Position numbers and translations under genes: made by a program
NCBI GenBank assembly: GCA_018816905.1
Contig: JAHIVB010000013.1
Span: 108,880-172,879 of the forward strand
Direction of reading: 5' to 3'
DNA length: 64,000 bases
DNA from: Bacillota bacterium
GTDB taxonomy: Bacteria > Bacillota_I > Bacilli_A > Izemoplasmatales > Hujiaoplasmataceae
Shown here: piece after piece, positions 1 through 64,000 of the stretch
How positions within the stretch are numbered: the first letter of the stretch is position 1
Layout: the number at the start of each line of letters is the position of its first letter
The notes under the pieces: model-generated
The model's database searches: none
What the model was told of the DNA's origin: nothing
The model's input: only the letters and a program-made list of their open reading frames with translations

Positions 1-124
1 TTTTGCTTATTGATGGTCTCGTTAATCATGATTTTCCTCCAAATTCATCAATTTTCATTATTATATCACAGATATTTGAATTTTTGATATAATGGAAACA
101 TAAATGTTTCTCAGGAGAGTACTC

Positions 125-1072
125 ATGATTGTGATTACAGGTTCAACTGGCCATATTGGGAATAACTTTGCTAGATTGTGTTTGAAAAAAAACATCCCTT
201 TCAAACTCCTTGCACGAAGAGACAGTGAAGCTATTTCAGACATGTTAGATTATTTGGTCCAGGGAGATATCTTCGACCCAGTTTTTTTAAAGAACGAAGT
301 TCATCAAGGCGATATATTGGTTCATTTTGCGGCGTTCATTGATATCTATGACAAGAATTTTGATGAATCGATGTATGTCAATGACTTTGGCACGAGAATC
401 ATCTTTGACTTTTGTAAAGAATTCAATATTCGCCTGCTCTACGCGAGTAGCGTTGATGTCATCACGAGAACAGCGACGCAAATGCATATTTGCGAACCGG
501 TGTCCATTCACCCAGAGCTACAGAGTTCGAACTATGCTTTTACGAAAGCTTCTTCTACCAAAGTACTCATGGATCTGATTGAACGAGGAGAAATTCAAGC
601 CTCGATTGTATATCCGACAGCAGTGATTGGGACGCACGACTATAAACCGTCCAGAGCCGGAGAAGAGATACTTACCTGCCTCAACCGACATGTTTTCTTT
701 TATGTCGACGGAGGCTATAATTTCATCGATGTCGAAGATGTATCCGCATTTTGCCTTGAAATCGTCCAAAAGTCATTATTCAATTCCTATATCCTCGGTG
801 GTCATAACATCAAAGTTCTTGATTTCTACCGCTTGATCAATAAAATCCGAAATAAAAAGGGAATTTACATTAAAATCCCCAAGTGGCTTGCTTTTCTTGT
901 CGGAACCCTGTCTAAAAAGTATTCTAAAGTCATGATGCAAGCGGTATACGATAATTATCATTACGATCTATCAAAGATGGAAAAGACGTTTACACATCAA
1001 TTAACACCCTTTGAAGACACCGTTTCTAATACCATCGATTGGTTCAAAAGAACTCCAATAAAGAAAAAATGA
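125..1072 (+). CDS. NAD-dependent epimerase/dehydratase family (SDR-type) oxidoreductase
   Basis: Rossmann motif ITGSTGHIGNNF at the N-terminus. The ORF-track start at 104 was moved to M8 at 125, which is preceded by RBS GGAGAG (113-118). A TGaTATAAT extended -10 lies at 85-93. Confidence 0.75.
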   Translation: MIVITGSTGHIGNNFARLCLKKNIPFKLLARRDSEAISDMLDYLVQGDIFDPVFLKNEVHQGDILVHFAAFIDIYDKNFDESMYVNDFGTRIIFDFCKEFNIRLLYASSVDVITRTATQMHICEPVSIHPELQSSNYAFTKASSTKVLMDLIERGEIQASIVYPTAVIGTHDYKPSRAGEEILTCLNRHVFFYVDGGYNFIDVEDVSAFCLEIVQKSLFNSYILGGHNIKVLDFYRLINKIRNKKGIYIKIPKWLAFLVGTLSKKYSKVMMQAVYDNYHYDLSKMEKTFTHQLTPFEDTVSNTIDWFKRTPIKKK

Positions 1073-1096
1073 GAATTTAAACATTCTCATTTTTTA
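1064..1096. terminator. bidirectional intrinsic terminator between convergent genes
   Basis: Perfect hairpin TGAGAAT-ttaaac-ATTCTCA (1070-1089) flanked by an A-run and a T-run. It overlaps both stop codons. Confidence 0.7.
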
Positions 1097-1703
1097 ATGC
1101 ATTAAATTTGTTTTCGATTGTTTTTACGATCCGAGCGAACTCGACTTCGTCTTCCATATCTTCAATTGGTAACCATAATATTTTTGATTCTGGCACTTTA
1201 TATGTCTTAAAAATTCTTCTTAAGACATCATAATAGTTCGCATAATGAAATGTCAGGTAATCATGTTGGTCTTGTTCAATTTCACGACCTCTTCTTCTAA
1301 CATTTTCGAATAGTTGTTCTGTCCTTCTCATGATGACGATATGGATGTCAACATCAGGAATTCTTTTCAAATGCTCATCCGCTATCGCATAAGTCAGGGC
1401 GACTTCCATCGCCGTCATGATCCCTTCAAGCCTCAAAAGTTCAGTGAAGACCAAGTTAGAAAATAAAGTAGAATCGCATACGACGTTCTCTAGTTCTTTC
1501 GTTCTCCACATCAGAAGAAACAATGAAGAATAAAAAGCATTTTGAGACAGGAGTGCAAAGGTTTCTTTATCCTTGTAAAACAAGGGCAAGTACTCGTTTT
1601 TTGCGACAGGCTCTTCGACGAGCGTCGATTTGTAGTAATCCGCTAGTTTTTGTGACAGTGTCGATTTCCCACATCCGATGGGTCCGATGATTCCGATTCT
1701 CAT
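1077..1703 (-). CDS. deoxynucleoside kinase (dAK/dGK/dCK family)
   Basis: MRIGIIGPIGCGKST P-loop at the extreme N-terminus. Size (208 aa) and overall pattern fit the dNK family. Confidence 0.8.
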   Translation of the reverse strand: MRIGIIGPIGCGKSTLSQKLADYYKSTLVEEPVAKNEYLPLFYKDKETFALLSQNAFYSSLFLLMWRTKELENVVCDSTLFSNLVFTELLRLEGIMTAMEVALTYAIADEHLKRIPDVDIHIVIMRRTEQLFENVRRRGREIEQDQHDYLTFHYANYYDVLRRIFKTYKVPESKILWLPIEDMEDEVEFARIVKTIENKFNALKNENV

Positions 1704-1841
1704 TTAGTTCCCCCTCTGAAACAATTATGTATATTATAAAATAGATATAGTTCAATGTCAAAGCTTTTAAAGAACAAATCCCGTGTTTTTGACAAGTGAA
1801 TCTTCAATCCAATCAATGCATTCCATCATAGATAAATGGCT

Positions 1842-2420
1842 TTAGTTTCCCTTGATTGATTGAACCAATTCATGAGTGATGCCATGAAGTAAATGCAATG
1901 CTTCTTCGAGTGAGAGAATCGATCCATCCAAATATGGAAAATGAATCAATTGACAAAAGCCATTTCTCTTACTTTGAAAGACATGATTCAACCCTAGATA
2001 GTAGACAAGATTACATACATAAGTTCCTGCATGATAGGTTACTTCAAGCTTGGGAGAACGAAGATTTGATACGATCCCTTCTAAATCAAACTTAGAAGCG
2101 TATGCCAATTCTTCATTTTCAAGGATCGACTCTCCAGACATCATCAGACCAGAATTATCAGGTATTTTAGCACTCATGATATTTAAAGCCACTTTTTCCA
2201 AAGAAACCTTCGTTCGATTTCCAGCCTCTCCCATGATTACGATTAAATCAACCTCTTGATGTTTTTCAAATATTCTTAAATAAACGCTTCGATTATATAC
2301 AACAGGAAGGACTTCCTTTTCTATTTCATATTCTTTCGAAACGAAATTGTGAAGCAATTCCAAAGAAGCATTTGTCGTTCTTCCACCAAAAGGTTCAAAT
2401 CCGGTTAAAAGAATTCTCAT
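1842..2420 (-). CDS. pcp: pyroglutamyl-peptidase I (pyrrolidone-carboxylate peptidase)
   Basis: N-terminus MRILLTGFEPFGG and 192 aa length are characteristic of the peptidase C15 family. Confidence 0.85.
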   Translation of the reverse strand: MRILLTGFEPFGGRTTNASLELLHNFVSKEYEIEKEVLPVVYNRSVYLRIFEKHQEVDLIVIMGEAGNRTKVSLEKVALNIMSAKIPDNSGLMMSGESILENEELAYASKFDLEGIVSNLRSPKLEVTYHAGTYVCNLVYYLGLNHVFQSKRNGFCQLIHFPYLDGSILSLEEALHLLHGITHELVQSIKGN

Positions 2421-3136
2421 TATTTCACCTCTTTAAAATGAAGGATGTATTCATATAAGTCTTCCATTGAACCATGTTTATATTGTAAGGTGTCTATCGA
2501 AAACTCATTGTTAAGACAATCGGTCAAAAGAAAAGTATCGAATCCCAAAGATCCTGAAATCATGTCTTCAAAAGCATCGTTTCCTACCATCAATACTTCT
2601 TCCGCCAATAAATTTGTCTTTTGAAGCAACGATTGATAGTAGTCTGGATTAGGTTTTGAGTAACAATGAGATTCATACGTTGTGATGATTTCAAAATCAT
2701 CCGGGTTCAATCCTGCCCAACCCATTCGCTTGAGAGTCGCTATTCTTGGAAACAGAGGATTCGTCGCTAACACTAGCCGGTACCCCATTTTCTTCAAATG
2801 AGAGATGATCTTCGCTGGTATTTTGGAAGGCATCGTCGAATGGATGACCTGGTCAAAATCTACCGTATAAAAATCTAAAAATGTCGATTCGAAAAAAGCA
2901 TGGTCTCCATCAACCAATTGCTCGAAGACCGGCCAAAAAGCTTCTTCATTTGTTTTTGAACCGTCATTCTCACGCATTGCTTTGGTTCCAGCCCAAACCG
3001 CTTTTATGATTTGATCGGGATGGTATCCAAATCCAGAAAATTTCTTTCCTAAGTTCCCAAAATAATATTGTAAAAATTCTTTCTCCCTCAGTGGCAACAA
3101 TGTACCATCAAGGTCAAAAAACACTGCTCGAATCAT
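2420..3136 (-). CDS. HAD-superfamily hydrolase
   Basis: Motif I FFDLDGTLL at the N-terminus. Confidence 0.75.
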   Translation of the reverse strand: MIRAVFFDLDGTLLPLREKEFLQYYFGNLGKKFSGFGYHPDQIIKAVWAGTKAMRENDGSKTNEEAFWPVFEQLVDGDHAFFESTFLDFYTVDFDQVIHSTMPSKIPAKIISHLKKMGYRLVLATNPLFPRIATLKRMGWAGLNPDDFEIITTYESHCYSKPNPDYYQSLLQKTNLLAEEVLMVGNDAFEDMISGSLGFDTFLLTDCLNNEFSIDTLQYKHGSMEDLYEYILHFKEVK

Positions 3137-3186
3137 CTGTACCTCCTATGAACGCAAGTCTCTATGATATAAGGAAAAGGCGCAAA

Positions 3187-4212
3187 TTAAATTGTGCCTT
3201 TCTTCTTTGTTGAATCTCGAAGTACCAGTTCGACCGGTATTTTCTTGACGATGTCTCTTCGGTTTGTTTTCCGTTCAATCGATGCAATCAATATTTTTGC
3301 GGCTCGAATCGCGATTTCTTCTTTGTTCTGACGAATCGTGGTCAAAGACGGCGTATAACGCTCCGCAAAATGAATGTCGTCAAACCCAATCACTGAAATG
3401 TCTTCTGGAACTTTGAATCCCTTCGATTCGATGGCTCGAATCACTCCAAAAGCCAAATCGTCTGAAAAAGCCAAGATGCATTGTGGAATCTCCTTCACTC
3501 GTTCTAATAGGCGAATCGTCGAATTGAATCCACCGTTATAACCAAAGGATTCGGATTCCTGAAAGTAATGTTCTCTTAAAGTAAGCCCCAGCTTGCGATG
3601 TATTTGATCGTATGCCATCAAACGTTCCGAAAACGCTCTGGTTGTCAAAGGACCGGTGATACATGCAATTCTCTCTAATCCTACGGAAAGTGAATAATTG
3701 ATTGCGAGTTCAATCCCCATATAGTCATCGGATAAGACCGAATTTAAATGAGGCATGATGATGTCGGTCGAAACCGATGGGATGTCACTTTCAACCAATT
3801 CAATGATATTCTTTCTGGTCACGTTTCCTGATACAATCAAGACGCCGTCGACTTTCTTATTTTTGCACCAACCGAGATAAGTCATCTCATTTTGCCCTAG
3901 TTTGTTGACAATGAAAATGATTTCGTACCCTTGTGCTTCAACGTAATTTTTGAACTGCTGAATAACGCTAGCAAAAAATGGATGCTCTAAACCGATTAAG
4001 GAGATATCCGCAAAGATGACTCCAATAATCCAACTTTTCTTTGATTTTAAAATTCTCGCATTCGTATCAGCAACGTATCCAACTTCCTTGATGTATTCAA
4101 GTACTCGTTGTTTCGTTTTTTCAGAGACATTTCCGTTATTATGGATGATCTTTGAAATTGTTCCTGGAGAAAGACACATTGCACGTGCAACATCATAGAT
4201 TGTCGTTTTCAT
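3187..4212 (-). CDS. LacI-family transcriptional regulator
   Basis: N-terminal HTH TIYDVARAMCLSPGTISKI followed by a periplasmic-binding-protein-like sugar-binding core; 341 aa. Confidence 0.85.
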   Translation of the reverse strand: MKTTIYDVARAMCLSPGTISKIIHNNGNVSEKTKQRVLEYIKEVGYVADTNARILKSKKSWIIGVIFADISLIGLEHPFFASVIQQFKNYVEAQGYEIIFIVNKLGQNEMTYLGWCKNKKVDGVLIVSGNVTRKNIIELVESDIPSVSTDIIMPHLNSVLSDDYMGIELAINYSLSVGLERIACITGPLTTRAFSERLMAYDQIHRKLGLTLREHYFQESESFGYNGGFNSTIRLLERVKEIPQCILAFSDDLAFGVIRAIESKGFKVPEDISVIGFDDIHFAERYTPSLTTIRQNKEEIAIRAAKILIASIERKTNRRDIVKKIPVELVLRDSTKKKGTI

Positions 4213-4286
4213 CCATACTCACCTCTTTAATACTAAATTGAATTATACACTACCTGGTTCTGCTTTTCAACAGTATCTAGAGTAAT

Positions 4287-4312
4287 CAAGGCGAGCGTTG
4301 TCGCTCGCCTTG
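4287..4312 (-). terminator. GC-rich hairpin downstream of the giant surface-protein gene
   Basis: Perfect stem GGCGAGCG-ttgt-CGCTCGCC lies 27 nt after the stop at 4339. A U-tract is weak. Confidence 0.5.
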
Positions 4313-4338
4313 AAGTCTAGATGAAATCAACCCAATTG

Positions 4339-7300
4339 TTAACTAACGGTTACGGTCCGAACAATAACAACTACATTACCGGATTGATCTGTCAAAGTAT
4401 AAGTAATGGTGAAGATTCCTGTAGCGGAAGAGTCAAATGTATAAACGCCTTCTACTAATGTAATTTGGTCTCCTGTAAGAACGATGTCGCTTACAAATAA
4501 TTGTCCATCGTAAACATCATAAACAAGAATTCCAGCCAAAGGATCTAGTACGGCGCTCTGTGCAATTGACACATCGTTTGCGCCAACGATAAACGGTTCT
4601 GAATCGTCTACGACATTGCCAATAGCTTCAATCGTAACGTCATCTAGGTAGACTGTAGTTGCAACGGATGTGGTGCCTACAAGTCCCATGAAGAACGCAA
4701 ATTTACCATTGACGAAGGTTGCAGATTTAGGTAAGCATACATAAGTCGTATAAGTTTCCCAGTCTGTAGAAACATTAAATATTTGATCCCAAAGACGGGT
4801 TGTTGTAGAAGCTCCACCTTCCACAGCGAGCTGAATCGGTCTTGCGATGTCTGCTTTTGCCATGAAAGTAATCTTGTACATTGTACCGGATTCAAGCGTT
4901 CTACTTTGTTGATAGAATTGAACACCCCATGCGACGGTTCCTAGAGCGGTCACATCAATGGCTGCGACACCATCAGAAATGTCAACCGTAAAGGTACCTG
5001 CTCCATGCCATCCCCAACCGTCGATTGCAGGTTGAGCGTATGGTACGGATTGGTCTACTTCAAAGTCACCGTTGACGATGGTGAATGAAGAATCAAGCAC
5101 TGAAGCGACAACTTCAACATTTCTAGTATAAGTTCCGACATTGCCGGATGCATCCCTAACGGAATAAGTTAAGACATAAGTTCCTAATGTCGATGTATCG
5201 ACTTCTCCTGAAACAGAAATATGAGTCGATAGTAAAGTCTTGTCTAGTGCGTCCCAAACACTAACGCCTAACATTGGGTTGAATGTTTCGTTTTGTGTAA
5301 ATACTGCATCAGCGATTCCATAAATAACTGGTGCTTGATTATCAACGACAGCCGAAACGATTTCACAAGTAATATCGTCAATGAAAATCTGTGTTGGTAC
5401 GGAATCGTTCAGAACGGCACCCATGAAGAATGCAAATTTAGCATTGGTAATCGATGGACCAGTGTACTCTACATAAGCCGTGTACGTTGTCCATTCTGTA
5501 GTCAAATAAACGTCAACGTCTAATAATCTAACGTAAGATGCGTTTTCAATAACCATTTTGATTGGTCTTGGATCATTTGCTTTTGCAGCAAAAGTAATCT
5601 TATAGATTGTTCCTGAAACCATGGAACGGTTGAGTAGATTGAACTGCACTCCGTGAGGAACTAGTCCAACGTTTGTAACGTCTACTTCTACTTGACCATT
5701 GACGATGGCTAATGTAAACGCACCGCCTGTGGAAGTCTTCCATGTCCATTCGCCGTCAATGCCTGTTACAGCTTGATCGACTGCGAAATCAGAGTTTGGT
5801 ATCACGAATGTATTGACTGGTGCAGCGTCTTGAACCGTGATGGTTCTGACAATGACCGTTTCGTTTCCTGATTGATCAGTCAACGTATAGGTGACATCAT
5901 AAACGCCAGCAACGGTTGTATCAAGTGTATAAACGCCTAAAGTATCAATGACTTGTGCGCCAGTAATGGCGATATCAGCAACGGTAAGTTCTTTGTCATA
6001 AATATCGAACATTGAGATTCCGGTCATCAAATCTAGAACGTCATTTGTTAATACTGTCGTGTTAGTTGCACCTAAGATGGTTGGAGCTTCAGTATCGTTA
6101 ACATATCCTATCATTTCGATGACTACATCATCTAGATAGATGGTCGTTGCGACAGAAGTTGTTCCCACTAGTCCCATAAAGAATGCAAATTTACCATTTG
6201 TGAATCCAAATACTTGTGGGAACGTAACCGTTGTGGTATAAGTTTCCCAATCAGTAGTTAGATCAAAGATTTCATCATATAGTCTTGTTGTAGAAGATGC
6301 ACTTCCTTCGATAGCCATTTGAATTGGACGAGCGATGTCAGCTTTGGCTTTAAATGAAATCTTATAGATTGCTCCAGATTCTAAAGTTCTGTTTTGTTGG
6401 AAGAATTGTACTCCATAAGTGGCTGTTCCAAGGCTTGTAACATTTACTGTTGCAACTCCGCCTGAAACGGATGCTGTGAATGCACCTGTTCCACTAGTTT
6501 TCCAATACCATCCATTTTCAGTTACGCTTGCAAGTTGTTCAGTTTCAAAATCTGCATTTACTAAAACAAATGAAGATCCAAATTCTGTAGCAGCGACAAC
6601 TGTGATAGTTCTTGTAACTTCCAAAACATTTCCGGAAGCGTCTGTTAATGAATACGTTAATACATAGTCTCCAGGTGTAGCCGTGTCCACTGTACCTGTA
6701 ACGACAACGTCAGTTGTTGATAATACTTTGTCGTTGAAGTCCCAAACTTTGACTCCGAACATTGGATCAAATGTATTGTTTTGAACGATAACTGTATCAT
6801 CGACTCCGATTAACATCGGTGCTAATGTATCATTCACAGCTGCTGCTGTAACGATTTGTAGATCGTCAATATAAATCGTCGTTGGTACACTTGTGCCTAG
6901 TACGGCTCCTAAGAAGAATCCGAACTTCGCATTGGTGATACCATCAAGAGTATAATTGTATTCGATTGTATAAGTAACCCATTCGTCAGTAATGAATACG
7001 TCATAATCTAATAATCTAGCATAAGTAGAACCGTTTTCCATGATCAATTTGATTGGTCTTGGTGTATCTGCTTTTGCTTTGAATGAAATGATATAAATCG
7101 TATCCTTCACTGTAACTCTGTTCGTTTGATAGAATTGAACACCATGAGGAACAAGTCCAGGATTGGTTACGTTGATTTGTGCAACACCATTGTCGATGGT
7201 AGCTGTAAATGCGCCACCGGTGCTTGTCTTCCAATACCATCCGTCTGAAGTAACAGGAACGAATTGGTCTTTATTGAAATCGGCATTGGCAAGAATAAGT

Positions 7301-9195
7301 GTTGATGGAGCAAGTCCTGATGTAACGGTAACGACTCTGGTTACTGTTACACTGTTTCCGGATGCATCGGTAATGGAATAAGTAATCGTGTATTCACCTA
7401 CGGTATCAACATCGATTAACTCTTCTCCCGTAATTTCGATATCTACGACTCTAAGTGAGGAGTCTCTGTTGTCAGTTACATCGATTCCGAATAAAGGATC
7501 GAAACTGTCGCCAAGACTAATCGTGATATCATCTGCACCGGTAATCATTGGTGCTTCTGTATCAACAGCTGTTGGAATAGCTTCTACTACGATATTGTCT
7601 AAATACATGGTAGTTGGTACACTTGTCGTTCCGACGAGTCCCATGAAGAAAGCAAATTTTCCTGCTGTTAAAGTGGATGCTGAATGATAATAATCAAATG
7701 TAAATGTGGTCCATCCTGTTGTTACATCAAAATCATGATCAAATTGACGTACATAAGATGCATTTTCTAAGACAACTTTTATAGGTCTAGCTAAATCAGC
7801 TTTCGCATCAAATGAAATTCGGTAAGTTCTACCTTGTTCCAAAACGCGTCCCAATAGATAGAATTGAACACCATGAGCTACTGTTCCGATTGCGGTAATG
7901 TTAAATACTGCTTCTCCGCCTACGATTTCAGCCGTGAATGCTCCGGTGTTTCCTCCGTCAGTCTTCCAAATCCAATCTCCGTCACCTGTTCCAGTTACAT
8001 TAGATGTTGTTTGAACAACTGAGAAATCAGCATTCGATACAACAAATGTAGATGGTGGTGGAGTCGTAGAAACGGTAATGACTCTATTGACGTAAGCCGT
8101 ATTTCCAGACTCATCCGTAATTGTGTAAGTCAGTGTATAGTCTCCTGCTGTAGTAATATCTACAGTTCCTGTAATGATAATGTCATTGACTGAAATAGTC
8201 AAATCATAGTCATCCGTAACTGCAACACCTTGTAAAGGATTAAACGGAATGCCTAGTTCAGAGATATAAGCGCCAACTCCAGTCATTACAGGAGCGGTGT
8301 GATCTCCAGGAAGTTCTTCGAGTTCTGTCACAACTACATCGTCAAGATATACTTTCGTTGCGACGGAAGTCGTTCCAATGTTTCCTAAGAAGAATCCAAG
8401 TTTTCCGGTCGTAATCGAAGCTAGTGTAACTTCGAAAGCAAACTCATAAGTAACCCAATCAGTAGTTAAGTCAACTGTTGTACCCCAATACTTCACATAA
8501 TTGGTTCTGTTTTCAAGTTGAACAATCATCGGTCTCGCAAGATCGGCTTTTGCTCTAAAGCTAACTTGATAAATTTTGCCAGATTCAACGATTCTATCAA
8601 CTTGAGAAAATTGATTAGAGTAAGTTAAATTTCCTACTGAAGTAACATTGTATTCAAGAACGCCATCTACGATTGTTGCCGTACTGGCTCCGCCTTCACC
8701 GGCCCAATGTCCCCAAGGTTCTTCTAGTACATCCGAGAAATCTCCGTTAACGATATAGAATGTATTAAGAACGGCTTCTCTGACGCGTAATTCGCGAACC
8801 TCATAATAGGAGTTTCCTGCAGTATCGGTAATCGTATACGTAATGTAATACGTTCCCGGTGTTGTAATGTCGTATTCTCCTGAAACGACAATATTAGCAG
8901 TAATATTACCGTCAACGTTATCTTGAGCAGTAATTCCTGCATTTACGTCGAATGAATCACCGACAAAGATAACAACATCAGTTACACCTAAAAGTAAAGG
9001 TGCAGTTACATCTGGAGCAGTCGTCGTTGTCGTTGTTGTTTGAGTCGAAGTAGTCGTCGTTGTGGTTGTTGACGTGGTTGATGTGGATGTGGTTGCGGTC
9101 GTCGTTGTCGTTGTGGTAGCTGAAGTGTCAGTAACACAGGCAATGACTCCGAAAGCGACAAACGCCATCAAACCTAATAAGAAAAGTTTTTTCAT
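4339..9195 (-). CDS. giant surface lipoprotein with six tandem (Ig-like DUF5011-type + CBM4/9-like carbohydrate-binding) modules
   Basis: True start is MKKLFLLGLMAFVAFGVIAC (ATG ending 9195, RBS AGGAGG). The ORF-track extension to 9303 overlaps the upstream gene. There is a lipobox VIAC and a Thr/Ser-rich linker. Six repeats of about 245 aa follow, each with an Ig-like block (..ITGxVDTxTxGxYxLTYxxTDxSGN..) and a jelly-roll block (NADF..W.WKT..FKAKADxARPI..KFAFFMGLVGTTSV). Confidence 0.8.
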   Translation of the reverse strand: MKKLFLLGLMAFVAFGVIACVTDTSATTTTTTTATTSTSTTSTTTTTTTSTQTTTTTTTAPDVTAPLLLGVTDVVIFVGDSFDVNAGITAQDNVDGNITANIVVSGEYDITTPGTYYITYTITDTAGNSYYEVRELRVREAVLNTFYIVNGDFSDVLEEPWGHWAGEGGASTATIVDGVLEYNVTSVGNLTYSNQFSQVDRIVESGKIYQVSFRAKADLARPMIVQLENRTNYVKYWGTTVDLTTDWVTYEFAFEVTLASITTGKLGFFLGNIGTTSVATKVYLDDVVVTELEELPGDHTAPVMTGVGAYISELGIPFNPLQGVAVTDDYDLTISVNDIIITGTVDITTAGDYTLTYTITDESGNTAYVNRVITVSTTPPPSTFVVSNADFSVVQTTSNVTGTGDGDWIWKTDGGNTGAFTAEIVGGEAVFNITAIGTVAHGVQFYLLGRVLEQGRTYRISFDAKADLARPIKVVLENASYVRQFDHDFDVTTGWTTFTFDYYHSASTLTAGKFAFFMGLVGTTSVPTTMYLDNIVVEAIPTAVDTEAPMITGADDITISLGDSFDPLFGIDVTDNRDSSLRVVDIEITGEELIDVDTVGEYTITYSITDASGNSVTVTRVVTVTSGLAPSTLILANADFNKDQFVPVTSDGWYWKTSTGGAFTATIDNGVAQINVTNPGLVPHGVQFYQTNRVTVKDTIYIISFKAKADTPRPIKLIMENGSTYARLLDYDVFITDEWVTYTIEYNYTLDGITNAKFGFFLGAVLGTSVPTTIYIDDLQIVTAAAVNDTLAPMLIGVDDTVIVQNNTFDPMFGVKVWDFNDKVLSTTDVVVTGTVDTATPGDYVLTYSLTDASGNVLEVTRTITVVAATEFGSSFVLVNADFETEQLASVTENGWYWKTSGTGAFTASVSGGVATVNVTSLGTATYGVQFFQQNRTLESGAIYKISFKAKADIARPIQMAIEGSASSTTRLYDEIFDLTTDWETYTTTVTFPQVFGFTNGKFAFFMGLVGTTSVATTIYLDDVVIEMIGYVNDTEAPTILGATNTTVLTNDVLDLMTGISMFDIYDKELTVADIAITGAQVIDTLGVYTLDTTVAGVYDVTYTLTDQSGNETVIVRTITVQDAAPVNTFVIPNSDFAVDQAVTGIDGEWTWKTSTGGAFTLAIVNGQVEVDVTNVGLVPHGVQFNLLNRSMVSGTIYKITFAAKANDPRPIKMVIENASYVRLLDVDVYLTTEWTTYTAYVEYTGPSITNAKFAFFMGAVLNDSVPTQIFIDDITCEIVSAVVDNQAPVIYGIADAVFTQNETFNPMLGVSVWDALDKTLLSTHISVSGEVDTSTLGTYVLTYSVRDASGNVGTYTRNVEVVASVLDSSFTIVNGDFEVDQSVPYAQPAIDGWGWHGAGTFTVDISDGVAAIDVTALGTVAWGVQFYQQSRTLESGTMYKITFMAKADIARPIQLAVEGGASTTTRLWDQIFNVSTDWETYTTYVCLPKSATFVNGKFAFFMGLVGTTSVATTVYLDDVTIEAIGNVVDDSEPFIVGANDVSIAQSAVLDPLAGILVYDVYDGQLFVSDIVLTGDQITLVEGVYTFDSSATGIFTITYTLTDQSGNVVVIVRTVTVS
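4380..8960 (-). repeat. six tandem ~735-bp coding modules with alternating subtype pattern
   Basis: The protein motif FKAKAD.ARPI recurs at about 245-aa spacing. Modules 3 and 5 are more alike, and modules 4 and 6 are more alike, implying a two-module higher-order duplication. Confidence 0.7.
8990..9125 (-). repeat. low-complexity Thr/Ser codon tract (linker)
   Basis: ACN/TCN-rich DNA encodes TTTTTTATTSTSTTSTTTTTTTSTQTTTTTTTAP. This is a likely O-glycosylated or extended stalk. Confidence 0.65.
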
Positions 9196-9220
9196 AATTC
9201 CTCCTTTTAATCTTCTATAA

Positions 9221-12064
9221 TTATATTTTTGGTTTCCTAAAGAAACGTAAGCCCAAGAATATTGCTCCGGAAAGGAAAGCGACTCCGCCGGTAATTCCAC
9301 CAATAATCCTTCCTACTACCGAGGTGGGTTCATCAGGATCGTCGATTGGGTCGACAATTGGATCGTCGTCTGGATCATCGTCAGGATCATCGTCCGGATC
9401 ATCGATTGGATCGACAATTGGATCATCTGGTGTTGTATCAACGATTGACACATGAATCAGTTCGGAAAACATGGTGTATGATTGTCCGTTTGGTAAAATG
9501 GTATTAAATGATGCTAATAAATACTCATCCCCCACAGACTCATAGGAAGTGATATTGCTCAGTTCATCTAATGTCAAGTTTGTACTTCCGTCACCAATTC
9601 TCATGATTTCAGGAACAATGTCATAAGTTAAACCAAGTTGAGTTTCAATTTGACCCCTGATAGAGAAAGACTGAGGTTGATATATATCAAGTTCAATTTC
9701 TGTTGTATTCGCTGTCAATCTGTTAAATGTATTTTTTAAGAAATCGCTGTAATTCGTCGTTAGTCCACCAACTCCATACATATAATACTCGTAGAAATCA
9801 GCGCTTGAATTCATTGTCCAAGGCCAAACAGAAAGTCCTCTATAGTTCATTTGAAGAATAAATTCGTCTGTGAGTTGAGAGAATTCTGGATTGATGGTTG
9901 TTTGCATTGGTACAACGGCATTCAGTGTGGCACGAATGCTCGCTTCCAAATTGTCCGCACTCAATAATGCGGTTGATAAATATCCAGCTGATATTTCAGG
10001 TAATACCAAATTCATCTCAGCAATTTGATTAGCGATAAAAGTAATTACAACGATCTGGCTTGAGACTTCATATTCATCAATCAGTTCTTTCAAACGCGTT
10101 ACAATCGCTGTTTGAGAACTTTTGATTTCAATGAACAAAATCGTGTTTGTACCTTGAATGTTTTCAAAATACTCATTCAAAGTCGGAATTCTCATCGTTT
10201 CTTCAATCTCATAATTGTCCAGTAATTCAAGTGCCCTCAACTGAGCCAAAGTAGATTCTTCTACTATCAAAGAACCATTGGCAGTTCTTGTTGTTGAAGA
10301 GTCATGAATAACAACAATTTCATTATCGGTTGTTAAGTGAATGTCAAGTTCTACGACATCTGCATTGGCTTCCATCGCAAACTGCATGCTTGGTAAAGAG
10401 TTTTCCGGTGCAAGGTAAGGCAACCCACGGTGTCCTATTGACAAAGGTCTTCTAAGTAGAGTGTTTTCCGGGAACATCATCAACAAATCATAATAACTTG
10501 TCAAATCATCCAATACCATCCCGTTTACCCCTGAAACCAATGCTTGAACGACACTTGAATATTCTTCGTTTGCAACATCAGACCAAACACTGACAAGTCT
10601 TTTTTGAAGATAAAATACATTTGTTTTATTTGTATATTCAATTGGTAACATCGCCACAATAGCACCTGAAGCGTTGGTTTCATCACGAATCAAGAGTAAG
10701 TCTTCCTCAGTTAATACTGGTTTTGAAGAATCATAAGTAATTTCATAGACGCCACGAATCATATTGTATTCACTTCTTGCATCACGAATCGCATTGTCGT
10801 TAGGTGAAATCATAAAAGAGTCACGAACACCATATCCTTTTAGTAAAGTCGCAACCGCGACTGCCGTATCCGTAAACTTTGTATAGAAAGCAGGAATGAC
10901 TCTCGCACCAACATATTCAAAGATATCTTGGATTTCCATGAAAGGTAATCCGCTAGAATCGGTTACTTGAAGGTTTGCATTGATTCTAAAGACGGCGGTT
11001 TGAGGTCTTATTTCTTCTGCCAATGCTTCAAGGTCCTCTAAAGAGTTCATCATTTTGACTGCGCCTGCAGGCATGATGACGTTAGACTCAGGTACATAAA
11101 GACTTGGAATTGCAGAATAATCTGTCGTCGTGTTATCAATATAAGATTCAGGCATCGTCACAACGATGTTGTTGAAGATGGCTTTTGAACCACTGGATTG
11201 AAATCCGATTAATCCATTGGAATAATCATTCGCATTCTCGTAAGTAATTAATAATTCGTCGTTGATATATTCATTGACGACGGAACCGAAAAGATCGATT
11301 TTTAATCTATAAATCGATGCAGGATTGATGGATTCGCTGTAAGCTGTTGTGACTGGAACATTCCAGTTGCCGTTGATTGCTTTTGCAAATTCAACGCCGT
11401 TTGTCGCAGTCGCGCCTTGTCTAATAGCCATTTGGAAATAATTGTTTGGGCTGAATCGATACATGACGGAAGCCCATCTTGTCGATTCAACGGTAGAAAG
11501 AATCGTAAAGTCTGTTTCTATGATATAGTTTTTGAAACCTTGAAGATAGTTTGGCAAAGTGACTTGAGTAGGCGATCCCGTCGCAGGTGAATCCAAATAG
11601 AGGTATCCACTCTCAATCCCCGCTGAACCTTTGACAAGATTATAATCAGCAGGAATGTCTCCGTCAGCTACAGATGTAAAACTAGCCTCATATATAATGT
11701 AATCCGTTTCCAAAGAATCTTTTGCAAAAACGTAAATGACTACAGTTTCAGTACCTAATGTCAATCTAAAAGTATGAATTCCTTTTTGACTAACCAAAAG
11801 AATTCCTTCTGTAATCGTTAAAAAAGCAGAAGGGTCAGAAAACGTTCCTTCTGTCAATGCGACTTTTCCCATCAAGGAATTGTACTGTATTTCACTTAGA
11901 TCAACAGACTCCCCTTGATTAACGAAAAGATAAGGCCTTAGCTCGTATAGTAGAGTCACTTCCTCTTCTCCTTCCGCATATACTATGACGTTTGTATTTT
12001 GAATGAATGAAAATGCTGAAAAAGCTAATAGTGCAAATATGAAAATCAATTGAATCCTTTTCAT
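9221..12064 (-). CDS. secreted, membrane-anchored glycerophosphodiester phosphodiesterase with N-terminal LamG-like jelly-roll domain and C-terminal acidic DP-repeat
   Basis: Start is MKRIQLIFIFALLAFSAFS (RBS GGAGG; ATG ending 12064). GDPD catalytic motif is HRG..ENS..E.D...T.D at IGHRGLPYLAPENSLPSMQFAMEANADVVELDIHLTTDNEIVVIHD. The C-terminus has the DDPIVDPIDDPDDDPDDDPDDD repeat followed by a hydrophobic anchor. Confidence 0.8.
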   Translation of the reverse strand: MKRIQLIFIFALLAFSAFSFIQNTNVIVYAEGEEEVTLLYELRPYLFVNQGESVDLSEIQYNSLMGKVALTEGTFSDPSAFLTITEGILLVSQKGIHTFRLTLGTETVVIYVFAKDSLETDYIIYEASFTSVADGDIPADYNLVKGSAGIESGYLYLDSPATGSPTQVTLPNYLQGFKNYIIETDFTILSTVESTRWASVMYRFSPNNYFQMAIRQGATATNGVEFAKAINGNWNVPVTTAYSESINPASIYRLKIDLFGSVVNEYINDELLITYENANDYSNGLIGFQSSGSKAIFNNIVVTMPESYIDNTTTDYSAIPSLYVPESNVIMPAGAVKMMNSLEDLEALAEEIRPQTAVFRINANLQVTDSSGLPFMEIQDIFEYVGARVIPAFYTKFTDTAVAVATLLKGYGVRDSFMISPNDNAIRDARSEYNMIRGVYEITYDSSKPVLTEEDLLLIRDETNASGAIVAMLPIEYTNKTNVFYLQKRLVSVWSDVANEEYSSVVQALVSGVNGMVLDDLTSYYDLLMMFPENTLLRRPLSIGHRGLPYLAPENSLPSMQFAMEANADVVELDIHLTTDNEIVVIHDSSTTRTANGSLIVEESTLAQLRALELLDNYEIEETMRIPTLNEYFENIQGTNTILFIEIKSSQTAIVTRLKELIDEYEVSSQIVVITFIANQIAEMNLVLPEISAGYLSTALLSADNLEASIRATLNAVVPMQTTINPEFSQLTDEFILQMNYRGLSVWPWTMNSSADFYEYYMYGVGGLTTNYSDFLKNTFNRLTANTTEIELDIYQPQSFSIRGQIETQLGLTYDIVPEIMRIGDGSTNLTLDELSNITSYESVGDEYLLASFNTILPNGQSYTMFSELIHVSIVDTTPDDPIVDPIDDPDDDPDDDPDDDPIVDPIDDPDEPTSVVGRIIGGITGGVAFLSGAIFLGLRFFRKPKI
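9336..9432 (-). repeat. near-perfect tandem DNA repeats encoding acidic (D-P/I-V-D-P) repeat
   Basis: GGATCGTCGATTGGGTCGACAATTGGATC-like units are repeated directly. This region is a candidate for slipped-strand length variation. Confidence 0.7.
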
Positions 12065-12086
12065 ATAAACCTCCAATGAAATTAAT

Positions 12087-12106
12087 TTAGGAAACCGATT
12101 TCCTAA
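12087..12106 (-). promoter_or_regulatory. perfect palindrome TTAGGAAAccgaTTTCCTAA in 5' UTR of the surface operon
   Basis: Lies between the -10 element and the RBS. It is a candidate operator or RNA hairpin. Confidence 0.3.
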
Positions 12107-12110
12107 TTAC

Positions 12111-12140
12111 ATTATAATTAAAACACCAGTAAAATGTCAA
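12111..12140 (-). promoter_or_regulatory. consensus sigma-A promoter for the GDPD/giant-lipoprotein operon
   Basis: Minus-strand TTGACA (12140-12135), an 18-nt spacer, then TATAAT (12116-12111). Confidence 0.65.
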
Positions 12141-12158
12141 GTGGTTTCTTCAAAAATC

Positions 12159-12172
12159 TGAAAACGTTTTCC
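12159..12172 (-). promoter_or_regulatory. cre-like / LacI-family operator palindrome TGAAAACGTTTTCC
   Basis: Matches TGWAANCGNTNWCA at 13 of 14 positions and lies about 20 nt upstream of the -35. A LacI-family regulator gene sits directly downstream of the operon. Confidence 0.35.
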
Positions 12173-12232
12173 ACTTTTCAATAATAATAAAAATTGCTCA
12201 CATAAGATGCAAGCAATTGTATTACTCTTTCA

Positions 12233-12964
12233 TTAATCAATGATGGCTAGAACTGGGTAATGATCGGACAAACAGATAGGATCTGTGGTGCTTTGGTCTA
12301 TGAATACTTGATGAAAACGAATTTTTTTTCTACCGTAGATGAAATCAATCGGTGATCCTGTCGTATTTTTGGTGAATGCATGAAAAGAGGCTTGTTTATT
12401 GATTGTCTCATCGTAAGGAAGAATCCATCCATTTTCTCTAAGAAATAAATCCACAATACTATGAGGAGGACAGTTGAAATCACCCATCAATACAGATGAA
12501 TCCGATAGGTTGTTTAATTCATTCACTAAGACTTTCATTTGCTTGAATGCAACCTCTACTGATAGATAGTCTAAATGAGTATTGATGAAATCATATGTTT
12601 TTCCCTGAATTTCAAAACGACCCATGGTGGCAATTCTAGGAAAGGCAGATTCTTGAAATTTAGATGTTCTTCTTGGAGTATCCGATAGCCAAATCGTATC
12701 GGTTTTCAAGCATTTAGCTTTTGTCTTCAAATATAAAATGGCCGAATACTCTGTCCCTTCTTCTCTAGGCAGTCCGATGAATTGATACATTGGCAAAAAA
12801 GACATCAACTCATCTAACATGTGTTGATTCGCTTCTTGAATACCTAAAACGACGGGCAATTCTTTCTTGATGTATTCTGATATTGCCTGTTTTCGATAAG
12901 GCCACCCGTTTTCTTTGTCGACGGGAACATCGATTCTTACATTAAAAGTCATAATTTTAAACAT
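12233..12964 (-). CDS. endonuclease/exonuclease/phosphatase (EEP) family protein
   Basis: The N-terminal MTFNVR motif and scattered D/H/E catalytic residues are typical of EEP hydrolases; 243 aa. Confidence 0.65.
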   Translation of the reverse strand: MFKIMTFNVRIDVPVDKENGWPYRKQAISEYIKKELPVVLGIQEANQHMLDELMSFLPMYQFIGLPREEGTEYSAILYLKTKAKCLKTDTIWLSDTPRRTSKFQESAFPRIATMGRFEIQGKTYDFINTHLDYLSVEVAFKQMKVLVNELNNLSDSSVLMGDFNCPPHSIVDLFLRENGWILPYDETINKQASFHAFTKNTTGSPIDFIYGRKKIRFHQVFIDQSTTDPICLSDHYPVLAIID

Positions 12965-12984
12965 AGGCTCTCCTCTTCTTTTTT

Positions 12985-13013
12985 TGAAAGAAAAACCTCA
13001 AAAATGAGGTTTT
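12985..13013 (-). terminator. intrinsic terminator at end of buk operon
   Basis: AACCTCA-aaaa-TGAGGTT hairpin followed on the minus strand by a T-rich run. It overlaps the buk stop. Confidence 0.65.
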
Positions 13014-14082
13014 AATAGACTTGAAGTTTTTCTTGTTTTTGTAGAACCGAAAGAGTTCCTTCAGCCAAAGCACGCATTTCATCTTCACCGGGATAAACGG
13101 TAATCGGTTTGATTGGATCGATGGCATCTTTTAAATACTGAATGAACCTTTTACTATATGCAAGACCTCCGGTAATTAGAATTCCATCAATTTTACCCTC
13201 AGCCGCAAAATAAAGGCTTCCGATTTCCTTGATGACATTATAAGCCATCGCATGAAAATAGAATTCTGCTTTTTCGTCTCCGTTTTTAATTCTATTTTCA
13301 ATCTCTTGACCATTCGAAGTATCAAGATAGGATACAAGTCCACCTTTTCCAACTAACATTTTTTGAATTTCTGATTTGTTGAAATCGTTTGAAAAACATA
13401 AATCGATGAGTGGATAGGTTGGAAGCTGGCCGCATCTCTCAGGTGAGAAAGGACCATCGCCACCTAAAGCATTGTTGACATCGACGACTTTTCCTTTTTT
13501 ATGGAGTCCGACACTGATTCCGCCACCGAGGTGACAAACAATCAAATTCAAGTCTTCATAATTTTTGTTCAATACCTTTGCATGCCTTCTGGCAATCGCT
13601 TTTTGGTTGAGAACGTGGAAAATGCTTACTCGATCAATACCACCCAGTCCAGACACTTTGGCAATGTCTTCCATTTCGTCAACACATACCGGATTAACGA
13701 TATAAGCGGGTCGGTTCAGCGGAGAAGCAAGTTCATGGGCAATCAATGCGCCTAAATTTGATGCATGTTCTCCATACCTAGCACTTCGAAGATCATCCAA
13801 CATTTCCTTGTTGACAAGATACGTTCCTCCTTGTTTTAAAGAACGCAACATTCCGCCTCTGCCGATGAATACATCAATGTTTTCCGGAACGTAGTGATGA
13901 AGTTCTAGAAATTCAATGATGATTCTTTTTCTGAATTCAAGTTGGTCAGCGACCGATTTATATTTACTTAATTCTTTCACACTATGTTTTAAGACTGAAT
14001 CCTGAATCAATTTGTCGTTGATAAAGACTGCAACTTTTGTTGAAGTCGATCCGGGATTAATGACTAGAAGCAAGTAATCCAT
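13012..14082 (-). CDS. buk: butyrate kinase (branched-chain fatty acid kinase)
   Basis: N-terminus LLLVINPGSTSTKVAVF, an ASKHP-fold acetate/butyrate kinase signature; 356 aa. Confidence 0.9.
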   Translation of the reverse strand: MDYLLLVINPGSTSTKVAVFINDKLIQDSVLKHSVKELSKYKSVADQLEFRKRIIIEFLELHHYVPENIDVFIGRGGMLRSLKQGGTYLVNKEMLDDLRSARYGEHASNLGALIAHELASPLNRPAYIVNPVCVDEMEDIAKVSGLGGIDRVSIFHVLNQKAIARRHAKVLNKNYEDLNLIVCHLGGGISVGLHKKGKVVDVNNALGGDGPFSPERCGQLPTYPLIDLCFSNDFNKSEIQKMLVGKGGLVSYLDTSNGQEIENRIKNGDEKAEFYFHAMAYNVIKEIGSLYFAAEGKIDGILITGGLAYSKRFIQYLKDAIDPIKPITVYPGEDEMRALAEGTLSVLQKQEKLQVY

Positions 14083-14968
14083 CTTGATTCACCACCGCTA
14101 ATAGAATTGAGTTGAGTTTTGCTTCCATGTTGTCCGCTCTTGAAGTAACAACGATTGGAACTTTTGCACCGATGATGAGTCCAGCTGATTTTCCTTGAGC
14201 AAGAAACACACAGGTTTTATAAAATATGTTGCCTCCGTCCAGGTTAGGAAATACCAGAATGTCGGCCTTCCCAGCGACTGGACTATGAATTCCTTTATGA
14301 ATCACTGATTCCATGGATACTAAATTATCGACTGCAAAGGGACCATCAATTTCAAAGTCGATTTCTTGATTTTTGAAGTGTTCAAGAATCGCTTCAGCAT
14401 CCAAGGTTGACGCAATCTTTGGATTCACTTTTTCAACACTCGAGACAATTCCGACCAAAGGTCTTTGATAACCAAGTGTATGAGAAAGACCTACTGCATT
14501 TTCGACAATCGCTATTTTTTCTTCAACAGAAGGTTGGATCATCATCGCACCGTCTGTCGCAAATAATATTCGATCAAATCCAGGGATTTCTACGATTCCG
14601 ACATGTGTCAGATATTTTTTGCTTTTAATTCCATATTCATTGTTAACGACGCCTTTCAAAAGATATTTAGTGTCAATCAAACCTTTCATGACAATATCTG
14701 CTTTTCCAGCATTAACTAGATCCATCGCAATTTTGGTCGCTTTTGTCGGATCCAATTCGTCGATTACTTTAAAGTTTTTTAAATTGTATTCTTGACACAT
14801 CTGCTCAATCAATGGACCGTCACCAATCAAAATCGGGTCAATGCATTTCCATGACTCAGTTTGAGAAATGGCATCGATGACGACATTGTCATGGGCAAAA
14901 ACGACAACCATTTTGAAGGTCTTACCTTTTTGCAGCAATTGCCTTAAGTCACTGATTTTTTTAAGCAT
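14057..14968 (-). CDS. ptb: phosphate butyryltransferase (phosphotransacylase)
   Basis: PTA/PTB family, 303 aa. It overlaps buk by 26 nt and sits in the classic ptb-buk arrangement. Confidence 0.85.
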   Translation of the reverse strand: MLKKISDLRQLLQKGKTFKMVVVFAHDNVVIDAISQTESWKCIDPILIGDGPLIEQMCQEYNLKNFKVIDELDPTKATKIAMDLVNAGKADIVMKGLIDTKYLLKGVVNNEYGIKSKKYLTHVGIVEIPGFDRILFATDGAMMIQPSVEEKIAIVENAVGLSHTLGYQRPLVGIVSSVEKVNPKIASTLDAEAILEHFKNQEIDFEIDGPFAVDNLVSMESVIHKGIHSPVAGKADILVFPNLDGGNIFYKTCVFLAQGKSAGLIIGAKVPIVVTSRADNMEAKLNSILLAVVNQDGLLASSH

Positions 14969-15554
14969 AGGTCACTCCTGCTTCTAAGACATACTCCCTA
15001 CCTTTACGCAAGGCTTCCATATTGATGTCAAGCATATGAGCTTTCTTCTCACCTAAATACTTGATGAGGACTTTTTCAATTGTCGATTCCACAAATAGAT
15101 TCGTCAATTCAAGATAGGCCCCCATCATGACAATATTGGAGACTTGAATAGAACCAAGGTCGGTTGCGATATCATTGATAGGTATGCCAATGCAAATTGC
15201 TTTGTCCGATGTTACTTGGTCCTTAATGAGTGAAGAATTGTATAAGATAAGCCCTCCATCTTTCATTTTGTCATGGAACTTTTGTAAAGAAGGCAGATTG
15301 AATGCAATTAAATGATTTGCACTCTGAAAAACTGGTGAATTGATCTGTTTTTTTGAAACGATGACACTACAATTCGCTGTTCCACCGCGAGTCTCTGGGC
15401 CATAAGAAGGAAACCAAAGACCGAATAGTTCTTCATATGCAGCACTATATGCGATTAGCTGACCAAACATCATCACGCCTTGTCCGCCAAATCCAGCTAC
15501 TTTAATATTCACATGATCAAACATTTTTTTCACCTGCATCTTTGAAGACGCCAA
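14961..15554 (-). CDS. 2-oxoacid:ferredoxin oxidoreductase gamma subunit
   Basis: GFGGQGV motif and about 197 aa. Start overlaps ptb end. Confidence 0.8.
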   Translation of the reverse strand: MASSKMQVKKMFDHVNIKVAGFGGQGVMMFGQLIAYSAAYEELFGLWFPSYGPETRGGTANCSVIVSKKQINSPVFQSANHLIAFNLPSLQKFHDKMKDGGLILYNSSLIKDQVTSDKAICIGIPINDIATDLGSIQVSNIVMMGAYLELTNLFVESTIEKVLIKYLGEKKAHMLDINMEALRKGREYVLEAGVTYA

Positions 15555-16266
15555 GCGGAAATACTGGAACCATGTTAGACTCTACCCATTTCAAAGCATC
15601 CACTGGAGTCATTCCCCAGTTTACAGGACAAGTCGATAATACTTCGATTAGTGTAAATCCTCGTTTTTCCTTTTGATAGGTAAATGCTTTTTTGATTGCT
15701 TTCTTTGCTTTTATCAATTGTTTTGGGTTGGTAACACTAACTCTTTCAAGATAAGCTACACCGTCAATTTGAGAGAATATTTCACTGATTTTTATCGGGC
15801 TTCCAGTTAAAACTTGGTTTCTGCCATCTTGAGAAGTCGTTGTTCTTTGTCCAATCAAAGTCGTAGGTGCCATTTGGCCACCGGTCATTCCATAAATTGC
15901 ATTATTGATAAATATGACGGTAATGTTTTCGCCACGGTTTGCCGCGTGAATTGTTTCCGCAATCCCTATTGAGGCCAAATCCCCATCTCCTTGGTATGTG
16001 AAAACAATGTTATCCGGACGCACTCTTTTAATTCCAGTTGCTTCTGCACAGGCACGACCATGAGGCGCTTGTTGCATGTCACAATTAAAGAATTCATAGG
16101 AGAATACAGAACATCCAACGCTTGCAACTCCAATTGCATCTCCAATCATTCCAAGTTCTTCTAAAGTTTCTCCGACAAGTTTATGTACGATACCGTGTGT
16201 ACATCCTGGACAATAAGAAAGTTTTTTGTCTGTCAAGCCTTTTGTTTTTTGGTATTTGACTTCCAT
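15517..16266 (-). CDS. 2-oxoacid:ferredoxin oxidoreductase beta subunit (TPP-binding)
   Basis: CPGCTHG Fe-S/TPP motif and GDGD TPP-binding fingerprint. Confidence 0.85.
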   Translation of the reverse strand: MEVKYQKTKGLTDKKLSYCPGCTHGIVHKLVGETLEELGMIGDAIGVASVGCSVFSYEFFNCDMQQAPHGRACAEATGIKRVRPDNIVFTYQGDGDLASIGIAETIHAANRGENITVIFINNAIYGMTGGQMAPTTLIGQRTTTSQDGRNQVLTGSPIKISEIFSQIDGVAYLERVSVTNPKQLIKAKKAIKKAFTYQKEKRGFTLIEVLSTCPVNWGMTPVDALKWVESNMVPVFPLGVFKDAGEKNV

Positions 16267-16267
16267 A

Positions 16268-17335
16268 TTACTTCACCACCTTGTCTTTGAAATTTTTGAT
16301 TGCGTCAACGATTTCCTCTGGTTCTGGAACCATTCCGCCGACACGACCGTAAAATCCAATTTCATGGCGACCTTTATCGGATATCATGACGTCATCGAGC
16401 ATTTGTCCCATGCTCATTTCTGCACATAGAATTCCTTTGACACCACTAGGTATTTCATTGAAAGCTGCTTTTGGATAGGGCCATAAGGAGATTGGACGAA
16501 TCATACCGACTTCGATGCCTTCTTCTTTTAGCGATTCAATTGCTGATCTACAAATTCGAGACATGGTTCCATAAGCAACAATCACATATTCCGGGTTTTC
16601 CATGTTAATCATTTCATATTTTGTTTCATTATTTTTTATTTGTTGATACTTCTTTTGAAGTTGTAAGTTGTGTTGTTCAAGCTCAACTGGATCTAAAAAT
16701 AATGAATTGACGATATTTCTTCCAGGGTGGTTCGCTGTACCTGTCGTCGCATAATCTTTTGCAGGAATGAATCTCTTTTTTACAGGTTTTTCAAAATCAA
16801 CGGTTTCCATCATTTGGCCAATCAGTCCATCAACCAAAACAAGGACTGGATTTCTATAATAATCTGCAATGTCAAAAGACTCTTTCATGATGTCAATCGT
16901 CTCTTGAATGGTTTCAGGGGCATACACAATTAATTGATAATCCCCGTTTCCTCCACCTCTAGTTGCTTGATAGTAATCAGCTTGAGATGGTTGAATTCCT
17001 CCAAGTCCCGGGCCTCCACGCATAACCGAAACGATGACACACGGAAGTTCAGCTCCAGCAATATAAGAAATTCCTTCTTGTTTTAGTGCAATACCAGGTG
17101 AAGATGAAGAGGTCATGACTCTTGCCCCAGCACCAGCAGCTCCATACACCATGTTGATTGCCGCGACTTCAGACTCCGCTTGAACGAAGACTTTCCCTGC
17201 CGCAAGTAGATGTTTCGATAAATACTCAGGTATTTCGTTTTGTGGTGTAATTGGATATCCGAAGAATGCGTCGACTCCCCCTTTGAGAGCAGCTACTGCT
17301 ATTGCTTCGTTTCCTTTCATCAATACTTTAGCCAT
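16268..17335 (-). CDS. 2-oxoacid:ferredoxin oxidoreductase alpha subunit
   Basis: 355 aa with POR/VOR alpha-like domains. Immediately follows the delta-subunit gene. Confidence 0.85.
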   Translation of the reverse strand: MAKVLMKGNEAIAVAALKGGVDAFFGYPITPQNEIPEYLSKHLLAAGKVFVQAESEVAAINMVYGAAGAGARVMTSSSSPGIALKQEGISYIAGAELPCVIVSVMRGGPGLGGIQPSQADYYQATRGGGNGDYQLIVYAPETIQETIDIMKESFDIADYYRNPVLVLVDGLIGQMMETVDFEKPVKKRFIPAKDYATTGTANHPGRNIVNSLFLDPVELEQHNLQLQKKYQQIKNNETKYEMINMENPEYVIVAYGTMSRICRSAIESLKEEGIEVGMIRPISLWPYPKAAFNEIPSGVKGILCAEMSMGQMLDDVMISDKGRHEIGFYGRVGGMVPEPEEIVDAIKNFKDKVVK

Positions 17336-17553
17336 TATTTGTCCACCTCCACTTTGATGACTGAATCAGGACACATCATTGCACAGAAAGCGCATCCGAT
17401 GCACTTTTCCGGTTCGCTCACTCTAATGATGTTATATCCAGATTTGTTAATCGTAGTCTTGTCCTGATATAAAATGTGTTGTGGACAAAACGAAACGCAA
17501 AGAGAACATCCTTTGCACATGTCTTCTTCAAAATAAACTTTACCTTTTGGCAT
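17335..17553 (-). CDS. 2-oxoacid:ferredoxin oxidoreductase delta subunit (2x[4Fe-4S] ferredoxin)
   Basis: Two CxxCxxCxxxCP motifs in 72 aa. Confidence 0.8.
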   Translation of the reverse strand: MPKGKVYFEEDMCKGCSLCVSFCPQHILYQDKTTINKSGYNIIRVSEPEKCIGCAFCAMMCPDSVIKVEVDK

Positions 17554-17563
17554 GTCTTCCTCC

Positions 17564-18211
17564 TTAAAACCATTTTTTTCTTAAATAGATTTGAAGAGGT
17601 AGTAACTCCCCTTCAAATCCATGCTGCTCGCCTACAAGTCTTTGTGAAATGCAGGTATATACGATCGGAAGATTCAATTCATTTGAAACTTCCTTGAGAA
17701 TTAATTCGCCTTCATAAACGTATTGAATCGTCGTTTCTTTGAGAAGATTAGAATTATTGATTAATCCGGTGACATCTCTTCCACTCGAAACTTGAATCTT
17801 TTTTATCAAAGAAATGATTTCTTCTTTGGTCTGTGTTTCTGGTCGAAACACGTTGACCACAAGATATAAATCAATCTCATTCTCGTATTCTTCAAACTGT
17901 CTTAATAATTTGGCTCCTAGATCGTTTCCTCCAAGATCGTAAATTGCCCTGACGTCTTCCTTTTGAAAAGGTAGAAAGACGCGGCCGGATATGTAGGGAA
18001 GATCTGTGAATTTACTATGCTCTTTATCGCTTGAAATGACGTCAATGTTGTTTGTTTTCAGAAGCTCCTCTGATTCTCTGCTTCTAAAATAAGGATTGAT
18101 CACATCCAAGTCGACGACATAGTCCACTTTTTCTTTGATTGCCAGATTAAGAGCAATCTCAGTTTTCCCCGATCCGTAGTATCCTGTCAAAAACAATAAT
18201 CTTTTCATCAT
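17564..18211 (-). CDS. uncharacterised P-loop NTPase embedded in the BCAA-fermentation operon
   Basis: Walker A motif GYYGSGKT. No recognisable catalytic family. It is tightly packed between the ldh and vor genes. Confidence 0.55.
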   Translation of the reverse strand: MMKRLLFLTGYYGSGKTEIALNLAIKEKVDYVVDLDVINPYFRSRESEELLKTNNIDVISSDKEHSKFTDLPYISGRVFLPFQKEDVRAIYDLGGNDLGAKLLRQFEEYENEIDLYLVVNVFRPETQTKEEIISLIKKIQVSSGRDVTGLINNSNLLKETTIQYVYEGELILKEVSNELNLPIVYTCISQRLVGEQHGFEGELLPLQIYLRKKWF

Positions 18212-19281
18212 TACCTTTTGATGTAGTTTGAATGGAGCTTGTTGATGGTTTCGATTCTGTTCTTTGCGAATACTTTTGCAGCGGCGTGGGTCGAGATGTT
18301 TTCTTCTTTGGCAATTCGGTAGATATCTAGTAAACGATCATAGATTTTTTCAATGTCTCTGACGGCTTTATCTTTGATGTATGTCTGCAATTCATGATAT
18401 ACATTGATAAGTCCACCAGCATTGATGACAAAGTCAGGCGCGTATAAAATACCTTTTTCTTTAATCATCATTCCGTGTTTCTCTTCATCCATTAAAACGT
18501 TATTTGCGGATCCTGCGATGATTTTAGCTCTGATTTGAGGGATGGTTTCATCATTTAACTGTGCCCCGAGTGCACAAGGACTGAATACATCAACATTTAA
18601 TCCAAAGATTTGATCAGGTTCCACGTACTCAACCATCGGCAGTTCTTTTTGCATTCTCTTGATGTGAGAAGGGTTGATTTCAGTAAAATATACTTTTTTT
18701 GCTTTTGCTTCTATTAAATATTTAACAAGATAATACCCCGTTTGACCAGCACCTTGAACAGCGAAACTGTATTTAGAAATATCGTCGTCTCCAAATGTCT
18801 CATGTAGAGAGGCACGAATACCATGAAATACGCCAAGTGCGGTTAATGGAGAAGGATTTCCACTCTTCCCTTCCAAACCCACAACATAATCTGTTTCCAT
18901 ATGGACATAATCCATGTCTTTCGTTGAGGTGTTGACGTCTTCCGCTGTGATGTATCTTCCGTTTAAACTTTGAACGTAACGACCTAGTGCTCTAAAATAG
19001 GCTTCACTTTTCACTTTTGAAGCGTCGCCGATTAATACTGTTTTCCCGCCTCCTAAATTCAATCCTGCTGCTGCTGCTTTGTATGTCATGCCACGAGCTA
19101 ATCGGAGTGCATCTAGAACTGCGTCGTCTTCAGAATCATAATTCCAAAGTCTTGTTCCGCCAAGCGCAGGTCCCAGTGTAGTATTGTGTATGCAAGTTAC
19201 TCCTTTCAGTCCAGTTGTTTTGTCATAAAAATAAACAATTTGTTCATAGCCATGCTTTTCCATGTAGTCAAACTTATTCAT
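18211..19281 (-). CDS. leucine (branched-chain amino acid) dehydrogenase
   Basis: Glu/Leu/Phe/Val dehydrogenase signature GLKGVTCIHNTTLGPALGGTRLW. 356 aa. Preceded by RBS GGAGGAAAATAA. Confidence 0.9.
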   Translation of the reverse strand: MNKFDYMEKHGYEQIVYFYDKTTGLKGVTCIHNTTLGPALGGTRLWNYDSEDDAVLDALRLARGMTYKAAAAGLNLGGGKTVLIGDASKVKSEAYFRALGRYVQSLNGRYITAEDVNTSTKDMDYVHMETDYVVGLEGKSGNPSPLTALGVFHGIRASLHETFGDDDISKYSFAVQGAGQTGYYLVKYLIEAKAKKVYFTEINPSHIKRMQKELPMVEYVEPDQIFGLNVDVFSPCALGAQLNDETIPQIRAKIIAGSANNVLMDEEKHGMMIKEKGILYAPDFVINAGGLINVYHELQTYIKDKAVRDIEKIYDRLLDIYRIAKEENISTHAAAKVFAKNRIETINKLHSNYIKR

Positions 19282-19320
19282 TTATTTTCCTCCGTTTTCT
19301 TCGGTTTCCGATTTTATTTT

Positions 19321-19334
19321 CGAAAACGCTTACA
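19321..19334 (-). promoter_or_regulatory. candidate CcpA cre site TGTAAGCGTTTTCG overlapping transcription start of ldh operon
   Basis: Matches 13 of 14 positions of TGWAANCGNTNWCA. It lies immediately downstream of the extended -10 TGTTATAAT (19340-19348). Confidence 0.45.
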
Positions 19335-19339
19335 CAAAT

Positions 19340-19348
19340 ATTATAACA
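19340..19348 (-). promoter_or_regulatory. extended -10 promoter element (TGTTATAAT) of ldh-vor-ptb-buk operon
   Basis: Minus-strand GGTGTTATAAT lies about 55 nt upstream of the ldh ATG. Confidence 0.55.
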
Positions 19349-19398
19349 CCTGACGCTTGAAAATAAAAGAAAAATCTCTTGATAATTGATAAAATAAA

Positions 19399-19430
19399 AA
19401 AGGTCATCCATCTTGAGATTTAGACCTTTT
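19399..19430 (-). terminator. intrinsic terminator after proline-cluster last gene
   Basis: AAAGGTC-17nt-GACCTTT hairpin followed by TTTTATTTT on the minus strand. Confidence 0.6.
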
Positions 19431-19467
19431 TACGCTTTATCACATTAAAATGATATCTACCAAAAAG

Positions 19468-20481
19468 TTAGGCTTTCTTTTTGTATGAAATACCCTTCAA
19501 AGGAATTCTGAATCGACAGAGCTTGCCACCTTCCAAAACGTTTTCGAGGGATTCTACTTTTAGTTTTTGATCGAGAATGACTTCAAATGGAAATTTAGCA
19601 AACCCACCTGAACAGTAACACCAAATCGGTGAAATGTCATGACTTTCTTGTAATACCGCTTCTCTTGCAAATGCACAGTGACATGCGTAGTAATGCATTT
19701 CTTTATCAGTGGTTGCTGATAAATATTTTTCTGTGTCATAAGGTATTTTAGTAATGTAAAGGAAATCGTCACGAATGACTCCGGATAAAACTTCTGGATT
19801 CTTTGATACAAAATCAATGACTTCATCAGTAATCGCTTGTTCAAACCAGACTTTACCTGCTTCTTTGTATTTAATCAATTCTTCCACTTTTCTACGGTGT
19901 AGACCTTCTAAATATTCTTCAAAAGAATTTGAGTTTTCGTATTCAACTTTCTCCGGTAGCATCGCTTCTTTCGACATTCCATGATTGTTTCCGGCTAATA
20001 CTTTTTTCACTTCTTCTTCAGGTAAGGCAGCATGCAGTCTTCTCATAAATTCTGCTGTAAACAAAGGAATTTGTTTCGGGCTCATTCCTAGACTTGGGAT
20101 ATCAAGATCTTTTGTGACCAATTCTAAAATCTCTTGTCCATGCAGTTGTTTGAGTTTTAATAGAATATTATCGACGACATCGAGTATTCCGGTATATTTT
20201 GTTAGTTCAATGAAGCAGTCGTTCTTTTTCAGTATCCTCATATATCGCATTAAAACGATGAATTCATCCAAAGAAGATCTTTTTTCGCTGTAGAGAAAAG
20301 CAATGAAATCATTGATGTCATCGGTCGTCATTTCGGATACAGAAGGCACTTTGTGCTTCAGACCCATAAAATTCCAAAATTCAATAATCAGTGCTTTTGC
20401 GAACTGAAATTCTTTTGTTCCTAAATTGTTTGATAAATATAAATGTTCTAGCTTTTCTAGAACCATTAAATCTTCTTTCAT
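19468..20481 (-). CDS. hypothetical protein with C-terminal Cys-rich motif (CHC...WCYCSGG...C)
   Basis: 337 aa with no recognisable family. Likely translationally coupled, with its start 3 nt after the P5C dehydrogenase stop. Confidence 0.55.
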   Translation of the reverse strand: MKEDLMVLEKLEHLYLSNNLGTKEFQFAKALIIEFWNFMGLKHKVPSVSEMTTDDINDFIAFLYSEKRSSLDEFIVLMRYMRILKKNDCFIELTKYTGILDVVDNILLKLKQLHGQEILELVTKDLDIPSLGMSPKQIPLFTAEFMRRLHAALPEEEVKKVLAGNNHGMSKEAMLPEKVEYENSNSFEEYLEGLHRRKVEELIKYKEAGKVWFEQAITDEVIDFVSKNPEVLSGVIRDDFLYITKIPYDTEKYLSATTDKEMHYYACHCAFAREAVLQESHDISPIWCYCSGGFAKFPFEVILDQKLKVESLENVLEGGKLCRFRIPLKGISYKKKA

Positions 20482-20484
20482 AAT

Positions 20485-22041
20485 TTATAAGGCTTCACTG
20501 ACGGATTTGCCTTGCATATGAAGAACTAAGTAATCGGGTCCTCCCGCCTTTGAATCGGTTCCACTCATGTTGAATCCGCCAAAGGGTTGATAACCTACGA
20601 TTGCGCCAGTGCACTTTCTATTAAGATAGAGGTTCCCAACATGAAAGTCTTCTCTAGCTTTTTCAAGGTGGAAACGGTCATTTGAAATGATTGCTCCTGT
20701 AAGTCCGAATTGGGTATTATTAACAACGTCCAATCCCTCTTCAAATGAAGTTACTTTTGTGACTGAAAGCACAGGTCCAAAGATTTCTTCCTGCATCATT
20801 CTTGAAGATGGATCTAAATCAGTAAATACGGTTGGCTCGATGAACCATCCGGTTTCATCATGGGCGTTGCCACCGACTAAAAGCTTCCCTTCTTGCTTTC
20901 CAATTTCAATATATCCAAGTATGGACCGATAGGCTAAATGATCGTTGACAGGTCCCATGTTATTGATGAAAGAACGAGGGTCACCCATAGAAATCTTTTC
21001 CGTTAGCTCTTTGATGTATTTTATCACATCGTCGTAAACATTCTCATGAATGATTGCTCTGGAACAAGCACTGCATTTTTGACCACTGAACCCAAAAGCA
21101 CTTTTCACGATTGCATCAGCTGCCATAAATGGATCTATTCCATCATCAACCAAGATTGCGTCTTTACCGCCCATTTCAGCTATGACTCTTTTGAGCCATA
21201 TTTGACCAGGCTGCACTTTTGCTGCATTCTCGTAGATTGCCTGCCCAACTTCTTTTGATCCAGTGAAAGAGACAAATCTGGTCTTTGGATGTTTGACGAC
21301 GTAATCACCTATTTCAGAACCTCTTCCAGGCATGAAATTGACGACCCCATTGGGAAGCCCCGCTTCCTGCAGAAGTTCAACAAATTTATATGCAATGACT
21401 TGTGTTGTCATCGCCGGTTTTAATAATACTGTATTTCCACAGACAATGGCGGCTGATGTCATTCCCGTCAAAATAGCCAGAGGAAAATTCCATGGAGTGA
21501 TTATCGCCCCTACTCCAAGCGGGATATAAAAGTATTCATTTCTTTCAAGGTTTGGTCTGCTTAGAACAACATCGTCAATCCGGGATAAAGATAGCATTTG
21601 TCTTCCATAGTATTCCAAAAAGTCAATTGCTTCTGCTGTATCCGCATCCGCTTCTGCCCATGGCTTCCCAGCTTCAATCGTCATCAGAGCACTGAATTCA
21701 AATTTCCTTCTCCTTAGAATATTAGCCGCTTTGAATAAAACGTCGCTACGAATTTTGGGATTCACTTTCTTCCAAGTCTTGAAAGCTTCCAAGGCAGAAT
21801 TCATCGCGAGGTTTGCCTCATCTAATCCTGCTTGAGAAATTCTTCCAACGATTTGATCTTTCTTGGCAGGGTTCACTGAAGTATACATTTTGTCAGTAAA
21901 AATCAACTTTCCGTTGATAATCAAAGGATAATCTTTTCCTAGAGATGCTTCTACTTTGTTTAGTGCTTCAGTGTATAACTTTCTGTTGTGTTCTAGTCCA
22001 AAATCTGTTAATGGTTCTGTTACGTAAGGATAAATTGCCAT
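20485..22041 (-). CDS. rocA: 1-pyrroline-5-carboxylate (L-glutamate gamma-semialdehyde) dehydrogenase
   Basis: 518 aa ALDH. The N-terminus ([27 protein letters not shown]) is typical of RocA/PruA-type enzymes. Confidence 0.85.
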
Positions 22042-22068
22042 AATAAATCATTCCTTTCATTTATTAAT

Positions 22069-23214
22069 TTATACGACCGATTGCTCGACTGCATTTAATT
22101 CTTTTTCACTGAATCGATTCAGTTTAAATAGATCTGGAGAAATCTCATTCTTCCGATTTAAAATCATATTGGAAATGATTTCACCTGTCATTGGTGAAAA
22201 CATGAATCCATGTCCAGAAAAACCACAAGCAATGTAAAATCCCTTTAAATTCTCAGCCTCGGCAATAATCGGTTGCTTATCAGGAGAAACATTATAAGAC
22301 CCACCCCATTGACGTATGACTCGCAATTCTCCGATTTTAGGTGCGATGTGACAAATCGTTTTTGCCATTTCATCAAGAAAAGACCAACTGGATGAAATGT
22401 CATGCGAATGCACTTGGTTAGGGGTAGACCTACCCATCAAAAAACTACCATGAGGTACTTGCTGGCAATAAAAATTTTGTGTGAAAGACATCAGCATCGG
22501 TCCTTGGATTTTCTCAATCGGTTCGGTCACGAGAATCTCATGATTTTCAGAGAAAACCGGAATGTCGATTCCAACCATATCACCTATTTCTTTCGCAAAT
22601 CCGCCGGCTGCATTAACGACCACCGAAGTATCGATTTCATGTTTATCAGTGATTACTTTTGTGATTTTGTTGTTTTCAACTATAATCTCTTTCACTTCTT
22701 CGAAAAAGAAGAATTGAACACCTAATCGCTTCGCTGCCAAATAGAATGCTTCTGTCATTTTGAAAGGATTTAAATGTCCGTCGGTTTGGCAGAAAGTGGC
22801 ACCTACAAAAGCGGATGTATTTAAATAAGGTACGATTTTCAATGATTCTTCAACCGAAAGAAGTTTTGCAGGTATTCCAAGACTGTTCTGTAATTTAACA
22901 TTCTTTGAAAAACGATCCAATTCCGGTTTGTCTGTAGCTAGAATCAAATATCCTTCTTGTTTAAATTCAATATCTCCTTCATACTCGAGTTCTTCTTTTG
23001 CGGTTTCAAAAAACTCGATGCTTTTCTTAGCCAATATACAATTGGCTTCTGTTCCCCATTGTTGACGTATTCCTGCGCCACATCGTCCCGTTGCACCGCT
23101 TGTCAAATAAGACTTGTCCACAACAACGATGTTTTTCATTCCTTTTTTTGCCAAATGATATGCAATGCTACAACCTGAGATGCCTGCTCCGATGATGACT
23201 TGATTAGCTTTCAT
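22069..23214 (-). CDS. FAD-dependent oxidoreductase (DAO family; sarcosine-oxidase-beta/HcnC/OoxB-like)
   Basis: GAGISG dinucleotide-binding motif at the N-terminus; 381 aa. Confidence 0.8.
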   Translation of the reverse strand: MKANQVIIGAGISGCSIAYHLAKKGMKNIVVVDKSYLTSGATGRCGAGIRQQWGTEANCILAKKSIEFFETAKEELEYEGDIEFKQEGYLILATDKPELDRFSKNVKLQNSLGIPAKLLSVEESLKIVPYLNTSAFVGATFCQTDGHLNPFKMTEAFYLAAKRLGVQFFFFEEVKEIIVENNKITKVITDKHEIDTSVVVNAAGGFAKEIGDMVGIDIPVFSENHEILVTEPIEKIQGPMLMSFTQNFYCQQVPHGSFLMGRSTPNQVHSHDISSSWSFLDEMAKTICHIAPKIGELRVIRQWGGSYNVSPDKQPIIAEAENLKGFYIACGFSGHGFMFSPMTGEIISNMILNRKNEISPDLFKLNRFSEKELNAVEQSVV

Positions 23215-23485
23215 CTATTGCACCATCCTTGATTGCTCTTAATTCAACCCCAATAATCAGAGGTCTTGTTTTCTGAATCGGAACATCTTTCATTGCTTTG
23301 TGAGTGAATTTCGCTATTTCTCTTTGAATCAAGGCAGAACATGTTTGCCCTTGGCATGGCCCCATTCCAACTCTTAATTGCCTTTTCAAATCTTCAAAAT
23401 TAGTATATCCTTCTTCAAGACATCGCTTGACATCTGCGAGTGTGACGTCTTCACATCTGCAAATGATGATTTTGTCATCTCTCAT
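23204..23485 (-). CDS. BFD-like [2Fe-2S]-binding small subunit
   Basis: CRCE...C.GQTC pattern in 93 aa. Overlaps the neighbouring genes. Confidence 0.7.
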   Translation of the reverse strand: MRDDKIIICRCEDVTLADVKRCLEEGYTNFEDLKRQLRVGMGPCQGQTCSALIQREIAKFTHKAMKDVPIQKTRPLIIGVELRAIKDGAIDES

Positions 23486-23960
23486 CTGGGCACCCTATCG
23501 TAATGAAATCATAAAGATATTCTTTACTTACTTCTACTGTAATCAGTTTCGTTTTTTCCTGTTTTCGACTATCAAGAACAGAAAGAATCTTTCCTTTAGA
23601 AATGATGTTTCCTTCACGGTTCAGTGCGTTCCAATTTTCATCTTTTTTTGGTGACGGTAAGAACTCATAAGGAATTTTGAAAATTGCTTTGTCATTCAAG
23701 ATACTAGCAACAATAATTGCTAGACCAGGACACTTTGTAACACATATTCCACACCCCGTACATAATGAAGTATCGACGATGGGTCTCGTATTGATGTCTA
23801 CACCAATCTTGATTGCATCAAAAGGGCAAGATGTTTCACATGGGTTGCATGGGATTTCTTGGTAACACTCAATGATGGCTTTTGGCTTCACTAATATCGA
23901 AGATTCAGGAAAACAAGAGATTACTTGTTCCTTCGAAGGAACACCGTTTTTTTCTAACAT
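23475..23960 (-). CDS. 4Fe-4S dicluster ferredoxin-domain subunit
   Basis: CNPCETSCP and CTGCGICVTKCP motifs; 161 aa. Confidence 0.7.
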   Translation of the reverse strand: MLEKNGVPSKEQVISCFPESSILVKPKAIIECYQEIPCNPCETSCPFDAIKIGVDINTRPIVDTSLCTGCGICVTKCPGLAIIVASILNDKAIFKIPYEFLPSPKKDENWNALNREGNIISKGKILSVLDSRKQEKTKLITVEVSKEYLYDFITIGCPDER

Positions 23961-25045
23961 TGTCCTTCCTCCTTCATTTGAAGAAGACCTTCTCTGGTTT
24001 TCTTACCAAAAGGACCGCTTCTTAATCCTTCTAGTTGAGATATCAAATCTTGATGAATGGATTCGTCATTATCAATCGTTCCTAACAATCTTCTTGCGGC
24101 AAAAAGACCTGTCAGTCGTCCTTCAACCATGGCTGAACTCGCCTCTTCCACACCGGAGAGATCTCCACAAGCAAAGATGTTATCTACGGATGTTTCATGA
24201 CATTCAGAAACCTTAGGAACCCATCCTCCTAGTTCAGGAATAAACAGGATTCTAGCTCCAACCATCGACAGTAATTGATGCATTGGAGAAAGTCCAACTG
24301 AAACGCATACAGCATCGACTTCAACGGTTTCTTCCGTTCCAGGAATAGGATTCCAGGAATCATCTAAATCTGCGATGACGATACTCTCTACACAAGCACT
24401 GCCGTTCGCTTTTAATATGGATTTTGATGTATGGATTGGAACACCAAGTCTTCTCAATTTAGAGGCATGAACCAAATACCCGCCAATCAGAGGGGCCGCT
24501 TCAAGTACGCTCACGACTTTCACGCCTGCTTGCATCAACTGGTATGATACAATCAGTCCAATGTTTCCAGATCCAACCATAACTATTTTATTTCCTGGCA
24601 AAACACCATATTGATTCATCAGTGTTTGAACTGCCCCTGCACCATAGATGCCAGGTAAATCATTGTTTTCAAAAGCGATGAATTTTTCGCTTGCGCCTGT
24701 AGCAACCACGATGACTTCTGATTTAATTTTATAATATCGACCGTTTTGAACGATCGTGCATACTTTGTCAGGATATAATCCTGTGACAGTAGCATCGAGA
24801 ACGACCTCGATCAAATCTTTATATTTTTCATATTCTTGAATTAGTAATTCCGCTATCTTGAATCCACGAACACTTGCATATTGTTTTTCAGAACCAAAAA
24901 ACTTATGGGTTTGTTTTACGAGTTGTCCGCCAAGTGAATGACTACGCTCGACGATCGTAACGGATTGTCCGAGACTAGCAGCTTGAATCGCACAGGAAAG
25001 CCCTGCAGGACCTCCCCCAATGATGAGCATAGGTGTCTTTTTCAT
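23954..25045 (-). CDS. NAD(P)/FAD-binding pyridine-nucleotide-disulfide-type oxidoreductase (sarcosine-oxidase-alpha/HcnB/OoxA-like)
   Basis: N-terminal GGGPAG motif and a second Rossmann motif GSGNIG; 363 aa. Confidence 0.8.
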   Translation of the reverse strand: MKKTPMLIIGGGPAGLSCAIQAASLGQSVTIVERSHSLGGQLVKQTHKFFGSEKQYASVRGFKIAELLIQEYEKYKDLIEVVLDATVTGLYPDKVCTIVQNGRYYKIKSEVIVVATGASEKFIAFENNDLPGIYGAGAVQTLMNQYGVLPGNKIVMVGSGNIGLIVSYQLMQAGVKVVSVLEAAPLIGGYLVHASKLRRLGVPIHTSKSILKANGSACVESIVIADLDDSWNPIPGTEETVEVDAVCVSVGLSPMHQLLSMVGARILFIPELGGWVPKVSECHETSVDNIFACGDLSGVEEASSAMVEGRLTGLFAARRLLGTIDNDESIHQDLISQLEGLRSGPFGKKTREGLLQMKEEGQC

Positions 25046-25347
25046 ATAAGTTCACCTTTTCCGGGTTGACTAAACACTCTCATTCCTTGTTCAATTTTTG
25101 TCATGCAAGTTCTGACATTTGGAACATCATTGACGGTCATATTACATGAACCGCAGTTCCCAATTGCACAATAAAATCCTCGACTCCTTTTATAGTGAAT
25201 GCTTTTGCTTAACTCCTTGATTCCAAGTGCATGCAATGCGCTTGCAATCGTGTCGCCTTCTCTACCAAGGACTTCTTTTCCGTTATAGAAGAAAGCAATT
25301 TCTTGATGATTCGAAAACTCTAGTATTGGATGTTTTTCAATCCTCAT
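25042..25347 (-). CDS. [2Fe-2S]-binding subunit (sarcosine-oxidase-alpha N-terminal-like)
   Basis: C.IGNCGSC...C pattern; 101 aa. This is the first gene of the cluster. Confidence 0.7.
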   Translation of the reverse strand: MRIEKHPILEFSNHQEIAFFYNGKEVLGREGDTIASALHALGIKELSKSIHYKRSRGFYCAIGNCGSCNMTVNDVPNVRTCMTKIEQGMRVFSQPGKGELI

Positions 25348-25379
25348 GTTCTCACCACTTTCACAACTACTATGATATC

Positions 25380-25393
25380 ATAAAGCGCTTACA
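25380..25393 (-). promoter_or_regulatory. candidate cre site TGTAAGCGCTTTAT upstream of proline-catabolic cluster
   Basis: Matches 12 of 14 positions of the cre consensus. It shares the core TTGTGTAAGCG with the ldh site and lies about 35-50 nt upstream of the first ATG. Confidence 0.4.
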
Positions 25394-25458
25394 CAATAAA
25401 CCCCCAATTTATGAAAAAAGGACCGAAGTCCTTTCATTCATTTTCATTCAATTATCTT

Positions 25459-26262
25459 TTAAACAGTAAATTCTCTTTTTTGAAAACGCCAGTACGCTGC
25501 GACAGTTAACAAAATTGATAATCCAGTAAAAACTACAAAACTAATCCACTCAAAATCGGCACCCAGTTTCAAGATGTCAACTGGATTAGCAAAAGTGAAA
25601 GGTGTCACATGTTTTAATAACTCTAGTGTTTCGTTATTGGTTACAGAAGAGATAACGCTAATGATGTAAAACACAAACGGGAAGGCGATAGCCCCCATAC
25701 TTTTCTGAGTTGGTTTCATGAAAACAACTAAAACAAACCCAAGAATCGCAAGCATTAAAAACATGATTGTGTTATAGACATTGAACAGTAAAAAGTCTCC
25801 TCCGTCATAACTTTCTCCAATGACTAAAAACGACAGTATGCTCATGAAGTAGACAACGATAGAAAATACTAAGACATTGACGATAACTTTAACAAGTTTG
25901 GTCGTTAAAATCGCTGTTCTTGAATAAGGAAGCTGATAGATACATTCAACTGTTTTTTCCTTGTCATCTCGGTTCAGGGCATTATATCCTTCCAGTGCTG
26001 CAAATATCCCACCAAACAATTGAAGCATCATGACGCCTTCCGTTGCATAGTACTCAACAACATTATGAGGAACACCGCCAAAAGCGTCCAAGAATGCTTG
26101 ATATTCCGCAGGTATTGCACTATAGATGTCAATGACCATTGGATAGAGAACAATAACGAAAACCATCGTCAGTCCAATGCTCAAGGACCAAGTGATTAGG
26201 CTCTTTAAACTACGAGTAAACTCAAGTTTGAACAATCGGCTAGAGAACATCATTGGTTGCAC
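25459..26262 (-). CDS. ABC-2 type transporter permease
   Basis: 267 aa with about 6 TM helices. Its start overlaps the ATPase gene stop. Confidence 0.7.
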   Translation of the reverse strand: MQPMMFSSRLFKLEFTRSLKSLITWSLSIGLTMVFVIVLYPMVIDIYSAIPAEYQAFLDAFGGVPHNVVEYYATEGVMMLQLFGGIFAALEGYNALNRDDKEKTVECIYQLPYSRTAILTTKLVKVIVNVLVFSIVVYFMSILSFLVIGESYDGGDFLLFNVYNTIMFLMLAILGFVLVVFMKPTQKSMGAIAFPFVFYIISVISSVTNNETLELLKHVTPFTFANPVDILKLGADFEWISFVVFTGLSILLTVAAYWRFQKREFTV

Positions 26263-27127
26263 CTTCTTTCTGATAATATTGAATAAAGATTTCTTCTAAA
26301 GAAGCATCTCTAATATTACATTTTTCAAAGGTTTGACCTGACAGACGTTTGAGAAGAGAATTAATGTCTCCGATATATGAATAGTGTGATAACCCGTCTT
26401 CTTCTTTCAAAAAGGTCATCCCATCCGGAAGTTCTCCTTCTAAACTTGGGAACAGGGATACTTTCTTGTTTTCGAGTTGAGCGATGTCATTCATCTCGAA
26501 AACTTGGTAGATGATGCCGTCTCGTATTAACGCGACTCGATCACAGACTTTTTCAACTTCCGATAAAATGTGACTGGATAAAAATACTGTGACTCCCTTT
26601 TTTTTCTCCTCGACTAGTAAATCAAGGAATATTTGTTGCATCAAAGGATCTAGTCCGGTTGTGGGTTCATCCAAAATCAATAATTTTGGGTTATGTAAAA
26701 GCGCGACGACAATTCCGACTTTCTTCTTGTTTCCAAAAGAAAGTTGGTCCATCGTTTTGTTCATATCGATATCAAATCTTTTTACAAGTTCAACTATTCT
26801 TGAATCATCTACTTTTCTCATCTCTTGAAAGAATCGAAAAACGTCTTTTACCTTCATCTCCGGAAAGAAAAAAGCTTCACTTGGAAGATACCCAATCTGA
26901 CGGTTTAGTAGGACGCTTGCTTTTGTCACATCCTGGTCGAATATTTTGGCTTCTCCTGAGGTAGAATGAATCAATCCAAGTAATATTCTAGTGAGTGTCG
27001 TTTTTCCAGAACCGTTGGGACCAACAAATCCATAAATTTCTCCCTCTTTGACGTCCAATGATGCATTTTCCAGCCCTCTGGTCTTTCCGTAATATTTTTT
27101 TAGTGAGGTAATTGAAATTGCGTACAA
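26240..27127 (-). CDS. ABC transporter ATP-binding protein
   Basis: Walker A motif GPNGSGKTT, signature LSFGNKKK and Walker B ILDEP. The start is probably TTG at 27127 (RBS AAGGAAGGAG 8 nt upstream) rather than the track's GTG at 27136. Confidence 0.8.
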   Translation of the reverse strand: MYAISITSLKKYYGKTRGLENASLDVKEGEIYGFVGPNGSGKTTLTRILLGLIHSTSGEAKIFDQDVTKASVLLNRQIGYLPSEAFFFPEMKVKDVFRFFQEMRKVDDSRIVELVKRFDIDMNKTMDQLSFGNKKKVGIVVALLHNPKLLILDEPTTGLDPLMQQIFLDLLVEEKKKGVTVFLSSHILSEVEKVCDRVALIRDGIIYQVFEMNDIAQLENKKVSLFPSLEGELPDGMTFLKEEDGLSHYSYIGDINSLLKRLSGQTFEKCNIRDASLEEIFIQYYQKEGATNDVL

Positions 27128-27198
27128 TAGTCTCACTCCTTCCTTCGGTGTCTAAATTCATTATATCATTAAATCCGTTTGTTGTTTCAGCGTTTTTT

Positions 27199-27708
27199 TT
27201 ACAGTTCGATCCAATACCTTAAAACATAGTGGTCAATGTCGTATATTTTATTTTCCAGTCTTCCTCCACAAGCCTCAATCGATCTTTTACTTCCAAGGTT
27301 ATCTTCATTACAAGTCATCAATACTGCAGCAAATCCCATTTCTTTCGCTATTTCGAGTGCTTTGGATAGCATTAAATTCGAATATCCTTTTTTTCGTTCA
27401 CTTGGTCTTATGCCTCCGCCAATGTGACCACCAAGTGCAAAAAGTCGATCATTCAGCCTATGACGGATGTTCACACATCCAAGAACTCTCTCCCCTTCGA
27501 TAAGAAAATAAGTGGAAGAAGGAACGTAGTTTTCCGGTCGAGTTTCTTCAAATTCGTCTCTTCGTTTTTCTTCCATCCATTCTTCATATGTCTTGTCAAA
27601 CATTCTTCCTGCGTACGGAATTATTTTTTCGTCATTCCATTCCTCACAAAAATCTAAATAAGCATTTTTTAGTTCAATGGATGGTTTAATTAATTTTATT
27701 TCTTGCAT
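27199..27708 (-). CDS. GNAT-family N-acetyltransferase
   Basis: 169 aa; acetyl-CoA-binding region R.ERKKGY. Confidence 0.7.
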   Translation of the reverse strand: MQEIKLIKPSIELKNAYLDFCEEWNDEKIIPYAGRMFDKTYEEWMEEKRRDEFEETRPENYVPSSTYFLIEGERVLGCVNIRHRLNDRLFALGGHIGGGIRPSERKKGYSNLMLSKALEIAKEMGFAAVLMTCNEDNLGSKRSIEACGGRLENKIYDIDHYVLRYWIEL

Positions 27709-29104
27709 TTTTCCAAGCCCTTTCGAATCGTTTTACAATCTCTTTGAATTCTTCGATTTTTACACTTCCATATCCAATTACGAATGTGGTTACAGGACGA
27801 TCTTCAGAAACAAATCTGAATTCTTCCATTCCATAGATTTTCAAATCTTGCTTTTTTGCATAATCAATCATTTGCAATTCATCGGTTTCATCTAGAAAAC
27901 TGAGGGTAAAATGCAGACCCGCTTCTTCGCCTTCGATTTTGATGACGGATCCGAATGCGGATCTTTTCAGGAGTTCGATGAACAAATCCCGTTTTTCCTT
28001 GTATATGAGTTTCATTCGATTCAAATGTCTTTCAAACCCTTTGGATTTCAAAAACAATGAAAGGGCGACTTGATCGTGGATTGGAACTGGGTTAGCATAA
28101 AAAGAATACCGATCCAAAAGTATCGTTGCGAGTGGTTTGGGTAAAACCATATAGCTGATTCTTAAAGTTGGAGACAAACTTTTGGAAAAACTGTTAAGAT
28201 AAATGACTTTATCAAACGAATCAAGACCCTTGAGTGCTGGAATTGGATTCCCTGAAAATCTGAATTCACTGTCATAATCATCTTCTATGATATATCTTGT
28301 TTTGGATTCGTTCGCCCAACTCAAAAGTTCCATTCTCCTTTTGATTGGCATTACAATTCCTGTCGGAAATTGATGACTTGGAGAGATATGCAGAATATTG
28401 CTCGTTGTTTTATTGATTTCTTCGATATCCATCCCTGATTCATCCAACGAGATGAAATCAAGTTTTACGCCAAAAGCCTCATATAGTTTCTTGCTTTTGG
28501 GATAGCCCGGAGTCTCAATTGCGTATCTTTGGTTCTTACCTAGTAAAAACAAAATCATCTGAATCATATGCTCACTTCCTGAACATATGAGTATTTGATC
28601 TATATTTGTTTTGATTCCTCGATAAGCTAGTAGATAAGTTTGAATCTCTTCTCTCAATTCTTTGAATCCAAGTAGTTCAGAATCGTTAATTCGTTGATTA
28701 AAGCCATCTAGATAAGAATCACGATTGAATTTAGCCATTAATTCATAAGGAAAAGACAGTTCGTCGACTTTGCTTGTTTTCAAATCGTAGTGGTACGTTT
28801 TTACTTTCGCTTTTATGGTTTGGTTTTCCATTTCTTCAGTTCTCTGAGGGATGGTTAGTTTTGTAAATGGCTCAACAAAATATCCGGATTTTTCAACACT
28901 TCGAATATATCCTTCCGCTTTTAATTGAGCATAAGCTGTTTCAACTGTAATTTGAGATATTTCAAGATGATGAGCTAATCGTCTTTTCGAAGGTAGTTTT
29001 TCATTCGCAATCAATTTATTATCCTGAATCATATCCTTGATTTGCGTGTATAGTTGCTCATATTTTGGAATTCCTGACTCTATATCAAAAAAGATTGTAA
29101 TCAT
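27686..29104 (-). CDS. pdxR: MocR/GabR-type PLP-dependent transcriptional regulator, probable PdxR
   Basis: N-terminal GntR wHTH (PSKRRLAHHLEISQITVETAY) fused to an aminotransferase-fold domain. It is transcribed divergently from pdxST. Confidence 0.75.
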   Translation of the reverse strand: MITIFFDIESGIPKYEQLYTQIKDMIQDNKLIANEKLPSKRRLAHHLEISQITVETAYAQLKAEGYIRSVEKSGYFVEPFTKLTIPQRTEEMENQTIKAKVKTYHYDLKTSKVDELSFPYELMAKFNRDSYLDGFNQRINDSELLGFKELREEIQTYLLAYRGIKTNIDQILICSGSEHMIQMILFLLGKNQRYAIETPGYPKSKKLYEAFGVKLDFISLDESGMDIEEINKTTSNILHISPSHQFPTGIVMPIKRRMELLSWANESKTRYIIEDDYDSEFRFSGNPIPALKGLDSFDKVIYLNSFSKSLSPTLRISYMVLPKPLATILLDRYSFYANPVPIHDQVALSLFLKSKGFERHLNRMKLIYKEKRDLFIELLKRSAFGSVIKIEGEEAGLHFTLSFLDETDELQMIDYAKKQDLKIYGMEEFRFVSEDRPVTTFVIGYGSVKIEEFKEIVKRFERAWKNARNKIN

Positions 29105-29217
29105 CGTATCACCATCTGACCTTATGTATTTTTACTAATCTGATTATTTAATTAATACCAGAATCAGTTATAATATATATTGGAAATCAGTATTTGTCAA
29201 TATAAAGGAGAAAACAG

Positions 29218-30093
29218 ATGGATAAAACAAGATATGAACTCAATAAAGAGTTAGCACAAATGTTAAAAGGTGGCGTTATTATGGACGTTACCAATGCAGA
29301 ACAAGCGAAAATCGCTGAAGCTGCAGGGGCTTGTGCCGTTATGGCATTGGAAAGGATTCCTGCAGACATACGTAAAGTAGGCGGAGTTTCAAGAATGAGT
29401 GATCCAAGACTCATTAAAGAAATTCAAGCTGCCGTAACAATTCCCGTGATGGCTAAAGTCAGAATCGGACATTTTGTCGAAGCAGAGATTCTAGAAGCAC
29501 TTGAAATTGATTATATCGACGAATCTGAGGTCTTATCTCCTGCAGATGATATCTACCATATCGATAAGGCGAACTTCAAAGTTCCTTTTGTATGTGGAGC
29601 TAAAAACCTAGGAGAAGCTTTGAGAAGAATTGCTGAGGGTGCATCGATGATTCGAACCAAAGGTGAGCCTGGAACCGGAGATATCATTCAAGCAGTCAGA
29701 CATATGAGACTGATTCAATCCGAAATCAGAAGAGTGTCTTCGATGAGGGAAGATGAACTTTACGAAGCCGCAAAACAATTCCAAGTACCTTTAGATTTAT
29801 TAAAACAAGTTCATGAACTAGGAAAACTTCCAGTCGTGAATTTCGCAGCCGGAGGAGTCGCAACACCTGCCGATGCCGCATTAATGATGAAACTTGGCGC
29901 AGAAGGTGTATTTGTTGGATCTGGAATATTTAAATCTGGAGACCCTGCAAAACGTGCCGCTGCGATTGTACAAGCCGTCACCAATTTCAATGATTCAGCC
30001 TTACTAGCCAAAATTTCTGAAAACCTAGGTGAGGCAATGGTCGGTATCAATGAAGAGGAAATAAACTTATTAATGGCACAACGTGGAGAATAA
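29218..30093 (+). CDS. pdxS: pyridoxal 5'-phosphate synthase lyase subunit PdxS
   Basis: Highly conserved sequence GGVIMDV..EQA.IAE.AGA.AVMALER.PADIR..GGV.RM. 291 aa; RBS AAGGAG. Confidence 0.95.
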
Positions 30094-30097
30094 TTTC

Positions 30098-30664
30098 ATG
30101 ACAATCGGTTTACTTGCATTACAAGGCGCATTCATAGAACATGAAAAAGTATTGCAAAGTCTTGGCGTCGACTACTTTGAAATTAGACAATTAAGTGACT
30201 TATCAAAAAAAATGGATGGCTTGATTCTCCCTGGAGGGGAATCCACAGCCATGGGTAAATTACTGAAAGATTTAGAGTTGTTTTCCCCACTTAGAAAAAT
30301 GATTGAAGATGGATTACCCGTTTTCGGGACTTGTGCAGGATTGATACTTCTCGCAAAAACCCTTGAAAATGATTCAAGAATCTTTTTTCAAACGATGGAC
30401 ATAACCGTTAAAAGAAATGCTTTTGGTAGACAACTTGCGAGTTTTATGAAACTTGATTTCTTTGGAGACAAGGAAATCCCAATGATATTCATCCGTGCTC
30501 CCTACATCCATTCCGTCGGAGCGAATGTTCAAGTGTTATCTTCTTTTGACGGTCTGATTCTTGCGGCTAGAGAAAAAAATATGCTCGTAACTGCATACCA
30601 TCCTGAACTGACAAAAGATACGACGGTACATCAATATTTTCTAGAAATGATTAAGAACAGATAA
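30098..30664 (+). CDS. pdxT: pyridoxal 5'-phosphate synthase glutaminase subunit PdxT
   Basis: Start is MTIGLLALQGAF (RBS GGAG 9 nt upstream). Triad region contains GTCAG. Confidence 0.9.
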   Translation: MTIGLLALQGAFIEHEKVLQSLGVDYFEIRQLSDLSKKMDGLILPGGESTAMGKLLKDLELFSPLRKMIEDGLPVFGTCAGLILLAKTLENDSRIFFQTMDITVKRNAFGRQLASFMKLDFFGDKEIPMIFIRAPYIHSVGANVQVLSSFDGLILAAREKNMLVTAYHPELTKDTTVHQYFLEMIKNR

Positions 30665-30675
30665 ACAAAAAAAGA

Positions 30676-30712
30676 CTAAAGCCAATGCTTCAGTCTTTTT
30701 TTCTTTTTTTGA
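30676..30712. terminator. hairpin plus T-runs between convergent pdxT and methyltransferase genes
   Basis: GACTAAAGC-caat-GCTTCAGTC followed by TTTTTTTCTTTTTTT. Confidence 0.5.
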
Positions 30713-31340
30713 AAACAATGATTCTCAAATGATCAGTAAATTCAATTTCTAATCCGAACTTATCGGCAATCCATTCAAAGGTACGTTCTGAGAAAAATAT
30801 CACATGGGTGCGATCTCTGATATACCACCAATCAAAGAATTCTTGATTAGAGGACGGATGAAACAAGGTCATAATCGATATGATTCCATTCTCTTTCAAC
30901 AAGGTAAGCCATTCTTTGAATATCTCCATAGGGTTGGCGATGTGCTCAAGAACTTCCGTACATGAAATCACGTCGTAACAATGTTCAAGGTATTGCTTGT
31001 CTTTTTCAAAATGCTTATCGAATTTTTCAACTTCGAACTGATATCGATGTTTTAATATATGTGATAAAACAGGGGTTGGCCCAGATCCAAATTCAAGAAG
31101 CTTATATCCTCGATGATATGGAAGAATCGCTTTATGAATGAAATCAACGAGATAATCAACATAGTCTTTTTGACCAAGTGAGTTTTGATGTTTTGAATAG
31201 ACATCAAGCTCCGTTTCGTTGGAAGGAAACATCGATTCGTCTTTCACGTAGCAATCACAATTCTGACAATAATGAAACAAGTTATTTGTTTTAGGATGGA
31301 TGAGTTCGGTCGATTCTTCCCCACAGATGATACATTGCAT
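30690..31340 (-). CDS. class I SAM-dependent methyltransferase with N-terminal Cys4 zinc-ribbon
   Basis: Start is MQCIICGEES (RBS AGGAGG 8 nt upstream; the track start at 31376 has no RBS). Features are CxxC...CxxCxC followed by methyltransferase motif I LLEFGSGPT. Confidence 0.7.
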   Translation of the reverse strand: MQCIICGEESTELIHPKTNNLFHYCQNCDCYVKDESMFPSNETELDVYSKHQNSLGQKDYVDYLVDFIHKAILPYHRGYKLLEFGSGPTPVLSHILKHRYQFEVEKFDKHFEKDKQYLEHCYDVISCTEVLEHIANPMEIFKEWLTLLKENGIISIMTLFHPSSNQEFFDWWYIRDRTHVIFFSERTFEWIADKFGLEIEFTDHLRIIVFKKRKKD

Positions 31341-31417
31341 CAACGGTTCCTCCTTTTTTAAAAAATCAAATATCAAAAAAGAATAGGCGTATCACCGATA
31401 CGCCCATTCATCATTTC

Positions 31418-31759
31418 TTAGTCTCTCAGAGGCTTTCCTTCGCCATCTTCGGCAATCGAGCCAGTTAAAATCATGATACCCTCAATGAGAGCCCATATTC
31501 CTGAGATGATGGGTCCAACAATAATGACCCAACCTACCACGGTTAAAAGCAATTGAACCCAAGCTTTGGTAGTGTAACCCAAATAGAAATTATGAATTCC
31601 TAACGATCCAACAAAGATTGCAAGTAAACCAGCAGCCAGTTTGGATTTTAAAGTCATATCTTGGGTATTGACGTTTTTATAATGATTGGTCGGAACTCCG
31701 CAATGAATGCAGATAGCCGCTTTATCGTCGATTTCTTTTCCACAGTTCGAGCAATACAT
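31418..31759 (-). CDS. zinc-ribbon + TM2-domain membrane protein
   Basis: N-terminal CSNCG...CIHCG ribbon followed by two TM helices. Confidence 0.65.
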   Translation of the reverse strand: MYCSNCGKEIDDKAAICIHCGVPTNHYKNVNTQDMTLKSKLAAGLLAIFVGSLGIHNFYLGYTTKAWVQLLLTVVGWVIIVGPIISGIWALIEGIMILTGSIAEDGEGKPLRD

Positions 31760-31784
31760 GATCTAGTCTCCTATTTATTCAAAC

Positions 31785-33239
31785 CTATTTGGTTTGTTTT
31801 TCAACCGTTTTTGAAACGGGTTCTTTTTTTTCTACTTCAATCTCAACATTACTGCTTGGTGCAGAAGTTTTACCTAAATAACTTGGTAAATCCATTCCAG
31901 CCATATTGAATAATTCATTCATCGGAGGAACGCTCTTCATCAATGAAGAAAGAAAATTAGCTGTGGATGTCGTTCCGTCTTTGCTACTTCCGCTATCCCA
32001 AACCGTTACTTTATCAATCTTCAAGTTCTTAATCGCTTCAACTTGAATTTGGACCAATGTCTCAAGTTTATCTGCAATTAACATCTTAATGGCTTCATTT
32101 GGTTCTCCGCCTGCAGCTTCAACCATTTTGAGGAAACCTTCCGCTTGTTTGGAAAGAATCTGGAAGGTACCACGAGCTTCTGCTTCCATCTTTGCATAGA
32201 TGGCATCGGCTTCACCTTGTGCTTTTTCACGGGTTTGTTCTGCGATTGCCTGAGCTTCGATGACCAAACGTTGTTTTTCAATTTGAGTTTTGACGATAAC
32301 GTCAGCTTCTAGCGTTGCTTGTTCTCTTGCGGCACGTGCCAACTCGGCTGCTTGTTCTGCTTTATAAGAATCCTCTAAAGCTTTCGCTTCAGCGATTTTT
32401 TCAGCTGCAGTTGCTCTTCTTAACGATTCAGCTTGAATTTCACGTCTTGTCGCATCAGATTGAGAAATTTTACCTAAAGAATCATTTTCACCGGCAACCG
32501 CTGTTTGGTTTGCGACTGCAACCTGGATTCTTTGGTCTCTCACGGCATTGGCTTCACCAATCGATCCGTCTCTGTTCTTTTCCGCTACCGTTTTCTTCGC
32601 GTCATTGATTGCTTTAGATGCTGCTTCTTTTCCTAAAGCTTGAATATATCCGCTTTCGTCATTGATGTCAGTAACGTTAACGTTGATGAGTCTTAATCCG
32701 ATTTTTTTTAGTTCACTTTCAACGTTTCCAGATACTGCTTCAAGGAATTTGTCTCTATCGGTATTGATCTCTTCAATGTCCATCGTAGCGACGACCAAGC
32801 GAAGTTGACCAAAAATGATGTCTTTTGCTAATTCTTGGATTTCTGTTAATTTGAGTCCAAGTAATCTTTCAGCGGCATTTTGCATGACGCCTGCTTCTGT
32901 AGAAATACCAACTGTAAATCTTGAAGGAACATCAATACGAATGTTCTGTCTTGAAAGAGCACTTGTCAAATCTACACTAATCGAGAGTGGTGTTAAATCA
33001 AGAAATTGATAAGATTGTATAAATGGGTAGATGAATTTTGCTCCACCATGAATACAATTCGCAGATCTTTGTGTTCCGTCTGCATTGTCTTTCACTTTAC
33101 CATAAATGACCAAAATCTTGTCGGATGGACATTTTTTGATTCTGGATACTACAAAAACCAAAAACGTAAATACGATTACAACGATTGTAATAATCAACCC
33201 TAGTGCGGTTGATGGTGTTGCCAGAAATACATTGTTCAT
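31785..33239 (-). CDS. floT: flotillin-like SPFH/band-7 protein
   Basis: N-terminal TM segment, an SPFH domain, then a long Ala/Glu-rich coiled-coil (EAKALEDSYKAEQAAELARAAREQATLEA). 484 aa. Confidence 0.8.
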   Translation of the reverse strand: MNNVFLATPSTALGLIITIVVIVFTFLVFVVSRIKKCPSDKILVIYGKVKDNADGTQRSANCIHGGAKFIYPFIQSYQFLDLTPLSISVDLTSALSRQNIRIDVPSRFTVGISTEAGVMQNAAERLLGLKLTEIQELAKDIIFGQLRLVVATMDIEEINTDRDKFLEAVSGNVESELKKIGLRLINVNVTDINDESGYIQALGKEAASKAINDAKKTVAEKNRDGSIGEANAVRDQRIQVAVANQTAVAGENDSLGKISQSDATRREIQAESLRRATAAEKIAEAKALEDSYKAEQAAELARAAREQATLEADVIVKTQIEKQRLVIEAQAIAEQTREKAQGEADAIYAKMEAEARGTFQILSKQAEGFLKMVEAAGGEPNEAIKMLIADKLETLVQIQVEAIKNLKIDKVTVWDSGSSKDGTTSTANFLSSLMKSVPPMNELFNMAGMDLPSYLGKTSAPSSNVEIEVEKKEPVSKTVEKQTK

Positions 33240-33356
33240 AGTTGTTCTCCTTTATAGTTAATTTAATGAATTACTGAATAATTGATATTATAAGATAAAA
33301 ATGTGTTTGTTTCGTTAAGAAAGTGATTACAAGTATTAAAATGTAAAACTATATCC

Positions 33357-33992
33357 TTACGAATCTTTCTTGACAATTAAAGTTGTTTCGTCTTTTAGAC
33401 CAGTCACAATGACTGAAGTCCCAGGTTTCAAATCGGATTCATCATTTGTCATAGCATCCACTTCAACAAAACGTTCTTGAAGTGTCAAATTGATTTTCCC
33501 TTTTCCAGCAAAATTAGCTGGTATTTTGATGTAAACGGAGCCTTTTTTTCCAATCGCGTTGACATATTGAACATTCCCGACACTTTCCAGTCTCATTGCC
33601 TGTTTAAATGCTAAAGCAAGTAGAAAACTTGCGGTTGCACCTGAAAGAATACCAACAAAAATCGACCAAAAGATGCCTGCGCTTGTATTCATCAATAAAG
33701 CAACCCATCCACCAACACTTAGAAATGCGAGGATTCCTCGAAGCGTAAGTAACCTTAATCCTGAAAAAGCAGACAAAGGTTCGTCATTAAAGAGGTCGCC
33801 TTGACCACTAGCATCTAAATCATCACCACTGAGGTCATGATCAAAACTGGAGACATCGGCACCATCAAATTCTTCTCCATGAATTCCGAAAAGCATCAAA
33901 ATCAAAAAGATAATCATAATGATTGTCGCCGTTGAGGCGATAATAAACATCACTTGCTGGAAAGCAGTATAACTTCCCCACCATTCTGCCAT
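33357..33992 (-). CDS. NfeD-like membrane protein (flotillin-associated)
   Basis: Start is MAEWWG (RBS AGGAGG 7 nt upstream). It has multiple TM helices and a C-terminal beta-rich soluble domain, and is positioned as in yuaF-floT-type operons. Confidence 0.55.
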   Translation of the reverse strand: MAEWWGSYTAFQQVMFIIASTATIIMIIFLILMLFGIHGEEFDGADVSSFDHDLSGDDLDASGQGDLFNDEPLSAFSGLRLLTLRGILAFLSVGGWVALLMNTSAGIFWSIFVGILSGATASFLLALAFKQAMRLESVGNVQYVNAIGKKGSVYIKIPANFAGKGKINLTLQERFVEVDAMTNDESDLKPGTSVIVTGLKDETTLIVKKDS

Positions 33993-34109
33993 ATAGTTTC
34001 CTCCTTGTACATATAACTTTATTGTATCATTTTTTTCATAAAATACAATCATATTTTCAATGAATTCATTATAGAAAAACGAGAAGGATTCTCCCTCTCG
34101 TTACAATAA

Positions 34110-34622
34110 TTAAAATAAATTGAGATCAAGTTTCTCCAAAAATACTTTCAACACTTCGTCAAGAGAATAATCAATCGCAGATATTTTTTTCATGGACGTT
34201 GCCCGCTCGGTTTGAAAAACGACCTGATTGACATTCAAACCGATTCCTAATATGAGTGACGTTCTTCTCTCCATCTCATATTTCGTTTCAATCAGCATTC
34301 CAGCGATTTTATCTTTTCCAACCAAAATATCGTTTGGTAGTTTAAATGAAGCCTCAATTTCAAAATGATGAAGTGTTTCGATTAAGGACAAAACAGCGAT
34401 ATGACTAATCGTCTGAGAAGGAATCTCCTCTTTGAACAATATAGAGAACAATAGATTTTTTCCTGTATCAGATTCCCAGGTCCTTTCATACTGTCCTCTT
34501 CCTTTTCTTTGATGTTTTGCGACGACAACCGCATGATTTTCTAATTCATCGAGATGATCCCTTGCAAAATCATTGGTCGAATCAAGTTCATCAAATTGAA
34601 TCAGACTTTTAAAGGCATTCAT
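34110..34622 (-). CDS. birA: biotin--[acetyl-CoA-carboxylase] ligase, catalytic domain only (group I, short)
   Basis: The KHQRKGRGQYERTWES motif (GRGRxGRxW-type) is present. At only 170 aa it has no DNA-binding domain, and the C-terminal cap seems absent. Confidence 0.75.
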   Translation of the reverse strand: MNAFKSLIQFDELDSTNDFARDHLDELENHAVVVAKHQRKGRGQYERTWESDTGKNLLFSILFKEEIPSQTISHIAVLSLIETLHHFEIEASFKLPNDILVGKDKIAGMLIETKYEMERRTSLILGIGLNVNQVVFQTERATSMKKISAIDYSLDEVLKVFLEKLDLNLF

Positions 34623-34623
34623 T

Positions 34624-35049
34624 TTATGAATTTAGAACGAAAGAGAATTCTGCTTCACAAGCGGTTTCGTTTCCAACATAGGCTATCCCTTTTCCAATTC
34701 CAAATTTAGCTTTGAATTTAGTGATTTCAACTTCGATTCTCAGTACGTCCCCCGGAATGACTTTTCGTCTGAATTTCGCATAATTAACACCAGCGAAATA
34801 GACGATTTTCCCTGCGTATTCTTCTTTGGATAACAATGTAACTGCGCCAACTTGGGCGATGGCTTCAATGATTAACACACCGGGCATCACATGTTCTTGC
34901 GGAAAATGGCCTTGAAAGAATGGTTCATTGACAGTGACACACTTTTCGCCTGTCGCACTTACACCTGGATTGATTTCCAATATTTTGTCAATCATCAAAA
35001 ATGGATAACGATGGGGAATAATCTCTTGAATTTGATTACTTGTCAACAT
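34624..35049 (-). CDS. fabZ: 3-hydroxyacyl-ACP dehydratase FabZ
   Basis: Hotdog-fold sequence PHRYPFLMIDKI...HFP..HVMPGVL. Start moved to MLTSNQ (RBS GGGAGGG). Confidence 0.9.
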   Translation of the reverse strand: MLTSNQIQEIIPHRYPFLMIDKILEINPGVSATGEKCVTVNEPFFQGHFPQEHVMPGVLIIEAIAQVGAVTLLSKEEYAGKIVYFAGVNYAKFRRKVIPGDVLRIEVEITKFKAKFGIGKGIAYVGNETACEAEFSFVLNS

Positions 35050-35050
35050 T

Positions 35051-36292
35051 TTACTTTCCCTCCCATTTTTTAAATATAATCGACGCGTTTTGACCGCCAA
35101 ATCCTAGTCCATTCGACATCGCATAACGAACCACTCTTTTGACTGCGTGATTCGGTGTATAATTCAAATCGCATTCTGGATCCTTTTCCACGTAATTGAT
35201 GGTTGGTGGAATGATATCTTCTTCAACTGCTTTCACAGTAATCACTGCTTCAATTCCACCGACAGCTCCTAAGGAATGAGCATGCATTGATTTCGTTGCG
35301 CCGATATTAATTTGATAAGCATAGTCACCAAAACATTTTTTGATTCCCAATGTTTCCAATTTGTCATTATAGAAGGTTGAAGTTCCATGAGGATTGATGT
35401 AATCGATCCAAGTCGGGTCCACATTTCCGTCATCTAGTGCATTTTCCATACACTTTGTAATTCCTTCCGCCGTTTCATCCGGTTGAGTGATGTGATAGGC
35501 ATCGCAAGTCGTTGAGTATCCGACGATTTCTGCATATATTTTTGCGTTTCTTTTTAATGCGTGCTCTAGTTCTTCCAGTATCAATACACCTGCGCCTTCA
35601 CCCATAACAAACCCTGATCTTCTCGCATCGAAGGGAATAGAGGCTTCATTTACATTATTAGAAAAATTCAATGCTTTCATGCTAGTAAATCCCGCGACAC
35701 CCAATTCGTTCAGTGGTGCTTCCGCTCCCCCTGAAAAAGCAATATCCGTATATCCATCTCTGATGTAACGGAAGGCTTCTCCAATTGAATTGGTTGCGGA
35801 GGAACAAGCTGTCACTACCGGAAGCGCAGGTCCTTTTGCTTGAAAACGGATGGCAATGTTTCCACCTACCAAATTAATAATCGCATTGGGAATAAAGAAA
35901 GGAGAGACTCTATCCGGTCCTTTTTCATGGCATTTCCTCGCTTCTTCATTAATGGTCCATAATCCACCGATACCGCTTGATACAAAGGTTCCAAAACGGT
36001 CATGATCGATCTTTTCCAAGTCCAATTTAGAATCATTGAAGGCCTGAATGGCTGCGACAAGACCTAATGCAATGGTTCTGTCCAATCTTTTTGCTTCTCT
36101 CGGTTCCAAATACTCCAAGAAGTCTATATTTTTGACTTCTGCGGCGATTTGTACCTTCATATGTGATGCGTCAAATAGTGTGATAGGCGCAATTCCATTC
36201 ACACCGGCAATAATGTTTTTCCAAGTTGTTTCGACATCGTTTCCTACTGGAGATACGACACCCATTCCTGTGACTACGACTCTTCTTTTCAT
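35051..36292 (-). CDS. fabF: 3-oxoacyl-ACP synthase II FabF
   Basis: KAS II, 413 aa. Active-site C (ACSSATNS) and the HGTST motif are present. Confidence 0.9.
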   Translation of the reverse strand: MKRRVVVTGMGVVSPVGNDVETTWKNIIAGVNGIAPITLFDASHMKVQIAAEVKNIDFLEYLEPREAKRLDRTIALGLVAAIQAFNDSKLDLEKIDHDRFGTFVSSGIGGLWTINEEARKCHEKGPDRVSPFFIPNAIINLVGGNIAIRFQAKGPALPVVTACSSATNSIGEAFRYIRDGYTDIAFSGGAEAPLNELGVAGFTSMKALNFSNNVNEASIPFDARRSGFVMGEGAGVLILEELEHALKRNAKIYAEIVGYSTTCDAYHITQPDETAEGITKCMENALDDGNVDPTWIDYINPHGTSTFYNDKLETLGIKKCFGDYAYQINIGATKSMHAHSLGAVGGIEAVITVKAVEEDIIPPTINYVEKDPECDLNYTPNHAVKRVVRYAMSNGLGFGGQNASIIFKKWEGK

Positions 36293-36294
36293 GT

Positions 36295-37041
36295 TTACCC
36301 CATAACCAATCCGCCATCGACACGGATGACTTGTCCTGTAATATATTTTGAATAATCTGAAACCAAGAATAAAACGGTTGAAGCAATGTCTTTCACTTCT
36401 CCAAGTCTTGAAAGCGGGATGTTTTCAAGGTATTTAGAGACAACCTCTTCAGGAAGTTTTCCTGTCATTGCAGTTTCAATGAATCCTGGGGCAATGGCAT
36501 TGACATTGATGTTTCTTTTCGCGAGTTCTTTCGCTAGTGACATGGTTAAGCCCACCAAACCAGCTTTCGATGCAGAATAGTTCGTTTGACCAGCATTTCC
36601 AACGAGACCCGATACGGAGGTAATGTTGACAATTTTACCAGAGCGTTGTTTTGTCATATATCGACTGACAAGTTTTGACATGTTCCAAGCACCTTTTAAA
36701 TTCGTCTCAATGACCTGATCAAAATCATCTTCTGTCATTCTCATGATGAGATTGTCTTTCGTAATCCCTGCATTATTCACCAAAATATCAACGTGGCCGA
36801 AATGCGAAATGGCAGCTTCTACCAAAGAGTTACATTGTTCCAAAGAACCAATATTTGCTTGAACAATCAAACATTCATTTCCTAATTCTTTAATTTCATC
36901 TTGTAAGGAAACCGCCAAATTCTCGCTTGAATTGTAATTTACTACGACTTTTGCGCCATGCTCAGACAAGGCAAGACTAATCGCTCTTCCAATTCCATTT
37001 GCGCCACCTGTGACAATCGCTACTTTTCCTTCTAAATTCAT
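36295..37041 (-). CDS. fabG: 3-oxoacyl-ACP reductase FabG
   Basis: SDR with TGGANGIG and YSASKAG motifs. Confidence 0.9.
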   Translation of the reverse strand: MNLEGKVAIVTGGANGIGRAISLALSEHGAKVVVNYNSSENLAVSLQDEIKELGNECLIVQANIGSLEQCNSLVEAAISHFGHVDILVNNAGITKDNLIMRMTEDDFDQVIETNLKGAWNMSKLVSRYMTKQRSGKIVNITSVSGLVGNAGQTNYSASKAGLVGLTMSLAKELAKRNINVNAIAPGFIETAMTGKLPEEVVSKYLENIPLSRLGEVKDIASTVLFLVSDYSKYITGQVIRVDGGLVMG

Positions 37042-37967
37042 AAAATTCCCTCCAATTTGTACAAATCTTCGTATTCATTAATTGAAATCGTTTGGACATC
37101 AGGATTGATTTTTTTAACGAGACCCGTCAATACTTTTCCTGGTCCGATTTCTATAAACAAATCAATCCCTGAGTCAATTAAGAACCGGATTGATTCTTCA
37201 AAATGGACCGGAGATTCCATCTGCTCTCTGATGTTTTCAATTGCGGATGCATCTTCCAAATAGGTTGCCTTCGCATTTGAAACAATTGGAATCTTAGGCA
37301 TTTTGTGTTTCATTGTTCTAAAATATTCCCTCATTCTAATTGCGGCTTCATGCATAAACGGTGTATGAAAAGCCCCACTAACATTTAGTCTTACAAACCG
37401 CTTTGCGCCAGTTTGAGAATAATGATTTTCTAAGTAATCAATGGCTTCTACACTTCCGGATAGCACTTTTTGAACTGGAGAATTGTAATTTGCAATTTGA
37501 AGATAGCCAATCTTTTCAGTCACTTCTTTTGTGAACTTCTCAATGTCAGGAAGTTCACCACCAACAATTGCAGCCATGCCTCCTGGATGAGCAATCGTAG
37601 CTTCTTCCATCCATTTTGATCTTGCATCGATTAACTTAAGCATATTTTCAAAGCAAATCATTCCGCTTGCATACATCGCAGTATACTCGCCCAAACTAAA
37701 ACCAATCAAGGCAGATGGAAGAATTCCAACTTTATTTCGAAAGGCTTCATAGATAGCTGCAGACGTGACAAAAATGGCCTTTTGGGCATATTCTGTCCGA
37801 TTCATAAGGTCATTTTCTTCAAAGCATAATTGTTTCATGTCACTACCAAGGTTTTTAGTTGCCTTTAAATAAATTTGATTGGAATCTAGATCGTTATCAG
37901 CAAAAGACTGACCCATTCCAACAAATTGTGCTCCCTGTCCGGGAAACATTAATGCGTATTTTTTCAT
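37038..37967 (-). CDS. fabD: malonyl-CoA:ACP transacylase FabD
   Basis: Nucleophile motif GFSLGEY; 309 aa. Confidence 0.9.
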   Translation of the reverse strand: MKKYALMFPGQGAQFVGMGQSFADNDLDSNQIYLKATKNLGSDMKQLCFEENDLMNRTEYAQKAIFVTSAAIYEAFRNKVGILPSALIGFSLGEYTAMYASGMICFENMLKLIDARSKWMEEATIAHPGGMAAIVGGELPDIEKFTKEVTEKIGYLQIANYNSPVQKVLSGSVEAIDYLENHYSQTGAKRFVRLNVSGAFHTPFMHEAAIRMREYFRTMKHKMPKIPIVSNAKATYLEDASAIENIREQMESPVHFEESIRFLIDSGIDLFIEIGPGKVLTGLVKKINPDVQTISINEYEDLYKLEGIL

Positions 37968-38896
37968 AACACCTTTAGTTGATCTTTATAGTCTGCGACA
38001 GGTTCAAACAAGGATTCTATGACATCTTTCACACTTCTCATTTCATGAACCATTCCGCTGACTTGACCAGCCATGAATGAGCCTCTTTCAATGTCACCGT
38101 CAAAGACGGCCCTTCTTAAAGAACCTAGAGTCAATTTCTCCAATTCTTCCAGTGAAACGTTTTGTTTCGTCAATGCCATATATTCTCTTGCCATTGGGTT
38201 TTTAAGCACTCGAACCGGAGCACCGGTTTGTCTTCCGGTTACGATGGTATCGATGTCTCTTGCTTTTATGACCATATCTTTATAATTTTGATGGATTGGA
38301 CACTCAAATGTCGCAAGTAAAACAGTGCCGACCTGTACTCCTTTCGCTCCTAAAGCGAAAGCAGCAAGGACTTGTCTGTAATCCGCAATTCCTCCGGCAG
38401 CAATGACTGGAATGCTGACGTGATCTGCGACTTGAGGCACCAAAGCCATCGTTGTCAGTTCACCGATATGTCCTCCAGACTCCGTTCCTTCAGCAATCAC
38501 TGCGTCTGCACCAGCTCGTTCCATTCTTTGTGCAAGTGCAACACTAGGCACAACAGGAACAACCTTAATTCCCGCATTTTTCCAGGCTTCCATGTATTTT
38601 CCAGGATTGCCTGCGCCTGTTGTCACGACATCTACTTTTTCTTCAATAACCATTTGTGCAATGGCATCGACATGGGGATTCATCAGCATGATATTCACAC
38701 CAAATGGTTTATCAGTCAACCCTTTGCATAAGCGGATCTTTTCTCTAATGATTTCTGCATTGTCTCCACCGGAAGCAATTAAACCGAGACCTCCAGCGTT
38801 ACTGACTGCGGAGGCAAGTAAGTGGTTGGCAACGTTGGCCATTCCACCTTGGATGATTGGATACTTGATTCCAAATAACTCTGCTATGTTTTTCAT
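37964..38896 (-). CDS. fabK: enoyl-ACP reductase II FabK (FMN-dependent NPD family)
   Basis: N-terminal sequence YPIIQGGMANVAN...GGLG. 310 aa. Positioned within the fab operon. Confidence 0.85.
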   Translation of the reverse strand: MKNIAELFGIKYPIIQGGMANVANHLLASAVSNAGGLGLIASGGDNAEIIREKIRLCKGLTDKPFGVNIMLMNPHVDAIAQMVIEEKVDVVTTGAGNPGKYMEAWKNAGIKVVPVVPSVALAQRMERAGADAVIAEGTESGGHIGELTTMALVPQVADHVSIPVIAAGGIADYRQVLAAFALGAKGVQVGTVLLATFECPIHQNYKDMVIKARDIDTIVTGRQTGAPVRVLKNPMAREYMALTKQNVSLEELEKLTLGSLRRAVFDGDIERGSFMAGQVSGMVHEMRSVKDVIESLFEPVADYKDQLKVL

Positions 38897-38904
38897 GGGC
38901 TCTC

Positions 38905-39846
38905 CTAAAGTGTAATTCGAGCGGCTCCCCAGGTCAACCCGGCGCCGAATCCGACTAATATCAATGTTCTTTCTTCTTCACTTTTGTACAAATCCAAGTA
39001 CTCATCTAGCGCAATCGCAATCGACGCTGCCGAGGTATTTCCGTATTTATGTAAATCAACAAAGAAATGATCGATTGGCAATCCGAGTGATTTCGAAGCA
39101 CTTTGGATAATTCTTATATTGGCTTGATGAGGAATGATTGCCGCAAGGTCTTGGGGCTTCATTCCATCGAAATCAAGCAAGAGTCGAATGCTGGAATCTA
39201 TGGCTTTGGATGCAAACTGATATACTTTTTGTCCATCCATATGAACATATTCGTCGACATAGAGAATCAAGTCTTGATCTCCTCTGGAAGCGGTAAAGAA
39301 CAACCATGGTTTTGCATTTTTTGTTGGTTCTAAAATAACGGCACCTGCGCCGTCTCCGAAGAGTACGCAAGTGTTTCTATCTGTATAATCCGTGACTTTT
39401 GATATTTTTTCGCTTCCAATGACCAAAGCACTTTGATAATTTCCGGAAGAAAGCATCTGTGCAGCCACGTTTAAAGCATAGATGAATCCCGTACAAGCAG
39501 CATTGATGTCGAAAGCTGTTATCGGACGATCGTTCAGTCCTAGTTTTGCTTGAACGAAATTAGCCACATTTGGAGATTTATAATCGGGTGTAAACGTTGC
39601 GACAATGATCAAATCTATTTTTTTAATGTCATAATTCGCTTTTTCAATCGCGGCTAAAGCCGCTTTGGTTGCCAAATCTGAATTAGCTTCATTTTCTGCA
39701 ATTCTTCTTTCTTTGATTCCCGTTCTAGTCGTGATCCACTCATCCGAGGTATCGACGATTTTTTCAAGATCTGCATTGGTCAAGATTTTTGGTGGAGCAT
39801 AATGCCCTGTAGAGACCAAACGGATCTGATTTTGTTTAACGTCCAT
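38905..39846 (-). CDS. fabH: 3-oxoacyl-ACP synthase III FabH
   Basis: Contains DTSDEWITTRTGI and active-site cysteine motif INAACTGF. 313 aa. Confidence 0.9.
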   Translation of the reverse strand: MDVKQNQIRLVSTGHYAPPKILTNADLEKIVDTSDEWITTRTGIKERRIAENEANSDLATKAALAAIEKANYDIKKIDLIIVATFTPDYKSPNVANFVQAKLGLNDRPITAFDINAACTGFIYALNVAAQMLSSGNYQSALVIGSEKISKVTDYTDRNTCVLFGDGAGAVILEPTKNAKPWLFFTASRGDQDLILYVDEYVHMDGQKVYQFASKAIDSSIRLLLDFDGMKPQDLAAIIPHQANIRIIQSASKSLGLPIDHFFVDLHKYGNTSAASIAIALDEYLDLYKSEEERTLILVGFGAGLTWGAARITL

Positions 39847-39873
39847 ATGAACCTTCCTTTTCGTAGTTGAATT

Positions 39874-40677
39874 TTACCCCTGATATTGGCCGAATTTACG
39901 ATATCTTTGATACCTTTTTTCCAATAATTCTTCGATTTGTATTTGCCGAAGTTTCTCGATTTCAGTCGACAATTCCGTTTTAAGCAATTCAAAAGTAGCA
40001 AGATAGCTTGTGTGAAGTCCTTCTTCAGGTTCTTCAATGATTTTATCAATCATTCCAAATTTCAAAAGATCTTTTGAAGTCAGTTTCATGTCTTCAGCAG
40101 CTTCTTTGGCAAGCGATGCGTTTTTATATAATATCGACGCAAACCCTTCTGGAGATAAAATCGAGTAGGTTGCATTTTCAAACATCCATACTTGATCAGC
40201 AATTCCAATCGCCAGTGCTCCTCCTGATCCGCCTTCACTCAAAATGACGCTGATAATCGGCGTTTTGAGGTCAAAGTAAGATTGAATGGATTTTGCAATG
40301 GCATTTGCTTGTCCTCGTTCTTCCGCTCCGATTCCGGGATAAGCTCCTGGGGTATCGATGAAGAATAAAACTGGGCGATGAAATTTCTCCGCTTGTTTTG
40401 CCAGTCTTAATGCTTTATGATAACCTTCGGGATGGGGCATCCCGAAGTTATGTTTTATTTTTTCTTCCGTCGTTCTTCCTTTTTCTTGATAGATGACCGT
40501 GACTGGTATCGAATTGAGAGAGGCAATTCCTCCCACAATCGATGGGTCGTCCTTAAAATGCTGATCACCATGAAGTTCAAGAAAATCCGGGAAAACGGAT
40601 TGAACCAGGAGTTGACAGGTCGGTCTTTTAGGATGCCTTGCAAGTTGAACCTGTTCCCATGCCGTTCTTGTCTTCAT
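39874..40677 (-). CDS. accA: acetyl-CoA carboxylase carboxyltransferase alpha AccA
   Basis: Carboxyltransferase alpha signature FIDTPGAYPG..AEERGQ. Confidence 0.9.
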   Translation of the reverse strand: MKTRTAWEQVQLARHPKRPTCQLLVQSVFPDFLELHGDQHFKDDPSIVGGIASLNSIPVTVIYQEKGRTTEEKIKHNFGMPHPEGYHKALRLAKQAEKFHRPVLFFIDTPGAYPGIGAEERGQANAIAKSIQSYFDLKTPIISVILSEGGSGGALAIGIADQVWMFENATYSILSPEGFASILYKNASLAKEAAEDMKLTSKDLLKFGMIDKIIEEPEEGLHTSYLATFELLKTELSTEIEKLRQIQIEELLEKRYQRYRKFGQYQG

Positions 40678-40679
40678 CG

Positions 40680-41549
40680 CTAGCTCCTTGAATGGAAATG
40701 AAGAAGCTTCACAATTGTTTTTTTCATTTCTTTTCTTTTCACTACTAAATCAAGCATTCCTTTTTCTAGTTGAAATTCTGCCGTTTGAAAGCCAGCGGGT
40801 AAGTCTTGGCCTATCGTTTGTTTAATGACTCTCTGCCCTGCAAAACCAATCAAAGCGCCTTCTTCTGCGATGTTGATATCTCCTAACGTCGCAAAGCTAG
40901 CCGCAACACCACCCGTTGTAGGATGGGTCAAAACACTAATGTATAATAGTCCTGCTTGATTGTGTCTGCTCAATGCAGCACTCGTTTTCGCCATTTGCAT
41001 CAAAGAAAATATTCCTTCTTGCATCCGGGCTCCGCCTGAAGCGCTATAGATGATTAAGGGTAGTTTGTATTTGGTCGCAAACTCGACAAGTCTCGTTACT
41101 TTTTCGCCAACGACGCTTCCCATCGAGCCCATCATGAAATGACTGTTCAGAGCACCGATTGCGACTTTATGGTTGTAAATCGTCGCAGTTCCAGACACAA
41201 AAGCTTCCAACTCGTTGCTTTCATCTTGATACTTCTTGATCTTCTCGTTGTATCCATCAAAAGAAAGCGGATTGGAAGTCATCAAGAAAGCGTCTAATTC
41301 TTGAAAAGTACCTTCATCGATTGTCATCTCAATTCTCTTTCGAGCGGTCAATGTGAAATAATGTCCACATTGCGGACATACATAATATGAAGATTCTAAA
41401 TCTTTTGTATATATCAACTCATTACATCCATCACACTTGACAAACAAGTGATCGGGAATGCTTATTTTAATTGATAAATCCGATTTGTTTCTGTACGTTT
41501 CCTTGAAGGATTCTCTTTTCAGTCGATGTTGTTCAAAAAAATTATCCAT
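40680..41549 (-). CDS. accD: acetyl-CoA carboxylase carboxyltransferase beta AccD
   Basis: N-terminal Zn ribbon CDGC...CPQCGHY followed by the carboxyltransferase beta domain. Confidence 0.9.
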   Translation of the reverse strand: MDNFFEQHRLKRESFKETYRNKSDLSIKISIPDHLFVKCDGCNELIYTKDLESSYYVCPQCGHYFTLTARKRIEMTIDEGTFQELDAFLMTSNPLSFDGYNEKIKKYQDESNELEAFVSGTATIYNHKVAIGALNSHFMMGSMGSVVGEKVTRLVEFATKYKLPLIIYSASGGARMQEGIFSLMQMAKTSAALSRHNQAGLLYISVLTHPTTGGVAASFATLGDINIAEEGALIGFAGQRVIKQTIGQDLPAGFQTAEFQLEKGMLDLVVKRKEMKKTIVKLLHFHSRS

Positions 41550-42897
41550 TTTGTTCCTCCTCTACGACTTTCTGAATAAATTTGGTGTCATAGATCCCTT
41601 TGACAAATTCTGCGTTATGCATTAGGACGTATAAAAAATCTATGTTTGTCACAATTCCGTCGATGATGAACTGTTCTAGAGCTACTCTCATTTTCCTGAT
41701 GGCTTCTTTTCTCGTTGGTGCATGTACAATCAACTTCGCAAGCATCGAATCATAGAACGGAGGTACAATGTATCCCCCATAAATATGAGTGTCAAGACGA
41801 ACGCCGTTTCCACCCGGGAATACGATGTTTTTGATTTTGCCTGGAGAGGGTCTGAAGTTTGCGGTTGGGTCTTCCGCGTTGATTCTACATTCGATCGTAT
41901 GTCCCTCGAAAACAACTTCTCTTTGTTTAAAAGATAGTTCGTTTCCATAAGCCACTTTTATTTGTTCCTTGACAAGATCGATTCCGGTTTGAAGTTCCGT
42001 TACCGGGTGTTCCACTTGTATTCTGGTATTCATTTCAATGAAATAGAACTTTCCTTCAGGATCAACCACAAATTCAACGGTTCCCGCATTGGTGTAGCCT
42101 ACCCCTTTTGCAAGGCGAATTGCGGCTTGACCCATTGCTCTACGAAGCAAAGGAGTCATCACAGGTGATGGCGATTCTTCAATCACTTTCTGGTTTCTTC
42201 TTTGCATCGAGCAATCTCTTTCACCAAGATGTACGACGTTTCCGAAAGAATCTCCGATCACTTGTATTTCAATATGTCTTGCACTTTCGATAAACCGTTC
42301 CAAATAAACGGAATCATCCCCAAAGTTTGCCTTCGCTTCCATTTGGGTCTGATGATAGGCTTTTGCAAAGTCTTCGGACTTCTTGACAATCATCATTCCC
42401 TTACCGCCACCGCCACTCATCGCTTTAATCAACACGGGGTATCCGATTTTATCCGCAATCCTTTGACCTTCATCGACCGACTGGATAATTCCTTCAGAGC
42501 CTTCGATGATTGGGATATGAAATTGTTTTGCCATTTTTCTTGCGGTTGATTTGTTTCCAAGAAGGGCGATAACATCACTTTTCGGTCCAATGAAATGGAT
42601 GTTACATTCTTCAATGATTTTTGCAAATTTCTCATTTTCTGACAAAAAACCGTATCCTGGATGAATCGCATTGCATCCCGTGGAGATAGCCGCGCTCAGA
42701 ATTCGGTTGATATTTAAGTATGATTCATAGCTCCGGTCTCCACCTATGCAAATCGACTCATCTGCAAATTTGACTTGCAGACTGTCAGTGTCTGCTTTTG
42801 AATAGACCGCGACTGTTTTAATTCCGAGTTCCTTGCAAGCCCTGATGATTCTTAATGCAATTTCGCCGCGGTTGGCGATTAATACTTTATTCTGCAT
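41542..42897 (-). CDS. accC: biotin carboxylase AccC
   Basis: Start MQNKVLIANRGEIALRIIRAC. ATP-grasp fold. 451 aa. Confidence 0.95.
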   Translation of the reverse strand: MQNKVLIANRGEIALRIIRACKELGIKTVAVYSKADTDSLQVKFADESICIGGDRSYESYLNINRILSAAISTGCNAIHPGYGFLSENEKFAKIIEECNIHFIGPKSDVIALLGNKSTARKMAKQFHIPIIEGSEGIIQSVDEGQRIADKIGYPVLIKAMSGGGGKGMMIVKKSEDFAKAYHQTQMEAKANFGDDSVYLERFIESARHIEIQVIGDSFGNVVHLGERDCSMQRRNQKVIEESPSPVMTPLLRRAMGQAAIRLAKGVGYTNAGTVEFVVDPEGKFYFIEMNTRIQVEHPVTELQTGIDLVKEQIKVAYGNELSFKQREVVFEGHTIECRINAEDPTANFRPSPGKIKNIVFPGGNGVRLDTHIYGGYIVPPFYDSMLAKLIVHAPTRKEAIRKMRVALEQFIIDGIVTNIDFLYVLMHNAEFVKGIYDTKFIQKVVEEEQNG

Positions 42898-43321
42898 CGT
42901 CGATGGTTACCAATACCTGATCAAATCCAATCGCGTCTCCATTTTTGGCTTTAATTGCCAAAATCGTACCTGAAACGGGAGCGGTAATCTCATTCATGAT
43001 TTTCATCGCTTCGATGATACAAAGTGTATCTCCTTTTTTCACTGCGTCACCCACTCTGATAAATGGTTCTGCGTCGGGACTGGATGCGGAGAAAAAAGTG
43101 CCTACCAAAGGACTTTTGACGTCATGACCTTTAATCGGTTCAACCTTTTGAGTTTCCATAAATGGATCTTGAATGTATTCGGGCTTGGAATAGACTGGTG
43201 TCTGTTTGTGTGGAACTTCTTTTGACATTTTGACTTTGATGTCTTCAATTTCAAGTTCCAGAGACGTCAGTGAAGATGCTTCAAAGTCTTTGATGATTTG
43301 AAGTACGTCTTGATATTTCAT
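42887..43321 (-). CDS. accB: biotin carboxyl carrier protein AccB
   Basis: Biotinyl-lysine motif IEAMKIMNEI near the C-terminus. Confidence 0.9.
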   Translation of the reverse strand: MKYQDVLQIIKDFEASSLTSLELEIEDIKVKMSKEVPHKQTPVYSKPEYIQDPFMETQKVEPIKGHDVKSPLVGTFFSASSPDAEPFIRVGDAVKKGDTLCIIEAMKIMNEITAPVSGTILAIKAKNGDAIGFDQVLVTIDDAE

Positions 43322-43390
43322 CTGAGTTCTCCTATTCTATGTGTGGATTTATAAAAAATAGACGACTGCATCGTCTATTTTTAGGTGCAA

Positions 43391-43615
43391 TTAAAGATTG
43401 TTTTCTAAGAAATTCATAATGTCGCCAACTGTTCTCAAGTTCGATGCGACATCTTCAGGAATGGTTACGCTGAATTCTTCTTCAATCGTCATTACTAATT
43501 CTACAGCGTCAAGGGAATCAGCTCCCAAATCGTCTTGTAGGTGTGTTTCTCTTTTGATAGCTGCTTTTGATACACTGAGTTCATTCGCGATTAAATCTTG
43601 TAATTTTTCAAACAT
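43391..43615 (-). CDS. acpP: acyl carrier protein
   Basis: DLGADSLDAVELVM with the phosphopantetheine-attachment Ser; 74 aa. Confidence 0.9.
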   Translation of the reverse strand: MFEKLQDLIANELSVSKAAIKRETHLQDDLGADSLDAVELVMTIEEEFSVTIPEDVASNLRTVGDIMNFLENNL

Positions 43616-43823
43616 TGTTGCCTCCTATGAGTTCTTAAGCTGAATATTTGATTATTTTGGATGTTTCATTTCTCCTATTCTTTTGAATAGTTTGAAGTTC
43701 AAATAATCTATCAACTAGTTTATCACACACTACCTATTTGTCAATCATCTACCCATGATTTTTACAGAAATTTCACGTGATAGCGGTTTCAAAAATGATT
43801 ATTTAAGTATTAACCGTTTAGTG

Positions 43824-43837
43824 AATGAACGTTCATT
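43824..43837. promoter_or_regulatory. perfect palindrome AATGAACGTTCATT upstream of acpP/fab-acc operon
   Basis: The 14-bp inverted repeat lies about 200 nt upstream of acpP in a 390-bp AT-rich leader. It is a candidate operator for an unlinked fatty-acid regulator. Confidence 0.3.
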
Positions 43838-44007
43838 TTTATTACTTTAGTAATATCTACAAATGTTAATTGTTTGTTCTGTTATAAAATCGATTTTTTA
43901 ATTAGCGGATATCACTTAATAATGCTTGATTGAATCGTATTCTTGTTTTTTAAAATCATTGTAAAAAAAAGACAAAATATCTCATTGACATTTCGTCTTC
44001 CATAAAC

Positions 44008-45720
44008 TTATACTTTCCAATGTTTCTTTAGAAAATGAGCAATCATTTTTGGTTGACGTTCTCTTGTAAAAACGCCTTTCTTATTTCCTATAAAACGTGT
44101 CAATCCTTGTTTCGTCATAAAATCCGCAAAGTTCCACACATGTTCTCCTATCACAAAATCAAGACTGGATACGACTTTTGTGTATTCTTCGATGAAATCA
44201 ACCTGGAATTCTTCTGAAAAAGCGAGGCTTGGTAAAGTATGAACACCCGCAATCGTGTCAGCGCCAAATTCACTTAATAGAATCGGCTTATGAAAGCGAT
44301 CATGGTAATCTGTAAGCACTTTTTTTAGTTGTGAAGATATGACGGACAAATCTGCGAAATCCGTATACCATCCAATATATCGATTCACTCCGATGACATC
44401 GACAAGAGATGCCACTAAATTATCATTTGCGCCTACCCATTCAACGATGGTTAGCGGTAATTTTGTTAGAAGTCGTGTATACTCAACCAAGGACTTAAAA
44501 TAGGGATAAGCGCCTTCTTCGTGTGTATTGGCTTCATTTGCAAGTGAAATCATGATGACCGATGGATGAAAACGATCTCGTTCAATTAAAGCTTTCACTT
44601 CTCTTTTATGCTCTTCCAAAGTCAGATCATTAGCGACATCAATTGAATATACTTTTCTAGAACTCCAAAAATTGAAACCAACCGCAGGGACTTCATCGAT
44701 AATCAAAACCCCATATCGATCCGCCAAATCATAAATTTCTTCCGCATAGGGATAGTGACTTGTCCTGAATGAATTAGCGTTAATCCACTTCATTAATTCA
44801 AAGTCACGAAGATTGACGGATGATTGATTCGCTTTTCCTGATAGAAAGAAATCTTCGTGTTTTCCAAACCCTTTCAAGAATATCCTTTCGCCGTTCAAAA
44901 GGAAATGATCCTCTTTTACTTCAACTGTTCGAAGCCCAATCGAGACGGTATATTCATCTGTCTGAGTCTGTATTTTCAAGCGATACATTTGTCCTTTGCC
45001 AATCCCCCAAAGAAGTGGATTTTCAACGTATAATATTTCGTTTAATACCGTTGATTCAGACACGATTTGACCGAAAGGATCGGTTAAAGTCGCGTTTACA
45101 AAAACACCTTGAGTTTGTAATGTATACTGGATTTGAGCTCTATCATGAAAGATTTGATAGTCTACGAAGATATCCTCAATCGGATTGATTGGAAGCGTAT
45201 AGAGTAGTACATCTCTATGGATACCCGCATAATTGTAAAAGTCGTAATTGATGATTTGCTTATCCACTCCATTATGCTTGATGATTTCACCCATTGGTAA
45301 GGATTGAAAATCAAGTCGGTTGTCAACCAAAATCGTTATTCGAATTTGTTTTTCCAATTTTAAATTCTCAGGAACCAGAAAATCCATCGGAAGAAAACCG
45401 CCCTTGTGCGTTCCAATCCATTGGCCATTGCAAAATACCCTTGTTTGATGGCTCGCACTTCCAATCCGTAGACGGATGGTTTCGTTCTTGATCATATCAG
45501 GAACGTTGATTATTTTTTCATAAGCGACAACGCCCACATAGTCTCTAAAATCAGTGGTAACTCCAATATCGTTATAACTTGAAGGAACTGCCATCAATAG
45601 CGGTTCTTTGAGCGGTTCTGTCGGTTGATATTCCTCATGGACAAATGCGAAATTCCATATTCCGTTTAACGATATGACCGTTCTGAATTGATTCATCATC
45701 GGATATAGCAAAGTAATCAC
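44008..45720 (-). CDS. glycoside hydrolase family 2 beta-glucuronidase/beta-galactosidase-like
   Basis: 570 aa with GH2 sugar-binding, Ig-like and TIM-barrel regions. The acid/base region NEANTHEEG matches NEP/NEA of UidA-like enzymes. Confidence 0.75.
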   Translation of the reverse strand: MITLLYPMMNQFRTVISLNGIWNFAFVHEEYQPTEPLKEPLLMAVPSSYNDIGVTTDFRDYVGVVAYEKIINVPDMIKNETIRLRIGSASHQTRVFCNGQWIGTHKGGFLPMDFLVPENLKLEKQIRITILVDNRLDFQSLPMGEIIKHNGVDKQIINYDFYNYAGIHRDVLLYTLPINPIEDIFVDYQIFHDRAQIQYTLQTQGVFVNATLTDPFGQIVSESTVLNEILYVENPLLWGIGKGQMYRLKIQTQTDEYTVSIGLRTVEVKEDHFLLNGERIFLKGFGKHEDFFLSGKANQSSVNLRDFELMKWINANSFRTSHYPYAEEIYDLADRYGVLIIDEVPAVGFNFWSSRKVYSIDVANDLTLEEHKREVKALIERDRFHPSVIMISLANEANTHEEGAYPYFKSLVEYTRLLTKLPLTIVEWVGANDNLVASLVDVIGVNRYIGWYTDFADLSVISSQLKKVLTDYHDRFHKPILLSEFGADTIAGVHTLPSLAFSEEFQVDFIEEYTKVVSSLDFVIGEHVWNFADFMTKQGLTRFIGNKKGVFTRERQPKMIAHFLKKHWKV

Positions 45721-45823
45721 TCCTTATGAAGATTCATGATAATACAAGTATACCTTAAATTGAGTTTATAGTAAACAAACTGATTGGAAAGAAAAAAGCA
45801 CTGAACGAGTCAGTGCTTGATTA

Positions 45824-47056
45824 CTAAATGACAAAATTACCGTTTTCAAATACTTTAACGAGTGTTCCGTCTTTCATTTTTCCTACAATCGTCATGTCAG
45901 AACTTCCAAACATAAAATCCGTATGTGACATGGAATAATTGTATCCAAGTGCTTTAAGTTCATCGAGCGACAAATCATTTCCGTTTTTAACATTCATTGG
46001 AAACGCCATTCCGAGCGCTAGATGGCAAGATGCATTTTCATCAAAAAGCGTATTCAAAAACAATATATTCATATTCGAAATCGGAGATTGATGCGAAATC
46101 AAGGCAACTTCACCGAGGTAACAACTTCCTTCATCAAAATCGATCAGACTTTTCAGTGCGTCTTCTTCTTTTTTTGCGCCATATTCAACGACTTTTCCGT
46201 CTTTGAATATCATCCAGAAATCATCAATCAATTTTCCTTGGTAATTCAAGGGTTTCGTAGAAACGACTTTCCCTTGTGTACCGAATTTATAAGGCATTGT
46301 GAATGTTTCTTCGGTCGGGATGTTTGGATTGAAATAAACACCAGAAGGTGTGGTTTCTCCCCCGCCTGCCCAAACATGGTTTTCAACGAGTTGAACAATC
46401 AAATCCGTCCCGAGACTGTTTGTAAAATGAAGCGACTCAAATTGCATTTCGTTCAGTATCTTATTATGCGTAGTGAAGGTTTTATTATGATTGTTCCACT
46501 CTTCAAGAGGATCTGTGTCTTCATTCACTCTACACGCCATAAAGATTGCGTCCCACATTTTTTTTATCGCATCTGCTTCATCCAAATCTGGAAAGACTTG
46601 TTTTGCCCAATAAGCATTCGGATAAGCGATGATGGTCCATTGAGCTTTGTTTCCCATCATGTAATTACGGTAGAAAACAAGTTCTTTTTGAACTGCGATT
46701 TGTGCCCTTTGCATTTTCGATGCGTCGATGTCTTTATTTAACCCTGGAATGGGTGAAGAGATATTGATAAAACAAGCCCCTTGATCGACGAACATATGAT
46801 ACTCTTCGATAAACCATGAAGGAACGGTTTCAAGTGTTTCTAAGCTCATGTGTTTATACCCCGATTTAGATACGAAGTCATCACTCCACTCCACTTGAAC
46901 TCTTTTCGCGCCAGCAAGATAGGCCTCTTCGACAATCAGTCTCACAAGTTCCTTCGTTTCAGTCGAGGCTCTAACGACAACCAATTGGTCTTTTTGAACG
47001 TTCGCTCCACTGACGACAGCCAATTTTGCATATTTCTGTAATAAGTTTAGATTCAT
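45824..47056 (-). CDS. M29-family aminopeptidase (AmpS/PepS-like)
   Basis: Start moved to MNLNLLQKYAKL (RBS AAGGAGAG); thermophilic-metalloprotease (M29) family. Confidence 0.8.
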   Translation of the reverse strand: MNLNLLQKYAKLAVVSGANVQKDQLVVVRASTETKELVRLIVEEAYLAGAKRVQVEWSDDFVSKSGYKHMSLETLETVPSWFIEEYHMFVDQGACFINISSPIPGLNKDIDASKMQRAQIAVQKELVFYRNYMMGNKAQWTIIAYPNAYWAKQVFPDLDEADAIKKMWDAIFMACRVNEDTDPLEEWNNHNKTFTTHNKILNEMQFESLHFTNSLGTDLIVQLVENHVWAGGGETTPSGVYFNPNIPTEETFTMPYKFGTQGKVVSTKPLNYQGKLIDDFWMIFKDGKVVEYGAKKEEDALKSLIDFDEGSCYLGEVALISHQSPISNMNILFLNTLFDENASCHLALGMAFPMNVKNGNDLSLDELKALGYNYSMSHTDFMFGSSDMTIVGKMKDGTLVKVFENGNFVI

Positions 47057-47097
47057 TCCATTCACTCTCCTTAAAATCAATTCTAACATAGGGTTGT

Positions 47098-48453
47098 TTA
47101 TTCCGCAATTGCCAAATTCTTAACCCAATGCTCTTTTTTGTATCTTGATACAGCGAAAAACATCTTGGGAATGTCCATCAGCTGTACAATCAGGAATAAT
47201 AATGTAATCGGAAGACTGGTCAGTCGAGATAACAAGATTGCGATTGGGACGGAGACAACCCACATATATCCTGCATCCATCATTAAAGTGCTTCTGGTAT
47301 CTCCTCCAGAACGAAGGGTAAAATACATCGCAACGTTAAAAGAATACACGGGTATGAAAATACCGTTGATTCGAATCACGAACTTCGCTATTTGTTTTGT
47401 TTCTTCGGTGACATCATAAATTCCCAGAATGAAGAAACTTAAGACGATTAAAATAATCCCGGTTAAAAATGCAAATATAACTGCAAACGTGACGAGTTTC
47501 ATCGCATTCTCTTTTGCTTCTTTTAATTCATTTCGACCGAGAGTGTTACCAACCATGACGGCGACGGCGGTTCCGATTCCTCCAAAGGTAATGAATACAA
47601 GTTGAGAAATCGCACCGGCTATGTTCATTGCGGCCAGTGCATTTTCGCCTCTTGTTGAATAAGCTTGTAAAAACATGGCTTGTCCGGTAGACCACAAGGT
47701 TTCATTTAATGTAAGGGGAATGGCCATTAATACAATGGCCCATAACACAGTTTTATCTATTTTGAACAAGGATGTTATTTTTGTCGAAAAATGTTGACCT
47801 CTTTTCAGTAATAACAAAAACATTAATCCAAATTCAACAAATCGTGAAATCAAAGTCGCAATCGCCGCTCCAGTAATTCCAAGTTCTGGTGCGCCAAATT
47901 TACCAAAAATCAAAATGTAGTTAAGGACTGTATTTGTAATAATCGCAACGATTGAAATAGTAAGCAAAGGCTTGGTGATTCCTGTCTCGCGGAATGAGTT
48001 TGAAATGGCGACCGAGATTGCCCAAGGAAACATACTCCACTTGATGATACTATAGTAATCGACACCATATGAAATAATTTGAGGGTTGGTGGTAAACTGA
48101 GCCATAAGTAATTTACCTAAGAATGTAAAAACAAGAAAACTGAACAATGCAATTGAAAGTCCAATCAATAATTTGAAACGAAAAGTTTGTTTTAATTTTG
48201 GATAATCTTTCGATCCGAAGTATTGAGCGGTATAAACACCTGCACCACCCATTGCACCAAAGGTAATCAATATCACCACAAAAAACAGTTGATTGACAAC
48301 TGATACACTTCCGATTGCCAACTCACCTAGTTTACCTACCATCACATTGTCTACCAGTTGTACTGATGATGTAATGAGTTGTTGGACAACGATTGGAGCG
48401 GCGACGATAAAAAGATTCTTATAAAATGCTTTGTCTCCGAATAGTCTTTTCAT
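47098..48453 (-). CDS. MATE-family multidrug/oligosaccharidyl-lipid efflux transporter
   Basis: 12-TM profile. Start moved to MKRLFGDKAF (RBS AGAGGA). Confidence 0.8.
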   Translation of the reverse strand: MKRLFGDKAFYKNLFIVAAPIVVQQLITSSVQLVDNVMVGKLGELAIGSVSVVNQLFFVVILITFGAMGGAGVYTAQYFGSKDYPKLKQTFRFKLLIGLSIALFSFLVFTFLGKLLMAQFTTNPQIISYGVDYYSIIKWSMFPWAISVAISNSFRETGITKPLLTISIVAIITNTVLNYILIFGKFGAPELGITGAAIATLISRFVEFGLMFLLLLKRGQHFSTKITSLFKIDKTVLWAIVLMAIPLTLNETLWSTGQAMFLQAYSTRGENALAAMNIAGAISQLVFITFGGIGTAVAVMVGNTLGRNELKEAKENAMKLVTFAVIFAFLTGIILIVLSFFILGIYDVTEETKQIAKFVIRINGIFIPVYSFNVAMYFTLRSGGDTRSTLMMDAGYMWVVSVPIAILLSRLTSLPITLLFLIVQLMDIPKMFFAVSRYKKEHWVKNLAIAE

Positions 48454-48730
48454 GAAGAATGTCCTCTTAAAAAAAATACCGGGTTCAGTGATGCAACTCG
48501 GCATTTACTCTTTAATGATATTGTACTCTAAAGTGGGGATAAACTCAACCAAAATCGCTTATAATCTAATAAAGTATATACTCAAGTTTTTTTATGCAAA
48601 ATGAACAAAAAATGTTCGAATTGTGTCTATTTTATTGATAATTTAAGGATTTTTCATGAATTGTCTTTTCTTCATAAAGAAAATATGCTATTTTATTTTT
48701 ATATATTACAAATTTTGGAGGATAATAAAA

Positions 48731-49471
48731 TTGAAAAAACTACTTGATCAAGCGATGTTGCTTAAGAAAGAACAACCCCTATTCTTTTTCCTGACAGCTA
48801 CAAAATATGCGGTAAGTTTCTTGTTTTTCATTTCACTCTTAATTCCGTTTTACAGCGCTAGCGGCCTTGGAATCACCGTCAGATTCACACTCTTCAATAT
48901 GAACGCGTGGTTCATCTACTTCATCATTTTTTTAGGAATTGGAATTGCTTATCTTTTTTTGGTTTTAACCAATAAAAGAGGCTTGGCGAACAAGATATTT
49001 CTTGTCAACTTCATCTTGGCAGTTTTACTTATCTTGCTTTTCTTGCTTGCATTAGCATCAGACAAATCTCAAACACCAAGTTACGTTACTTTTAGCATCG
49101 GTCTTGGATTCTTCCTCGATTTAATCTTTATTGCAGCTATGGCAATTCTTCAATTCAAACCTTCGATTGCGGAGAAAGTACTTGTGAAATTGTTCAAGAT
49201 TAACCCAGTGGTTGCTGAAACAGTTGAAGTTCCGGCAGAACCTGTTGTTGAGCCTGTTGTTGAAGAACTTCCTAAAGAAGAACCCGCTCCTGCAGTAGAA
49301 CCCGAAAAAGCACCTGAAGTTGAAGAACCTGTTCCTGCAGTTGAATTAGAAAAAGCTCCCGAGGTTGAAGTTGCTACGGAACCAGAACCTGAAGCTGAAG
49401 TTGCTACGGAACCAGAACCTGAAGCTGAAGTTGCTGTCGAAGAGACTCCAGAAGAGAAAAAAACAGAATAA
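48731..49471 (+). CDS. membrane protein with C-terminal acidic Pro/Glu/Val-rich repeat tail
   Basis: The probable start is TTG at 48731, 7-8 nt after GGAGGA. The upstream track extension lacks an RBS. There are about 4 TM helices followed by (PEVE/EPEA)-rich low-complexity sequence. Confidence 0.5.
   Translation: MKKLLDQAMLLKKEQPLFFFLTATKYAVSFLFFISLLIPFYSASGLGITVRFTLFNMNAWFIYFIIFLGIGIAYLFLVLTNKRGLANKIFLVNFILAVLLILLFLLALASDKSQTPSYVTFSIGLGFFLDLIFIAAMAILQFKPSIAEKVLVKLFKINPVVAETVEVPAEPVVEPVVEELPKEEPAPAVEPEKAPEVEEPVPAVELEKAPEVEVATEPEPEAEVATEPEPEAEVAVEETPEEKKTE
49367..49426 (+). repeat. perfect 2 x 30-bp tandem repeat (GAAGTTGCTACGGAACCAGAACCTGAAGCT)
   Basis: Encodes EVATEPEPEA twice. Identity at the nucleotide level indicates a recent duplication. 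Confidence 0.85.
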
Positions 49472-49483
49472 CAAATGAAAAAT

Positions 49484-49520
49484 AAAACTGTGTTCTCAGT
49501 CTTCGAACACAGTTTTTTTT
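49484..49520. terminator. bidirectional intrinsic terminator
   Basis: Perfect hairpin CTGTGTTC-tcagtcttc-GAACACAG with A-run and T-run flanks. Sits between convergent genes. Confidence 0.8.
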
Positions 49521-49526
49521 ATGATA

Positions 49527-50372
49527 TTATACTCTTCTAGCAACGTATGCAAACAATTCAGGCCCTGTGTGAACTCCAAGCACAGGCGTGAGTTGCTGTA
49601 AGCAAACATTCCTGATGTTTAGAACGGTTTTTAGCTTGTTGCCTAAATCTTCTGCTGAAACTGGATCGTCTCCATAATGAACGATTAAATCAATCAAATC
49701 GTTTCCAAACTTTTCAATGAGGATGTTTTTCATCGAAATCAATGATCTTTGCAATCCAAACGCTTTTGATAAAGTGACGTAGACACCGTCCTCATTGACA
49801 GTGATGACCGGCTTGATGTGAAGAATGTTTCCGATGGTTCCTTCTACTTTTCCAATTCTTCCACCTTTTTTAAGATATTTAAGTGTATTAATGGTGTAAA
49901 AAGCAAACGAATCGTTGAATCTCATTTGATCAAGCAATGGAACAAATGTTTCAAAGTCAGTTCCCTTCTCAATCAATTCCAAAGCGTATTCAACAAGAAA
50001 GCCAAGACCTCCTCCAAGAGTTTTAGAATCGTAATGGATTACAGTCAGGTCCTTGACGTTTTGGAGCGCAAGTCTAAATGAATTGAATGTTCCACTAAGT
50101 CCTGATGAAATGTTGATAACGATTAAATGAGTAAATCCTTTTTTCTTGATGTTTTTCAAAACATCTTCAATGTCGCTAGCGATTGGTAGACTTGTCAAAA
50201 TCGTATGTGTGTCTAATTTCTCATAAACTTCTTGAGCCGAAATCTCAACTTGATCACGGAAACTGTCGTCATCGATATTGATGACAAGGGGAACCGAAAA
50301 CAAATTTGGATGTTTTGCGATAAACTCTTTGCTGATGTTTGATGCTGAATCAGTCAATACTGCTATTTTCAT
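49527..50372 (-). CDS. DegV-family fatty-acid-binding protein
   Basis: MKIAVLTDSASNIS N-terminus and the DegV fold pattern; 281 aa. Confidence 0.85.
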   Translation of the reverse strand: MKIAVLTDSASNISKEFIAKHPNLFSVPLVINIDDDSFRDQVEISAQEVYEKLDTHTILTSLPIASDIEDVLKNIKKKGFTHLIVINISSGLSGTFNSFRLALQNVKDLTVIHYDSKTLGGGLGFLVEYALELIEKGTDFETFVPLLDQMRFNDSFAFYTINTLKYLKKGGRIGKVEGTIGNILHIKPVITVNEDGVYVTLSKAFGLQRSLISMKNILIEKFGNDLIDLIVHYGDDPVSAEDLGNKLKTVLNIRNVCLQQLTPVLGVHTGPELFAYVARRV

Positions 50373-50602
50373 AATTTTAATCTCCTATTTCTTTTCTTTT
50401 TTTAATTTTCATGGTTTTTCAAAAGTACTCTGCCACATATAGTAGTTTACCAAAAAGTACTATGTCTGTCAATGTAATTGAAATGATTTTTTTGTGATGT
50501 TTTGTTTTAATGAAATTTAGGCCATTAAATCTATTTTTTGATTCTATCAGTAATCAAATATGTCGAATGGTCTCTTAATGTAGAATCCATTGAAATTCAA
50601 TT

Positions 50603-50629
50603 AAAAAAACCGGAATTTTCCGGTTTTTA
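50603..50629. terminator. intrinsic terminator AAAAACCGGAAttTTCCGGTTTTT
   Basis: Perfect 6-bp GC-containing stem with A and T flanks, downstream of the 50681..51055 gene. Confidence 0.7.
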
Positions 50630-50680
50630 TCGACTATATCAATTATCATTTGATGTTCTTCTTATTCTACTATTCGTTTG

Positions 50681-51055
50681 TTACTTTGGATCTTCCGGAA
50701 TGACTTCCTCCCAGAGAGCAATAAACACCATGACGTTTCTTTCTCCGCACCAGTAATGTCCTGATACAATCACATCAAATTCTACAGGGTTCGTTTCAAT
50801 GGTTTGTTCACTCCACCCTAAAAATGCAAATCCTTCTTTCGATGGATTGGCTACTTCATCTTGGGTAATCATCTCTCCGTTTTTTTTAGATAATACAAGA
50901 TAAGGATTATTTGAATCCAATCCTGGCGTTGCCGTATCTTCATCTAGGTAGAAGTAACAAAATACTGTGGGATTTTGAACACAAGAGGTAGGGAAAGCAA
51001 CGACGTCGAGAATGACAAAAAAGAATAAAAAAATCTTTAGTCCTATAAGTTTCAT
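50681..51055 (-). CDS. small secreted protein with a single Listeria-Bacteroides (Flg_new)-like repeat motif
   Basis: Signal peptide MKLIGLKIFLFFFVILDVVAF; the motif EGFAFLGWSE resembles the GYxFxGW repeat core. Confidence 0.45.
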   Translation of the reverse strand: MKLIGLKIFLFFFVILDVVAFPTSCVQNPTVFCYFYLDEDTATPGLDSNNPYLVLSKKNGEMITQDEVANPSKEGFAFLGWSEQTIETNPVEFDVIVSGHYWCGERNVMVFIALWEEVIPEDPK

Positions 51056-51122
51056 CCGTATTCTCCTTCATATTGAATCTATAATAATGGATTTCTAAAC
51101 AGAATCCTTCACAAAACTAGGA

Positions 51123-52031
51123 TTATTTCACCAAATAGATACCTATAATCGTTGAAAGAATAATCGCAACATAATAATACACGGGTCTCTTTTTGACATA
51201 AACATAACATAACGCCAATATTGGAAGTAAATAGGAAAGGAATACGCCTTGAAAATGTGGGTAATTTTCCATCCCGATTTGAGAACTTCCTGCAATCCAG
51301 ATGACTATCGAAGGAATCAAGATTCCGGCTTTTAGTGGCGTGAGAATCTTTTTTCTTTCATTGACTAAAAACAAAAATGTGATCATCAAAGAGTATGTTA
51401 GGGAAATGATCCAGTCAGGAACCGGAGAATGGATCTCTCTTAGTAACAAATCAATCAGTGCAAAGAAAACATATGCTAACCCAAAAAAGACTAAACCTGA
51501 AAATACGACAACAATCATATTTCCAACTGCTGAATCAAAGAATTTTTTGGAAGATGATTTTGAGTCGATTGAATCCGTGATTTCTTTCTTTTCTTTGGCT
51601 GGAACGACGCTGTCGATAGTACTCCTTTTTCTTGCATACATGAACTCGAAAGCCAGAGAATATAAAGTCAAAATGACTGCGATTGCAACTGCAAATACCA
51701 TCATAGGAGTTAAATAGTCTTCACAAAAACCATCTTCAGGACAAGGTAAATAACCTTTTTGAATAATCCATATGACAAACAAAAATATCGATATTGCAAT
51801 AAATGGAAAGGAAGGGATGAAACTAATCCAGGTTCCTCTTTTTTTTACCTGTAATCTACCCCCAAAACAGATGCCAATGAAAACAAAATAACCAAGAATG
51901 TAAAGGCTGAAAGAATCAAATGCCATCCGATATCCGAATATTGATCTAAAAAAAACTAAAAATGTAAGAAACAGAATGATACCGGTAATTAAAATAAAGG
52001 TTCTTCTACTGTTCATTTCATCCTCCATCAC
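51123..52031 (-). CDS. polytopic integral membrane protein of unknown function
   Basis: 302 aa with about 8 predicted TM segments and no recognisable motifs. Confidence 0.5.
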   Translation of the reverse strand: MMEDEMNSRRTFILITGIILFLTFLVFFRSIFGYRMAFDSFSLYILGYFVFIGICFGGRLQVKKRGTWISFIPSFPFIAISIFLFVIWIIQKGYLPCPEDGFCEDYLTPMMVFAVAIAVILTLYSLAFEFMYARKRSTIDSVVPAKEKKEITDSIDSKSSSKKFFDSAVGNMIVVVFSGLVFFGLAYVFFALIDLLLREIHSPVPDWIISLTYSLMITFLFLVNERKKILTPLKAGILIPSIVIWIAGSSQIGMENYPHFQGVFLSYLLPILALCYVYVKKRPVYYYVAIILSTIIGIYLVK

Positions 52032-52089
52032 TCATTATTTGCATGTCTCTAATCTCTGGATGCTTATTCACATAAGCAAAAAGAACACT

Positions 52090-52605
52090 TTAAGAAACCC
52101 AAACGGTGTTCGTGGATATAACCCAGGCTCCATTTGAATAAACGGCAGTGAAAGTTGACCCGAATGCAGAGAGATTTCCTTTCCACATCGACAATTCGGT
52201 TACCAATCTGTTTTCCTCGACAGAAACCGGAGTGATCTCGAATAACACGCCATTTGAAAATCCTAAAGGCATTGGTATTTCGTTCATCGAGTCAGAAAAT
52301 TCAATATACCCTAGTTCTATCAAATCAGCCATTGTCGCTTCTAAGTACGTATACCCTTCTTCTTCCGTAAATTCCTTCACAAGATCTTTAAGGGTATCAA
52401 GTCCTTCAAAATCAAGATTCGAGAAATCGAAGGCAAGGATCGTGCTACTTGAGGTTATCGAAGGATAAGATAGATATAAAGATTTAATTGATTCAAAATA
52501 GCCAGAAGAAACCGCATCCGGCTCCGTGGTAATCTTATGGTTGGTACATCCGACTAGAAAAGCTAATGAAATAAGAGAAAAAAGAATCAACGAACGTTTC
52601 AACAT
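52090..52605 (-). CDS. lipoprotein of unknown function
   Basis: Signal peptide with lipobox LVGC (MLKRSLILFSLISLAFLVGC). Confidence 0.55.
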   Translation of the reverse strand: MLKRSLILFSLISLAFLVGCTNHKITTEPDAVSSGYFESIKSLYLSYPSITSSSTILAFDFSNLDFEGLDTLKDLVKEFTEEEGYTYLEATMADLIELGYIEFSDSMNEIPMPLGFSNGVLFEITPVSVEENRLVTELSMWKGNLSAFGSTFTAVYSNGAWVISTNTVWVS

Positions 52606-52688
52606 AAATTACTCCTAAAATATGTGTATACTCAAATTTACTAATCATATTTTATCACATTATTTTGACAAAGGTGTGACAATTTCTT

Positions 52689-52724
52689 AAAAAAAAGTTT
52701 ATTCCGTGATGAAATAAACTTTTA
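52689..52724 (-). terminator. intrinsic terminator after nox/cdr gene
   Basis: AAGTTTATT-ccgtgatg-AAATAAACTT followed on the minus strand by T8. Confidence 0.75.
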
Positions 52725-52749
52725 GAATCATGAAATCTACTTGAATCAA

Positions 52750-54081
52750 TTAATCGATCTTAATCTGGTTCGTTGCCACTTGCAAAGGATCCCATACCGT
52801 TGAAAACGGTGGTGAATATGCCAAATCAAGCTGCGAAAACTCTTTTGCGGTCAAACCTTGAGTAATGGCTAAAGCGATGATGTTGATACGATCGGAAACC
52901 CCTTTTTCCCCAACCATTTGAGCCCCTCGTAAAATTCCTGTCAGTGGTTCGTAAACCACCCTAATGAAAATCTCTTTCGCACCGGGATAATAGCCGGATT
53001 GATTCTTTGAAGTCACATCGACGAATTCGTATCCCAAATCAAGTTTTCTTGCTTCATCCATACCAATTCCAGTTTTTGCAAATGTTAAATTGACGACTTT
53101 TAAAACATTTGAACCGATGACACCTGCGAATGAAGTGGGGTTTCCAGCGATGTTTTCCGCCACAATCTTTCCAGATTTATTCGCATGAGTTCCCAAAGGC
53201 AAAAACACATTTTCTTTTTTTAAGAGATGATAATAGGCGGCACAATCGCCTGCAGCATAAATATCTTTAATTGACGTTTCCATATAATCGTTGACGACGA
53301 TGGCCCCATTACGTAACATATTCAACCCTGTGTTTTGTAAAAACTCCGTATTGGGTTTGACACCGATGCTTTCAATTACTAGATCCACATCAACCTCTAG
53401 ATTCTCAGTTAGAACTTTCGTTGAAAGTCCGTTTAACTCGTAATATTTCACTCTTTCATTAACCAAAACCTGAACTCCGACTTCTTTCAAAGCTTCTTCT
53501 GCCTTTTTAGCGACATCCAAATCAAATGTTGGTAACAGCTGAGGCATTTGTTCAATCAAAACTACTTTTAAACCCCGATGAGCCAAGTTTTCAGCTACTT
53601 CAACACCAATATAACCCCCACCTACAATACAAACGCTTTGAACGTCTTCTAGCGCGTATTTAAGTTCTCTTGCATCACTTAATTGGTTGAGAACATAGAC
53701 CTTGACGATATCGCTTCCTGGAACATTGGTTCTAATCGCTTTCGTCCCTGTTGCGATGACTAATTTATCATAAGTATCCGAAACGGTTTCATTGGTGGTT
53801 TTATTGATAGCTCTGATGGTTTTCCGATCAGGAATCACTTCAATGACTTCATGATGAACAAATACTTGAATGTTCTCTCGTTCGAAATCATCTTTTGTTC
53901 TTGCGACTAATCTATCGATATCCGTGATGACATCTCCGAGGTAATAAGGCATTCCGCAACCGCCATAACTAAGATCCATGCCTTTTTCATAGACATGGAT
54001 GGTTGCTTCTCTATCTAAACGTCTTAATTTCGCAGCCGCAGACATTCCAGCTGCAACTCCTCCGATGATGATGGTTTTCAT
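52750..54081 (-). CDS. NADH oxidase / CoA-disulfide reductase-type FAD-dependent pyridine nucleotide-disulfide oxidoreductase
   Basis: Single redox-active Cys motif SYGGCGMPY near the N-terminus. FAD and NAD Rossmann motifs GGVAAG and GGGYIGVE are present. 443 aa. Confidence 0.8.
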   Translation of the reverse strand: MKTIIIGGVAAGMSAAAKLRRLDREATIHVYEKGMDLSYGGCGMPYYLGDVITDIDRLVARTKDDFERENIQVFVHHEVIEVIPDRKTIRAINKTTNETVSDTYDKLVIATGTKAIRTNVPGSDIVKVYVLNQLSDARELKYALEDVQSVCIVGGGYIGVEVAENLAHRGLKVVLIEQMPQLLPTFDLDVAKKAEEALKEVGVQVLVNERVKYYELNGLSTKVLTENLEVDVDLVIESIGVKPNTEFLQNTGLNMLRNGAIVVNDYMETSIKDIYAAGDCAAYYHLLKKENVFLPLGTHANKSGKIVAENIAGNPTSFAGVIGSNVLKVVNLTFAKTGIGMDEARKLDLGYEFVDVTSKNQSGYYPGAKEIFIRVVYEPLTGILRGAQMVGEKGVSDRINIIALAITQGLTAKEFSQLDLAYSPPFSTVWDPLQVATNQIKID

Positions 54082-54200
54082 GTTTTATATCCTCCTAAAA
54101 ATAGTACTTTGAAAATCGCATAAAATCTATGATTCTTCAAATATTATTATAACACCTCAAAGAACAAACCAAAAGGTGAATGCTGAATGAAAATACAAAT

Positions 54201-54230
54201 GGCGCTCTTTCTCATAGAAAAAGAACGCCC
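54201..54230 (-). terminator. imperfect hairpin terminator after small basic ORF
   Basis: GGGCGTTCTTTTTCT-atg-AGAAAGAGCGCC on the minus strand, followed by a U-rich stretch. Confidence 0.4.
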
Positions 54231-54251
54231 TGATTGAAGTATGTGAAAAGA

Positions 54252-54404
54252 TTATGAATATGTTTTTTTGTTTTTTGAATTGCTTGTGGTTGGTGTTGCG
54301 GTCGGACTACCAGCAATTTGAGGAGTCTTAATTTTCGGGTTATTTTTGTCAGCTTTTTTCTTTTTATTGCTCTTGTCGTTGTGCTTCTTGTCGTTTTTAT
54401 CCAC
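54252..54404 (-). CDS. unannotated 50-aa lysine-rich, highly basic, low-complexity small protein
   Basis: GTG start at 54404, 7 nt after a strong RBS AAGAGGAGG. Translation is MDKNDKKHNDKSNKKKKADKNNPKIKTPQIAGSPTATPTTSNSKNKKTYS. It is missing from the ORF track because it is under 60 aa. Confidence 0.45.
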   Translation of the reverse strand: MDKNDKKHNDKSNKKKKADKNNPKIKTPQIAGSPTATPTTSNSKNKKTYS

Positions 54405-54647
54405 TTCGGTTCCTCCTCTTAATTGATTGAATGGGTGATGGAAAATGAGTAGCGATTTCAGTGTGACCTCACTACAAGTTATATTATATATCGTTTTGGA
54501 TTAAGTGGTATTGAAATTGAGAAAATAATTCATAAATCTGTTCAAAAGAGGATATTATTCATTAAACCTAATAAGTTGGGTTAATCGTGATAATGGAGAT
54601 ACTACTATACTATTATATCAAAAGAAAAAAGGATAACAGTAGAATAC

Positions 54648-56024
54648 CTAAGCAGGATTTACAGAAATTTTGCTTGCATATGAACTCCAAATATACGCGA
54701 TATCGTATGCATTCTTTGTTTCTAAATCAGGCACATAAATGGCTAAATATGATTTGGTATTGGTAAACATAAATAATCCACCAGTGATAACGCCTTGCGA
54801 ACTGGTCTTATCAATGATGATTGTACTCAAACTAGTACAATCATAAAACGCTCCATATCCTATATACTCGATATTAGAAGGAATCGTAATCGTTTGAAGA
54901 CTACTACATTGATTAAATACATAGGCATCTATTCCAGTCAATCCTGAACCGATTGTCACCTCAAGAAGACCAACACAATTACGAAACGCATAGAGCTCAA
55001 TCGTAGTGACTTGGTCAGGAATTATGATACTTGTTAATTCCCAACAATTATAAAATGCATGGGTTTTAATGATTGTAACCTGATTTCCAATTGTTACATT
55101 TGTCAGATACATACTTTTCGTAAACGCGTATGGTTCAATAGATAAAACGTTGTTGTTGATGATATAGCTTGTATCTGATTTTGCAGAGGGATAAGTTATC
55201 AATAACTCTTCTGAAATACTAAAAAGAACACCCTCGATGGACTTATAAAAAAGATTATTAGAATCCACATTGATGGCTTCTAGTTTTGAACATCCCATGA
55301 ATAGTGCAGTCCCAACTTCTGTAATATACTGTGAAATCGTATACTCTGTTAATTCTTCACATCCCATAAATGCATAAATTCCGATTGAATTGATATTGGG
55401 TGAATATACAATTTCTGTTACACTGTAGCAACCACCGAATCCATAATCAGCAATTTTCGTTACTGGCTTACCTTCATGATATTTTGGAATTTGAATGGAT
55501 AACAAATCTTCCGCATCCTGAAGGCTAACTTCATATTCCAAATCATCATTGATTAGAGTAAATACAAGATCTTCGGTTGCCCAATCTGCATATAATACCA
55601 TGTCATTTGATGGCATCAGATCAAACTCATAAAGGTCGACTGATTCAATATCCAGATACCAACCAGAAAACACATATCCTTCTCTTGTTGGACTAGCTGG
55701 TTCTACAATTACCGTAGATTCTGCTTGCACAATTGGTTCAACTTGAGTTCCACCATTTGACTCAAAAGATATCGTATGGATTGCACTTGTAGTTGTAGTA
55801 GTCGTAGCTGGTAATGTAGTAATCGGTTGAGTCGTTGTTGTATCCGTCGTGTTTGTTATTGAAGTTGTGGATATCGATGTTGTATCAGTAACAGTGGTAG
55901 GTTGTGTCGTTTCGGTCGTTTCTAAAGTCGTAACTGATTCTGATGTTGTTTTTGAAAATAAATCGCATCCGTTGAGAAACAATACAAAACATGAAATAAT
56001 TATCAAAAATAATGCTTTTTTCAT
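54648..56024 (-). CDS. surface lipoprotein with Flg_new (Listeria-Bacteroides) repeat and BspA-type leucine-rich repeats
   Basis: Start is MKKALFLII (RBS GGAGGA 7 nt upstream), with a Cys lipobox and a Thr-rich linker. The Flg_new motif is EGYVFSGWYLD...W. BspA-like LRR units YAFRNC..L..VTIG and IGYGAFYDCTSLSTI recur. Confidence 0.75.
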   Translation of the reverse strand: MKKALFLIIISCFVLFLNGCDLFSKTTSESVTTLETTETTQPTTVTDTTSISTTSITNTTDTTTTQPITTLPATTTTTTSAIHTISFESNGGTQVEPIVQAESTVIVEPASPTREGYVFSGWYLDIESVDLYEFDLMPSNDMVLYADWATEDLVFTLINDDLEYEVSLQDAEDLLSIQIPKYHEGKPVTKIADYGFGGCYSVTEIVYSPNINSIGIYAFMGCEELTEYTISQYITEVGTALFMGCSKLEAINVDSNNLFYKSIEGVLFSISEELLITYPSAKSDTSYIINNNVLSIEPYAFTKSMYLTNVTIGNQVTIIKTHAFYNCWELTSIIIPDQVTTIELYAFRNCVGLLEVTIGSGLTGIDAYVFNQCSSLQTITIPSNIEYIGYGAFYDCTSLSTIIIDKTSSQGVITGGLFMFTNTKSYLAIYVPDLETKNAYDIAYIWSSYASKISVNPA

Positions 56025-56579
56025 AACAAAATCCTCCAATTAAGTAGTATTAAATAATATCAAATCGATTTTTATAAAACGAAATCACTCAATCATTAAA
56101 AATATTGAAAAAACCGAACTTACTGCTCTGTTACGAAATAGCAGGAAACAACCCCCCTTTATGCAAAACAAAGAGGATACTTACATTATCATAATTAAAT
56201 ATATTATATCAAATGTTTATCTTGTTGTATAGGAGCTATTAAGTATTTATTTGATACTGTTTATTATTCTATATTCGACAAAACTTAAGCAACCTAAATT
56301 CCAAGACATTGTATTTGTATTAAAGTAATTAACGTATACTTCAATAGCTGCCCAAGGGTCTTTGAAGTCATGAATTCTTAAATTCTCATTTTTATAATCT
56401 GCTTTTATCCCCCGTAAGTCTCTGATGCATGACTACTTGATTTTCCTTTATTACCTGCTCTTCACAAATCTTCATTTTCTGATTTAGGGTTAATCTCACA
56501 ATTAAAAATAGCTCCCTTTATCAGAGAGGTATTTTGTGTATACCATTTCTCCAACTTATGAGAGCAATTTCATTGTGAT

Positions 56580-56740
56580 ATGTCTTGTCATTACCAAGTT
56601 TATCTTGTTTTGCATCATAAAAATAGCTTGTTTTACTCTGGCGTTGTACCAAGTTTTCTTTCTGTGCAATAGAAGCTTTCAACTTGAAGCACAATCGCAC
56701 AAAATGCAAAAATTCTTCATGACAAGTTATTATCAATATA
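56580..56740. repeat. dispersed repeat, D-type copy 1
   Basis: TGTCTTGTCATTACCAAGTTTATC...AAAAATAG...ACCAAGTTT.CTTTCTGTGCA.TAGAAGCTT...AAGCACAATCGCA. About 75% identical to the copies at 57706 and 63668. Confidence 0.7.
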
Positions 56741-56827
56741 TTTATTTAAATCTGTTTTTATAACCCTTTTCTATTCATACTAACAACAAGTACTCACTAT
56801 TAAAATTCCATACCAATCCAATAGATA

Positions 56828-57613
56828 TTAATCCATTTTTTGACATAAAAACATCAATATATCATTTTTCGTGAAATCCTTATTACCTACCGTATCTGAA
56901 TAATAATCCACTATTCTAAATCCCTGTTTATTCATATAAGTTTGCATTTCTTTATAATTATAATGTTGATCCCAGTTATAAAGTTCTATCGTTCTTATAC
57001 CTACTGCTTTATCATATGAAAGAGAAATTTTTCTATCAGTAAATTTAATCAATCGTGATTCAACAACTGCATTTCCGGGCAAAAAAAAGCCGTCTTTATC
57101 TTCATATCTAACTGATGACTCTTCTAATGAATCAAAACGTTTATCGGAAAAGACATCAAAGATGAAAAAACCATTTGGATTTAACACTTTTTTAAGATTA
57201 TTTAGAAACTGTTTTCTATCGTTAGGTGATAATGCTCCAAAATCACAATAAATCATCATGGCATTATCTATTTTCTGCGGAAGAGTTTCAGATACATAGT
57301 TCATATTTAAATAAATTACATTAGAATTTTGTTTTCTAGCATATTCTAACGAATTCTCAGATATATCCACACCGATAACTTGATATCCCATTTGCTGTAA
57401 ATAATTTCCATACAAGCCAGGTCCGCACCCAAAATCGCAGATTGTAGACCCTCTCGTAAATGTATTTAGGAGAAATTTGCAACTCTCTTTTATTGTATCT
57501 AATTTCCTTGATGCAATATCACTTTCGAAATTAAGATGATATTTTAACATCTGCTTGGAAATATATGGATCAGTCCACATATCAATTGTTGTAATTTTTC
57601 CATAGGGTTTCAT
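56828..57613 (-). CDS. class I SAM-dependent methyltransferase (small-molecule/protein type, not DNA MTase)
   Basis: Motif I DFGCGPGLYG. No DPPY/NPPY or C5-methyltransferase motifs. RBS AAGGAG 8 nt upstream. Confidence 0.75.
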   Translation of the reverse strand: MKPYGKITTIDMWTDPYISKQMLKYHLNFESDIASRKLDTIKESCKFLLNTFTRGSTICDFGCGPGLYGNYLQQMGYQVIGVDISENSLEYARKQNSNVIYLNMNYVSETLPQKIDNAMMIYCDFGALSPNDRKQFLNNLKKVLNPNGFFIFDVFSDKRFDSLEESSVRYEDKDGFFLPGNAVVESRLIKFTDRKISLSYDKAVGIRTIELYNWDQHYNYKEMQTYMNKQGFRIVDYYSDTVGNKDFTKNDILMFLCQKMD

Positions 57614-57705
57614 TAAGATATCTCCTTATGCATCATGCGGTGAATTTTTATTGTTTTTGTGCCCAATTCTCATCAATAGTAATTTGAAACTCAGATGCAA
57701 GAAGT

Positions 57706-57840
57706 GTCCTGCTATTACAAAGTTTATCATATTTTTCACTAAATAAATAGTGTATTTTCTCTGGAGTTATTTCAAGTTTACTTTCTGTGTACTAGAAGAT
57801 TACATCTATTAGAATAATCGTTTCAAAATGTGATTTACCT
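57706..57840. repeat. dispersed repeat, D-type copy 2
   Basis: TGTCCTGCTATTACAAAGTTTATC...AAATAAATAG...TTTCAAGTTTACTTTCTGTGTACTAGAAG. Confidence 0.65.
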
Positions 57841-57892
57841 CTTAACAGAAATTATTGTGTTTCATCCCCTATTTTGATGCAATTACGTACCC

Positions 57893-57995
57893 CTGATATG
57901 ATTTCACAAACCACTGCTAAAAGTTGCGAACCTCTGCTATTTCTTTGCATATGATATCACAACCCACTGTTCAAAAACCATACCAAGCCAATATA
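57893..57995. repeat. A-type repeat: degenerate half-copy plus solo IS3 left-end fragment
   Basis: GCATATGATATCACAACCCACTGTTCAAAAACCATACCAAGCCAAT matches the IS3 left terminus (63271-63315) at about 90%. It is preceded by a degenerate partial duplicate, TGATATGATTTCACAAACCACTGCTAAAAG. Confidence 0.7.
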
Positions 57996-58042
57996 AGGTA
58001 TGCATTTATTAAATGTGCATACTTTTTTTGTAATCTTGTTTT

Positions 58043-58348
58043 TTAACTTAATCGTCTAATTCTCTTAATATTAAAGATGATTCCAAATATTGTGGCAGCA
58101 ATTGTTAAGATAAGTAAGAGTATATAGGCAGCAATGTTGTTTGGATTATCAGTGTTCATTATATTGATTATTTGTTTAACGCACAAAATTAAACCAATTG
58201 GAATCCAAACAAATAGTATAACGTATGATATCCTTATTTCTAAAAGACCTCTATCTGTTACCTTTCTTGATTTTTCTTTGAATAGTGATTCCAAATCCAA
58301 CTTTACTTCAGTTTCAAATTCACTTATTTCTTTTTTATCTTCTATCAT
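58043..58348 (-). CDS. small two-TM membrane protein of unknown function
   Basis: 101 aa; RBS GGAGG 7 nt upstream; charged N-terminus followed by two hydrophobic helices. Confidence 0.5.
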   Translation of the reverse strand: MIEDKKEISEFETEVKLDLESLFKEKSRKVTDRGLLEIRISYVILFVWIPIGLILCVKQIINIMNTDNPNNIAAYILLLILTIAATIFGIIFNIKRIRRLS

Positions 58349-58714
58349 CCTTTTACCTCCATAATTAGATATTATTTATACTACTTTTTTTCAAGAATAT
58401 AATTATACTAAATTTATAGTTTGTTCAAACTCTTATTGATGTTATCCATTGCAGATAATAGTCCAATTAAAAATAAAACAGCTCCAAATACTACTAAGAC
58501 TCTTTGATTAAGACAGATTAACATTATTATACCTTCACTCTAACTTTTTGGAGTCACTTCATTCTTCTATGTGTAAACCACCTTGTTTTGATACAAATAG
58601 GCACAATACGATTACCTTTCGGCCCACCATAATAAGGATTATACTCAATCTCCTTTCAATGAACCTATTCCAATCGTATAGGATTCTTGATAATATAATA
58701 CCCAAAAATGATAG

Positions 58715-59221
58715 CTAAACGACTAATTTGATGAATATTGGAAGTTTTTCATCTGGATCGATTAAGTGACTATCAATGAATCCTACAGATTCCCAAAAAG
58801 GAAGTCCAGTGACTTCGTCTGGAGTCAAATAAATATGGTTTGCACCATCAGCTTTTAAGACATTTTCGATATGTTGGAAAAACATCCTCCCATATCCTAG
58901 TCTTCGTCTATCTTTCGCAATATATAATCCCATGATATAACCATATCCTTTGTCGATAAGTCCCTTGATTCCTCCTAAATCGATTGCAAAGTTACATATT
59001 CCAATACATTCGTCATTAACATACATAAGTTCAAAATGCATCGTATCGCGTAATCTTTGTATTCCAATTCTTTTCATCAAGTTATCAGTAACTTGGGTGA
59101 CATCGTAGTGTTCGTCTCTGTGCTCCTTCATTTCGGCTGTAAATGGCAACCAAAGAGATTTAGCATCTTGGATATGCTTTTCGTTTTCCTTTTGAATTTG
59201 AATATAGTATATTGTATTCAT
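58715..59221 (-). CDS. GNAT-family N-acetyltransferase
   Basis: 168 aa; acetyl-CoA motif region IAKDRRRLGYGRMFFQ. Confidence 0.7.
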   Translation of the reverse strand: MNTIYYIQIQKENEKHIQDAKSLWLPFTAEMKEHRDEHYDVTQVTDNLMKRIGIQRLRDTMHFELMYVNDECIGICNFAIDLGGIKGLIDKGYGYIMGLYIAKDRRRLGYGRMFFQHIENVLKADGANHIYLTPDEVTGLPFWESVGFIDSHLIDPDEKLPIFIKLVV

Positions 59222-59462
59222 TTTCCCTTCTTTCGTTTCCTCAATAAAATGTGTTATGGCAATATTATAGCATTTTTATGAAAAAAACTATGACTCAATG
59301 GTATTTATTTTTAGTAATCGTGTTTTTATTTAGACTTAATGGTTACAATTGACAAATATGACCAACTTACTCTTTTAGTTTACGTAACTATGATGGTGAA
59401 AAGACTTTATTAAGGCGCAAAAAAAAGGACTGATAAATAGTATCAATCCTGGTCTTGTTATA

Positions 59463-59606
59463 TGTCTTGTCATTCGCAAGTTTATCATGAAAATAGGGCA
59501 ATCCACTCAAGTTGCTCTATATGACATTATCAAGTTGCTTTTTTTGAAGAAACTCGTATGCATATGATATCACAACCCACTGTTCAAAAACCATACCAAT
59601 CCAATT
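59463..59606. repeat. composite repeat: short D-type copy 3 + solo IS3 left-end fragment (A-type)
   Basis: TGTCTTGTCATTCGCAAGTTTATC...is followed, after about 70 nt, by GCATATGATATCACAACCCACTGTTCAAAAACCATACCAATCCAAT. The distal part overlaps the 3' end of the HTH ORF. Confidence 0.65.
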
Positions 59607-59914
59607 CTTGTACTTCGTTCAGCTGCGATGATCTCCGGATTGAATTTCTTTGGATTGAGCGAAATCTTCCTGGAAGAGGTACGCCACTCCCTGGTAAAAA
59701 AATCCTGGGTCCGTTCAGATGTCCGTTCATTCAAATCAAGATCATCAAAGAACTTCAGATATTTCTCGACAGTAGATTCCGGGATATCAGTTTTAGCAGA
59801 GATGTCTTTATTTGATACTGTTACATGATAGTTATTTACACATTCGTTGTAGATCCAAGATATTAGCTTCAGTTGATTTCGATTGAGTTGAGACAAAATA
59901 TCATTCGTTAACAC
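59570..59914 (-). CDS. putative helix-turn-helix DNA-binding protein
   Basis: Probable GTG start at 59914 (RBS GGAGGTGA 4 nt upstream). The track's TTG at 59935 is unlikely. The last roughly 12 codons read into the IS-end repeat, so the native C-terminus may be altered. Confidence 0.4.
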   Translation of the reverse strand: MLTNDILSQLNRNQLKLISWIYNECVNNYHVTVSNKDISAKTDIPESTVEKYLKFFDDLDLNERTSERTQDFFTREWRTSSRKISLNPKKFNPEIIAAERSTRIGLVWFLNSGL

Positions 59915-59994
59915 GTTTTCACCTCCAAAACGCAAAAAAAGGCGTGATTTCTCACACCTTTGAATGTAGTTATACTTATATTTTGCCGTCTTTT

Positions 59995-60023
59995 ATTATA
60001 TCAAAGATATAATAAATTGTCAA
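59995..60023 (-). promoter_or_regulatory. perfect consensus sigma-A promoter (TTGACA-17-TATAAT)
   Basis: Minus-strand TTGACA (60023-60018), a 17-nt spacer, then TATAAT (60000-59995). Lies about 80 nt upstream of the HTH gene and just downstream of the candidate immunity gene. Confidence 0.6.
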
Positions 60024-60073
60024 TATTTCTATTAAATATTCATTGGTAGGCCAAATACTCGTATTTGGTACAT

Positions 60074-61075
60074 TTACTTTAATTTATTTACTTTTTTCAT
60101 TACGTCGATTAAATCCATTGAAGTAACTCGTCTTTGAAAATCTGATCCATAAATTTTGTTCATTCGAAGATTGTAGTTTTTATATAGCATGATTAATTGA
60201 TTATATAAACGCATCCACAGATAAAAAGTTGTCTCTTTTCCATCATTATGAATATATTCATTTGCAGGTAAAACTGGTTGAGGGAAGTTGCTCAAATAAT
60301 GCAGCTTTGTTGGGTAATTTTTTTTGATTTTCCATATTGCAATCCTATAGATTGGAAGATATCCAAATTCATCTGTAGGATAGTACTTCGTTTCTTTCTC
60401 TTTCAATTGTTCAACAATACTTTTTCTTCCATCAAACGGAAATAATCTTTCGTCATAAAAATTACTGAATACTTGAATATACTCAAGTTTATTATATTCC
60501 TCAATCGTCGTAGGTATGCTGGAAGAATCACATATTTTTGAATATACAACCGGTAATATATCATTAAGAAATGGAAACTCATCCACTTTTTGAAAAAGAA
60601 TCCACTTTCCATAATATTGCTCATCATCTACAAGTTCTTGATCCAATTCAATACAATATACATCCCACTTGTTCCAAGAGTTATTCGTTAACACGAATGG
60701 TTTAAGTTTTGAAGGATTGGAATTCGATTCAGATAAAATATACTTAATCTCATTCTTTATTTCATCAACACAGTCAGATAAGTCTAGAGATTCAGTAACT
60801 ATACACTTATGCATATCAAAGTGAAGAACTTGATCTTTTAGAACAGAAAGAAAGGACTCAAATTGAATGTTATATTTCCATAGAGTATAAGAGATACCTA
60901 TCCAAGATAGATACCATAGACACTCATTTGATTTTGCATTCATATCAATCTTTGTAGAAACCAAATTGAATAATTCCTTTTGATTCATACCCCTGTTGTA
61001 ATCGTGCAAACACACTTCACAAATATCAGTTATTACAGGAATTTTGGTAATCATTTGAAGATTTTTCAGTTTCAT
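60074..61075 (-). CDS. hypothetical protein, candidate immunity protein for the adjacent GIY-YIG RHS toxin module
   Basis: 333 aa with no recognisable family. Starts 34 nt after the toxin-module stop (RBS GGAG). Very AT-rich. Position immediately downstream of the toxin C-terminal domain fits the usual toxin/immunity arrangement. Confidence 0.5.
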   Translation of the reverse strand: MKLKNLQMITKIPVITDICEVCLHDYNRGMNQKELFNLVSTKIDMNAKSNECLWYLSWIGISYTLWKYNIQFESFLSVLKDQVLHFDMHKCIVTESLDLSDCVDEIKNEIKYILSESNSNPSKLKPFVLTNNSWNKWDVYCIELDQELVDDEQYYGKWILFQKVDEFPFLNDILPVVYSKICDSSSIPTTIEEYNKLEYIQVFSNFYDERLFPFDGRKSIVEQLKEKETKYYPTDEFGYLPIYRIAIWKIKKNYPTKLHYLSNFPQPVLPANEYIHNDGKETTFYLWMRLYNQLIMLYKNYNLRMNKIYGSDFQRRVTSMDLIDVMKKVNKLK

Positions 61076-61108
61076 ATTTTACATCTCCGATTTCTATCTT
61101 CTTGTTAA

Positions 61109-61954
61109 CTAATATGGAATTCCGGCCATATCTAGTAAGAGTAAACAATCGCTCTCCATCGCATTCATTAATAGTTCAGAATTATATCTTATATTTGATA
61201 TGCTTAAAATTCTATTCTCTAAAGGTGGCAGACCCAATATCAATATATATTCAGTCTCATATACTCTCGCTTCAGCTAGAGATATGTTTCCAATAATAAT
61301 ACTGTCGGCAGTTATCCTCTCACCATACCTTTTTCGATGGGCAGCCAATCTCCTAGGGTAGTTATTTGTGATTCCAACGTAGAAGACCCCGTCTTTATCA
61401 AATAATGCATAAACACAGTATCCACTCGAATGCGCTTGGGTGTATGCGGTTGCTGTAGCGATTGCTATTGCTATTACAGAAAATTTAAATTCTGTGCTTA
61501 CTTTATCGGCTAAATTAATCAGTTTGTCTACTAGATTATTAATTCCTCCTAAAAGTCCATTATATAATGAATCCGCACCGGGAATACCAATTTCCGTGGC
61601 AACGTATAGTATGAGTAATACAAATAAAGCAGCCAGAATTCCAATTGAAACAAGGGTAAATGTGGTTGGCTCGTAGCCGTTGTAATCAATGTAACTGGAT
61701 GGATTATTTAAGCAATACGCGTACATATTTGTTGAAGTAATATCCCCCGCTTTTCCGAGTAACCCATCAGAATTAATAAATCTACCAATTTCAGGATAAT
61801 AATATCTACTATTTAAGTAATAGAGTCCTGTTTCTTGATCAAATCTATATCCTCGATATCTATATGAGTTTTTCACTGCGAGACCGATTCCTGAATTGTC
61901 GGTTACCTCAGTAATATTCCCCCAGGCGTCATACTCGTATTCAACAACGATCAC
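61109..61954 (-). CDS. 5'-truncated/orphan RHS-repeat C-terminal module carrying a GIY-YIG nuclease toxin domain
   Basis: Begins directly inside RHS core-end sequence (YDAWGNIT...YRYRGYRFDQETGLYYLNSRYYYPEIGRFINSDGL). A hydrophobic segment follows, then GIY-YIG motifs GYCVYALFDKDGVFYVGITNNYPRRLAAHRKRYG. A GTG start and an in-frame stop 2 codons upstream show there is no upstream RHS body. Confidence 0.75.
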   Translation of the reverse strand: MIVVEYEYDAWGNITEVTDNSGIGLAVKNSYRYRGYRFDQETGLYYLNSRYYYPEIGRFINSDGLLGKAGDITSTNMYAYCLNNPSSYIDYNGYEPTTFTLVSIGILAALFVLLILYVATEIGIPGADSLYNGLLGGINNLVDKLINLADKVSTEFKFSVIAIAIATATAYTQAHSSGYCVYALFDKDGVFYVGITNNYPRRLAAHRKRYGERITADSIIIGNISLAEARVYETEYILILGLPPLENRILSISNIRYNSELLMNAMESDCLLLLDMAGIPY

Positions 61955-62018
61955 ACTGGATTAAGTGCTTTTTAAACAGTATTTAATAATAAACTCATAT
62001 ACATACAAATCATATCAT

Positions 62019-63020
62019 TTAAGAGGCTGATATGCAAGCCTGATTTTGAATTCTGTAACTAATTGGTGTCATGTAATTCAGAGTAGAATGCATTCTCTTT
62101 CTGTTGTAGAATATTTCAATATATTGAAATAAATCGTTTTCGACTTCAGAGGAATTTTCATAAGATCTTCGGTAGATGCATTCTTTTTGAAGACAAGCAA
62201 AAAAGCTCTCCATACAAGAGTTGTCGTAAGGGCATCCTCCGCGACTCATACTTTGAACCTTCCCATAGTCATCAAGGATATTCTTGAATCCTGCACTTGC
62301 GTACTGGCTACCTCTATCACTGTGAAAAACGGTTCCTTGAACTTCAGGATACCTGGCTATTGCATTAGAGATAGCTTGTTTCACTAATTCCGTGTCGATA
62401 TTCTTACTAGTTGAATAACCAATGACCTCACGGTTATAAAGATCCATAACAGCAGCTAAGTAATACCAACCTAGACCGGTTTTAATATAAGTAATATCAC
62501 TTACCCATATTTTGTTTGGTTCTTCTACACTAAACTTTCTATCAACGATATTGTCTGCATATCTTGATAGAATCTTTTTATATGAATAGGGTCTGAATTT
62601 CTTTTGGGTGATAGAATATAATCCGTTTTCCCGCATGATTCTGCGGACTTTCCATTCACTTAATCGTGTTCCTTCTGTTTCTAATTGTCTTTGTATTTTC
62701 CGGACTCCGTAGATTTCTTTACTGTCTGAAAACACTTTATTCACGGATTGAACCAGCGATCGTTCTGATTCCTTCCTTATATTTCTTCTCTTTTCTTGTT
62801 TTTTCCATTGGTAAAATGCTCGCTCTGGGATTTCAAGGACTCTGCACATCTTCCTCACGCTGTGTTGCGAGCATAGCCTATACATGGCTTCACATTTCAT
62901 GCGCGCTGTTCCATGAAGATGTGCAGGGATTATTTTAGGATCTCTACCTTTTCTCTTTCTTCTTCCAATAATCTGTTTTTTTGTTTTAGTTCTTTTTCTA
63001 ATTCCTTCACTTTGATCCAA
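62019..63020 (-). CDS. IS3-family transposase OrfB (DDE integrase core), expressed as OrfAB fusion by -1 frameshift
   Basis: DDE/rve-type motifs (..SDITY.., ..HSDRGSQY..). It overlaps orfA by 91 nt in the -1 frame. Confidence 0.85.
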   Translation of the reverse strand: MDQSEGIRKRTKTKKQIIGRRKRKGRDPKIIPAHLHGTARMKCEAMYRLCSQHSVRKMCRVLEIPERAFYQWKKQEKRRNIRKESERSLVQSVNKVFSDSKEIYGVRKIQRQLETEGTRLSEWKVRRIMRENGLYSITQKKFRPYSYKKILSRYADNIVDRKFSVEEPNKIWVSDITYIKTGLGWYYLAAVMDLYNREVIGYSTSKNIDTELVKQAISNAIARYPEVQGTVFHSDRGSQYASAGFKNILDDYGKVQSMSRGGCPYDNSCMESFFACLQKECIYRRSYENSSEVENDLFQYIEIFYNRKRMHSTLNYMTPISYRIQNQACISAS

Positions 63021-63241
63021 TTTTCATCTTTACTCACTCTTGGACCTTTTACAATTCCCTTTTCGTCTGAGTAAGTTGGCATTTTATTCTTTCTTCTAAA
63101 ATCTCTTACCCACCGACATACTGTGTTAATGTCAATTCCTAATTCTTCTGCGACTGAAGTAGCTGATCTTCCTGAATCGATGATGAACTTTGAGGTTCTT
63201 TCTCTCATTTCATCTGAGTATTTACTATTATTGCTTGGCAT
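62930..63241 (-). CDS. IS3-family transposase OrfA (HTH)
   Basis: MPSNNSKYSDEMRERTSKFII...ATSVAEELGIDINTVCRWV HTH, with a leucine-zipper-like C-terminus. Start probably ATG at 63241 or 63259, not 63271. Confidence 0.8.
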   Translation of the reverse strand: MPSNNSKYSDEMRERTSKFIIDSGRSATSVAEELGIDINTVCRWVRDFRRKNKMPTYSDEKGIVKGPRVSKDENWIKVKELEKELKQKNRLLEEEREKVEILK

Positions 63242-63548
63242 GGGGTTTATACCTTTCATTTTTCTATGCATATGATATCACAACCCACTGTTCTAAAACC
63301 ATACCAGTCCAAATTGAATTTAACAACATGTCTTCCCTTGCGCATTTGCATTATTTACGATTACATTCTTTGCTTCAACTTGGATTTAAGAAGGATTCAG
63401 AAATTGAAGCTGCCAAATGTATTGCTAGTGCAATAGCAAAAGGGAACACAGAAGAAAAAAAGTTTTTTTAAAAGAGCTTGAATTCGATCATAAGATTAAT
63501 CCAATTGATTTATTGAAGCGTCATCAAGACTCGATATAGAAAGTAAAA

Positions 63549-63582
63549 ATGCAGGCAACATTAAGTTGTCTGCATTTTTTTG
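63549..63582 (+). terminator. intrinsic terminator ATGCAGGCAAC-attaa-GTTGTCTGCAT + T7
   Basis: 10-bp stem with one mismatch, followed by TTTTTTT on the plus strand. Confidence 0.6.
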
Positions 63583-63667
63583 GGTTTTCACATAGAAAGA
63601 ATTGCCTTTTTCGGTAACGAATATTTAAACTGACTGTCTTCATCGTCAGTGCAGTTTTCATTTATAG

Positions 63668-63830
63668 TGTCTTGTCATTACTAAGTTTATCGCGTTTTTT
63701 AACAGAAAAATAGCGTGTTTCACTCTCTTACCATACCAAGTTTACTGTTTTTGCACTAGAAGCTTATAGCTTTAAGCACAATCGTCATAAAAAGTGTTTT
63801 ATCTCTTGACATATATTTGATATGATTTCA
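63668..63830. repeat. dispersed repeat, D-type copy 4 plus partial A-type half
   Basis: TGTCTTGTCATTACTAAGTTTATC...AAAAATAG...CCATACCAAGTTTACTGTTTTTGCACTAGAAGCTT...AAGCACAATCGTCA...TGATATGATTTCAATCAATTCAT. Confidence 0.65.
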
Positions 63831-64000
63831 ATCAATTCATTTATTTTTTAATCTTACATATATACCATATGTCATTTCCTTCAAATCCACAATCAGTATA
63901 TAATTTTATTGGATTAGATATATTTTCCAATCTACCTGAAACTGTGATAAAATCAGCTATTTTTGACAGTCTATTTATTAATGCATTTACAATTAACTTC

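Follow-up and report, generated by a model that had tools for sequence, protein, structure and literature searches.

Bacillus subtilis GlpQ (5t91/5t9c), Staphylococcus phage K gp155 and the central spike of phage phi812 share an extracellular glycerophosphodiester phosphodiesterase (GDPD) TIM barrel whose catalytic residues are those of the enzyme described below, and act, or are proposed to act, on polymeric glycerophosphate. Cleavage of teichoic acid by GlpQ, gp155 and the phi812 spike 'petal' has been proposed or shown (PMC13433997). GlpQ itself consists of one 29-kDa domain and is Pho-regulated. In the 'beta-1,3(4)-glucanase' of PDB entries 7WW4/7WWC, a GDPD in which the HR, ExD, HD and ExK motifs survive is naturally fused to a genuine GH16 catalytic domain within one 480-aa polypeptide. 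The surface glycan-binding lipoproteins (SGBPs) of Bacteroidota PULs and Gram-positive multi-CBM proteins stand for lipid-anchored, Ig-spaced, non-catalytic proteins that capture glycan and share their regulation with degradative enzymes and a regulator that senses sugar. Two single binding modules are also relevant: CBM4-2 of T. maritima laminarinase 16A (Lam16A; 1gui), which binds laminarin and is appended to a GH16 enzyme, and CBM66 of the B. subtilis levanase SacC (4b1m), which binds fructan chain ends. Plant SHV3/GDPD-like (GPDL) proteins are extracellular and membrane-anchored, carry two tandem GDPD-like domains and are implicated in the organisation of cell-wall polysaccharides. They are eukaryotic, GPI-anchored and of doubtful catalytic activity, and their likeness to the enzyme described here is at the level of the fold. 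Sediments, digesters and guts commonly harbour free-living wall-less Bacilli (Izemoplasmatales, Acholeplasmataceae), which are mostly known for feeding on DNA and necromass; polymer capture and processing by a single-membrane, wall-less cell is largely undescribed.

The DNA analysed (64 kb in all, referred to as the window) belongs to a wall-less soil/sediment bacterium of the Izemoplasmatales, a relative of Bacillus. An earlier note, made from the sequence, had proposed a two-gene surface operon driven by a near-consensus promoter. Both genes do lie on the minus strand in the order gene 1, gene 2 (Table 1), and the promoter is in fact perfect, the sole such match within 3-13 kb. Gene 1 is preceded by a GGAGG ribosome-binding site (RBS) at 12074-12070; 25 nt separate its stop from the start of gene 2, which has its own RBS. 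Co-transcription from the one strong promoter is probable. The upstream boundary of the unit is a hairpin directly 3' of an open reading frame at 12233-12964. The stem-loop behind gene 2, which 0/200 shuffles matched in folding, is terminator-like but without a clear U-tract.

Table 1. Features of the cassette, in window coordinates (strand '.', palindrome).
Feature	Position	Strand	Basis or detail
Terminator-like hairpin of upstream endonuclease/exonuclease/phosphatase gene	12192..12218	-	12-bp stem, then T-run
Distal LacI-type operator GGAAAACGTTTTCA, palindrome with central CG, upstream of -35 hexamer	12159..12172	.	conserved
Sigma-70-type promoter TTGACA-18 nt-TATAAT	12111..12140	-	12/12 hexamer positions match
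Proximal LacI-type operator GGAAATCGGTTTCC	12090..12103	.	first base 8 nt past -10 hexamer
Gene 1, 947-aa membrane-anchored multidomain glycerophosphodiester phosphodiesterase	9221..12064	-	ATG 12064, stop 9221
N-terminal all-beta (Ig-like) domain, residues 37-115, preceded by signal peptide (~residues 1-30)	11720..11956	-	AF2
CBM66-like / DUF1080 concanavalin-type jelly roll, residues 121-305	11150..11704	-	AlphaFold2 model
Degenerate second GDPD-like TIM barrel (pseudo-GDPD), residues 334-530	10475..11065	-	model pLDDT 94.7
Catalytic GDPD TIM barrel, residues 541-776	9737..10444	-	
C-terminal beta-sandwich, residues 780-875	9440..9727	-	AF2 model
Disordered acidic Pro-rich stalk DDPIVDPI / DDPDDDP, residues ~878-914	9323..9433	-	pLDDT <50
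C-terminal transmembrane helix, residues 916-940, then basic tail RFFRKPKI	9245..9319	-	AF2 helix and sequence
Gene 2, 1618-aa lipoprotein	4339..9195	-	ATG 9195, stop 4339
Lipoprotein signal peptide and Thr-rich stalk, residues 1-61	9013..9195	-	sequence
Array Ig1-CBM1-Ig2-CBM2-Ig3-CBM3-Ig4-CBM4-Ig5-CBM5-Ig6-CBM6-Ig7, residues 62-1618	4342..9012	-	Pfam
Higher-order repeat copy A, CBM3-Ig4-CBM4-Ig5, residues 630-1126	5818..7308	-	register 1467-1488 nt
Higher-order repeat copy B, CBM5-Ig6-CBM6-Ig7, residues 1127-1618	4342..5817	-	register 1467-1488 nt
Stem-loop right behind gene 2 stop	4272..4322	-	dG -30 kcal/mol, z = -9.2
Own promoter of LacI gene, TTGAAA-17-TATAAT	4242..4270	-	11/12 positions match
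LacI-family repressor gene, 341 aa, third conserved cassette member	3187..4212	-	PDB CcpA 4e-42

The GDPD domain read by the earlier note in gene 1 was recovered by Pfam over the full profile (PF03009, residues 545-774, E=2e-30, 107.1 bits against a cutoff of 23.6), as it was in 47/47 homologs. Across these 47 (alignment A1), H545, R546, E554, N555, E572, D574, H587, D588 and K648 are invariant and E646 nearly so. The protein has a GDPD-type TIM-barrel fold, and its motifs HR, PEN, ExD, HD and ExK are all present and align with those of 2pz0 and GlpQ. As aligned, the catalytic residues are intact. The nearest relatives of known structure, B. subtilis GlpQ (7e-22) among them, are active GDPDs, and hydrolysis of glycerophosphodiesters to sn-glycerol-3-phosphate (G3P) is the predicted activity. 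A membrane anchor at the C-terminus had also been proposed, and is a helix in the AlphaFold2 (AF2) model.

The jelly roll, called LamG-like in the earlier note, was upheld as a fold by AF2 and is the best-conserved portion of the family. PF06439 (DUF1080/3keto-disac_hyd) reaches E=7e-4 on gene 1 (20.1 bits, under its cutoff of 26.8) and matches 45/47 homologs, at best with 7e-11. By its modelled structure, which comes closest to CBM66, the domain is a CBM66-like lectin module; its identity to SacC CBM66 is only 19%. Assignment as a GH16 glycoside hydrolase was rejected, as the catalytic ExDx(x)E strand motif is not present. In the pseudo-GDPD barrel that follows, the catalytic His/Arg/Glu/Asp set is missing and R353, R430, R437, R460, R489 and N464 are conserved instead. 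Among its top 50 Foldseek matches in the PDB, the best and most were GDPD barrels (TM ~0.65, ~10% identity); a sequence search of the PDB gave no match. The N-terminal domain was modelled with beta strands only (pLDDT ~90). The first reading had overlooked the LacI gene and both operators and, within the enzyme, the second barrel, the N- and C-terminal beta domains and the CBM66-like nature of the jelly roll.

Unlike the single-domain GlpQ, gene 1 is anchored in the membrane, runs to 947 aa and includes a CBM66-like module and a dead barrel; unlike GlpQ and the phage enzymes together it is probably LacI-controlled, paired with a CBM array and set in a context that points to glucans. The 7WW4 protein shares with the cassette the combination of a GDPD barrel with beta-1,3-glucan-directed machinery, and its GH16 half matches the GH16 adjoining some cassettes (2e-55). 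Its GDPD part is weakly similar to gene 1 (E=1e-3), and the CBM66-like module, second barrel, anchor and CBM array are missing from it.

A protein identical to gene 2 over its 1618 residues is deposited as MBU0997732.1, and was called on 4 contigs. Its N-terminus, MKKLFLLGLMAFVAFGVIAC, ends in V-I-A-C20 and fits the lipobox [LVI][ASTVI][GAS]C by pattern match alone; the Thr-rich segment (residues 21-61) overlaps low-complexity tandem DNA at 9020-9114. Both agree with the lipoprotein on a Thr-rich stalk that had been proposed. The HMM scan placed Bact_surface_Ig-like/DUF5011 (PF16403) on 7 stretches (1e-74, 246.9 bits against a cutoff of 27) and CBM_4_9 (PF02018) on 6 (5e-63, 212 bits against 25.9), in keeping with the DUF5011-like and CBM4/9-like calls made from sequence, and the motifs quoted for them (N.DF, W.WKT, FKAKAD.ARPI, FFMGLVGTTSV) are all present. 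The proposed six Ig+CBM modules hold for the CBMs, but there are seven Ig domains, the array closing on an extra one. Alternating subtypes (3 like 5, 4 like 6) and a 1.47-kb two-module duplication were likewise found as described: CBM4/CBM6 are 65% and CBM3/CBM5 56% identical, Ig4/Ig6 54% and Ig5/Ig7 48%, with 33-54% for the remaining pairs and 60-77% between DNA copies. The six modules are positionally orthologous in three other loci (L009, L001, L002), as is the array in species with GDPD proteins that share 50-86% identity with that of the window. By sequence comparison the array is ancient.

The closest solved relative of the gene 2 CBMs is 1gui (3e-13), which has in common with them an FKAKAD.PRPI core and stands as a single module, unlike the array. 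CBM4_9 specificity is not readable from sequence, and identity to 1gui is low, so its ligand specificity is not transferable. Compared with SGBPs, gene 2 has six tandem CBM4_9 modules and no SusC/D pair, sits on a wall-less, single-membrane cell, and is partnered by a phosphodiesterase, not a glycoside hydrolase. The window locus was also considered as a Gram-positive polysaccharide utilisation locus, and rejected: regulator, binding protein and esterase are there, but no glycoside hydrolase or transporter.

The LacI-family protein matches CcpA (1zvv) over its full length and has an N-terminal HTH and a periplasmic-binding-protein fold. LacI and Peripla_BP Pfam matches were found on its orthologs, which are 46-85% identical with a conserved recognition helix. 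Identification as CcpA was rejected: TIGR01481 gives 141.9 bits where its cutoff is 442, and the gene moves together with the cassette. In the same scan all NCBIfam equivalog models scored far under their cutoffs. Two GGAAAnCGnTTTCC palindromes bracket the operon promoter, and the window contains no further perfect copy. The proximal operator begins 8 nt after the -10 hexamer and therefore overlaps the expected transcription start. Relative to the start codon it is kept at ~-25 to -38 in ~40 loci of wall-less lineages, and the distal one at ~-90 to -105 in orthologous loci, so that a 14-bp palindrome with central CG is conserved at the regulated promoter. The pair persists upstream of GDPD genes down to 35% protein identity with that of the window. 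In ~35 walled-Firmicute loci the operator was absent from all and the LacI gene was missing too. This phylogenetic footprinting points to the LacI-family protein as the ligand of the operators, with an inducer to release it.

The function favoured here, tentatively, is that of a LacI-repressed surface module, with the CBM array as holder of a glycan and the GDPD as the enzyme that cleaves a glycerophosphodiester on that glycan or close by. The strong promoter between the two operators would transcribe both genes. Gene 2, lipid-anchored on its Thr-rich stalk and with Ig domains between its six diverged CBM4_9 modules, would hold soluble or particulate glycan at the membrane; beta-glucan or xylan binding is predicted for CBM_4_9, and beta-1,3 or mixed-linkage glucan is the best candidate. 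Gene 1 would be a type-I membrane protein on its acidic Pro-rich stalk. Its CBM66-like module and Arg-rich degenerate barrel may position the substrate for the intact metal-dependent barrel, which would hydrolyse a phosphodiester bond, glycerophosphodiester or related, that is part of the glycan or attached to it, releasing G3P and/or stripping the glycan. The downstream repressor would bind both operators until released, probably by an oligosaccharide, and the same operator would in relatives control the cytoplasmic beta-1,3-glucan enzymes GH94, GH161 and GH17. The broad idea of an extracellular bind-and-hydrolyse device, put forward in the earlier note, is supported.

The GDPD-Ig/CBM-LacI trio is conserved in ~35-40 Izemoplasmatales and Acholeplasmataceae loci regardless of flanking genes (in locus L003 amid unrelated flanks). 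Among 52 wall-less loci the Ig/CBM gene (40/52) and the LacI gene (35/52) are the only conserved neighbours, the next family reaching 10/52. The Ig/CBM gene lies 3-91 nt downstream of the GDPD gene on the same strand in ~35 of the 41 loci with enough sequence (~85%; 32 scored directly and 3, including the window, added after being overlooked by the ORF caller). This tight order and a GDPD-Ig fusion (P0060) suggest physical cooperation and speak against two co-regulated but biochemically independent proteins, a reading on the unlikely side. There, the Ig/CBM protein would be a glycan-binding protein or adhesin of a laminarin-type regulon, and the GDPD a scavenger taking soluble GPC, GPG and GPI of decaying membranes for G3P and phosphate, with beta-glucan oligosaccharide merely the signal to both that necromass is present. 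Canonical GDPD residues favour it, as does an Ig/CBM giant without GDPD (locus L008, where it lies beside GH43, GH2 and an ABC transporter and another LacI protein is in control). The complete FASII/acc cluster of the window implies a need for G3P in making lipids, and necromass feeding has been described for Izemoplasmatales and Peloplasma (PMC8289736; PMC11122141). For a small-molecule esterase, however, the lectin domain would be superfluous, and equally so the second barrel and the CBM9 or Laminin_G_3 modules that walled-Firmicute homologs carry within the same polypeptide. These modules of the homologs also favour a carbohydrate-targeted enzyme.

The cassette is confined to wall-less lineages, and its enzyme core (CBM66-like, pseudo-GDPD and GDPD; ~350 clusters at 50% identity) is also found in walled Paenibacillus, Bacillus and Clostridium, where SLH anchors place homologs in the cell wall. 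The remark that no described system matches holds for the literature searched. Even so, many wall-less Bacilli carry the cassette, and the core has a wide distribution in Paenibacillus and others. Acholeplasma membranes contain glycerophosphoryl-diglucosyl-diacylglycerols, and the enzyme might trim such head groups from the cell's own phosphoglycolipids or lipoglycans beneath a coat of CBM protein. Tethering of both proteins to their own membrane by flexible stalks and the restriction to wall-less lineages would suit this; the walled homologs and a sugar repressor common to catabolic phosphorylases, which points to nutrient acquisition, make it improbable in the extreme. Paenibacillus homologs adjoin the G3P-responsive antiterminator GlpP (PF04309, 2e-58), UgpB/A/E-like ABC transporter genes (UgpB-like matches far under curated cutoffs) and a HAD phosphatase. 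These neighbours count in favour of G3P as the putative product, also for the scavenger reading above. A Clostridium homolog is fused to a Metallophos phosphoesterase; its flanks hold Pst/PhoU-like genes, assigned by reading ORFs only.

Some relatives' loci add GH94, GH16 and GH161, and operator sites also precede GH94 (8 sites over 5 loci carrying it), GH17 (where the site is perfect) and the gene of a 1013-aa protein. The GH94 matches laminaribiose phosphorylase 6ggy (6e-157) and the 1013-aa protein GH161 phosphorylase 9qqk (3e-213); GH16 laminarinase genes occur in 7 loci. The glucan link rests on relatives, because the window has no GH94, GH161, GH16 or GH17 gene and no additional operator. 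Together with the 7WW4 fusion, the operators of relatives favour a beta-1,3-glucan-type regulon over teichoic acid, and the teichoic-acid or host glycerophospho-glycan target proposed earlier finds no contextual support. Harvesting of poly(glycerol-phosphate) wall teichoic and lipoteichoic acids from neighbouring or dead Gram-positives, with the array binding glycosylated teichoic chains or cell wall, is decidedly unlikely. It would fit the closeness of GlpQ, gp155 and the phi812 'petal', an Arg-rich barrel able to bind polyanion, the Clostridium fusion and flanks, and the SLH anchors. Against it stand the sugar-type LacI control shared with phosphorylases and GH17 in place of any Pho-type system, a nearest CBM that binds laminarin, and the absence of teichoic-acid-related genes nearby; to our knowledge CBM4_9 modules are not teichoic-acid binders. 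A Pho-regulated teichoicase of the GlpQ type was rejected on its regulation, with a LacI-type repressor, operators and no Pho context in the window.

All glycoside hydrolases and phosphorylases found sharing the operator or locus appear cytoplasmic, which leaves gene 1 as the sole surface enzyme: neither GH16 nor GH17 begins with a signal peptide, and the other two, GH94 and GH161, are phosphorylases. No extracellular glycoside hydrolase or transporter was identified in the regulon of the shared operator. Gene 1 could then itself be the missing extracellular depolymerase of the glucan regulon, cutting a glycosidic or sugar-phosphate bond in place of a glycerophosphodiester, an idea that the fusion of GDPD with GH16 laminarinase in 7ww4 would also suit. 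The invariant, complete metal and acid-base set of true GDPDs and the GlpP context in Paenibacillus make it very unlikely.

A stronger form of the favoured capture-and-cleavage reading, in which a beta-1,3-glucan regulon of free-living wall-less Bacilli has the GDPD ectoenzyme and CBM4_9 array as its obligatory extracellular front end, is possible but doubtful. Phosphoglycerol decorates beta-1,2 periplasmic and cyclic glucans, Bradyrhizobium cyclic beta-1,3/1,6-glucans carry phosphocholine, and phosphate esters occur on glucans of oomycetes; we know of no widespread beta-1,3-glucan that bears glycerophosphate, which counts against the favoured reading. If the front-end reading were true, phosphodiester-decorated or phosphodiester-cross-linked beta-glucans would be a significant overlooked class of environmental substrate, or the GDPD-fold family with the CBM66-like/pseudo-GDPD/GDPD core would have a glycan-directed activity not yet described. 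The 7WW4 fusion would then be a second, independent instance of the partnership. The tie between a canonical glycerophosphodiesterase and beta-1,3-glucan catabolism, fused also in a solved structure, is unexplained by current biochemistry. The analysis defines a conserved, self-contained surface module, apparently for polymer capture and processing, with identifiable promoter, operators and repressor, and a previously unannotated three-domain core (CBM66-like, dead and live GDPD barrels) that giant SLH-anchored Paenibacillus proteins share. Cultured carriers of the cassette are Peloplasma aerotolerans M4Ah and Candidatus Izemoplasma sp. B36.

The concern that the repeats might reflect assembly error was settled by an independent Logan assembly, which is identical to the window over 1..10863 (0 mismatches) and spans both low-complexity stalks and all modules. 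The repeats are old and stable and no assembly artefact. The description of the acidic repeat as near-identical and slippage-prone was overstated, because TRF resolves it (9359-9412; repeat family D4) into a 12-nt unit repeated 4.5 times with an 85% match, and there is no sign of current instability. Among orthologs the gene 1 stalk varies in unit and length, and therefore evolves rapidly. In one clade of gene 1 orthologs an N-terminal lipobox takes the place of the C-terminal transmembrane helix.

Two long ORFs were found, both on the minus strand, with gene 1 (the GDPD ectoenzyme) and gene 2 (the Ig/CBM4_9 lipoprotein) separated by 25 nt. Coordinates of the genes, transcription signals and gene 1 domains are listed in the table. 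The promoter is the sole perfect match within 3-13 kb, and within the 64-kb window the LacI-type operator motif (GGAAAnCGnTTTCC) is matched perfectly only at the two sites beside it. A 243-aa endonuclease/exonuclease/phosphatase-family gene with its own terminator lies immediately upstream of the operon (12233-12964, minus strand). It had no match among NCBIfam models, and its synteny is limited to the closest relatives (5 loci).

Features of the operon and domains of the gene 1 protein (residue numbers)
Feature	Position	Strand	Remarks
LacI-family regulator gene	3187-4212	-	own promoter, 11/12 match
Stem-loop after gene 2 stop	4322..4272	-	very stable; -30 kcal/mol, z = -9.2
Gene 2	ATG 9195, stop 4339	-	1618 aa, own ribosome-binding site
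Gene 1	ATG 12064 to stop 9221	-	947 aa, preceded by GGAGG site
Proximal operator (putative) GGAAATCGGTTTCC	12090-12103		palindrome, central CG; begins 8 nt past -10 hexamer
Promoter TTGACA-18-TATAAT	12140..12111	-	12/12 hexamer positions matched
Distal operator (putative) GGAAAACGTTTTCA	12159-12172		palindrome, central CG; upstream of -35 hexamer
Terminator of upstream gene	12218..12192	-	
Gene 1 signal peptide	N-terminal		AlphaFold2 model
Gene 1 Ig-like beta domain	residues 37-115		AlphaFold2 model
Gene 1 jelly roll	residues 121-305		AlphaFold2 model
Gene 1 alpha/beta domain	residues 334-530		AlphaFold2 model
Gene 1 GDPD barrel	residues 541-776		AlphaFold2 model
Gene 1 beta-sandwich	residues 780-875		AlphaFold2 model
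Gene 1 acidic stalk	between beta-sandwich and TM helix		disordered; AlphaFold2 model
Gene 1 C-terminal TM helix and basic tail	residues 916-940 (helix)		AlphaFold2 model

Gene 1 was modelled with AlphaFold2 using 47 homologs as input (pLDDT 88, pTM 0.80). The GDPD domain named in the earlier note was recovered by Pfam (2e-30), and its catalytic residues (H545, R546, E554, N555, E572, D574, H587, D588 and K648) are invariant family-wide. The domain previously called LamG-like stands as a jelly roll in the model, at a place where Pfam gives a DUF1080/3keto-disac_hyd match below threshold; it is the stretch of highest conservation across the whole gene 1 family. No sequence match to the alpha/beta domain was found in the PDB. 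This domain was modelled alone (pLDDT 94.7) and submitted to Foldseek, where GDPDs were the best match and most of the 50 matches listed, at ~10% identity. The model shows another GDPD-like TIM barrel, in which the catalytic residues are absent and several arginines are conserved instead; a new fold and a second active site were rejected on these grounds. The domain make-up thus points to a carbohydrate-targeted phosphodiesterase, unlike bare GlpQ. A collection of 15 billion proteins lacked an exact copy of the gene 1 protein, whichever start codon was used, yet contained the neighbouring gene 2 protein of the same contig; the public record may leave gene 1 without annotation or annotate it differently.

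In gene 2, Pfam matched Bact_surface_Ig-like in seven stretches (1e-74) and CBM_4_9 in six (5e-63), bearing out the DUF5011-type Ig and CBM4/9 domains claimed earlier, and the motifs quoted with that claim are present. The alternation of module subtypes was likewise confirmed (CBM4/6 65% and CBM3/5 56% identity; Ig4/6 54% and Ig5/7 48%), the remaining module pairs being 33-54% identical. The higher-order repeat has a DNA register of 1467-1488 nt, and module copies, which are old, are 60-77% identical at the DNA level. Position by position, the six CBMs are orthologous to those with the same number in three other species, at 54-87% identity on the diagonal against 34-56% for most off-diagonal comparisons. 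Only the CBM 4/6 paralog pair (60-73%) departs from this, exceeding the diagonal in L002, one of the homologous loci (L numbers) in relatives. More distant relatives carry 5 to 7 CBMs. Among solved structures, these modules are closest to CBM4-2 of T. maritima Lam16A, which binds laminarin.

The acidic stalk of gene 1 does consist of tandem units, but these are not near-identical as first described (4.5 copies of a 12-nt unit, 85% match). Unit and length vary in every ortholog (DDPV x5, VDPDP, EEPIEEVPID and others), and the stalk is therefore taken as a fast-evolving low-complexity linker. Repeat collapse or expansion had been raised as a sign of mis-assembly, and none was seen: an independent assembly is an exact match to window 1..10863 (10.9 kb), the identical gene 2 protein occurs on four contigs (MBU0997732.1, 'Firmicutes bacterium' MAG), and the modules are orthologous by position in three other species. 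An assembly artefact was rejected.

Homologs are named as Izemoplasmatales, Acholeplasmatales, Tenericutes or Bacilli MAGs, the best species-representative match being an Izemoplasmatales MAG at 86% identity. A search of 1.84 billion proteins with the jelly roll and dead barrel as a joint query matched 346 cluster representatives (E<=1e-10); most are 770-2130 aa long, within a full range of ~240-2130 aa. The core also lies inside proteins of 936-2091 aa in walled Firmicutes (many Paenibacillus, Bacillus solitudinis, Clostridium sp., Cohnella); one Paenibacillus homolog has CBM9, Big_2 and SLH anchors, and one Clostridium homolog has Metallophos and Laminin_G_3. Genes for the glycerol-3-phosphate-responsive antiterminator GlpP (PF04309, 2e-58), UgpB/A/E-like ABC transporters and a HAD-IIA phosphatase recur as neighbours there and argue for glycerol-3-phosphate as a real product of the enzyme family. 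The anchors comprise a C-terminal TM helix in the window's clade, an N-terminal lipobox in the Izemoplasma sp. B36 clade and SLH domains in walled relatives; anchoring is adapted to the wall-less cell.

The cassette was surveyed at 52 loci from wall-less lineages. The GDPD gene has only two conserved neighbours, one for the Ig/CBM giant (40 loci) and one for a LacI-family regulator (35), the next commonest family reaching 10/52. Where enough downstream sequence was available, direct scoring placed the Ig/CBM gene 3-91 nt past the GDPD gene, in the same orientation, in 32 of 41 loci, or about 35 of 41 after adding three, window included, that the ORF caller missed. The Izemoplasmatales-type clade has the regulator gene after the pair, the arrangement seen in the window, and the Acholeplasmataceae clade has it just upstream; at L003 the trio sits in unrelated flanks. 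Neither partner was found at any walled-Firmicute locus. About 40 wall-less loci have an operator pair ~25-38 nt and ~65-105 nt before the GDPD start codon, among them loci where identity to the window's GDPD protein is as low as 35%; every walled locus lacks the pair. The regulators are orthologous (46-85% identity, recognition helix conserved); CcpA, RbsR and PurR were rejected, all equivalog models scoring far below cutoffs. Conservation of operator and regulator thus points, by phylogenetic footprinting, to LacI repression at these sites, and we strongly infer that the window's LacI protein represses at both putative operators.

In relatives, the operator motif also precedes GH94 genes (8 sites over the 5 loci carrying GH94), the gene of a 1013-aa protein and, in L003, a GH17 gene (perfect site GGAAACCGGTTTCC). 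Laminaribiose phosphorylase is the sole match of GH94 (6ggy, 6e-157), and the 1013-aa protein, which has no Pfam match, is a GH161 phosphorylase (9qqk, 3e-213). GH16 laminarinase genes are also present in cassette loci. All four enzymes appear to be cytoplasmic, which leaves genes 1 and 2 as the only ones found to act at the surface. No GH94, GH161, GH16 or GH17 gene and no further perfect operator were found in the 64 kb scanned, and the glucan link for this genome is therefore by orthology. PDB 7WW4 ('beta-1,3(4)-glucanase'), a weak GDPD match to gene 1, was shown by a chimeric query to have an N-terminal GDPD with HR, ExD, HD and ExK motifs and a C-terminal GH16 laminarinase half. The weak match reflects this natural GDPD-GH16 fusion, and 7WW4 was rejected as a GDPD-fold glucanase. 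Together with the cassette loci, the fusion indicates that the partnering of GDPD with beta-1,3-glucan machinery recurs independently.

A capture-and-cleave surface system is proposed tentatively, as a reading that falls just short of an even chance. The six-module lipoprotein would enrich a glycan near the membrane, the likeliest one being a beta-1,3 or mixed-linkage glucan. The ectoenzyme would dock through its CBM66-like jelly roll, and perhaps through the Arg-rich dead barrel as well, and would hydrolyse a bond of glycerophosphodiester type that is part of the captured glycan or attached to it; an oligosaccharide would relieve LacI repression. The identity of the cleaved bond is the weakest step; no abundant beta-1,3-glucan with glycerophosphoryl groups is known to us. 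Four other readings rank lower: co-regulation of two genes with independent functions is a serious one, though on the unlikely side; teichoic-acid harvesting is considered improbable, a non-canonical glycan-cleaving activity very improbable and remodelling of the cell's own lipids extremely improbable.

Each domain family of the two genes is already known, and public annotation reads 'glycerophosphodiester phosphodiesterase family' and 'carbohydrate binding domain-containing'. The searchable literature gave no description of the cassette, the tandem dead/live GDPD core or the operator, no link of GDPD with glucan (glucanase, laminarin or GH16), and nothing relevant on 7WW4 or on Izemoplasmatales with glycerophosphodiester; papers on Izemoplasma, DNA foraging and Peloplasma do not mention the locus. 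A cultured carrier, Peloplasma aerotolerans M4Ah (L075; PMC11122141), makes the question of function directly testable.

Several variants were seen in relatives. In L006 (984-4052, P0060) and L071, Flg_new and Ig-like/CBM-like domains are joined to the C-terminus of the GDPD protein; next come a small stand-alone Ig protein and then GH94, GH16, LacI and GH161. L008 (8887-19827) encodes a related Ig/CBM4_9 giant (32% identical) without GDPD; its neighbours are GH43, GH2, a sugar ABC transporter and another LacI protein (30% identical), and a heliorhodopsin gene is nearby. The lipoprotein with its CBM array is thus a module that can be reused. In L003 an IS110-family transposase (8374-9868) lies between the GH17 and GDPD genes and appears to have split a once-divergent, operator-sharing intergenic region. 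In the Izemoplasma sp. B36-type clade the gene after LacI encodes a lipoprotein of ~460-480 aa that has a Thr-rich stalk and matches no Pfam model (L014 9063-10508 and five other loci; also L003 18314-19699); it may be a further surface component. In seven Acholeplasmataceae loci (L075 12401-13084, L030 15632-16315, L090 12770-13453 and four others) genes for a small GDPD (227 aa, cytoplasmic) and for a deoxynucleoside kinase lie convergent, just downstream of the Ig/CBM gene; such a kinase is also near the cassette in the window (1077-1703).

A tRNA scan of the window found none. Genes on the minus strand at 13012-19281 (butyrate-kinase-like, phosphate butyryltransferase, 2-oxoacid:ferredoxin oxidoreductase subunits, Glu/Leu-type dehydrogenase) look like an amino-acid fermentation cluster, syntenic in L001 and L002, with a cre-like site (GAAAACGCTTAC) at 19322-19333, upstream of the gene for the dehydrogenase. 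At 35051-43321 (minus strand) a complete block for fatty-acid synthesis (accB/C/D/A, fabH, fabK-like NMO, fabD, fabG, fabF) indicates that the wall-less host makes its own acyl chains and therefore needs glycerol-3-phosphate. A GH2 gene (44008-45720, minus strand, 570 aa), with no LacI-type operator nearby, is followed by M29 aminopeptidase and MatE transporter genes. At 54000-64000 the G+C falls to 0.30-0.34; this stretch, which holds a BspA-type LRR and Flg_new surface protein (54648-56039), an IS3-family transposase (62019-63020), a methyltransferase, a GNAT and a GIY-YIG protein, may be a mobile or island region.

Follow-up and report, generated by a model that had tools for sequence, protein, structure and literature searches.

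Operon structure and boundaries

The 64-kb stretch of DNA analyzed here (the window) carries seven same-strand genes at 25347–19468 on the minus strand, flanked by two hairpin terminators (Table 1). An earlier note on this DNA had claimed seven ORFs at this locus, and all of them were present at the coordinates given, on the minus strand; our domain assignments (Fer2_4, Pyr_redox_2, Fer4, SO_alpha_A3/Fer2_BFD, DAO, and RocA) agreed with its reading of the proteins. In the 5' to 3' direction, the genes specify [2Fe-2S], FAD/NAD(H) Rossmann, 2×[4Fe-4S], and BFD-like [2Fe-2S] proteins, followed by a DAO-family flavoprotein, a RocA-type delta-1-pyrroline-5-carboxylate (P5C) dehydrogenase (P5CDH), and a 337-aa protein. 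Genes 1–5 overlap one another by 4, 7, 11, and 11 nt, and the DAO gene is separated from the rocA start by 27 nt. The linkage of rocA on which the note had built was upheld, the gene lying in the same transcription unit as the first five and not in a separate one.

Table 1. Features of the seven-gene operon and its borders (positions within the window).
Feature	Position	Strand	Description
Upstream intrinsic terminator	25415..25435	-	AAAGGACTTCGGTCCTTTTTT; ends ABC-transporter unit and marks operon 5' boundary
Promoter region	25372..25395	-	Extended -10 TGaTATCAT at 25380-25372
cre-like operator	25393-25380	-	TGTAAGCGCTTTAT; overlaps extended -10 element
alpha-N	25347-25042	-	101 aa, [2Fe-2S] protein; Fer2_4 (Pfam) E 8.5e-26
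alpha-core	25045-23954	-	363 aa, FAD and NAD(P)H two-Rossmann oxidoreductase; Pyr_redox_2 E 1.9e-34
gamma	23960-23475	-	161 aa, 2×[4Fe-4S] ferredoxin-like, C-terminal extension of ~80 aa; Fer4 dicluster matches
delta	23485-23204	-	93 aa, BFD-like [2Fe-2S]/Fe-4Cys; SO_alpha_A3 E 8.6e-12, Fer2_BFD E 4.6e-10
beta	23214-22069	-	381 aa, DAO-family FAD flavoprotein; DAO E 1.1e-68
rocA	22041-20485	-	518 aa, L-glutamate gamma-semialdehyde (P5C) dehydrogenase
337-aa DUF6144-related protein	20481-19468	-	Acidic helical N-domain and V4R/H-NOX/Bet3-like C-domain
Downstream intrinsic terminator	19391..19430	-	Closes seven-gene operon
Extended -10 promoter of next operon	19348-19340	-	TGTTATAAT; separate, drives leucine dehydrogenase-VOR-ptb-buk
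Second cre-like site	19334-19321	-	Belongs to leucine dehydrogenase-VOR-ptb-buk operon

The upstream terminator (fold -13.2 kcal/mol, z -4.5, 0 of 200 shuffles equally good) was kept in the related loci L006–L008, and the stem of the downstream terminator (-11.4 kcal/mol, z -2.8) was retained through compensatory changes in L006 and L007. The 14-mer TGTGTAAGCGYTTT occurs twice in 64 kb (0.05 copies expected), at this promoter and upstream of the leucine-dehydrogenase operon. Among 18 related loci examined, TGWAAGCGYTTW was found at the equivalent position 5' of the first gene in 13 and farther upstream in four more (L011, L012, L014, and L016). The operator is listed as cre-like and is a putative CcpA/cre site. 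The source organism is an uncultured wall-less anaerobe, a Mycoplasmatota/Izemoplasma-like relative.

Subunits of the predicted dehydrogenase

Conservation of the cofactor motifs was counted over 72–85 orthologues, depending on the subunit. The alpha-N cysteines (C60-x4-C65-x2-C68-x12-C81) were 100% conserved (n = 72) and agree with the published motif (PMC4575208). This subunit matched residues 14–88 of 1y56_A (the PH1363 N-terminus) weakly, in line with the literature on the archaeal alpha N-terminus, and is taken as the equivalent of HcnA, of the gamma subunit OdhC, and of the N-terminal ~120 residues of the archaeal L-proline dehydrogenase (L-ProDH) alpha. The alpha-core carries two GxGxxG motifs (residues 10 and 158), and its second beta-alpha-beta unit ends in an acidic residue; its PDB matches were SoxA (9e-20) and PH1363 (8e-15), placing it slightly nearer SoxA. 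Both gamma motifs (C32-x5-C38-x2-C41-x3-C45 and C67-x2-C70-x2-C73-x3-C77-P) were 100% conserved (n = 79), as were the delta cysteines (C9-x-C11-x32-C44-x4-C49). The top PDB match of delta was the PH1363 C-terminus (412–483, E 1.3e-3), to which the T. profundus delta subunit has likewise been reported akin (S2 Table, PMC4575208).

Beta is the predicted L-proline-oxidizing catalytic subunit. It matched the crystallized P. horikoshii L-ProDH beta (1y56_B) with 269.6 bits (E 3.5e-79, 39% identity over the full length), SoxB with ~120 bits (E ~1e-33), and glycine oxidase with E 1e-18 to 1e-28. With the curated soxB, ThiO, and DadA models, beta scored far below every cutoff (soxB: 173 bits, cutoff 529). 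Grouping with sarcosine or glycine oxidases, which the earlier note had named as a result that would speak against its reading, was not seen. The Arg301-x-Trp303 FMN motif, as defined in PMC4575208, was kept by at least 95% of the 85 sequences compared, and FMN is predicted to be bound here.

RocA and the genomic context of the module

RocA passed both NF002852 (819 bits, cutoff 648) and TIGR01237 (739 bits, cutoff 659.65), and scored 350 bits on the alpha-ketoglutarate semialdehyde dehydrogenase model (cutoff 770). Within the 64-kb window, no PutA/PutB, proline transporter, racemase, or prolidase was found.

The five-gene module was present in conserved order in each of the 80 top-ranking loci, out of at least 586 relatives, with hosts in Izemoplasmatales, Acholeplasmataceae, Clostridia, Tissierellales, Negativicutes, Halanaerobiales, Atribacterota, Thermotogae, Synergistetes, and others. 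The strict anaerobes carrying it include Atribacterota, Acidaminobacter, Sedimentibacter, Marinitoga, and Synergistetes. Alpha was split into the 101-aa [2Fe-2S] and 363-aa flavoprotein types in all loci compared (71/71). A RocA-type P5CDH lies directly 3' of the module in 28 loci, the distance from the beta gene being 14–33 nt in 27 related loci, and the unrelated TIGR01236-type P5CDH adjoins it in 13 others (758 and 739 bits, cutoff 613.6). In seven loci, the P5CDH place is taken by a tungsten-type aldehyde:ferredoxin oxidoreductase (AOR) and a polyferredoxin. Sedimentibacter-type loci carry downstream genes for PepD, a PepQ-like Xaa-Pro dipeptidase, and M19 dipeptidases, and PrdR-like sigma-54 regulators occur upstream in nine loci (up to 793 bits, cutoff 795). 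The two P5CDH families, AOR, Xaa-Pro dipeptidases, and PrdR-like regulators together favor L-proline as the substrate on independent grounds.

Comparison with known systems

The closest system is the dye-linked alpha-beta-gamma-delta L-ProDH found in Thermococcales (T. profundus PdhA/PdhB/PdhF/PdhX, P. horikoshii PDH2, and T. litoralis OCC_00347-00332), to which the complex formed by the five products is predicted to be orthologous in kind; direct sequence comparison was made with the alpha4beta4 enzyme 1Y56, while T. profundus PdhA/F/X/B were likened by modules, order, and description. A Rossmann alpha, a DAO beta, a ferredoxin-like gamma, and a small Cys-cluster delta are common to both, and the alpha-gamma-delta-beta order equals that of T. 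litoralis OCC_00347/00342/00337/00332, corresponding to T. profundus pdhA/F/X/B. A cytosolic location, FAD/Fe-S chemistry, and the conversion of L-proline to P5C would also be shared. Unlike the Thermococcales enzymes, the one described here is found in a bacterial, mesophilic, low-GC host, consists of five polypeptides because alpha is split in two, and is joined in an operon with P5CDH (in other lineages, AOR).

P. horikoshii PDH1 (PH1363/PH1364, 1Y56) shares the full-length beta similarity given above and the Arg-x-Trp FMN motif, and its alpha, PH1363, is matched in collinear order by alpha-N (N-terminus), alpha-core (middle), and delta (C-terminus). Unlike the operon here, PDH1 is an alpha4beta4 heterooctamer with no ferredoxin-like gamma subunit, and its alpha, one undivided 493-aa chain, binds ATP, not FAD (S2 Table, PMC4575208).

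In SoxABDG, alpha-N, alpha-core, and delta correspond to soxA model positions 15–99, 170–481, and 518–595 (the N-terminal half of SoxA), and SoxB is homologous to beta, although beta falls far under the soxB cutoff. Domain and curated-model searches detected no GCV_T folate-binding domain, SoxD, or SoxG in the operon, which thus lacks the folate-binding C-terminal half of SoxA and both small subunits. It has, in contrast, an additional 2×[4Fe-4S] subunit and Fe-S clusters, which SoxA has lost. HcnABC, the D-hydroxyproline dehydrogenase LhpBEF, and OdhABC resemble the operon in having a separate [2Fe-2S] small subunit (comparable to alpha-N), a Rossmann alpha, a DAO beta, and FAD/FMN/Fe-S cofactors. 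They are, however, membrane-associated alpha4beta4gamma4 complexes of aerobes, carry the BFD-like cluster within the alpha chain, lack a 4Fe-4S subunit, and have other substrates and products, none giving an aldehyde for a downstream P5CDH. PutA, or Bacillus PutB/PutC with RocA, follows the same route (proline to P5C/GSA to glutamate) with the same RocA-type second enzyme; the first enzyme here is unrelated, a multi-subunit Fe-S flavoenzyme of the DAO fold taking the place of the beta8alpha8-barrel PRODH, and there is no quinone-linked membrane step.

Predicted pathway and alternative explanations

We consider it likely that the seven genes constitute a single catabolite-repressible operon for the conversion of L-proline to L-glutamate by an archaeal-kind five-subunit complex and RocA. 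The products of genes 1–5 would assemble as a cytosolic complex, with alpha supplied as two chains, one [2Fe-2S] and one FAD/NAD(H), and the FAD of beta would oxidize L-proline to P5C. Electrons would cross FMN at the alpha/beta interface, move along a wire made of two [4Fe-4S] clusters (gamma) and two centres of the [2Fe-2S] type (alpha-N and delta), and be delivered to the flavin/NAD(H) site of alpha-core, to a soluble ferredoxin-type acceptor, or to both. P5C would open spontaneously to glutamate semialdehyde, to be converted to glutamate by RocA with NAD+. Proline oxidation (~-0.12 V) is thermodynamically awkward for a fermenter with no respiratory chain. In vitro, NAD(P)+ was not reduced by the archaeal enzymes (S2 Table, PMC4575208).

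The subunits as such are shared across the HcnABC, D-HypDH, OpnDH, and SoxAB superfamily, and homologues are labeled 'sarcosine oxidase subunit beta' in databases. The substrate might instead be trans-4-hydroxy-L-proline, D-proline/D-hydroxyproline, sarcosine, pipecolate, or an opine, with RocA taking the resulting aldehyde or P5C from, e.g., ornithine; hydroxyproline would also lead to a RocA-compatible hydroxy-P5C. A protein resembling the archaeal L-ProDH beta need not be specific for proline: the octopine dehydrogenase OdhB2 of B. japonicum is reported to lie close to that subfamily yet to be inactive on L-proline (PMC4575208). We nevertheless regard another substrate as quite unlikely, given the gap between the beta matches to L-ProDH beta and SoxB (270 and 120 bits) and the co-localization of the module with P5CDHs of two unrelated families, with prolidase, and with PrdR-like regulators. 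Sarcosine is further disfavored by the missing folate-binding domain, SoxD, and SoxG, and D-hydroxyproline by the low RocA score on the alpha-ketoglutarate semialdehyde dehydrogenase model and by the absence of the DapA-like deaminase that its catabolism would require; opine cleavage would yield no aldehyde for the neighboring dehydrogenase. An O2-linked enzyme (a proline oxidase, or one coupled to NADH oxidase) in an aerotolerant host dumping electrons on O2 appears very unlikely. Oxidases are frequent among DAO-family enzymes, the Pyr_redox_2 family of alpha-core includes NADH oxidases, aerotolerant isolates such as Peloplasma aerotolerans occur among the relatives, and the glycerol-3-phosphate oxidase of mycoplasmas passes electrons to O2. 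Against this, a four-cluster Fe-S wire is needless in an oxidase, the module is common in strict anaerobes and paired there with the oxygen-sensitive tungsten AOR, and the characterized heterooligomeric members are dehydrogenases, not oxidases (PMC4575208).

The oxidation of L-proline by an archaeal-PDH-like hetero-oligomeric dehydrogenase feeding RocA, a non-PutA route as the earlier note had proposed, is well supported by the 1y56_B match, gene order, motifs, and context. The word 'unconventional', which the note used for the pathway, is relative. The enzyme kind has been known biochemically in archaea since 2001–2005. To our knowledge, multi-subunit flavin/Fe-S proline dehydrogenases have been characterized in heat-loving archaea only, and we know of no enzymology of a bacterial member. 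The operon thus represents a bacterial occurrence of a known archaeal enzyme kind, its five-gene module being spread over many anaerobic phyla.

The 337-aa protein

While the dehydrogenase/RocA core of the earlier interpretation stood, its inclusion of the 337-aa Cys-rich protein as a pathway part was not supported. The ORF begins 3 nt past the rocA stop, or 18 nt with a start at Met6, which the family alignment suggests to be the true one; with this spacing and no terminator between them, the gene is co-transcribed with rocA here. Residues C267-H268-C269, C288, C290, and C322 are invariant in the family, the N-domain resembles integrase core-binding domains, and the C-domain resembles V4R/H-NOX ligand-sensor folds. 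The protein had been described as having no recognizable family, which is only partly true: its own match to DUF6144 is sub-threshold (E 0.0015), but 40 of the 43 family members match this model.

The co-transcription, the invariant Cys/His cluster, and the domain resemblances would suit a working part of the pathway, i.e., a sixth subunit, an Fe-S/flavin maturation factor, or a proline- or redox-sensing regulator, and in L004 and L005 a homologue directly follows another DAO/BFD/Pyr_redox flavoenzyme operon (glycerol). The adjacency to rocA is also kept down to 42–49% identity, but it is limited to the immediate clade of the window (L006–L009). In L018, which is otherwise syntenic, no copy lies between rocA and the gene for leucine dehydrogenase, and ~70 other module-carrying loci also lack it; in Mycoplasmatota WC30 the homologue is 4.4 kb distant, behind NUDIX, copper-ATPase, OsmC, and nitroreductase genes. 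Other homologues are solitary genes in unrelated surroundings, among them an archaeal-looking ribosomal-protein neighborhood. The family-wide acidity of the N-domain (median pI 5.4, net charge -4) argues against DNA binding. A working role in the pathway is therefore judged rather unlikely; the gene is not a conserved partner of the module but a lineage-specific passenger or accessory gene, and its product is probably a sensor-type protein that binds a metal or a ligand.

Gene content and operon structure

Domains of the seven proteins were assigned by Pfam and NCBIfam profile searches (see the table), and the gene and domain content described in the earlier note proved accurate. The first five genes, alpha-N, alpha-core, gamma, delta and beta, are referred to here as the five-gene module. 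RocA scored above both curated P5C-dehydrogenase (P5CDH) equivalog thresholds. Definitions of the cofactor motifs, including Cys-x4-Cys-x2-Cys-x11-12-Cys and Arg-x-Trp (FMN), were taken from PMC4575208. The published motif was found in alpha-N as Cys-x4-Cys-x2-Cys-x12-Cys, delta carries CxC-x32-C-x4-C, and two GxGxxG motifs as well as the Arg-x-Trp (FMN) motif of beta were present. These cofactor motifs and the eight cysteines of gamma were 95-100% conserved (72-85 orthologues).

The first five ORFs overlap successively by 4, 7, 11, and 11 nt, and rocA starts 27 nt past the end of the beta gene. The 337-aa ORF starts 3 nt past the rocA stop, or 18 nt past it if Met6, which is aligned with the start of most homologues, is the start codon. 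Both hairpins bounding the operon escaped the automatic terminator scan; they were recognised in the sequence by eye, and folding confirmed them. In the stem of the downstream one, compensatory changes preserve the pairing in two related contigs. Within the operon, the automatic scan returned no intergenic terminators, only chance-level matches inside coding sequence. Since hairpins flank the genes and no terminator lies between them, the seven genes form one transcription unit, and rocA was correctly grouped with the dehydrogenase genes in the earlier note.

Features of the proline operon, its surroundings and related loci (positions are in the window unless a locus is named)
Feature	Position	Strand	Description
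Proline operon	25347-19468	minus	alpha-N, alpha-core, gamma, delta, beta, rocA, 337-aa gene
alpha-N			101 aa; Fer2_4, [2Fe-2S]
alpha-core			363 aa; Pyr_redox_2; soxA model positions 170-481; GxGxxG at residues 10 and 158
gamma			161 aa; two 4Fe-4S motifs
delta			93 aa; SO_alpha_A3 / BFD-like [2Fe-2S]
beta			381 aa; DAO
RocA			518 aa; NF002852 819.4 bits (cutoff 648); TIGR01237 739.3 bits (cutoff 659.65)
Seventh gene product			337 aa; DUF6144 match below threshold
Upstream terminator	25435-25415	minus	strong hairpin and U-run after the stop of the ABC-2 permease gene; -13.2 kcal/mol, z -4.5
Downstream terminator	19430-19391	minus	hairpin after the 337-aa gene; -11.4 kcal/mol, z -2.8
14-mer, copy 1	25395-25382	minus	overlaps the extended -10 of the proline operon
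14-mer, copy 2	19336-19323	minus	just past the -10 of the leucine-dehydrogenase operon
Shared cre-like operator, TGTGTAAGCG(C/T)TTT	19321-19348 and 25380-25395	minus	at the promoters of the proline and leucine-dehydrogenase/VOR/ptb/buk operons
Leucine-dehydrogenase operon promoter		minus	own extended -10, TGTTATAAT; downstream of the proline operon
Branched-chain amino-acid fermentation operon	13012-19281	minus	complete, own promoter; directly downstream of the proline operon
215-aa protein gene	17564-18211	minus	GSGKT P-loop
LacI-family gene	3187-4212		RbsR-like
Two very large ORFs	4339-12076	minus	1654 and 951 aa
PdxR-type regulator gene	27686-30664		GntR and aminotransferase domains; divergent from pdxS/pdxT
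Type II fatty-acid synthesis cluster	33357-43321	minus	full: accBCDA, fabH, fabK-like, fabD, fabG, fabF, fabZ, ACP
Polyferredoxin and AOR genes	~9.1-11.8 kb in each of L033, L035, L038, L058, L060, L065, L084		at the P5CDH position; Alkaliphilus, Acidaminobacter, relatives
Tandem beta (DAO) genes	L086 4918-6036 and 6127-7218		Synergistetes; 46% and 52% identical to the window beta
Insertion between alpha-core and gamma genes	L074 2149-4552		Zixibacteria; ~2.4 kb
Homologue of the 337-aa protein	L091 6001-7017		full-length; 31% identical

Relation to known enzymes

Beta was compared with all PDB sequences. It matched the beta chain of the Pyrococcus horikoshii L-proline dehydrogenase (L-ProDH; 1y56_B) over its whole length with 39% identity (269.6 bits, E 3.5e-79), against about 115-120 bits for sarcosine oxidase beta and dimethylglycine dehydrogenase and 68-103 bits for glycine oxidases. 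Beta is closer to the archaeal L-ProDH beta than to SoxB, ThiO, or DadA. In the PDB, alpha-core matched SoxA (E 9e-20) and PH1363, the alpha chain of the P. horikoshii enzyme (E 8e-15). Alpha-N matched residues 14-88 of PH1363 weakly, and the best PDB match of delta was the C-terminal part of the same chain (1y56_A, residues 412-483, E 1.3e-3), to which its CxC...CxxxxC cysteines align.

The N-terminal ~120 residues of the archaeal L-ProDH alpha subunit have their counterpart in the separate [2Fe-2S] subunit of bacterial HcnABC-like enzymes (Watanabe and colleagues, PMC4575208), and the last ~90 residues of PH1363 are similar to the delta subunit of the alpha-beta-gamma-delta enzyme of Thermococcus profundus (S2 Table, PMC4575208). 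In T. litoralis, the genes are ordered alpha (OCC_00347), gamma (00342), delta (00337), and beta (00332), and their T. profundus homologues are pdhA, pdhF, pdhX, and pdhB (Watanabe and colleagues, PMC4364671). The likeness of the window module to this alpha-beta-gamma-delta type, drawn from the 1Y56 sequences and the published gene order and descriptions, extends to the alpha-gamma-delta-beta order with alpha cut in two, a ferredoxin-like gamma (161 aa), a delta of ~8-10 kDa (93 aa, BFD) similar to the PH1363 C-terminus with its four-Cys cluster, and the same cofactor motifs. The Thermococcales alpha is a single chain of ~54 kDa that includes the N-terminal [2Fe-2S]-type domain, whereas the window alpha consists of a 101-aa and a 363-aa ORF with a 4-nt overlap.

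Two other enzyme groups share parts of this architecture. In the heterotetrameric sarcosine oxidase SoxABDG, alpha has ~960 aa and a C-terminal folate-binding domain; the 363-aa alpha-core of the window covers only positions 170-481 of the soxA model, no SoxD or SoxG ORFs are present, and beta scored 173 bits on the soxB model TIGR01373, under its cutoff of 529, none of which fits this enzyme. HcnABC, D-HypDH, and flavin OpnDH (alpha4beta4gamma4) are encoded by three genes, with the BFD-like cluster within alpha and without a 4Fe-4S subunit. In the window, by contrast, delta and the 2x[4Fe-4S] gamma are separate conserved genes, which sets the module apart from that group. The enzyme is of a kind already known and characterised in archaea; the window holds a bacterial member in which alpha is split further and which is operon-fused to P5CDH.

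Distribution and genomic neighbours

Relatives of beta formed more than 4,500 clusters in a 90%-identity protein collection (E <= 1e-30). The closest 120 were all from Izemoplasmatales, Acholeplasmataceae, Mycoplasmatota, or 'Bacilli/Firmicutes' MAGs, including a 'Firmicutes bacterium' MAG protein 100% identical to the window beta. Among GTDB species, each represented by one genome, at least 586 relatives were detected, and the best 80 loci (49-69% identity) were examined. They came from Izemoplasmatales, Acholeplasmataceae, Sedimentibacter and other Tissierellales, Alkaliphilus, Acidaminobacter, Christensenellales, Oscillospiraceae, Peptococcaceae, Negativicutes, Halanaerobiales, Atribacterota, Marinitoga, Synergistetes, Zixibacteria, and Sumerlaeota. 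When searched with the window proteins (tblastn), the five genes were collinear in essentially every sufficiently long locus among these 80, and alpha was split over two ORFs in 71 of 71 related loci.

The genes next to the module fell into recurrent types. In 27 loci, a RocA-type P5CDH followed the module at a distance of 14-33 nt; in one Peptococcaceae locus, this distance was 105 nt. A P5CDH of a different family (TIGR01236; 758 and 739 bits, cutoff 613.6) lay upstream or downstream in 13 loci. Downstream of the module in seven loci, including those of Alkaliphilus pronyensis and two Acidaminobacter species, a polyferredoxin gene preceded a tungsten-type aldehyde:ferredoxin oxidoreductase (AOR; AFOR_N and AFOR_C domains); their replacement of P5CDH suggests ferredoxin-linked oxidation of glutamate semialdehyde. 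Sedimentibacter-type loci had a PepQ-like Xaa-Pro dipeptidase, PepD, and an M19 dipeptidase downstream. Sigma-54 activators resembling PrdR, whose family is known from the operons of proline reductase, were located upstream in nine loci (793, 732, and 564 bits; cutoff 795).

In a Synergistetes locus (L086), the tandem beta genes come after a single alpha-N/alpha/gamma/delta set, which recalls the OdhB1/OdhB2 'subunit exchange' of opine dehydrogenases; a Zixibacteria locus (L074) carries the insertion listed in the table. In the rest of the window, precomputed Pfam calls for identical contigs contained no proline transporters, racemases, or prolidases; the neighbours there included fatty-acid synthesis genes, flotillin, a surface glycan-binding protein, and others.

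Predicted reaction and electron acceptor

Three independent aldehyde-oxidising routes, proline-releasing enzymes, and PrdR-like regulators beside the module converge on the same route, so that homology and context point to conversion of L-proline to P5C/glutamate semialdehyde and then to glutamate. The predicted L-proline:acceptor activity yielding P5C is supported indirectly by the P5CDH, AOR, prolidase, and PrdR-like genes that recur beside the module. In the Thermococcales class, it goes together with an NADH dehydrogenase activity of alpha. In the proposed mechanism, L-proline would be oxidised by the FAD of beta, and the electrons would pass via the interface FMN and then via the Fe-S clusters in alpha-N, delta, and gamma to the flavin/NAD(H) site of alpha-core and/or to ferredoxin. 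RocA would finish the conversion to glutamate.

The proline/P5C couple (about -0.12 V) is too positive for unaided reduction of NAD+ or ferredoxin. In vitro, neither the archaeal enzymes nor their bacterial cousins use NAD(P)+ as acceptor (S2 Table, PMC4575208). By analogy with the Ldh-EtfAB lactate system, the five-subunit complex could be flavin-based and electron-confurcating, oxidising L-proline and reduced ferredoxin together while reducing 2 NAD+. We consider this unlikely; it is conceivable because the module encodes both a Rossmann subunit of the NAD(H) type and a 2x[4Fe-4S] subunit of its own, and because ferredoxin-reducing enzymes lie in the neighbourhood, namely AOR with polyferredoxin in the seven loci and a 2-oxoacid:ferredoxin oxidoreductase just downstream in the window. 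If true, confurcation would explain proline oxidation by strict fermenters without a respiratory chain, the pairing of an NAD(H)-binding flavoprotein with the dedicated 2x[4Fe-4S] subunit, and why the archaeal enzymes never reduced NAD+ from proline alone in vitro. In the literature searched, there was nothing relevant on a bacterial or bifurcating version and no paper combining the elements of the confurcation reading.

The module is of interest for its wide spread among bacteria, for its systematic annotation as sarcosine oxidase, which would be wrong, and for the question of its electron acceptor. If the predicted L-ProDH activity is correct, a large set of genes in many anaerobic bacterial phyla, currently annotated as 'sarcosine oxidase subunit beta' or 'FAD-dependent oxidoreductase', is mis-named and encodes the first step of proline catabolism in anaerobes without PutA. 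For peptide fermenters of sediments, guts, and digesters, among them Izemoplasmatales, Atribacterota, Sedimentibacter, and Acidaminobacter, metabolic reconstructions would change, and mesophilic versions of an enzyme already employed in proline biosensors would be at hand. The identity of the acceptor would pose a sharp bioenergetic question, testable because cultured carriers exist, such as Peloplasma aerotolerans, Mycoplasmatota WC30, Alkaliphilus pronyensis, and Acidaminobacter hydrogenoformans.

The 337-aa protein

The 337-aa protein belongs to a conserved family, with 316 clusters in a 90%-identity collection and 488 (E <= 1e-3) when clustered at 50% identity. Most members have 320-335 aa, and some forms of 210-250 aa are without the first ~100 residues. 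Invariant residues of the window protein include C267-H268-C269, C288, C290, and C322. On Pfam DUF6144, it scored 19 bits (gathering cutoff 28.8, E 0.0015), and 40 of 43 aligned homologues matched this model at E <= 0.01 (best 2.1e-8). The AlphaFold model, which is confident (pLDDT 93.7), was compared with PDB structures. The N-domain is acidic throughout the family, which makes DNA binding by it doubtful. The protein is most likely a metal- or ligand-binding protein of sensor type, an assignment made with low confidence.

The earlier note had linked this Cys-rich protein to the proline pathway, and the link did not hold. Its gene adjoins rocA in the immediate clade of the window only (L006-L009) and is missing from the otherwise syntenic L018. 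The homologue in Mycoplasmatota WC30 is 4.4 kb away, two other lineages have it beside a glycerol operon, and distant homologues are found in unrelated, partly archaeal-looking neighbourhoods. As the neighbourhood is not conserved, we concluded that the 337-aa gene, although co-transcribed here, does not count among the defining components of the proline system. The L091 homologue is near an archaeal-type cluster encoding ribosomal proteins S13/S4/S11 and an RNA polymerase subunit D that carries an Fe-S domain; the family is therefore not confined to Mycoplasmatota.

Promoters and the downstream operon

The 14-mer TGTGTAAGCGYTTT occurs exactly twice in the 64-kb window (0.05 expected). Of 18 related loci examined, 13 carried TGWAAGCGYTTW in the corresponding position ahead of the first gene, and four more (L011, L012, L014, L016) had it farther upstream. 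Many related Mycoplasmatota loci have kept the cre-like site in front of the module. TGWAAGCGYTTW fits the cre consensus, TGWAARCGYTWNCW, with a single mismatch. The shared, conserved site and its closeness to the consensus suggest that both amino-acid catabolic operons may be under CcpA-type catabolite repression, with TGTAAGCGCTTTAT as a candidate CcpA target. A generic scan with the cre consensus allowing 2 mismatches was uninformative (119 matches vs 89 expected), and only the specific shared 14-mer was significant. The LacI-family gene in the window was rejected as CcpA: it scored 142 bits on the ccpA model (cutoff 442), and RbsR-like models scored higher.

The downstream operon encodes a Leu/Val-type amino-acid dehydrogenase, a 215-aa P-loop protein, a 2-oxoacid:ferredoxin oxidoreductase of four subunits, phosphate butyryltransferase, and butyrate kinase. 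L006-L009 and L018 retain the synteny of this operon with the proline operon. The 215-aa protein had no Pfam or NCBIfam family; its gene lies between those of the amino-acid dehydrogenase and the ferredoxin oxidoreductase delta subunit, an arrangement conserved in five related loci.

Other features of the window

Synteny of the PdxR-type regulator gene and pdxS/pdxT with the proline operon was conserved in L006-L008 and partly in WC30. The 1654-aa ORF has repeated bacterial surface Ig-like and CBM_4_9 domains (identical contig), lies beside the RbsR-like LacI-family regulator gene, and probably encodes a glycan-binding or glycan-degrading surface protein. The type II fatty-acid synthesis cluster is notable in a Mycoplasmatota-related organism because classical mollicutes are not known to synthesise fatty acids. 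A biotin/lipoate protein ligase-family gene (BPL_LplA_LipB) accompanies the cluster.

Follow-up and report, generated by a model that had tools for sequence, protein, structure and literature searches.

The D-type repeat, about 145 nt long, belongs to a so far undescribed group of non-coding elements, polar and modular in build, that occur in bacteria of the Izemoplasmatales/Acholeplasmatales type. To our knowledge, interspersed repeats have hardly been described in these lineages, which are known almost only from MAGs; a literature search found nothing on the repeat's sequence motifs or on Izemoplasma repeats. The group includes the types D, D3, E, F, and T, each beginning with a tip that is like an IS end (TGTCTTGTCATTA; for T, TGTGTTGGGTGACC) and continuing with two to five family-specific direct repeats, and the 13-nt tip is shared across families. 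We tentatively favor the explanation that these elements are non-autonomous partners of IS3-family elements, serving as landing sites for IS insertions and as junctions of rearrangements. An initial annotation of the window (the whole 64-kb stretch of DNA analyzed here) had regarded the repeats as particular to a single island; in fact they form one family within a lineage-wide polar group with a common tip. Its broader interpretation stands in part: IS3 ends, a MITE-like nature, IS-targeted sites, and recombination junctions are retained, but a structured RNA, a local feature, and independent relics are not. The features of the window are as follows.

56246–56572, minus strand: decayed second IS3-like element with left end TGAAATTGCTCTCATAAGTTGGAGA and a remnant of the OrfB C-terminus (rve_2, E = 0.0019).
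56581–56726, plus strand: D1 unit (nhmmer 110 bits; 85% identity to the type I consensus).
56775–56822, plus strand: A0, a decayed IS3 left end (66% identity), missed by the initial annotation.
57705–57848, plus strand: D2 unit, a decayed type I copy (nhmmer 86 bits; 84% to the consensus).
57856–57992, plus strand: T-A unit with T-type tip TGTGTTTCATCCCCTATTTTGATGC, remnants of TTACGYACCCCTG repeats, and the A1 end at 57945–57992.
59415–59462, minus strand: H module, a hairpin plus T-run that is terminator-like on the gene strand (terminator 59450–59426).
59463–59605, plus strand: D3-type module fused to A2, with CGCAAGTTTATC-type repeats and relatives in loci L018, L023, and L038.
61957–63313, minus strand: intact IS3-family element (orfA 62930–63271, orfB 62019–63020).
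63668–63812, plus strand: D4 unit (nhmmer 122 bits; 98% identity to the type II consensus).

The four D-type copies described initially are real and lie far above chance: the pattern TGTCYTGYYATTNNNAAGTTTATC matches the plus strand of the window at 56581, 57705, 59463, and 63668, as compared to 0.02 matches expected in a shuffled 64-kb window, and a separate repeat search also recovers them. The internal duplicated TACCAAGTTT core is equally genuine. Over about 117 nt, identity is 79% between D1 and D4, 75% between D1 and D2, and 70% between D2 and D4; D3, as a member of a distinct subfamily also present in L018, L023, and L038, shares only 60–61% with the other window copies. Read along the plus strand, D1 consists of the tip TGTCTTGTCATTA, two ACYAAGTTTAY repeats, a conserved hairpin, and the inner end cATGACAAG, and its functional orientation is that of the minus-strand genes. 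D4 is the youngest copy within the window; locus L016 is 97% identical to the window as far as the D4 tip and diverges beyond it. A coding remnant was considered and rejected: one frame is open in D1, but the same frame contains stops in D4 (by eye), and the D1 ORF has no Pfam match. The MITE-like nature proposed for the repeats, which are non-coding, is supported.

The intact IS3 element carries HTH_Tnp_1 in orfA and HTH_21, rve, rve_2, and rve_3 in orfB, and its two reading frames overlap (62930–63020) in different frames, as in the IS3 family. Its ends are imperfect inverted repeats (TGGACTGGTATGG... and TGGATTAAGTGC...) that begin with 5'-TG and finish with CA-3' (TGGACTGGTATGGTTTTAGAACAG vs TGGATTAAGTGCTTTTTAAACAG), also as in IS3. 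The element cuts off the 5' part of an RHS toxin gene. Its flanks, CAC and AAT, lack a 3–4-bp target duplication, but the copy sits at a rearranged junction, which makes this absence weak evidence. The A-type pattern ATGATATCACAACCCACTGTTC occurs three times versus zero expected, and the A copies correspond, as had been proposed, to IS3 left ends, matching the IRL and 5' leader of the intact element: over 48 nt, identity to the IS3 end (63266–63313) is 90% for A1 (57945–57992) and 94% for A2 (59558–59605). A0 lies 6 nt past the stop of the methyltransferase gene and makes up a 240-nt unit together with D1. These ends are not the solo relics they were taken for, as every one of them is attached, in a single orientation, to a module of type D, T, or E, and the distance from D to A is 0–113 nt rather than 30–60 nt. 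The supposed half-duplicate at 57893 turned out to be a separate T-type module (tip at 57856) with 22 relatives at other loci. As read from the sequences, the T tip is an imperfect inverted repeat of the A end. For the D tip, 8 of 11 positions agree (by eye) with TGGATTGGTAT, the tip of the A end, and past its first ~11 nt it has no likeness to the IS3 inverted repeat. Two other candidate assignments were rejected: D is not the right end of the resident IS3, which has its own A-like right end, and F is not the right end of the IS3 in L022, as it lies ~160 nt outside that element.

Beyond the window, the ~145-nt D unit, often 90–97% identical, is present in 21 MAG species (Izemoplasmatales, Acholeplasmataceae, and Mariniplasma). 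The D loci comprise 34 genuine loci in these species and 45 metagenome loci or contigs; nhmmer returned 102 copies at a cut-off of at least 40 bits. Copies in different MAGs are 90–97% identical, as compared to 67–80% for the coding DNA that the MAGs share, and others (e.g., D2 in the window, the L015 copy, and L009) are decayed; near-identical and decayed copies together make the age pattern of a mobile element. About a quarter of the elements are capped opposite the tip by an IS3 left end (the A-type repeat, 50–70 nt). Such D...A and T...A units are 72–705 nt long, with TG...CA borders, variable internal modules, and no ORF. Most D copies have no A end, only a 7-nt inverted repeat (CTTGTCA...TGACAAG). 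The loci retrieved around methyltransferase homologs, including the Xianfuyuplasma region, contain no D copy, and Xianfuyuplasma is not among the genomes named in the genome-scan matches; a stable cassette of methyltransferase gene plus element was rejected, since the homologs in other genomes stand in contexts lacking the element. A phage or plasmid origin was likewise rejected, as neither the phage nor the plasmid collection contained a match to the repeat; among viral contigs, only one carries D.

The elements are strongly polar. Between tandem genes, 40 are co-oriented and 1 is anti-oriented, and within a locus nearly every D, T, or A copy has the same direction, whereas full-length IS3 copies near the elements have no orientation bias (about 7 to 6). 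The repeats had been said to precede the genes of the island; on the coding strand they come after them, because the genes are on the minus strand. As in integrons, the sites are one-directional relative to mostly promoterless same-strand ORFs. Tips are spaced 0.4–1.8 kb apart in arrays of small same-strand genes, in which GNAT (13 of 150 ORFs), Fic, AbiEii-like, and methyltransferase families are frequent. Many array genes have no element between them, and lone copies are found beside housekeeping genes (e.g., those of PepF, a P-type ATPase, and GGDEF proteins).

The tips also coincide with the ends of other sequences. IS3-like ends lie 3–12 nt outside the tips of ~22 copies, which bears out the proposal of IS-targeted sites. 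In the window, the TGAAATTGCTCTCATAAGTTGGAGA IS end begins 8 nt outside the D1 tip, and the same type of end adjoins tips in L024, L037, L018, and L008; in L051 a full IS3-like element adjoins a tip. The H module, 12 nt outside the D3 tip, adjoins 17 tips, and its hairpin in L051 is the right end of the IS3-like element. Recombination junctions had been proposed as well, and synteny blocks do stop 0–5 nt from tips (in the pairs L010/L015, L013/L037, L038/L010, and L016/window). Genes truncated at the 5' end abut tips in L010, L013, L015, and L038, and a gene-plus-E unit common to L015 and L037, at 72% identity, has its end 2 nt away from the tip. Fragments of tRNA 3' ends (~24–25 nt) lie at 0 nt from a D tip (L015 and L030) or a T tip (L040); such fragments are the only traces of tRNA in the window and 14 loci, where no tRNA or tmRNA genes were found. 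Among 24 two-ended units, matching 3-nt flanks occur in two (1.2 expected) and matching 4-nt flanks in none. An empty-site search found the same arrangement in the window's relatives, and an apparent empty site in L015 holds a decayed D.

Among the 25 most frequent protein families of the metagenome loci, the IS3-type transposase is the only recombinase family (rve 6, rve_2 7, and rve_3 7 per 150 ORFs); the tyrosine integrase family (Phage_integrase) is outside the 25 most frequent in both 150-ORF sets. Large serine recombinase genes or fragments are close by in L030, L016, L040, L024, and L083, and the one in L098 is ~1.7 kb from the nearest D; the window array contains no serine recombinase. 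A tblastn search of 743 kb with an approximate IS200 TnpA query found no HUH transposase.

In the explanation that we favor, the elements would be non-autonomous, BOX/MITE-like partners that IS3 transposases move or rearrange in trans. Their tips would draw in more insertions of the IS3 family, and deletions and exchanges would end there; in this way, arrays would end up between the small accessory genes of islands like that at 56.5–64 kb. The wide spread, the age pattern, and the match of the A end to IS3 argue for this reading, as do the IS3-like ends at tips, the IS3 type as the only frequent recombinase, and the synteny breaks; from these we infer mobilization by the IS3 transposase. Several features argue against it. 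IS3 transposition normally leaves a 3–4-bp target duplication, which the elements lack; no autonomous element with a D-type tip was found; that tip is unlike the IS3 inverted repeat past its first ~11 nt; and most D copies have no A end. Moreover, a shared transposition mechanism fails to explain why the elements are strictly polar when the IS3 copies are unbiased.

An unlikely alternative is that a cassette system uses the elements for attachment or recombination, much as integrons use attC sites and SCC elements their repeats. The 13-nt tip would then be the crossover core and the family-specific direct repeats arm-type binding sites, and a site-specific recombinase (e.g., a nearby large serine recombinase) would move gene-plus-element units in one orientation without target duplication. 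Polarity and missing duplications fit this model, as do the 0.4–1.8-kb spacing of tips in small same-strand gene arrays, the synteny breaks exactly at tips, the L015/L037 unit, the abutting tRNA fragments, and the serine recombinases of several loci. However, the IS3 transposase is the sole recurring recombinase, and the window array has none of the serine type; an IntI-type tyrosine recombinase, which in integrons adjoins the array together with attI and Pc, is outside the 25 most frequent families of both ORF sets, and the contig ends at window position 64000, which cuts off the upstream end of the window array. Many array genes lack an element between them, lone copies sit beside housekeeping genes, and methyltransferase homologs occur elsewhere without an element, so the pairing of the two is not stable. 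D also lacks attC-like extended dyad symmetry, and the IS3 left end at the unit's other side is left unexplained. A related proposal, that the tips are crossover sites of strand- or orientation-specific recombination by a large serine recombinase or an IS3-type enzyme in wall-less Bacillota, appears somewhat less probable still; gene-plus-element units would then be gained and lost at the 13-nt core, with arm-type direct repeats beside it and no target duplication.

About as improbable as the latter is that the elements are functional RNA or DNA-binding elements (small RNAs, 3'-UTRs or leaders, or polar arrays of protein-binding sites) whose orientation is kept by selection relative to transcription or replication. 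In favor of this model, elements and genes are co-oriented at a ratio of 40:1. On the gene strand, some units (D3 in the window and copies in L013, L027, L008, and L012) read as an IS3 left end with an extended -10-like TGATATCAT, a body, and a hairpin plus T-run; on the other strand, six copies have an extended -10-like AAACTTRGTATAAT at a distance of 5 nt outside their tips. The C-rich T-type repeats (CACCCCT) may recall anti-Shine-Dalgarno motifs, and the one conserved D hairpin has two compensatory changes. Nevertheless, the structured small-RNA family suggested initially is not supported. Rfam 15 covariance models, run at gathering thresholds on the whole window and at E up to 5 on 56200–64000, gave no match overlapping any repeat. 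Folding is weak (z-scores -1.6 and -2.3), the covariation term is about 0, and pairing in D amounts to a 5–7-bp end pairing plus that single hairpin; T has no hairpin. In addition, repeat number and internal modules vary in units of 72 to 705 nt, same-locus copies decay freely, the distribution among related genomes is patchy, and promoter-like sites in the island are not enriched (36 found vs 44.5 expected).

The possibility that the elements derive from decayed ends of Tn7-, Mu-, or Tn402-type transposons is very slight. In such ends, a TGT terminus precedes several transposase binding sites of ~22 bp, and the elements have a TGT tip followed by direct repeats, spaced at 21–22 nt in T and E and dispersed in D. 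The right and left ends of Tn7 have a similar layout, and Tn7 insertion of the TnsE type likewise has a polarity relative to replication. Yet none of more than 150 copies has a partner end in inverted orientation, no TnsB-, TniA-, or MuA-type transposase or AAA+ partner is among the top 25 families of either ORF set, and the sole rve proteins are of the IS3 type, with HTH_21 and rve_2/rve_3. Chance similarity in AT-rich DNA, or local segmental duplication of one upstream region, either of which was to have overturned the initial reading, can be dismissed given four matches against 0.02 expected and near-identical copies, each in a different sequence context, across 45 metagenome contigs and 21 further MAG species.

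As a group, the elements combine features unusual for IS-derived repeats: near-absolute polarity, a tip common to families with different repeats, and a lack of target duplications. Should the polarity stem from the mechanism, it points to an undescribed mode of DNA mobility or cassette exchange. We know of no integron- or SCC-like cassette arrays in the wall-less Bacillota lineage, and the crossover-site reading, if true, would supply a functional analog of them. In practice, the group breaks assemblies, and many copies are at contig ends. The elements mark sites where accessory genes (GNATs, toxin-immunity pairs, and methyltransferases) are exchanged and attract IS3 elements, and the element HMM is directly useful for annotation and for finding islands.

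Known repeat systems resemble the elements to different degrees. Integron attC sites, such as the ~120-nt Vibrio cholerae repeats, have one polarity and lie 3' of small same-strand accessory genes; likenesses include mutually similar repeats of ~100–150 nt into which other mobile elements insert, and the frequency of GNAT and toxin-antitoxin-type genes in the arrays of this lineage. In contrast to attC, the elements have no R''/R' cores, R''-L''...L'-R' layout, or extended imperfect dyad symmetry, occur as lone copies by housekeeping genes, and include an IS3 end in the unit. SCC islands at staphylococcal rlmH depend on the large serine recombinase CcrAB and have ~15–20-bp repeat cores at a single locus. 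Here, too, accessory modules are split by direct repeats in one orientation, beside a conserved RNA or protein gene end and with large serine recombinases nearby, but the repeats are 70–150 nt long and at many loci, and most arrays lack a recombinase. Polarity and absent target duplications would fit elements of the IS200/IS605-type PATE class; however, there are no subterminal hairpins at both ends (one in D, none in T), the left flanks have no consensus where that class has a conserved 4–5-nt target, and its Y1 HUH transposase (TnpA) was not found with the approximate query.

Enterobacterial REP/BIME mosaics are entered by the IS3-family elements IS1397 and ISKpn1, and REPs are GC-rich palindromes of 20–40 nt that alternate in orientation and are associated with RAYT (HUH) transposases. 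The elements are similarly extragenic, IS3-colonized mosaics of short modules (D, T, E, F, H, R, and A), but these are 70–150 nt long, rich in AT, and polar rather than palindromic, and the approximate query detected no HUH gene in 743 kb. Like IS-derived MITEs, the elements are small (<~700 nt), multicopy, and non-coding, with TG...CA ends, no transposase gene, one end equal to a resident IS end, and imperfect terminal inverted repeats in T-A units; unlike them, they have asymmetric ends, internal direct-repeat arrays, strict orientation, and no target duplication. Pneumococcal BOX (boxA-boxBn-boxC), RUP, and SPRITE are, as here, short, AT-rich, intergenic, and non-coding, with conserved end modules, a variable number of internal modules, and ends that resemble those of resident IS elements. 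They are enriched downstream of genes and transcribed as UTRs (PMC3049150). No polarity comparable to 40:1 is reported for BOX or RUP (PMC3049150), both of which have clear terminal inverted repeats and the target duplications that are absent here. The elements described here have a true IS3 left end on one side and a tip with direct repeats on the other, and their likeness to BOX and RUP is one of architecture.

The accessory island at ~56.5-64 kb of the window carries two kinds of repeat: the D type, a unit of ~145 nt, and the A type, the left end of an IS3-family element. Both had been proposed in the initial annotation, and both are genuine: the D pattern has four matches in the window against 0.02 expected, and the A pattern has three against 0 expected. 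The repeats and the genes among which they lie are as follows.

56581, 57705, 59463 and 63668, plus strand: D copies D1 to D4
57945-57992 and 59558-59605: A copies A1 and A2
56828-57613, minus strand: methyltransferase
58043-58348, minus strand: small membrane protein
58715-59221, minus strand: GNAT
59570-59935, minus strand: 121-aa ORF
60074-61075, minus strand: 333-aa ORF without a Pfam match
61109-61954, minus strand: orphan RHS tip with a GIY-YIG nuclease domain
62019-63020 (orfB) and 62930-63271 (orfA), minus strand: intact IS3-family element

The window covers the final 64 kb of the metagenome contig ENA ERZ27247128 k141_1164480 (172.8 kb), which ends at window position 64000. Nearly all genes from ~50 kb to the window end are on the minus strand; GC skew on the plus strand is negative across the whole window, so that genes sit on the G-rich strand. 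The last 8 kb (56001-64000) has 32% GC versus 36-40% in the remainder. Within the island, the IS3 copy takes the place of the RHS gene's 5' part, and the 333-aa ORF is probably the immunity gene of the neighbouring RHS tip. Past the window end, the array continues on a Logan contig (L045), which adds a further methyltransferase and a GNAT of 207 aa. Between IS3 and D4 is a 350-nt segment (63316-63660) that contains a 47-aa plus-strand ORF with no Pfam match and a strong bidirectional terminator hairpin (63545-63579); its two weak, sub-threshold Rfam matches are probably due to chance. Far from the island, six ~735-nt coding repeats and a run of 12-nt tandem repeats (4376-9430) suggest a minus-strand gene for a very large, repetitive surface protein.

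D1, D2 and D4 are 70-79% identical among themselves, and D3 is 60-61% identical to them. The A copies are IS3 left ends, as had been suggested (identity to the IS3 left end is 90% for A1 and 94% for A2), and a third, decayed copy lies at 56775-56822. A 22-mer (ATGATATCACAACCCACTGTTC) is the same in A1, A2 and IS3, despite 25-40% divergence of the adjoining D modules. The stretch at 57856-57944, previously taken for a half-duplicate of A, is instead a module of the T type described below. Nor is the repeat family confined to the island or the product of a duplication there. When one genome per species was scanned, D turned up at 36 loci. Two of them, in Sulfurovum (L019 and L036), appear to be chance matches; the other 34 are spread over 21 MAGs, which bear the names Izemoplasmatales, Acholeplasmataceae, Mariniplasma, "Tenericutes", "Bacillales UBA" or "Bacillota". 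Scanning metagenomes gave 45 more loci. One viral contig has D, in two copies, and the plasmid and phage collections searched have none.

On the TGTC strand, the D consensus reads TGT-CTTGTCA-TTACTAAGTTTATC, ~40 nt, TTATACCAAGTTTAC, the hairpin GTGCACTAGAAGCTTACAGCTTTTAGCAC, AATCG, ~22 variable nt and TTGACAAG, and the unit has a sharp left edge. Two subtypes occur side by side within and across MAGs. D copies of different MAGs are 90-97% identical, versus 67-80% for the coding DNA common to the same sets of loci. Decayed copies also exist (e.g., window D2, one in L009, and one downstream of the GNAT homologue in L015). D copies are often found at contig ends, as expected of a repeat that exceeds the assembly k-mer length. 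The IS-end-like start of the element, or tip (TGTCTTGTCATTA), also heads other bodies, which share both loci and orientation with D.

E type: three or four copies of ACGGAGTTTTACTC at 22-nt spacing, with the end GGAGTTGCTTTTTTTT
F type: ATGGACTTTATCAC, then TAGACTAACTTTACTAC twice
D3 type: window 59463, L018, L023 and L038 (three copies)
Short forms: tip TGTCTTGTCATTA
T type: related tip TGTGTTGGGTGACCTATTTTGATAC, then one to five copies of TTACGCACCCCT at 21-22-nt spacing

The elements are polar. Nine genome loci have several D copies, and in every one of them the copies are co-oriented; locus by locus, T modules and A ends share the orientation of D. The multi-element metagenome loci show one discordant annotation among all those of D, T, tips and A ends, a T copy in L093, and concordance there spans distances up to 13 kb. 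The ORFs around D are mostly on the strand opposite the TGTC strand (182 versus 29), and among 102 D copies surveyed, those between tandem genes lie 40 times with the gene direction and once against it. No orientation bias of this kind is seen for the full-length IS3 genes of these loci (about 7 to 6), and such polarity is not known from IS3 transposition.

A ends that accompany a D, E or T tip are always on the inner side of the module in a single orientation, which gives the unit TG...CA ends. The analysis counted 24 distinct units with two ends, 72-705 nt long; the longer ones include extra non-coding modules, 165-nt tandem repeats among them, and no ORF. Three long D...A units of 600-705 nt (L070:944-1648, L082:2876-3580 and L040:4901-5500) contain these tandem repeats and AACATA...TATGTT hairpins. 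As we read the aligned sequences, the T tip and the A end form an imperfect inverted repeat (TGnnTTGG...TTTTGAnAC). The D tip and the A-end tip TGGATTGGTAT, compared by eye, agree at 8 of 11 positions, which makes the D tip as close to the A end as a true IS3-like right end is (L051, TGGTTTGATAC). On an unrelated metagenome contig (L054:4671-4760), a GNAT gene is followed by an A-like IS3 end whose clear extended -10 (TGATATAAT) precedes a lysine-rich ORF of 59 aa, which suggests an inward promoter in the A-type end.

Several sequences recur just outside the tip. A hairpin with an A-run (the H module) lies 12 nt outside 17 tips; on the gene strand it reads as a terminator (window 59450-59426), and in L051 it forms the right end of a complete IS3-like element. 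Five tips, including that of window D1, have an IS3-like left end, TGAAATGACTCC.AAAAGTTGGAGA, 3-8 nt outside them. At D1 it begins 8 nt from the tip and belongs to a second, decayed IS3-like element (56246-56572), in which an OrfB C-terminal remnant follows the left end (rve_2, E = 0.0019). An extended -10-like AAACTTRGTATAAT lies 5 nt outside six tips, and tRNA 3'-end fragments of 24-25 nt touch the tip at 0 nt in L015/L030 (D) and L040 (T). An end of another IS type, TGAACTGATACCAAAAA, occurs within or beside D in L007, L011, L014, L026 and L045; in the first four it is fused to D elements or lies inserted in them. In the upstream continuation of the window array (L045:1263-1396), a solo TGAACTGATACCAAAAA end is the source of a methyltransferase gene's stop codon.

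In related genomes, synteny breaks at tips. The ends of the L010-L015 blocks are at L010:65, 1393 and 2642 and L015:5169, and those of the L013-L037 and L038-L010 blocks are 1-2 nt from a tip. Four tips adjoin genes missing their 5' part, and the lost parts are absent from all fetched loci. As far as the D4 tip, L016 and the window are 97% identical; beyond it, tRNA fragments and the gene of a large serine recombinase follow in L016, where the window has the IS3-RHS segment. Large serine recombinase genes or fragments are also present in L030, L040, L024, L083 and L098; four loci have genes or 5'-truncated fragments 0.4-1 kb from D or T elements.

L030:463-2181
L016:904-2037
L040:7000-7731
L024:4323-4502

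In L015/L030, L016 and L040, the 24-25-nt tRNA 3'-end fragments lie between recombinase and element. The window itself has no large serine recombinase. Pfam scans covered 300 ORFs around elements in a genome set and a metagenome set. GNAT (13), Fic, AbiEii-like and methyltransferase are among the commonest families of the genome set, and the IS3-type rve is the sole recombinase among the 25 commonest of the metagenome set (rve 6; rve_2 and rve_3 7 each). Tyrosine integrase is in neither set's 25 commonest families, and a tblastn search with a single IS200 TnpA query sequence gave no match.

The most interesting alternative, a site-specific cassette system, is less probable. An integron-like system is opposed by the lack of attC-type symmetry in D and of a recombinase dedicated to the arrays, by the many array genes with no element in between, by single copies that adjoin housekeeping genes, and by methyltransferase homologues elsewhere that lack an element. 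It is doubtful that the elements are functional RNAs, given the lack of an Rfam match, weak folding and covariation signals, varying architecture, and copies free to decay. A plain MITE is opposed by the absence of target duplications from the two-ended units (3-nt matching flanks in 2 of 24 versus 1.2 expected; 4-nt in 0 of 24), by a polarity foreign to known IS3 transposition, and by a search that found no autonomous element bearing the D tip. The best-supported account, adopted tentatively, is that the elements form a polar, modular, non-autonomous group whose members are built from IS3-family ends; within accessory islands, the role best supported for them is that of IS landing pads and rearrangement junctions. 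Their nearest analogues are the pneumococcal BOX elements (PMC3049150) and IS-colonised BIMEs.
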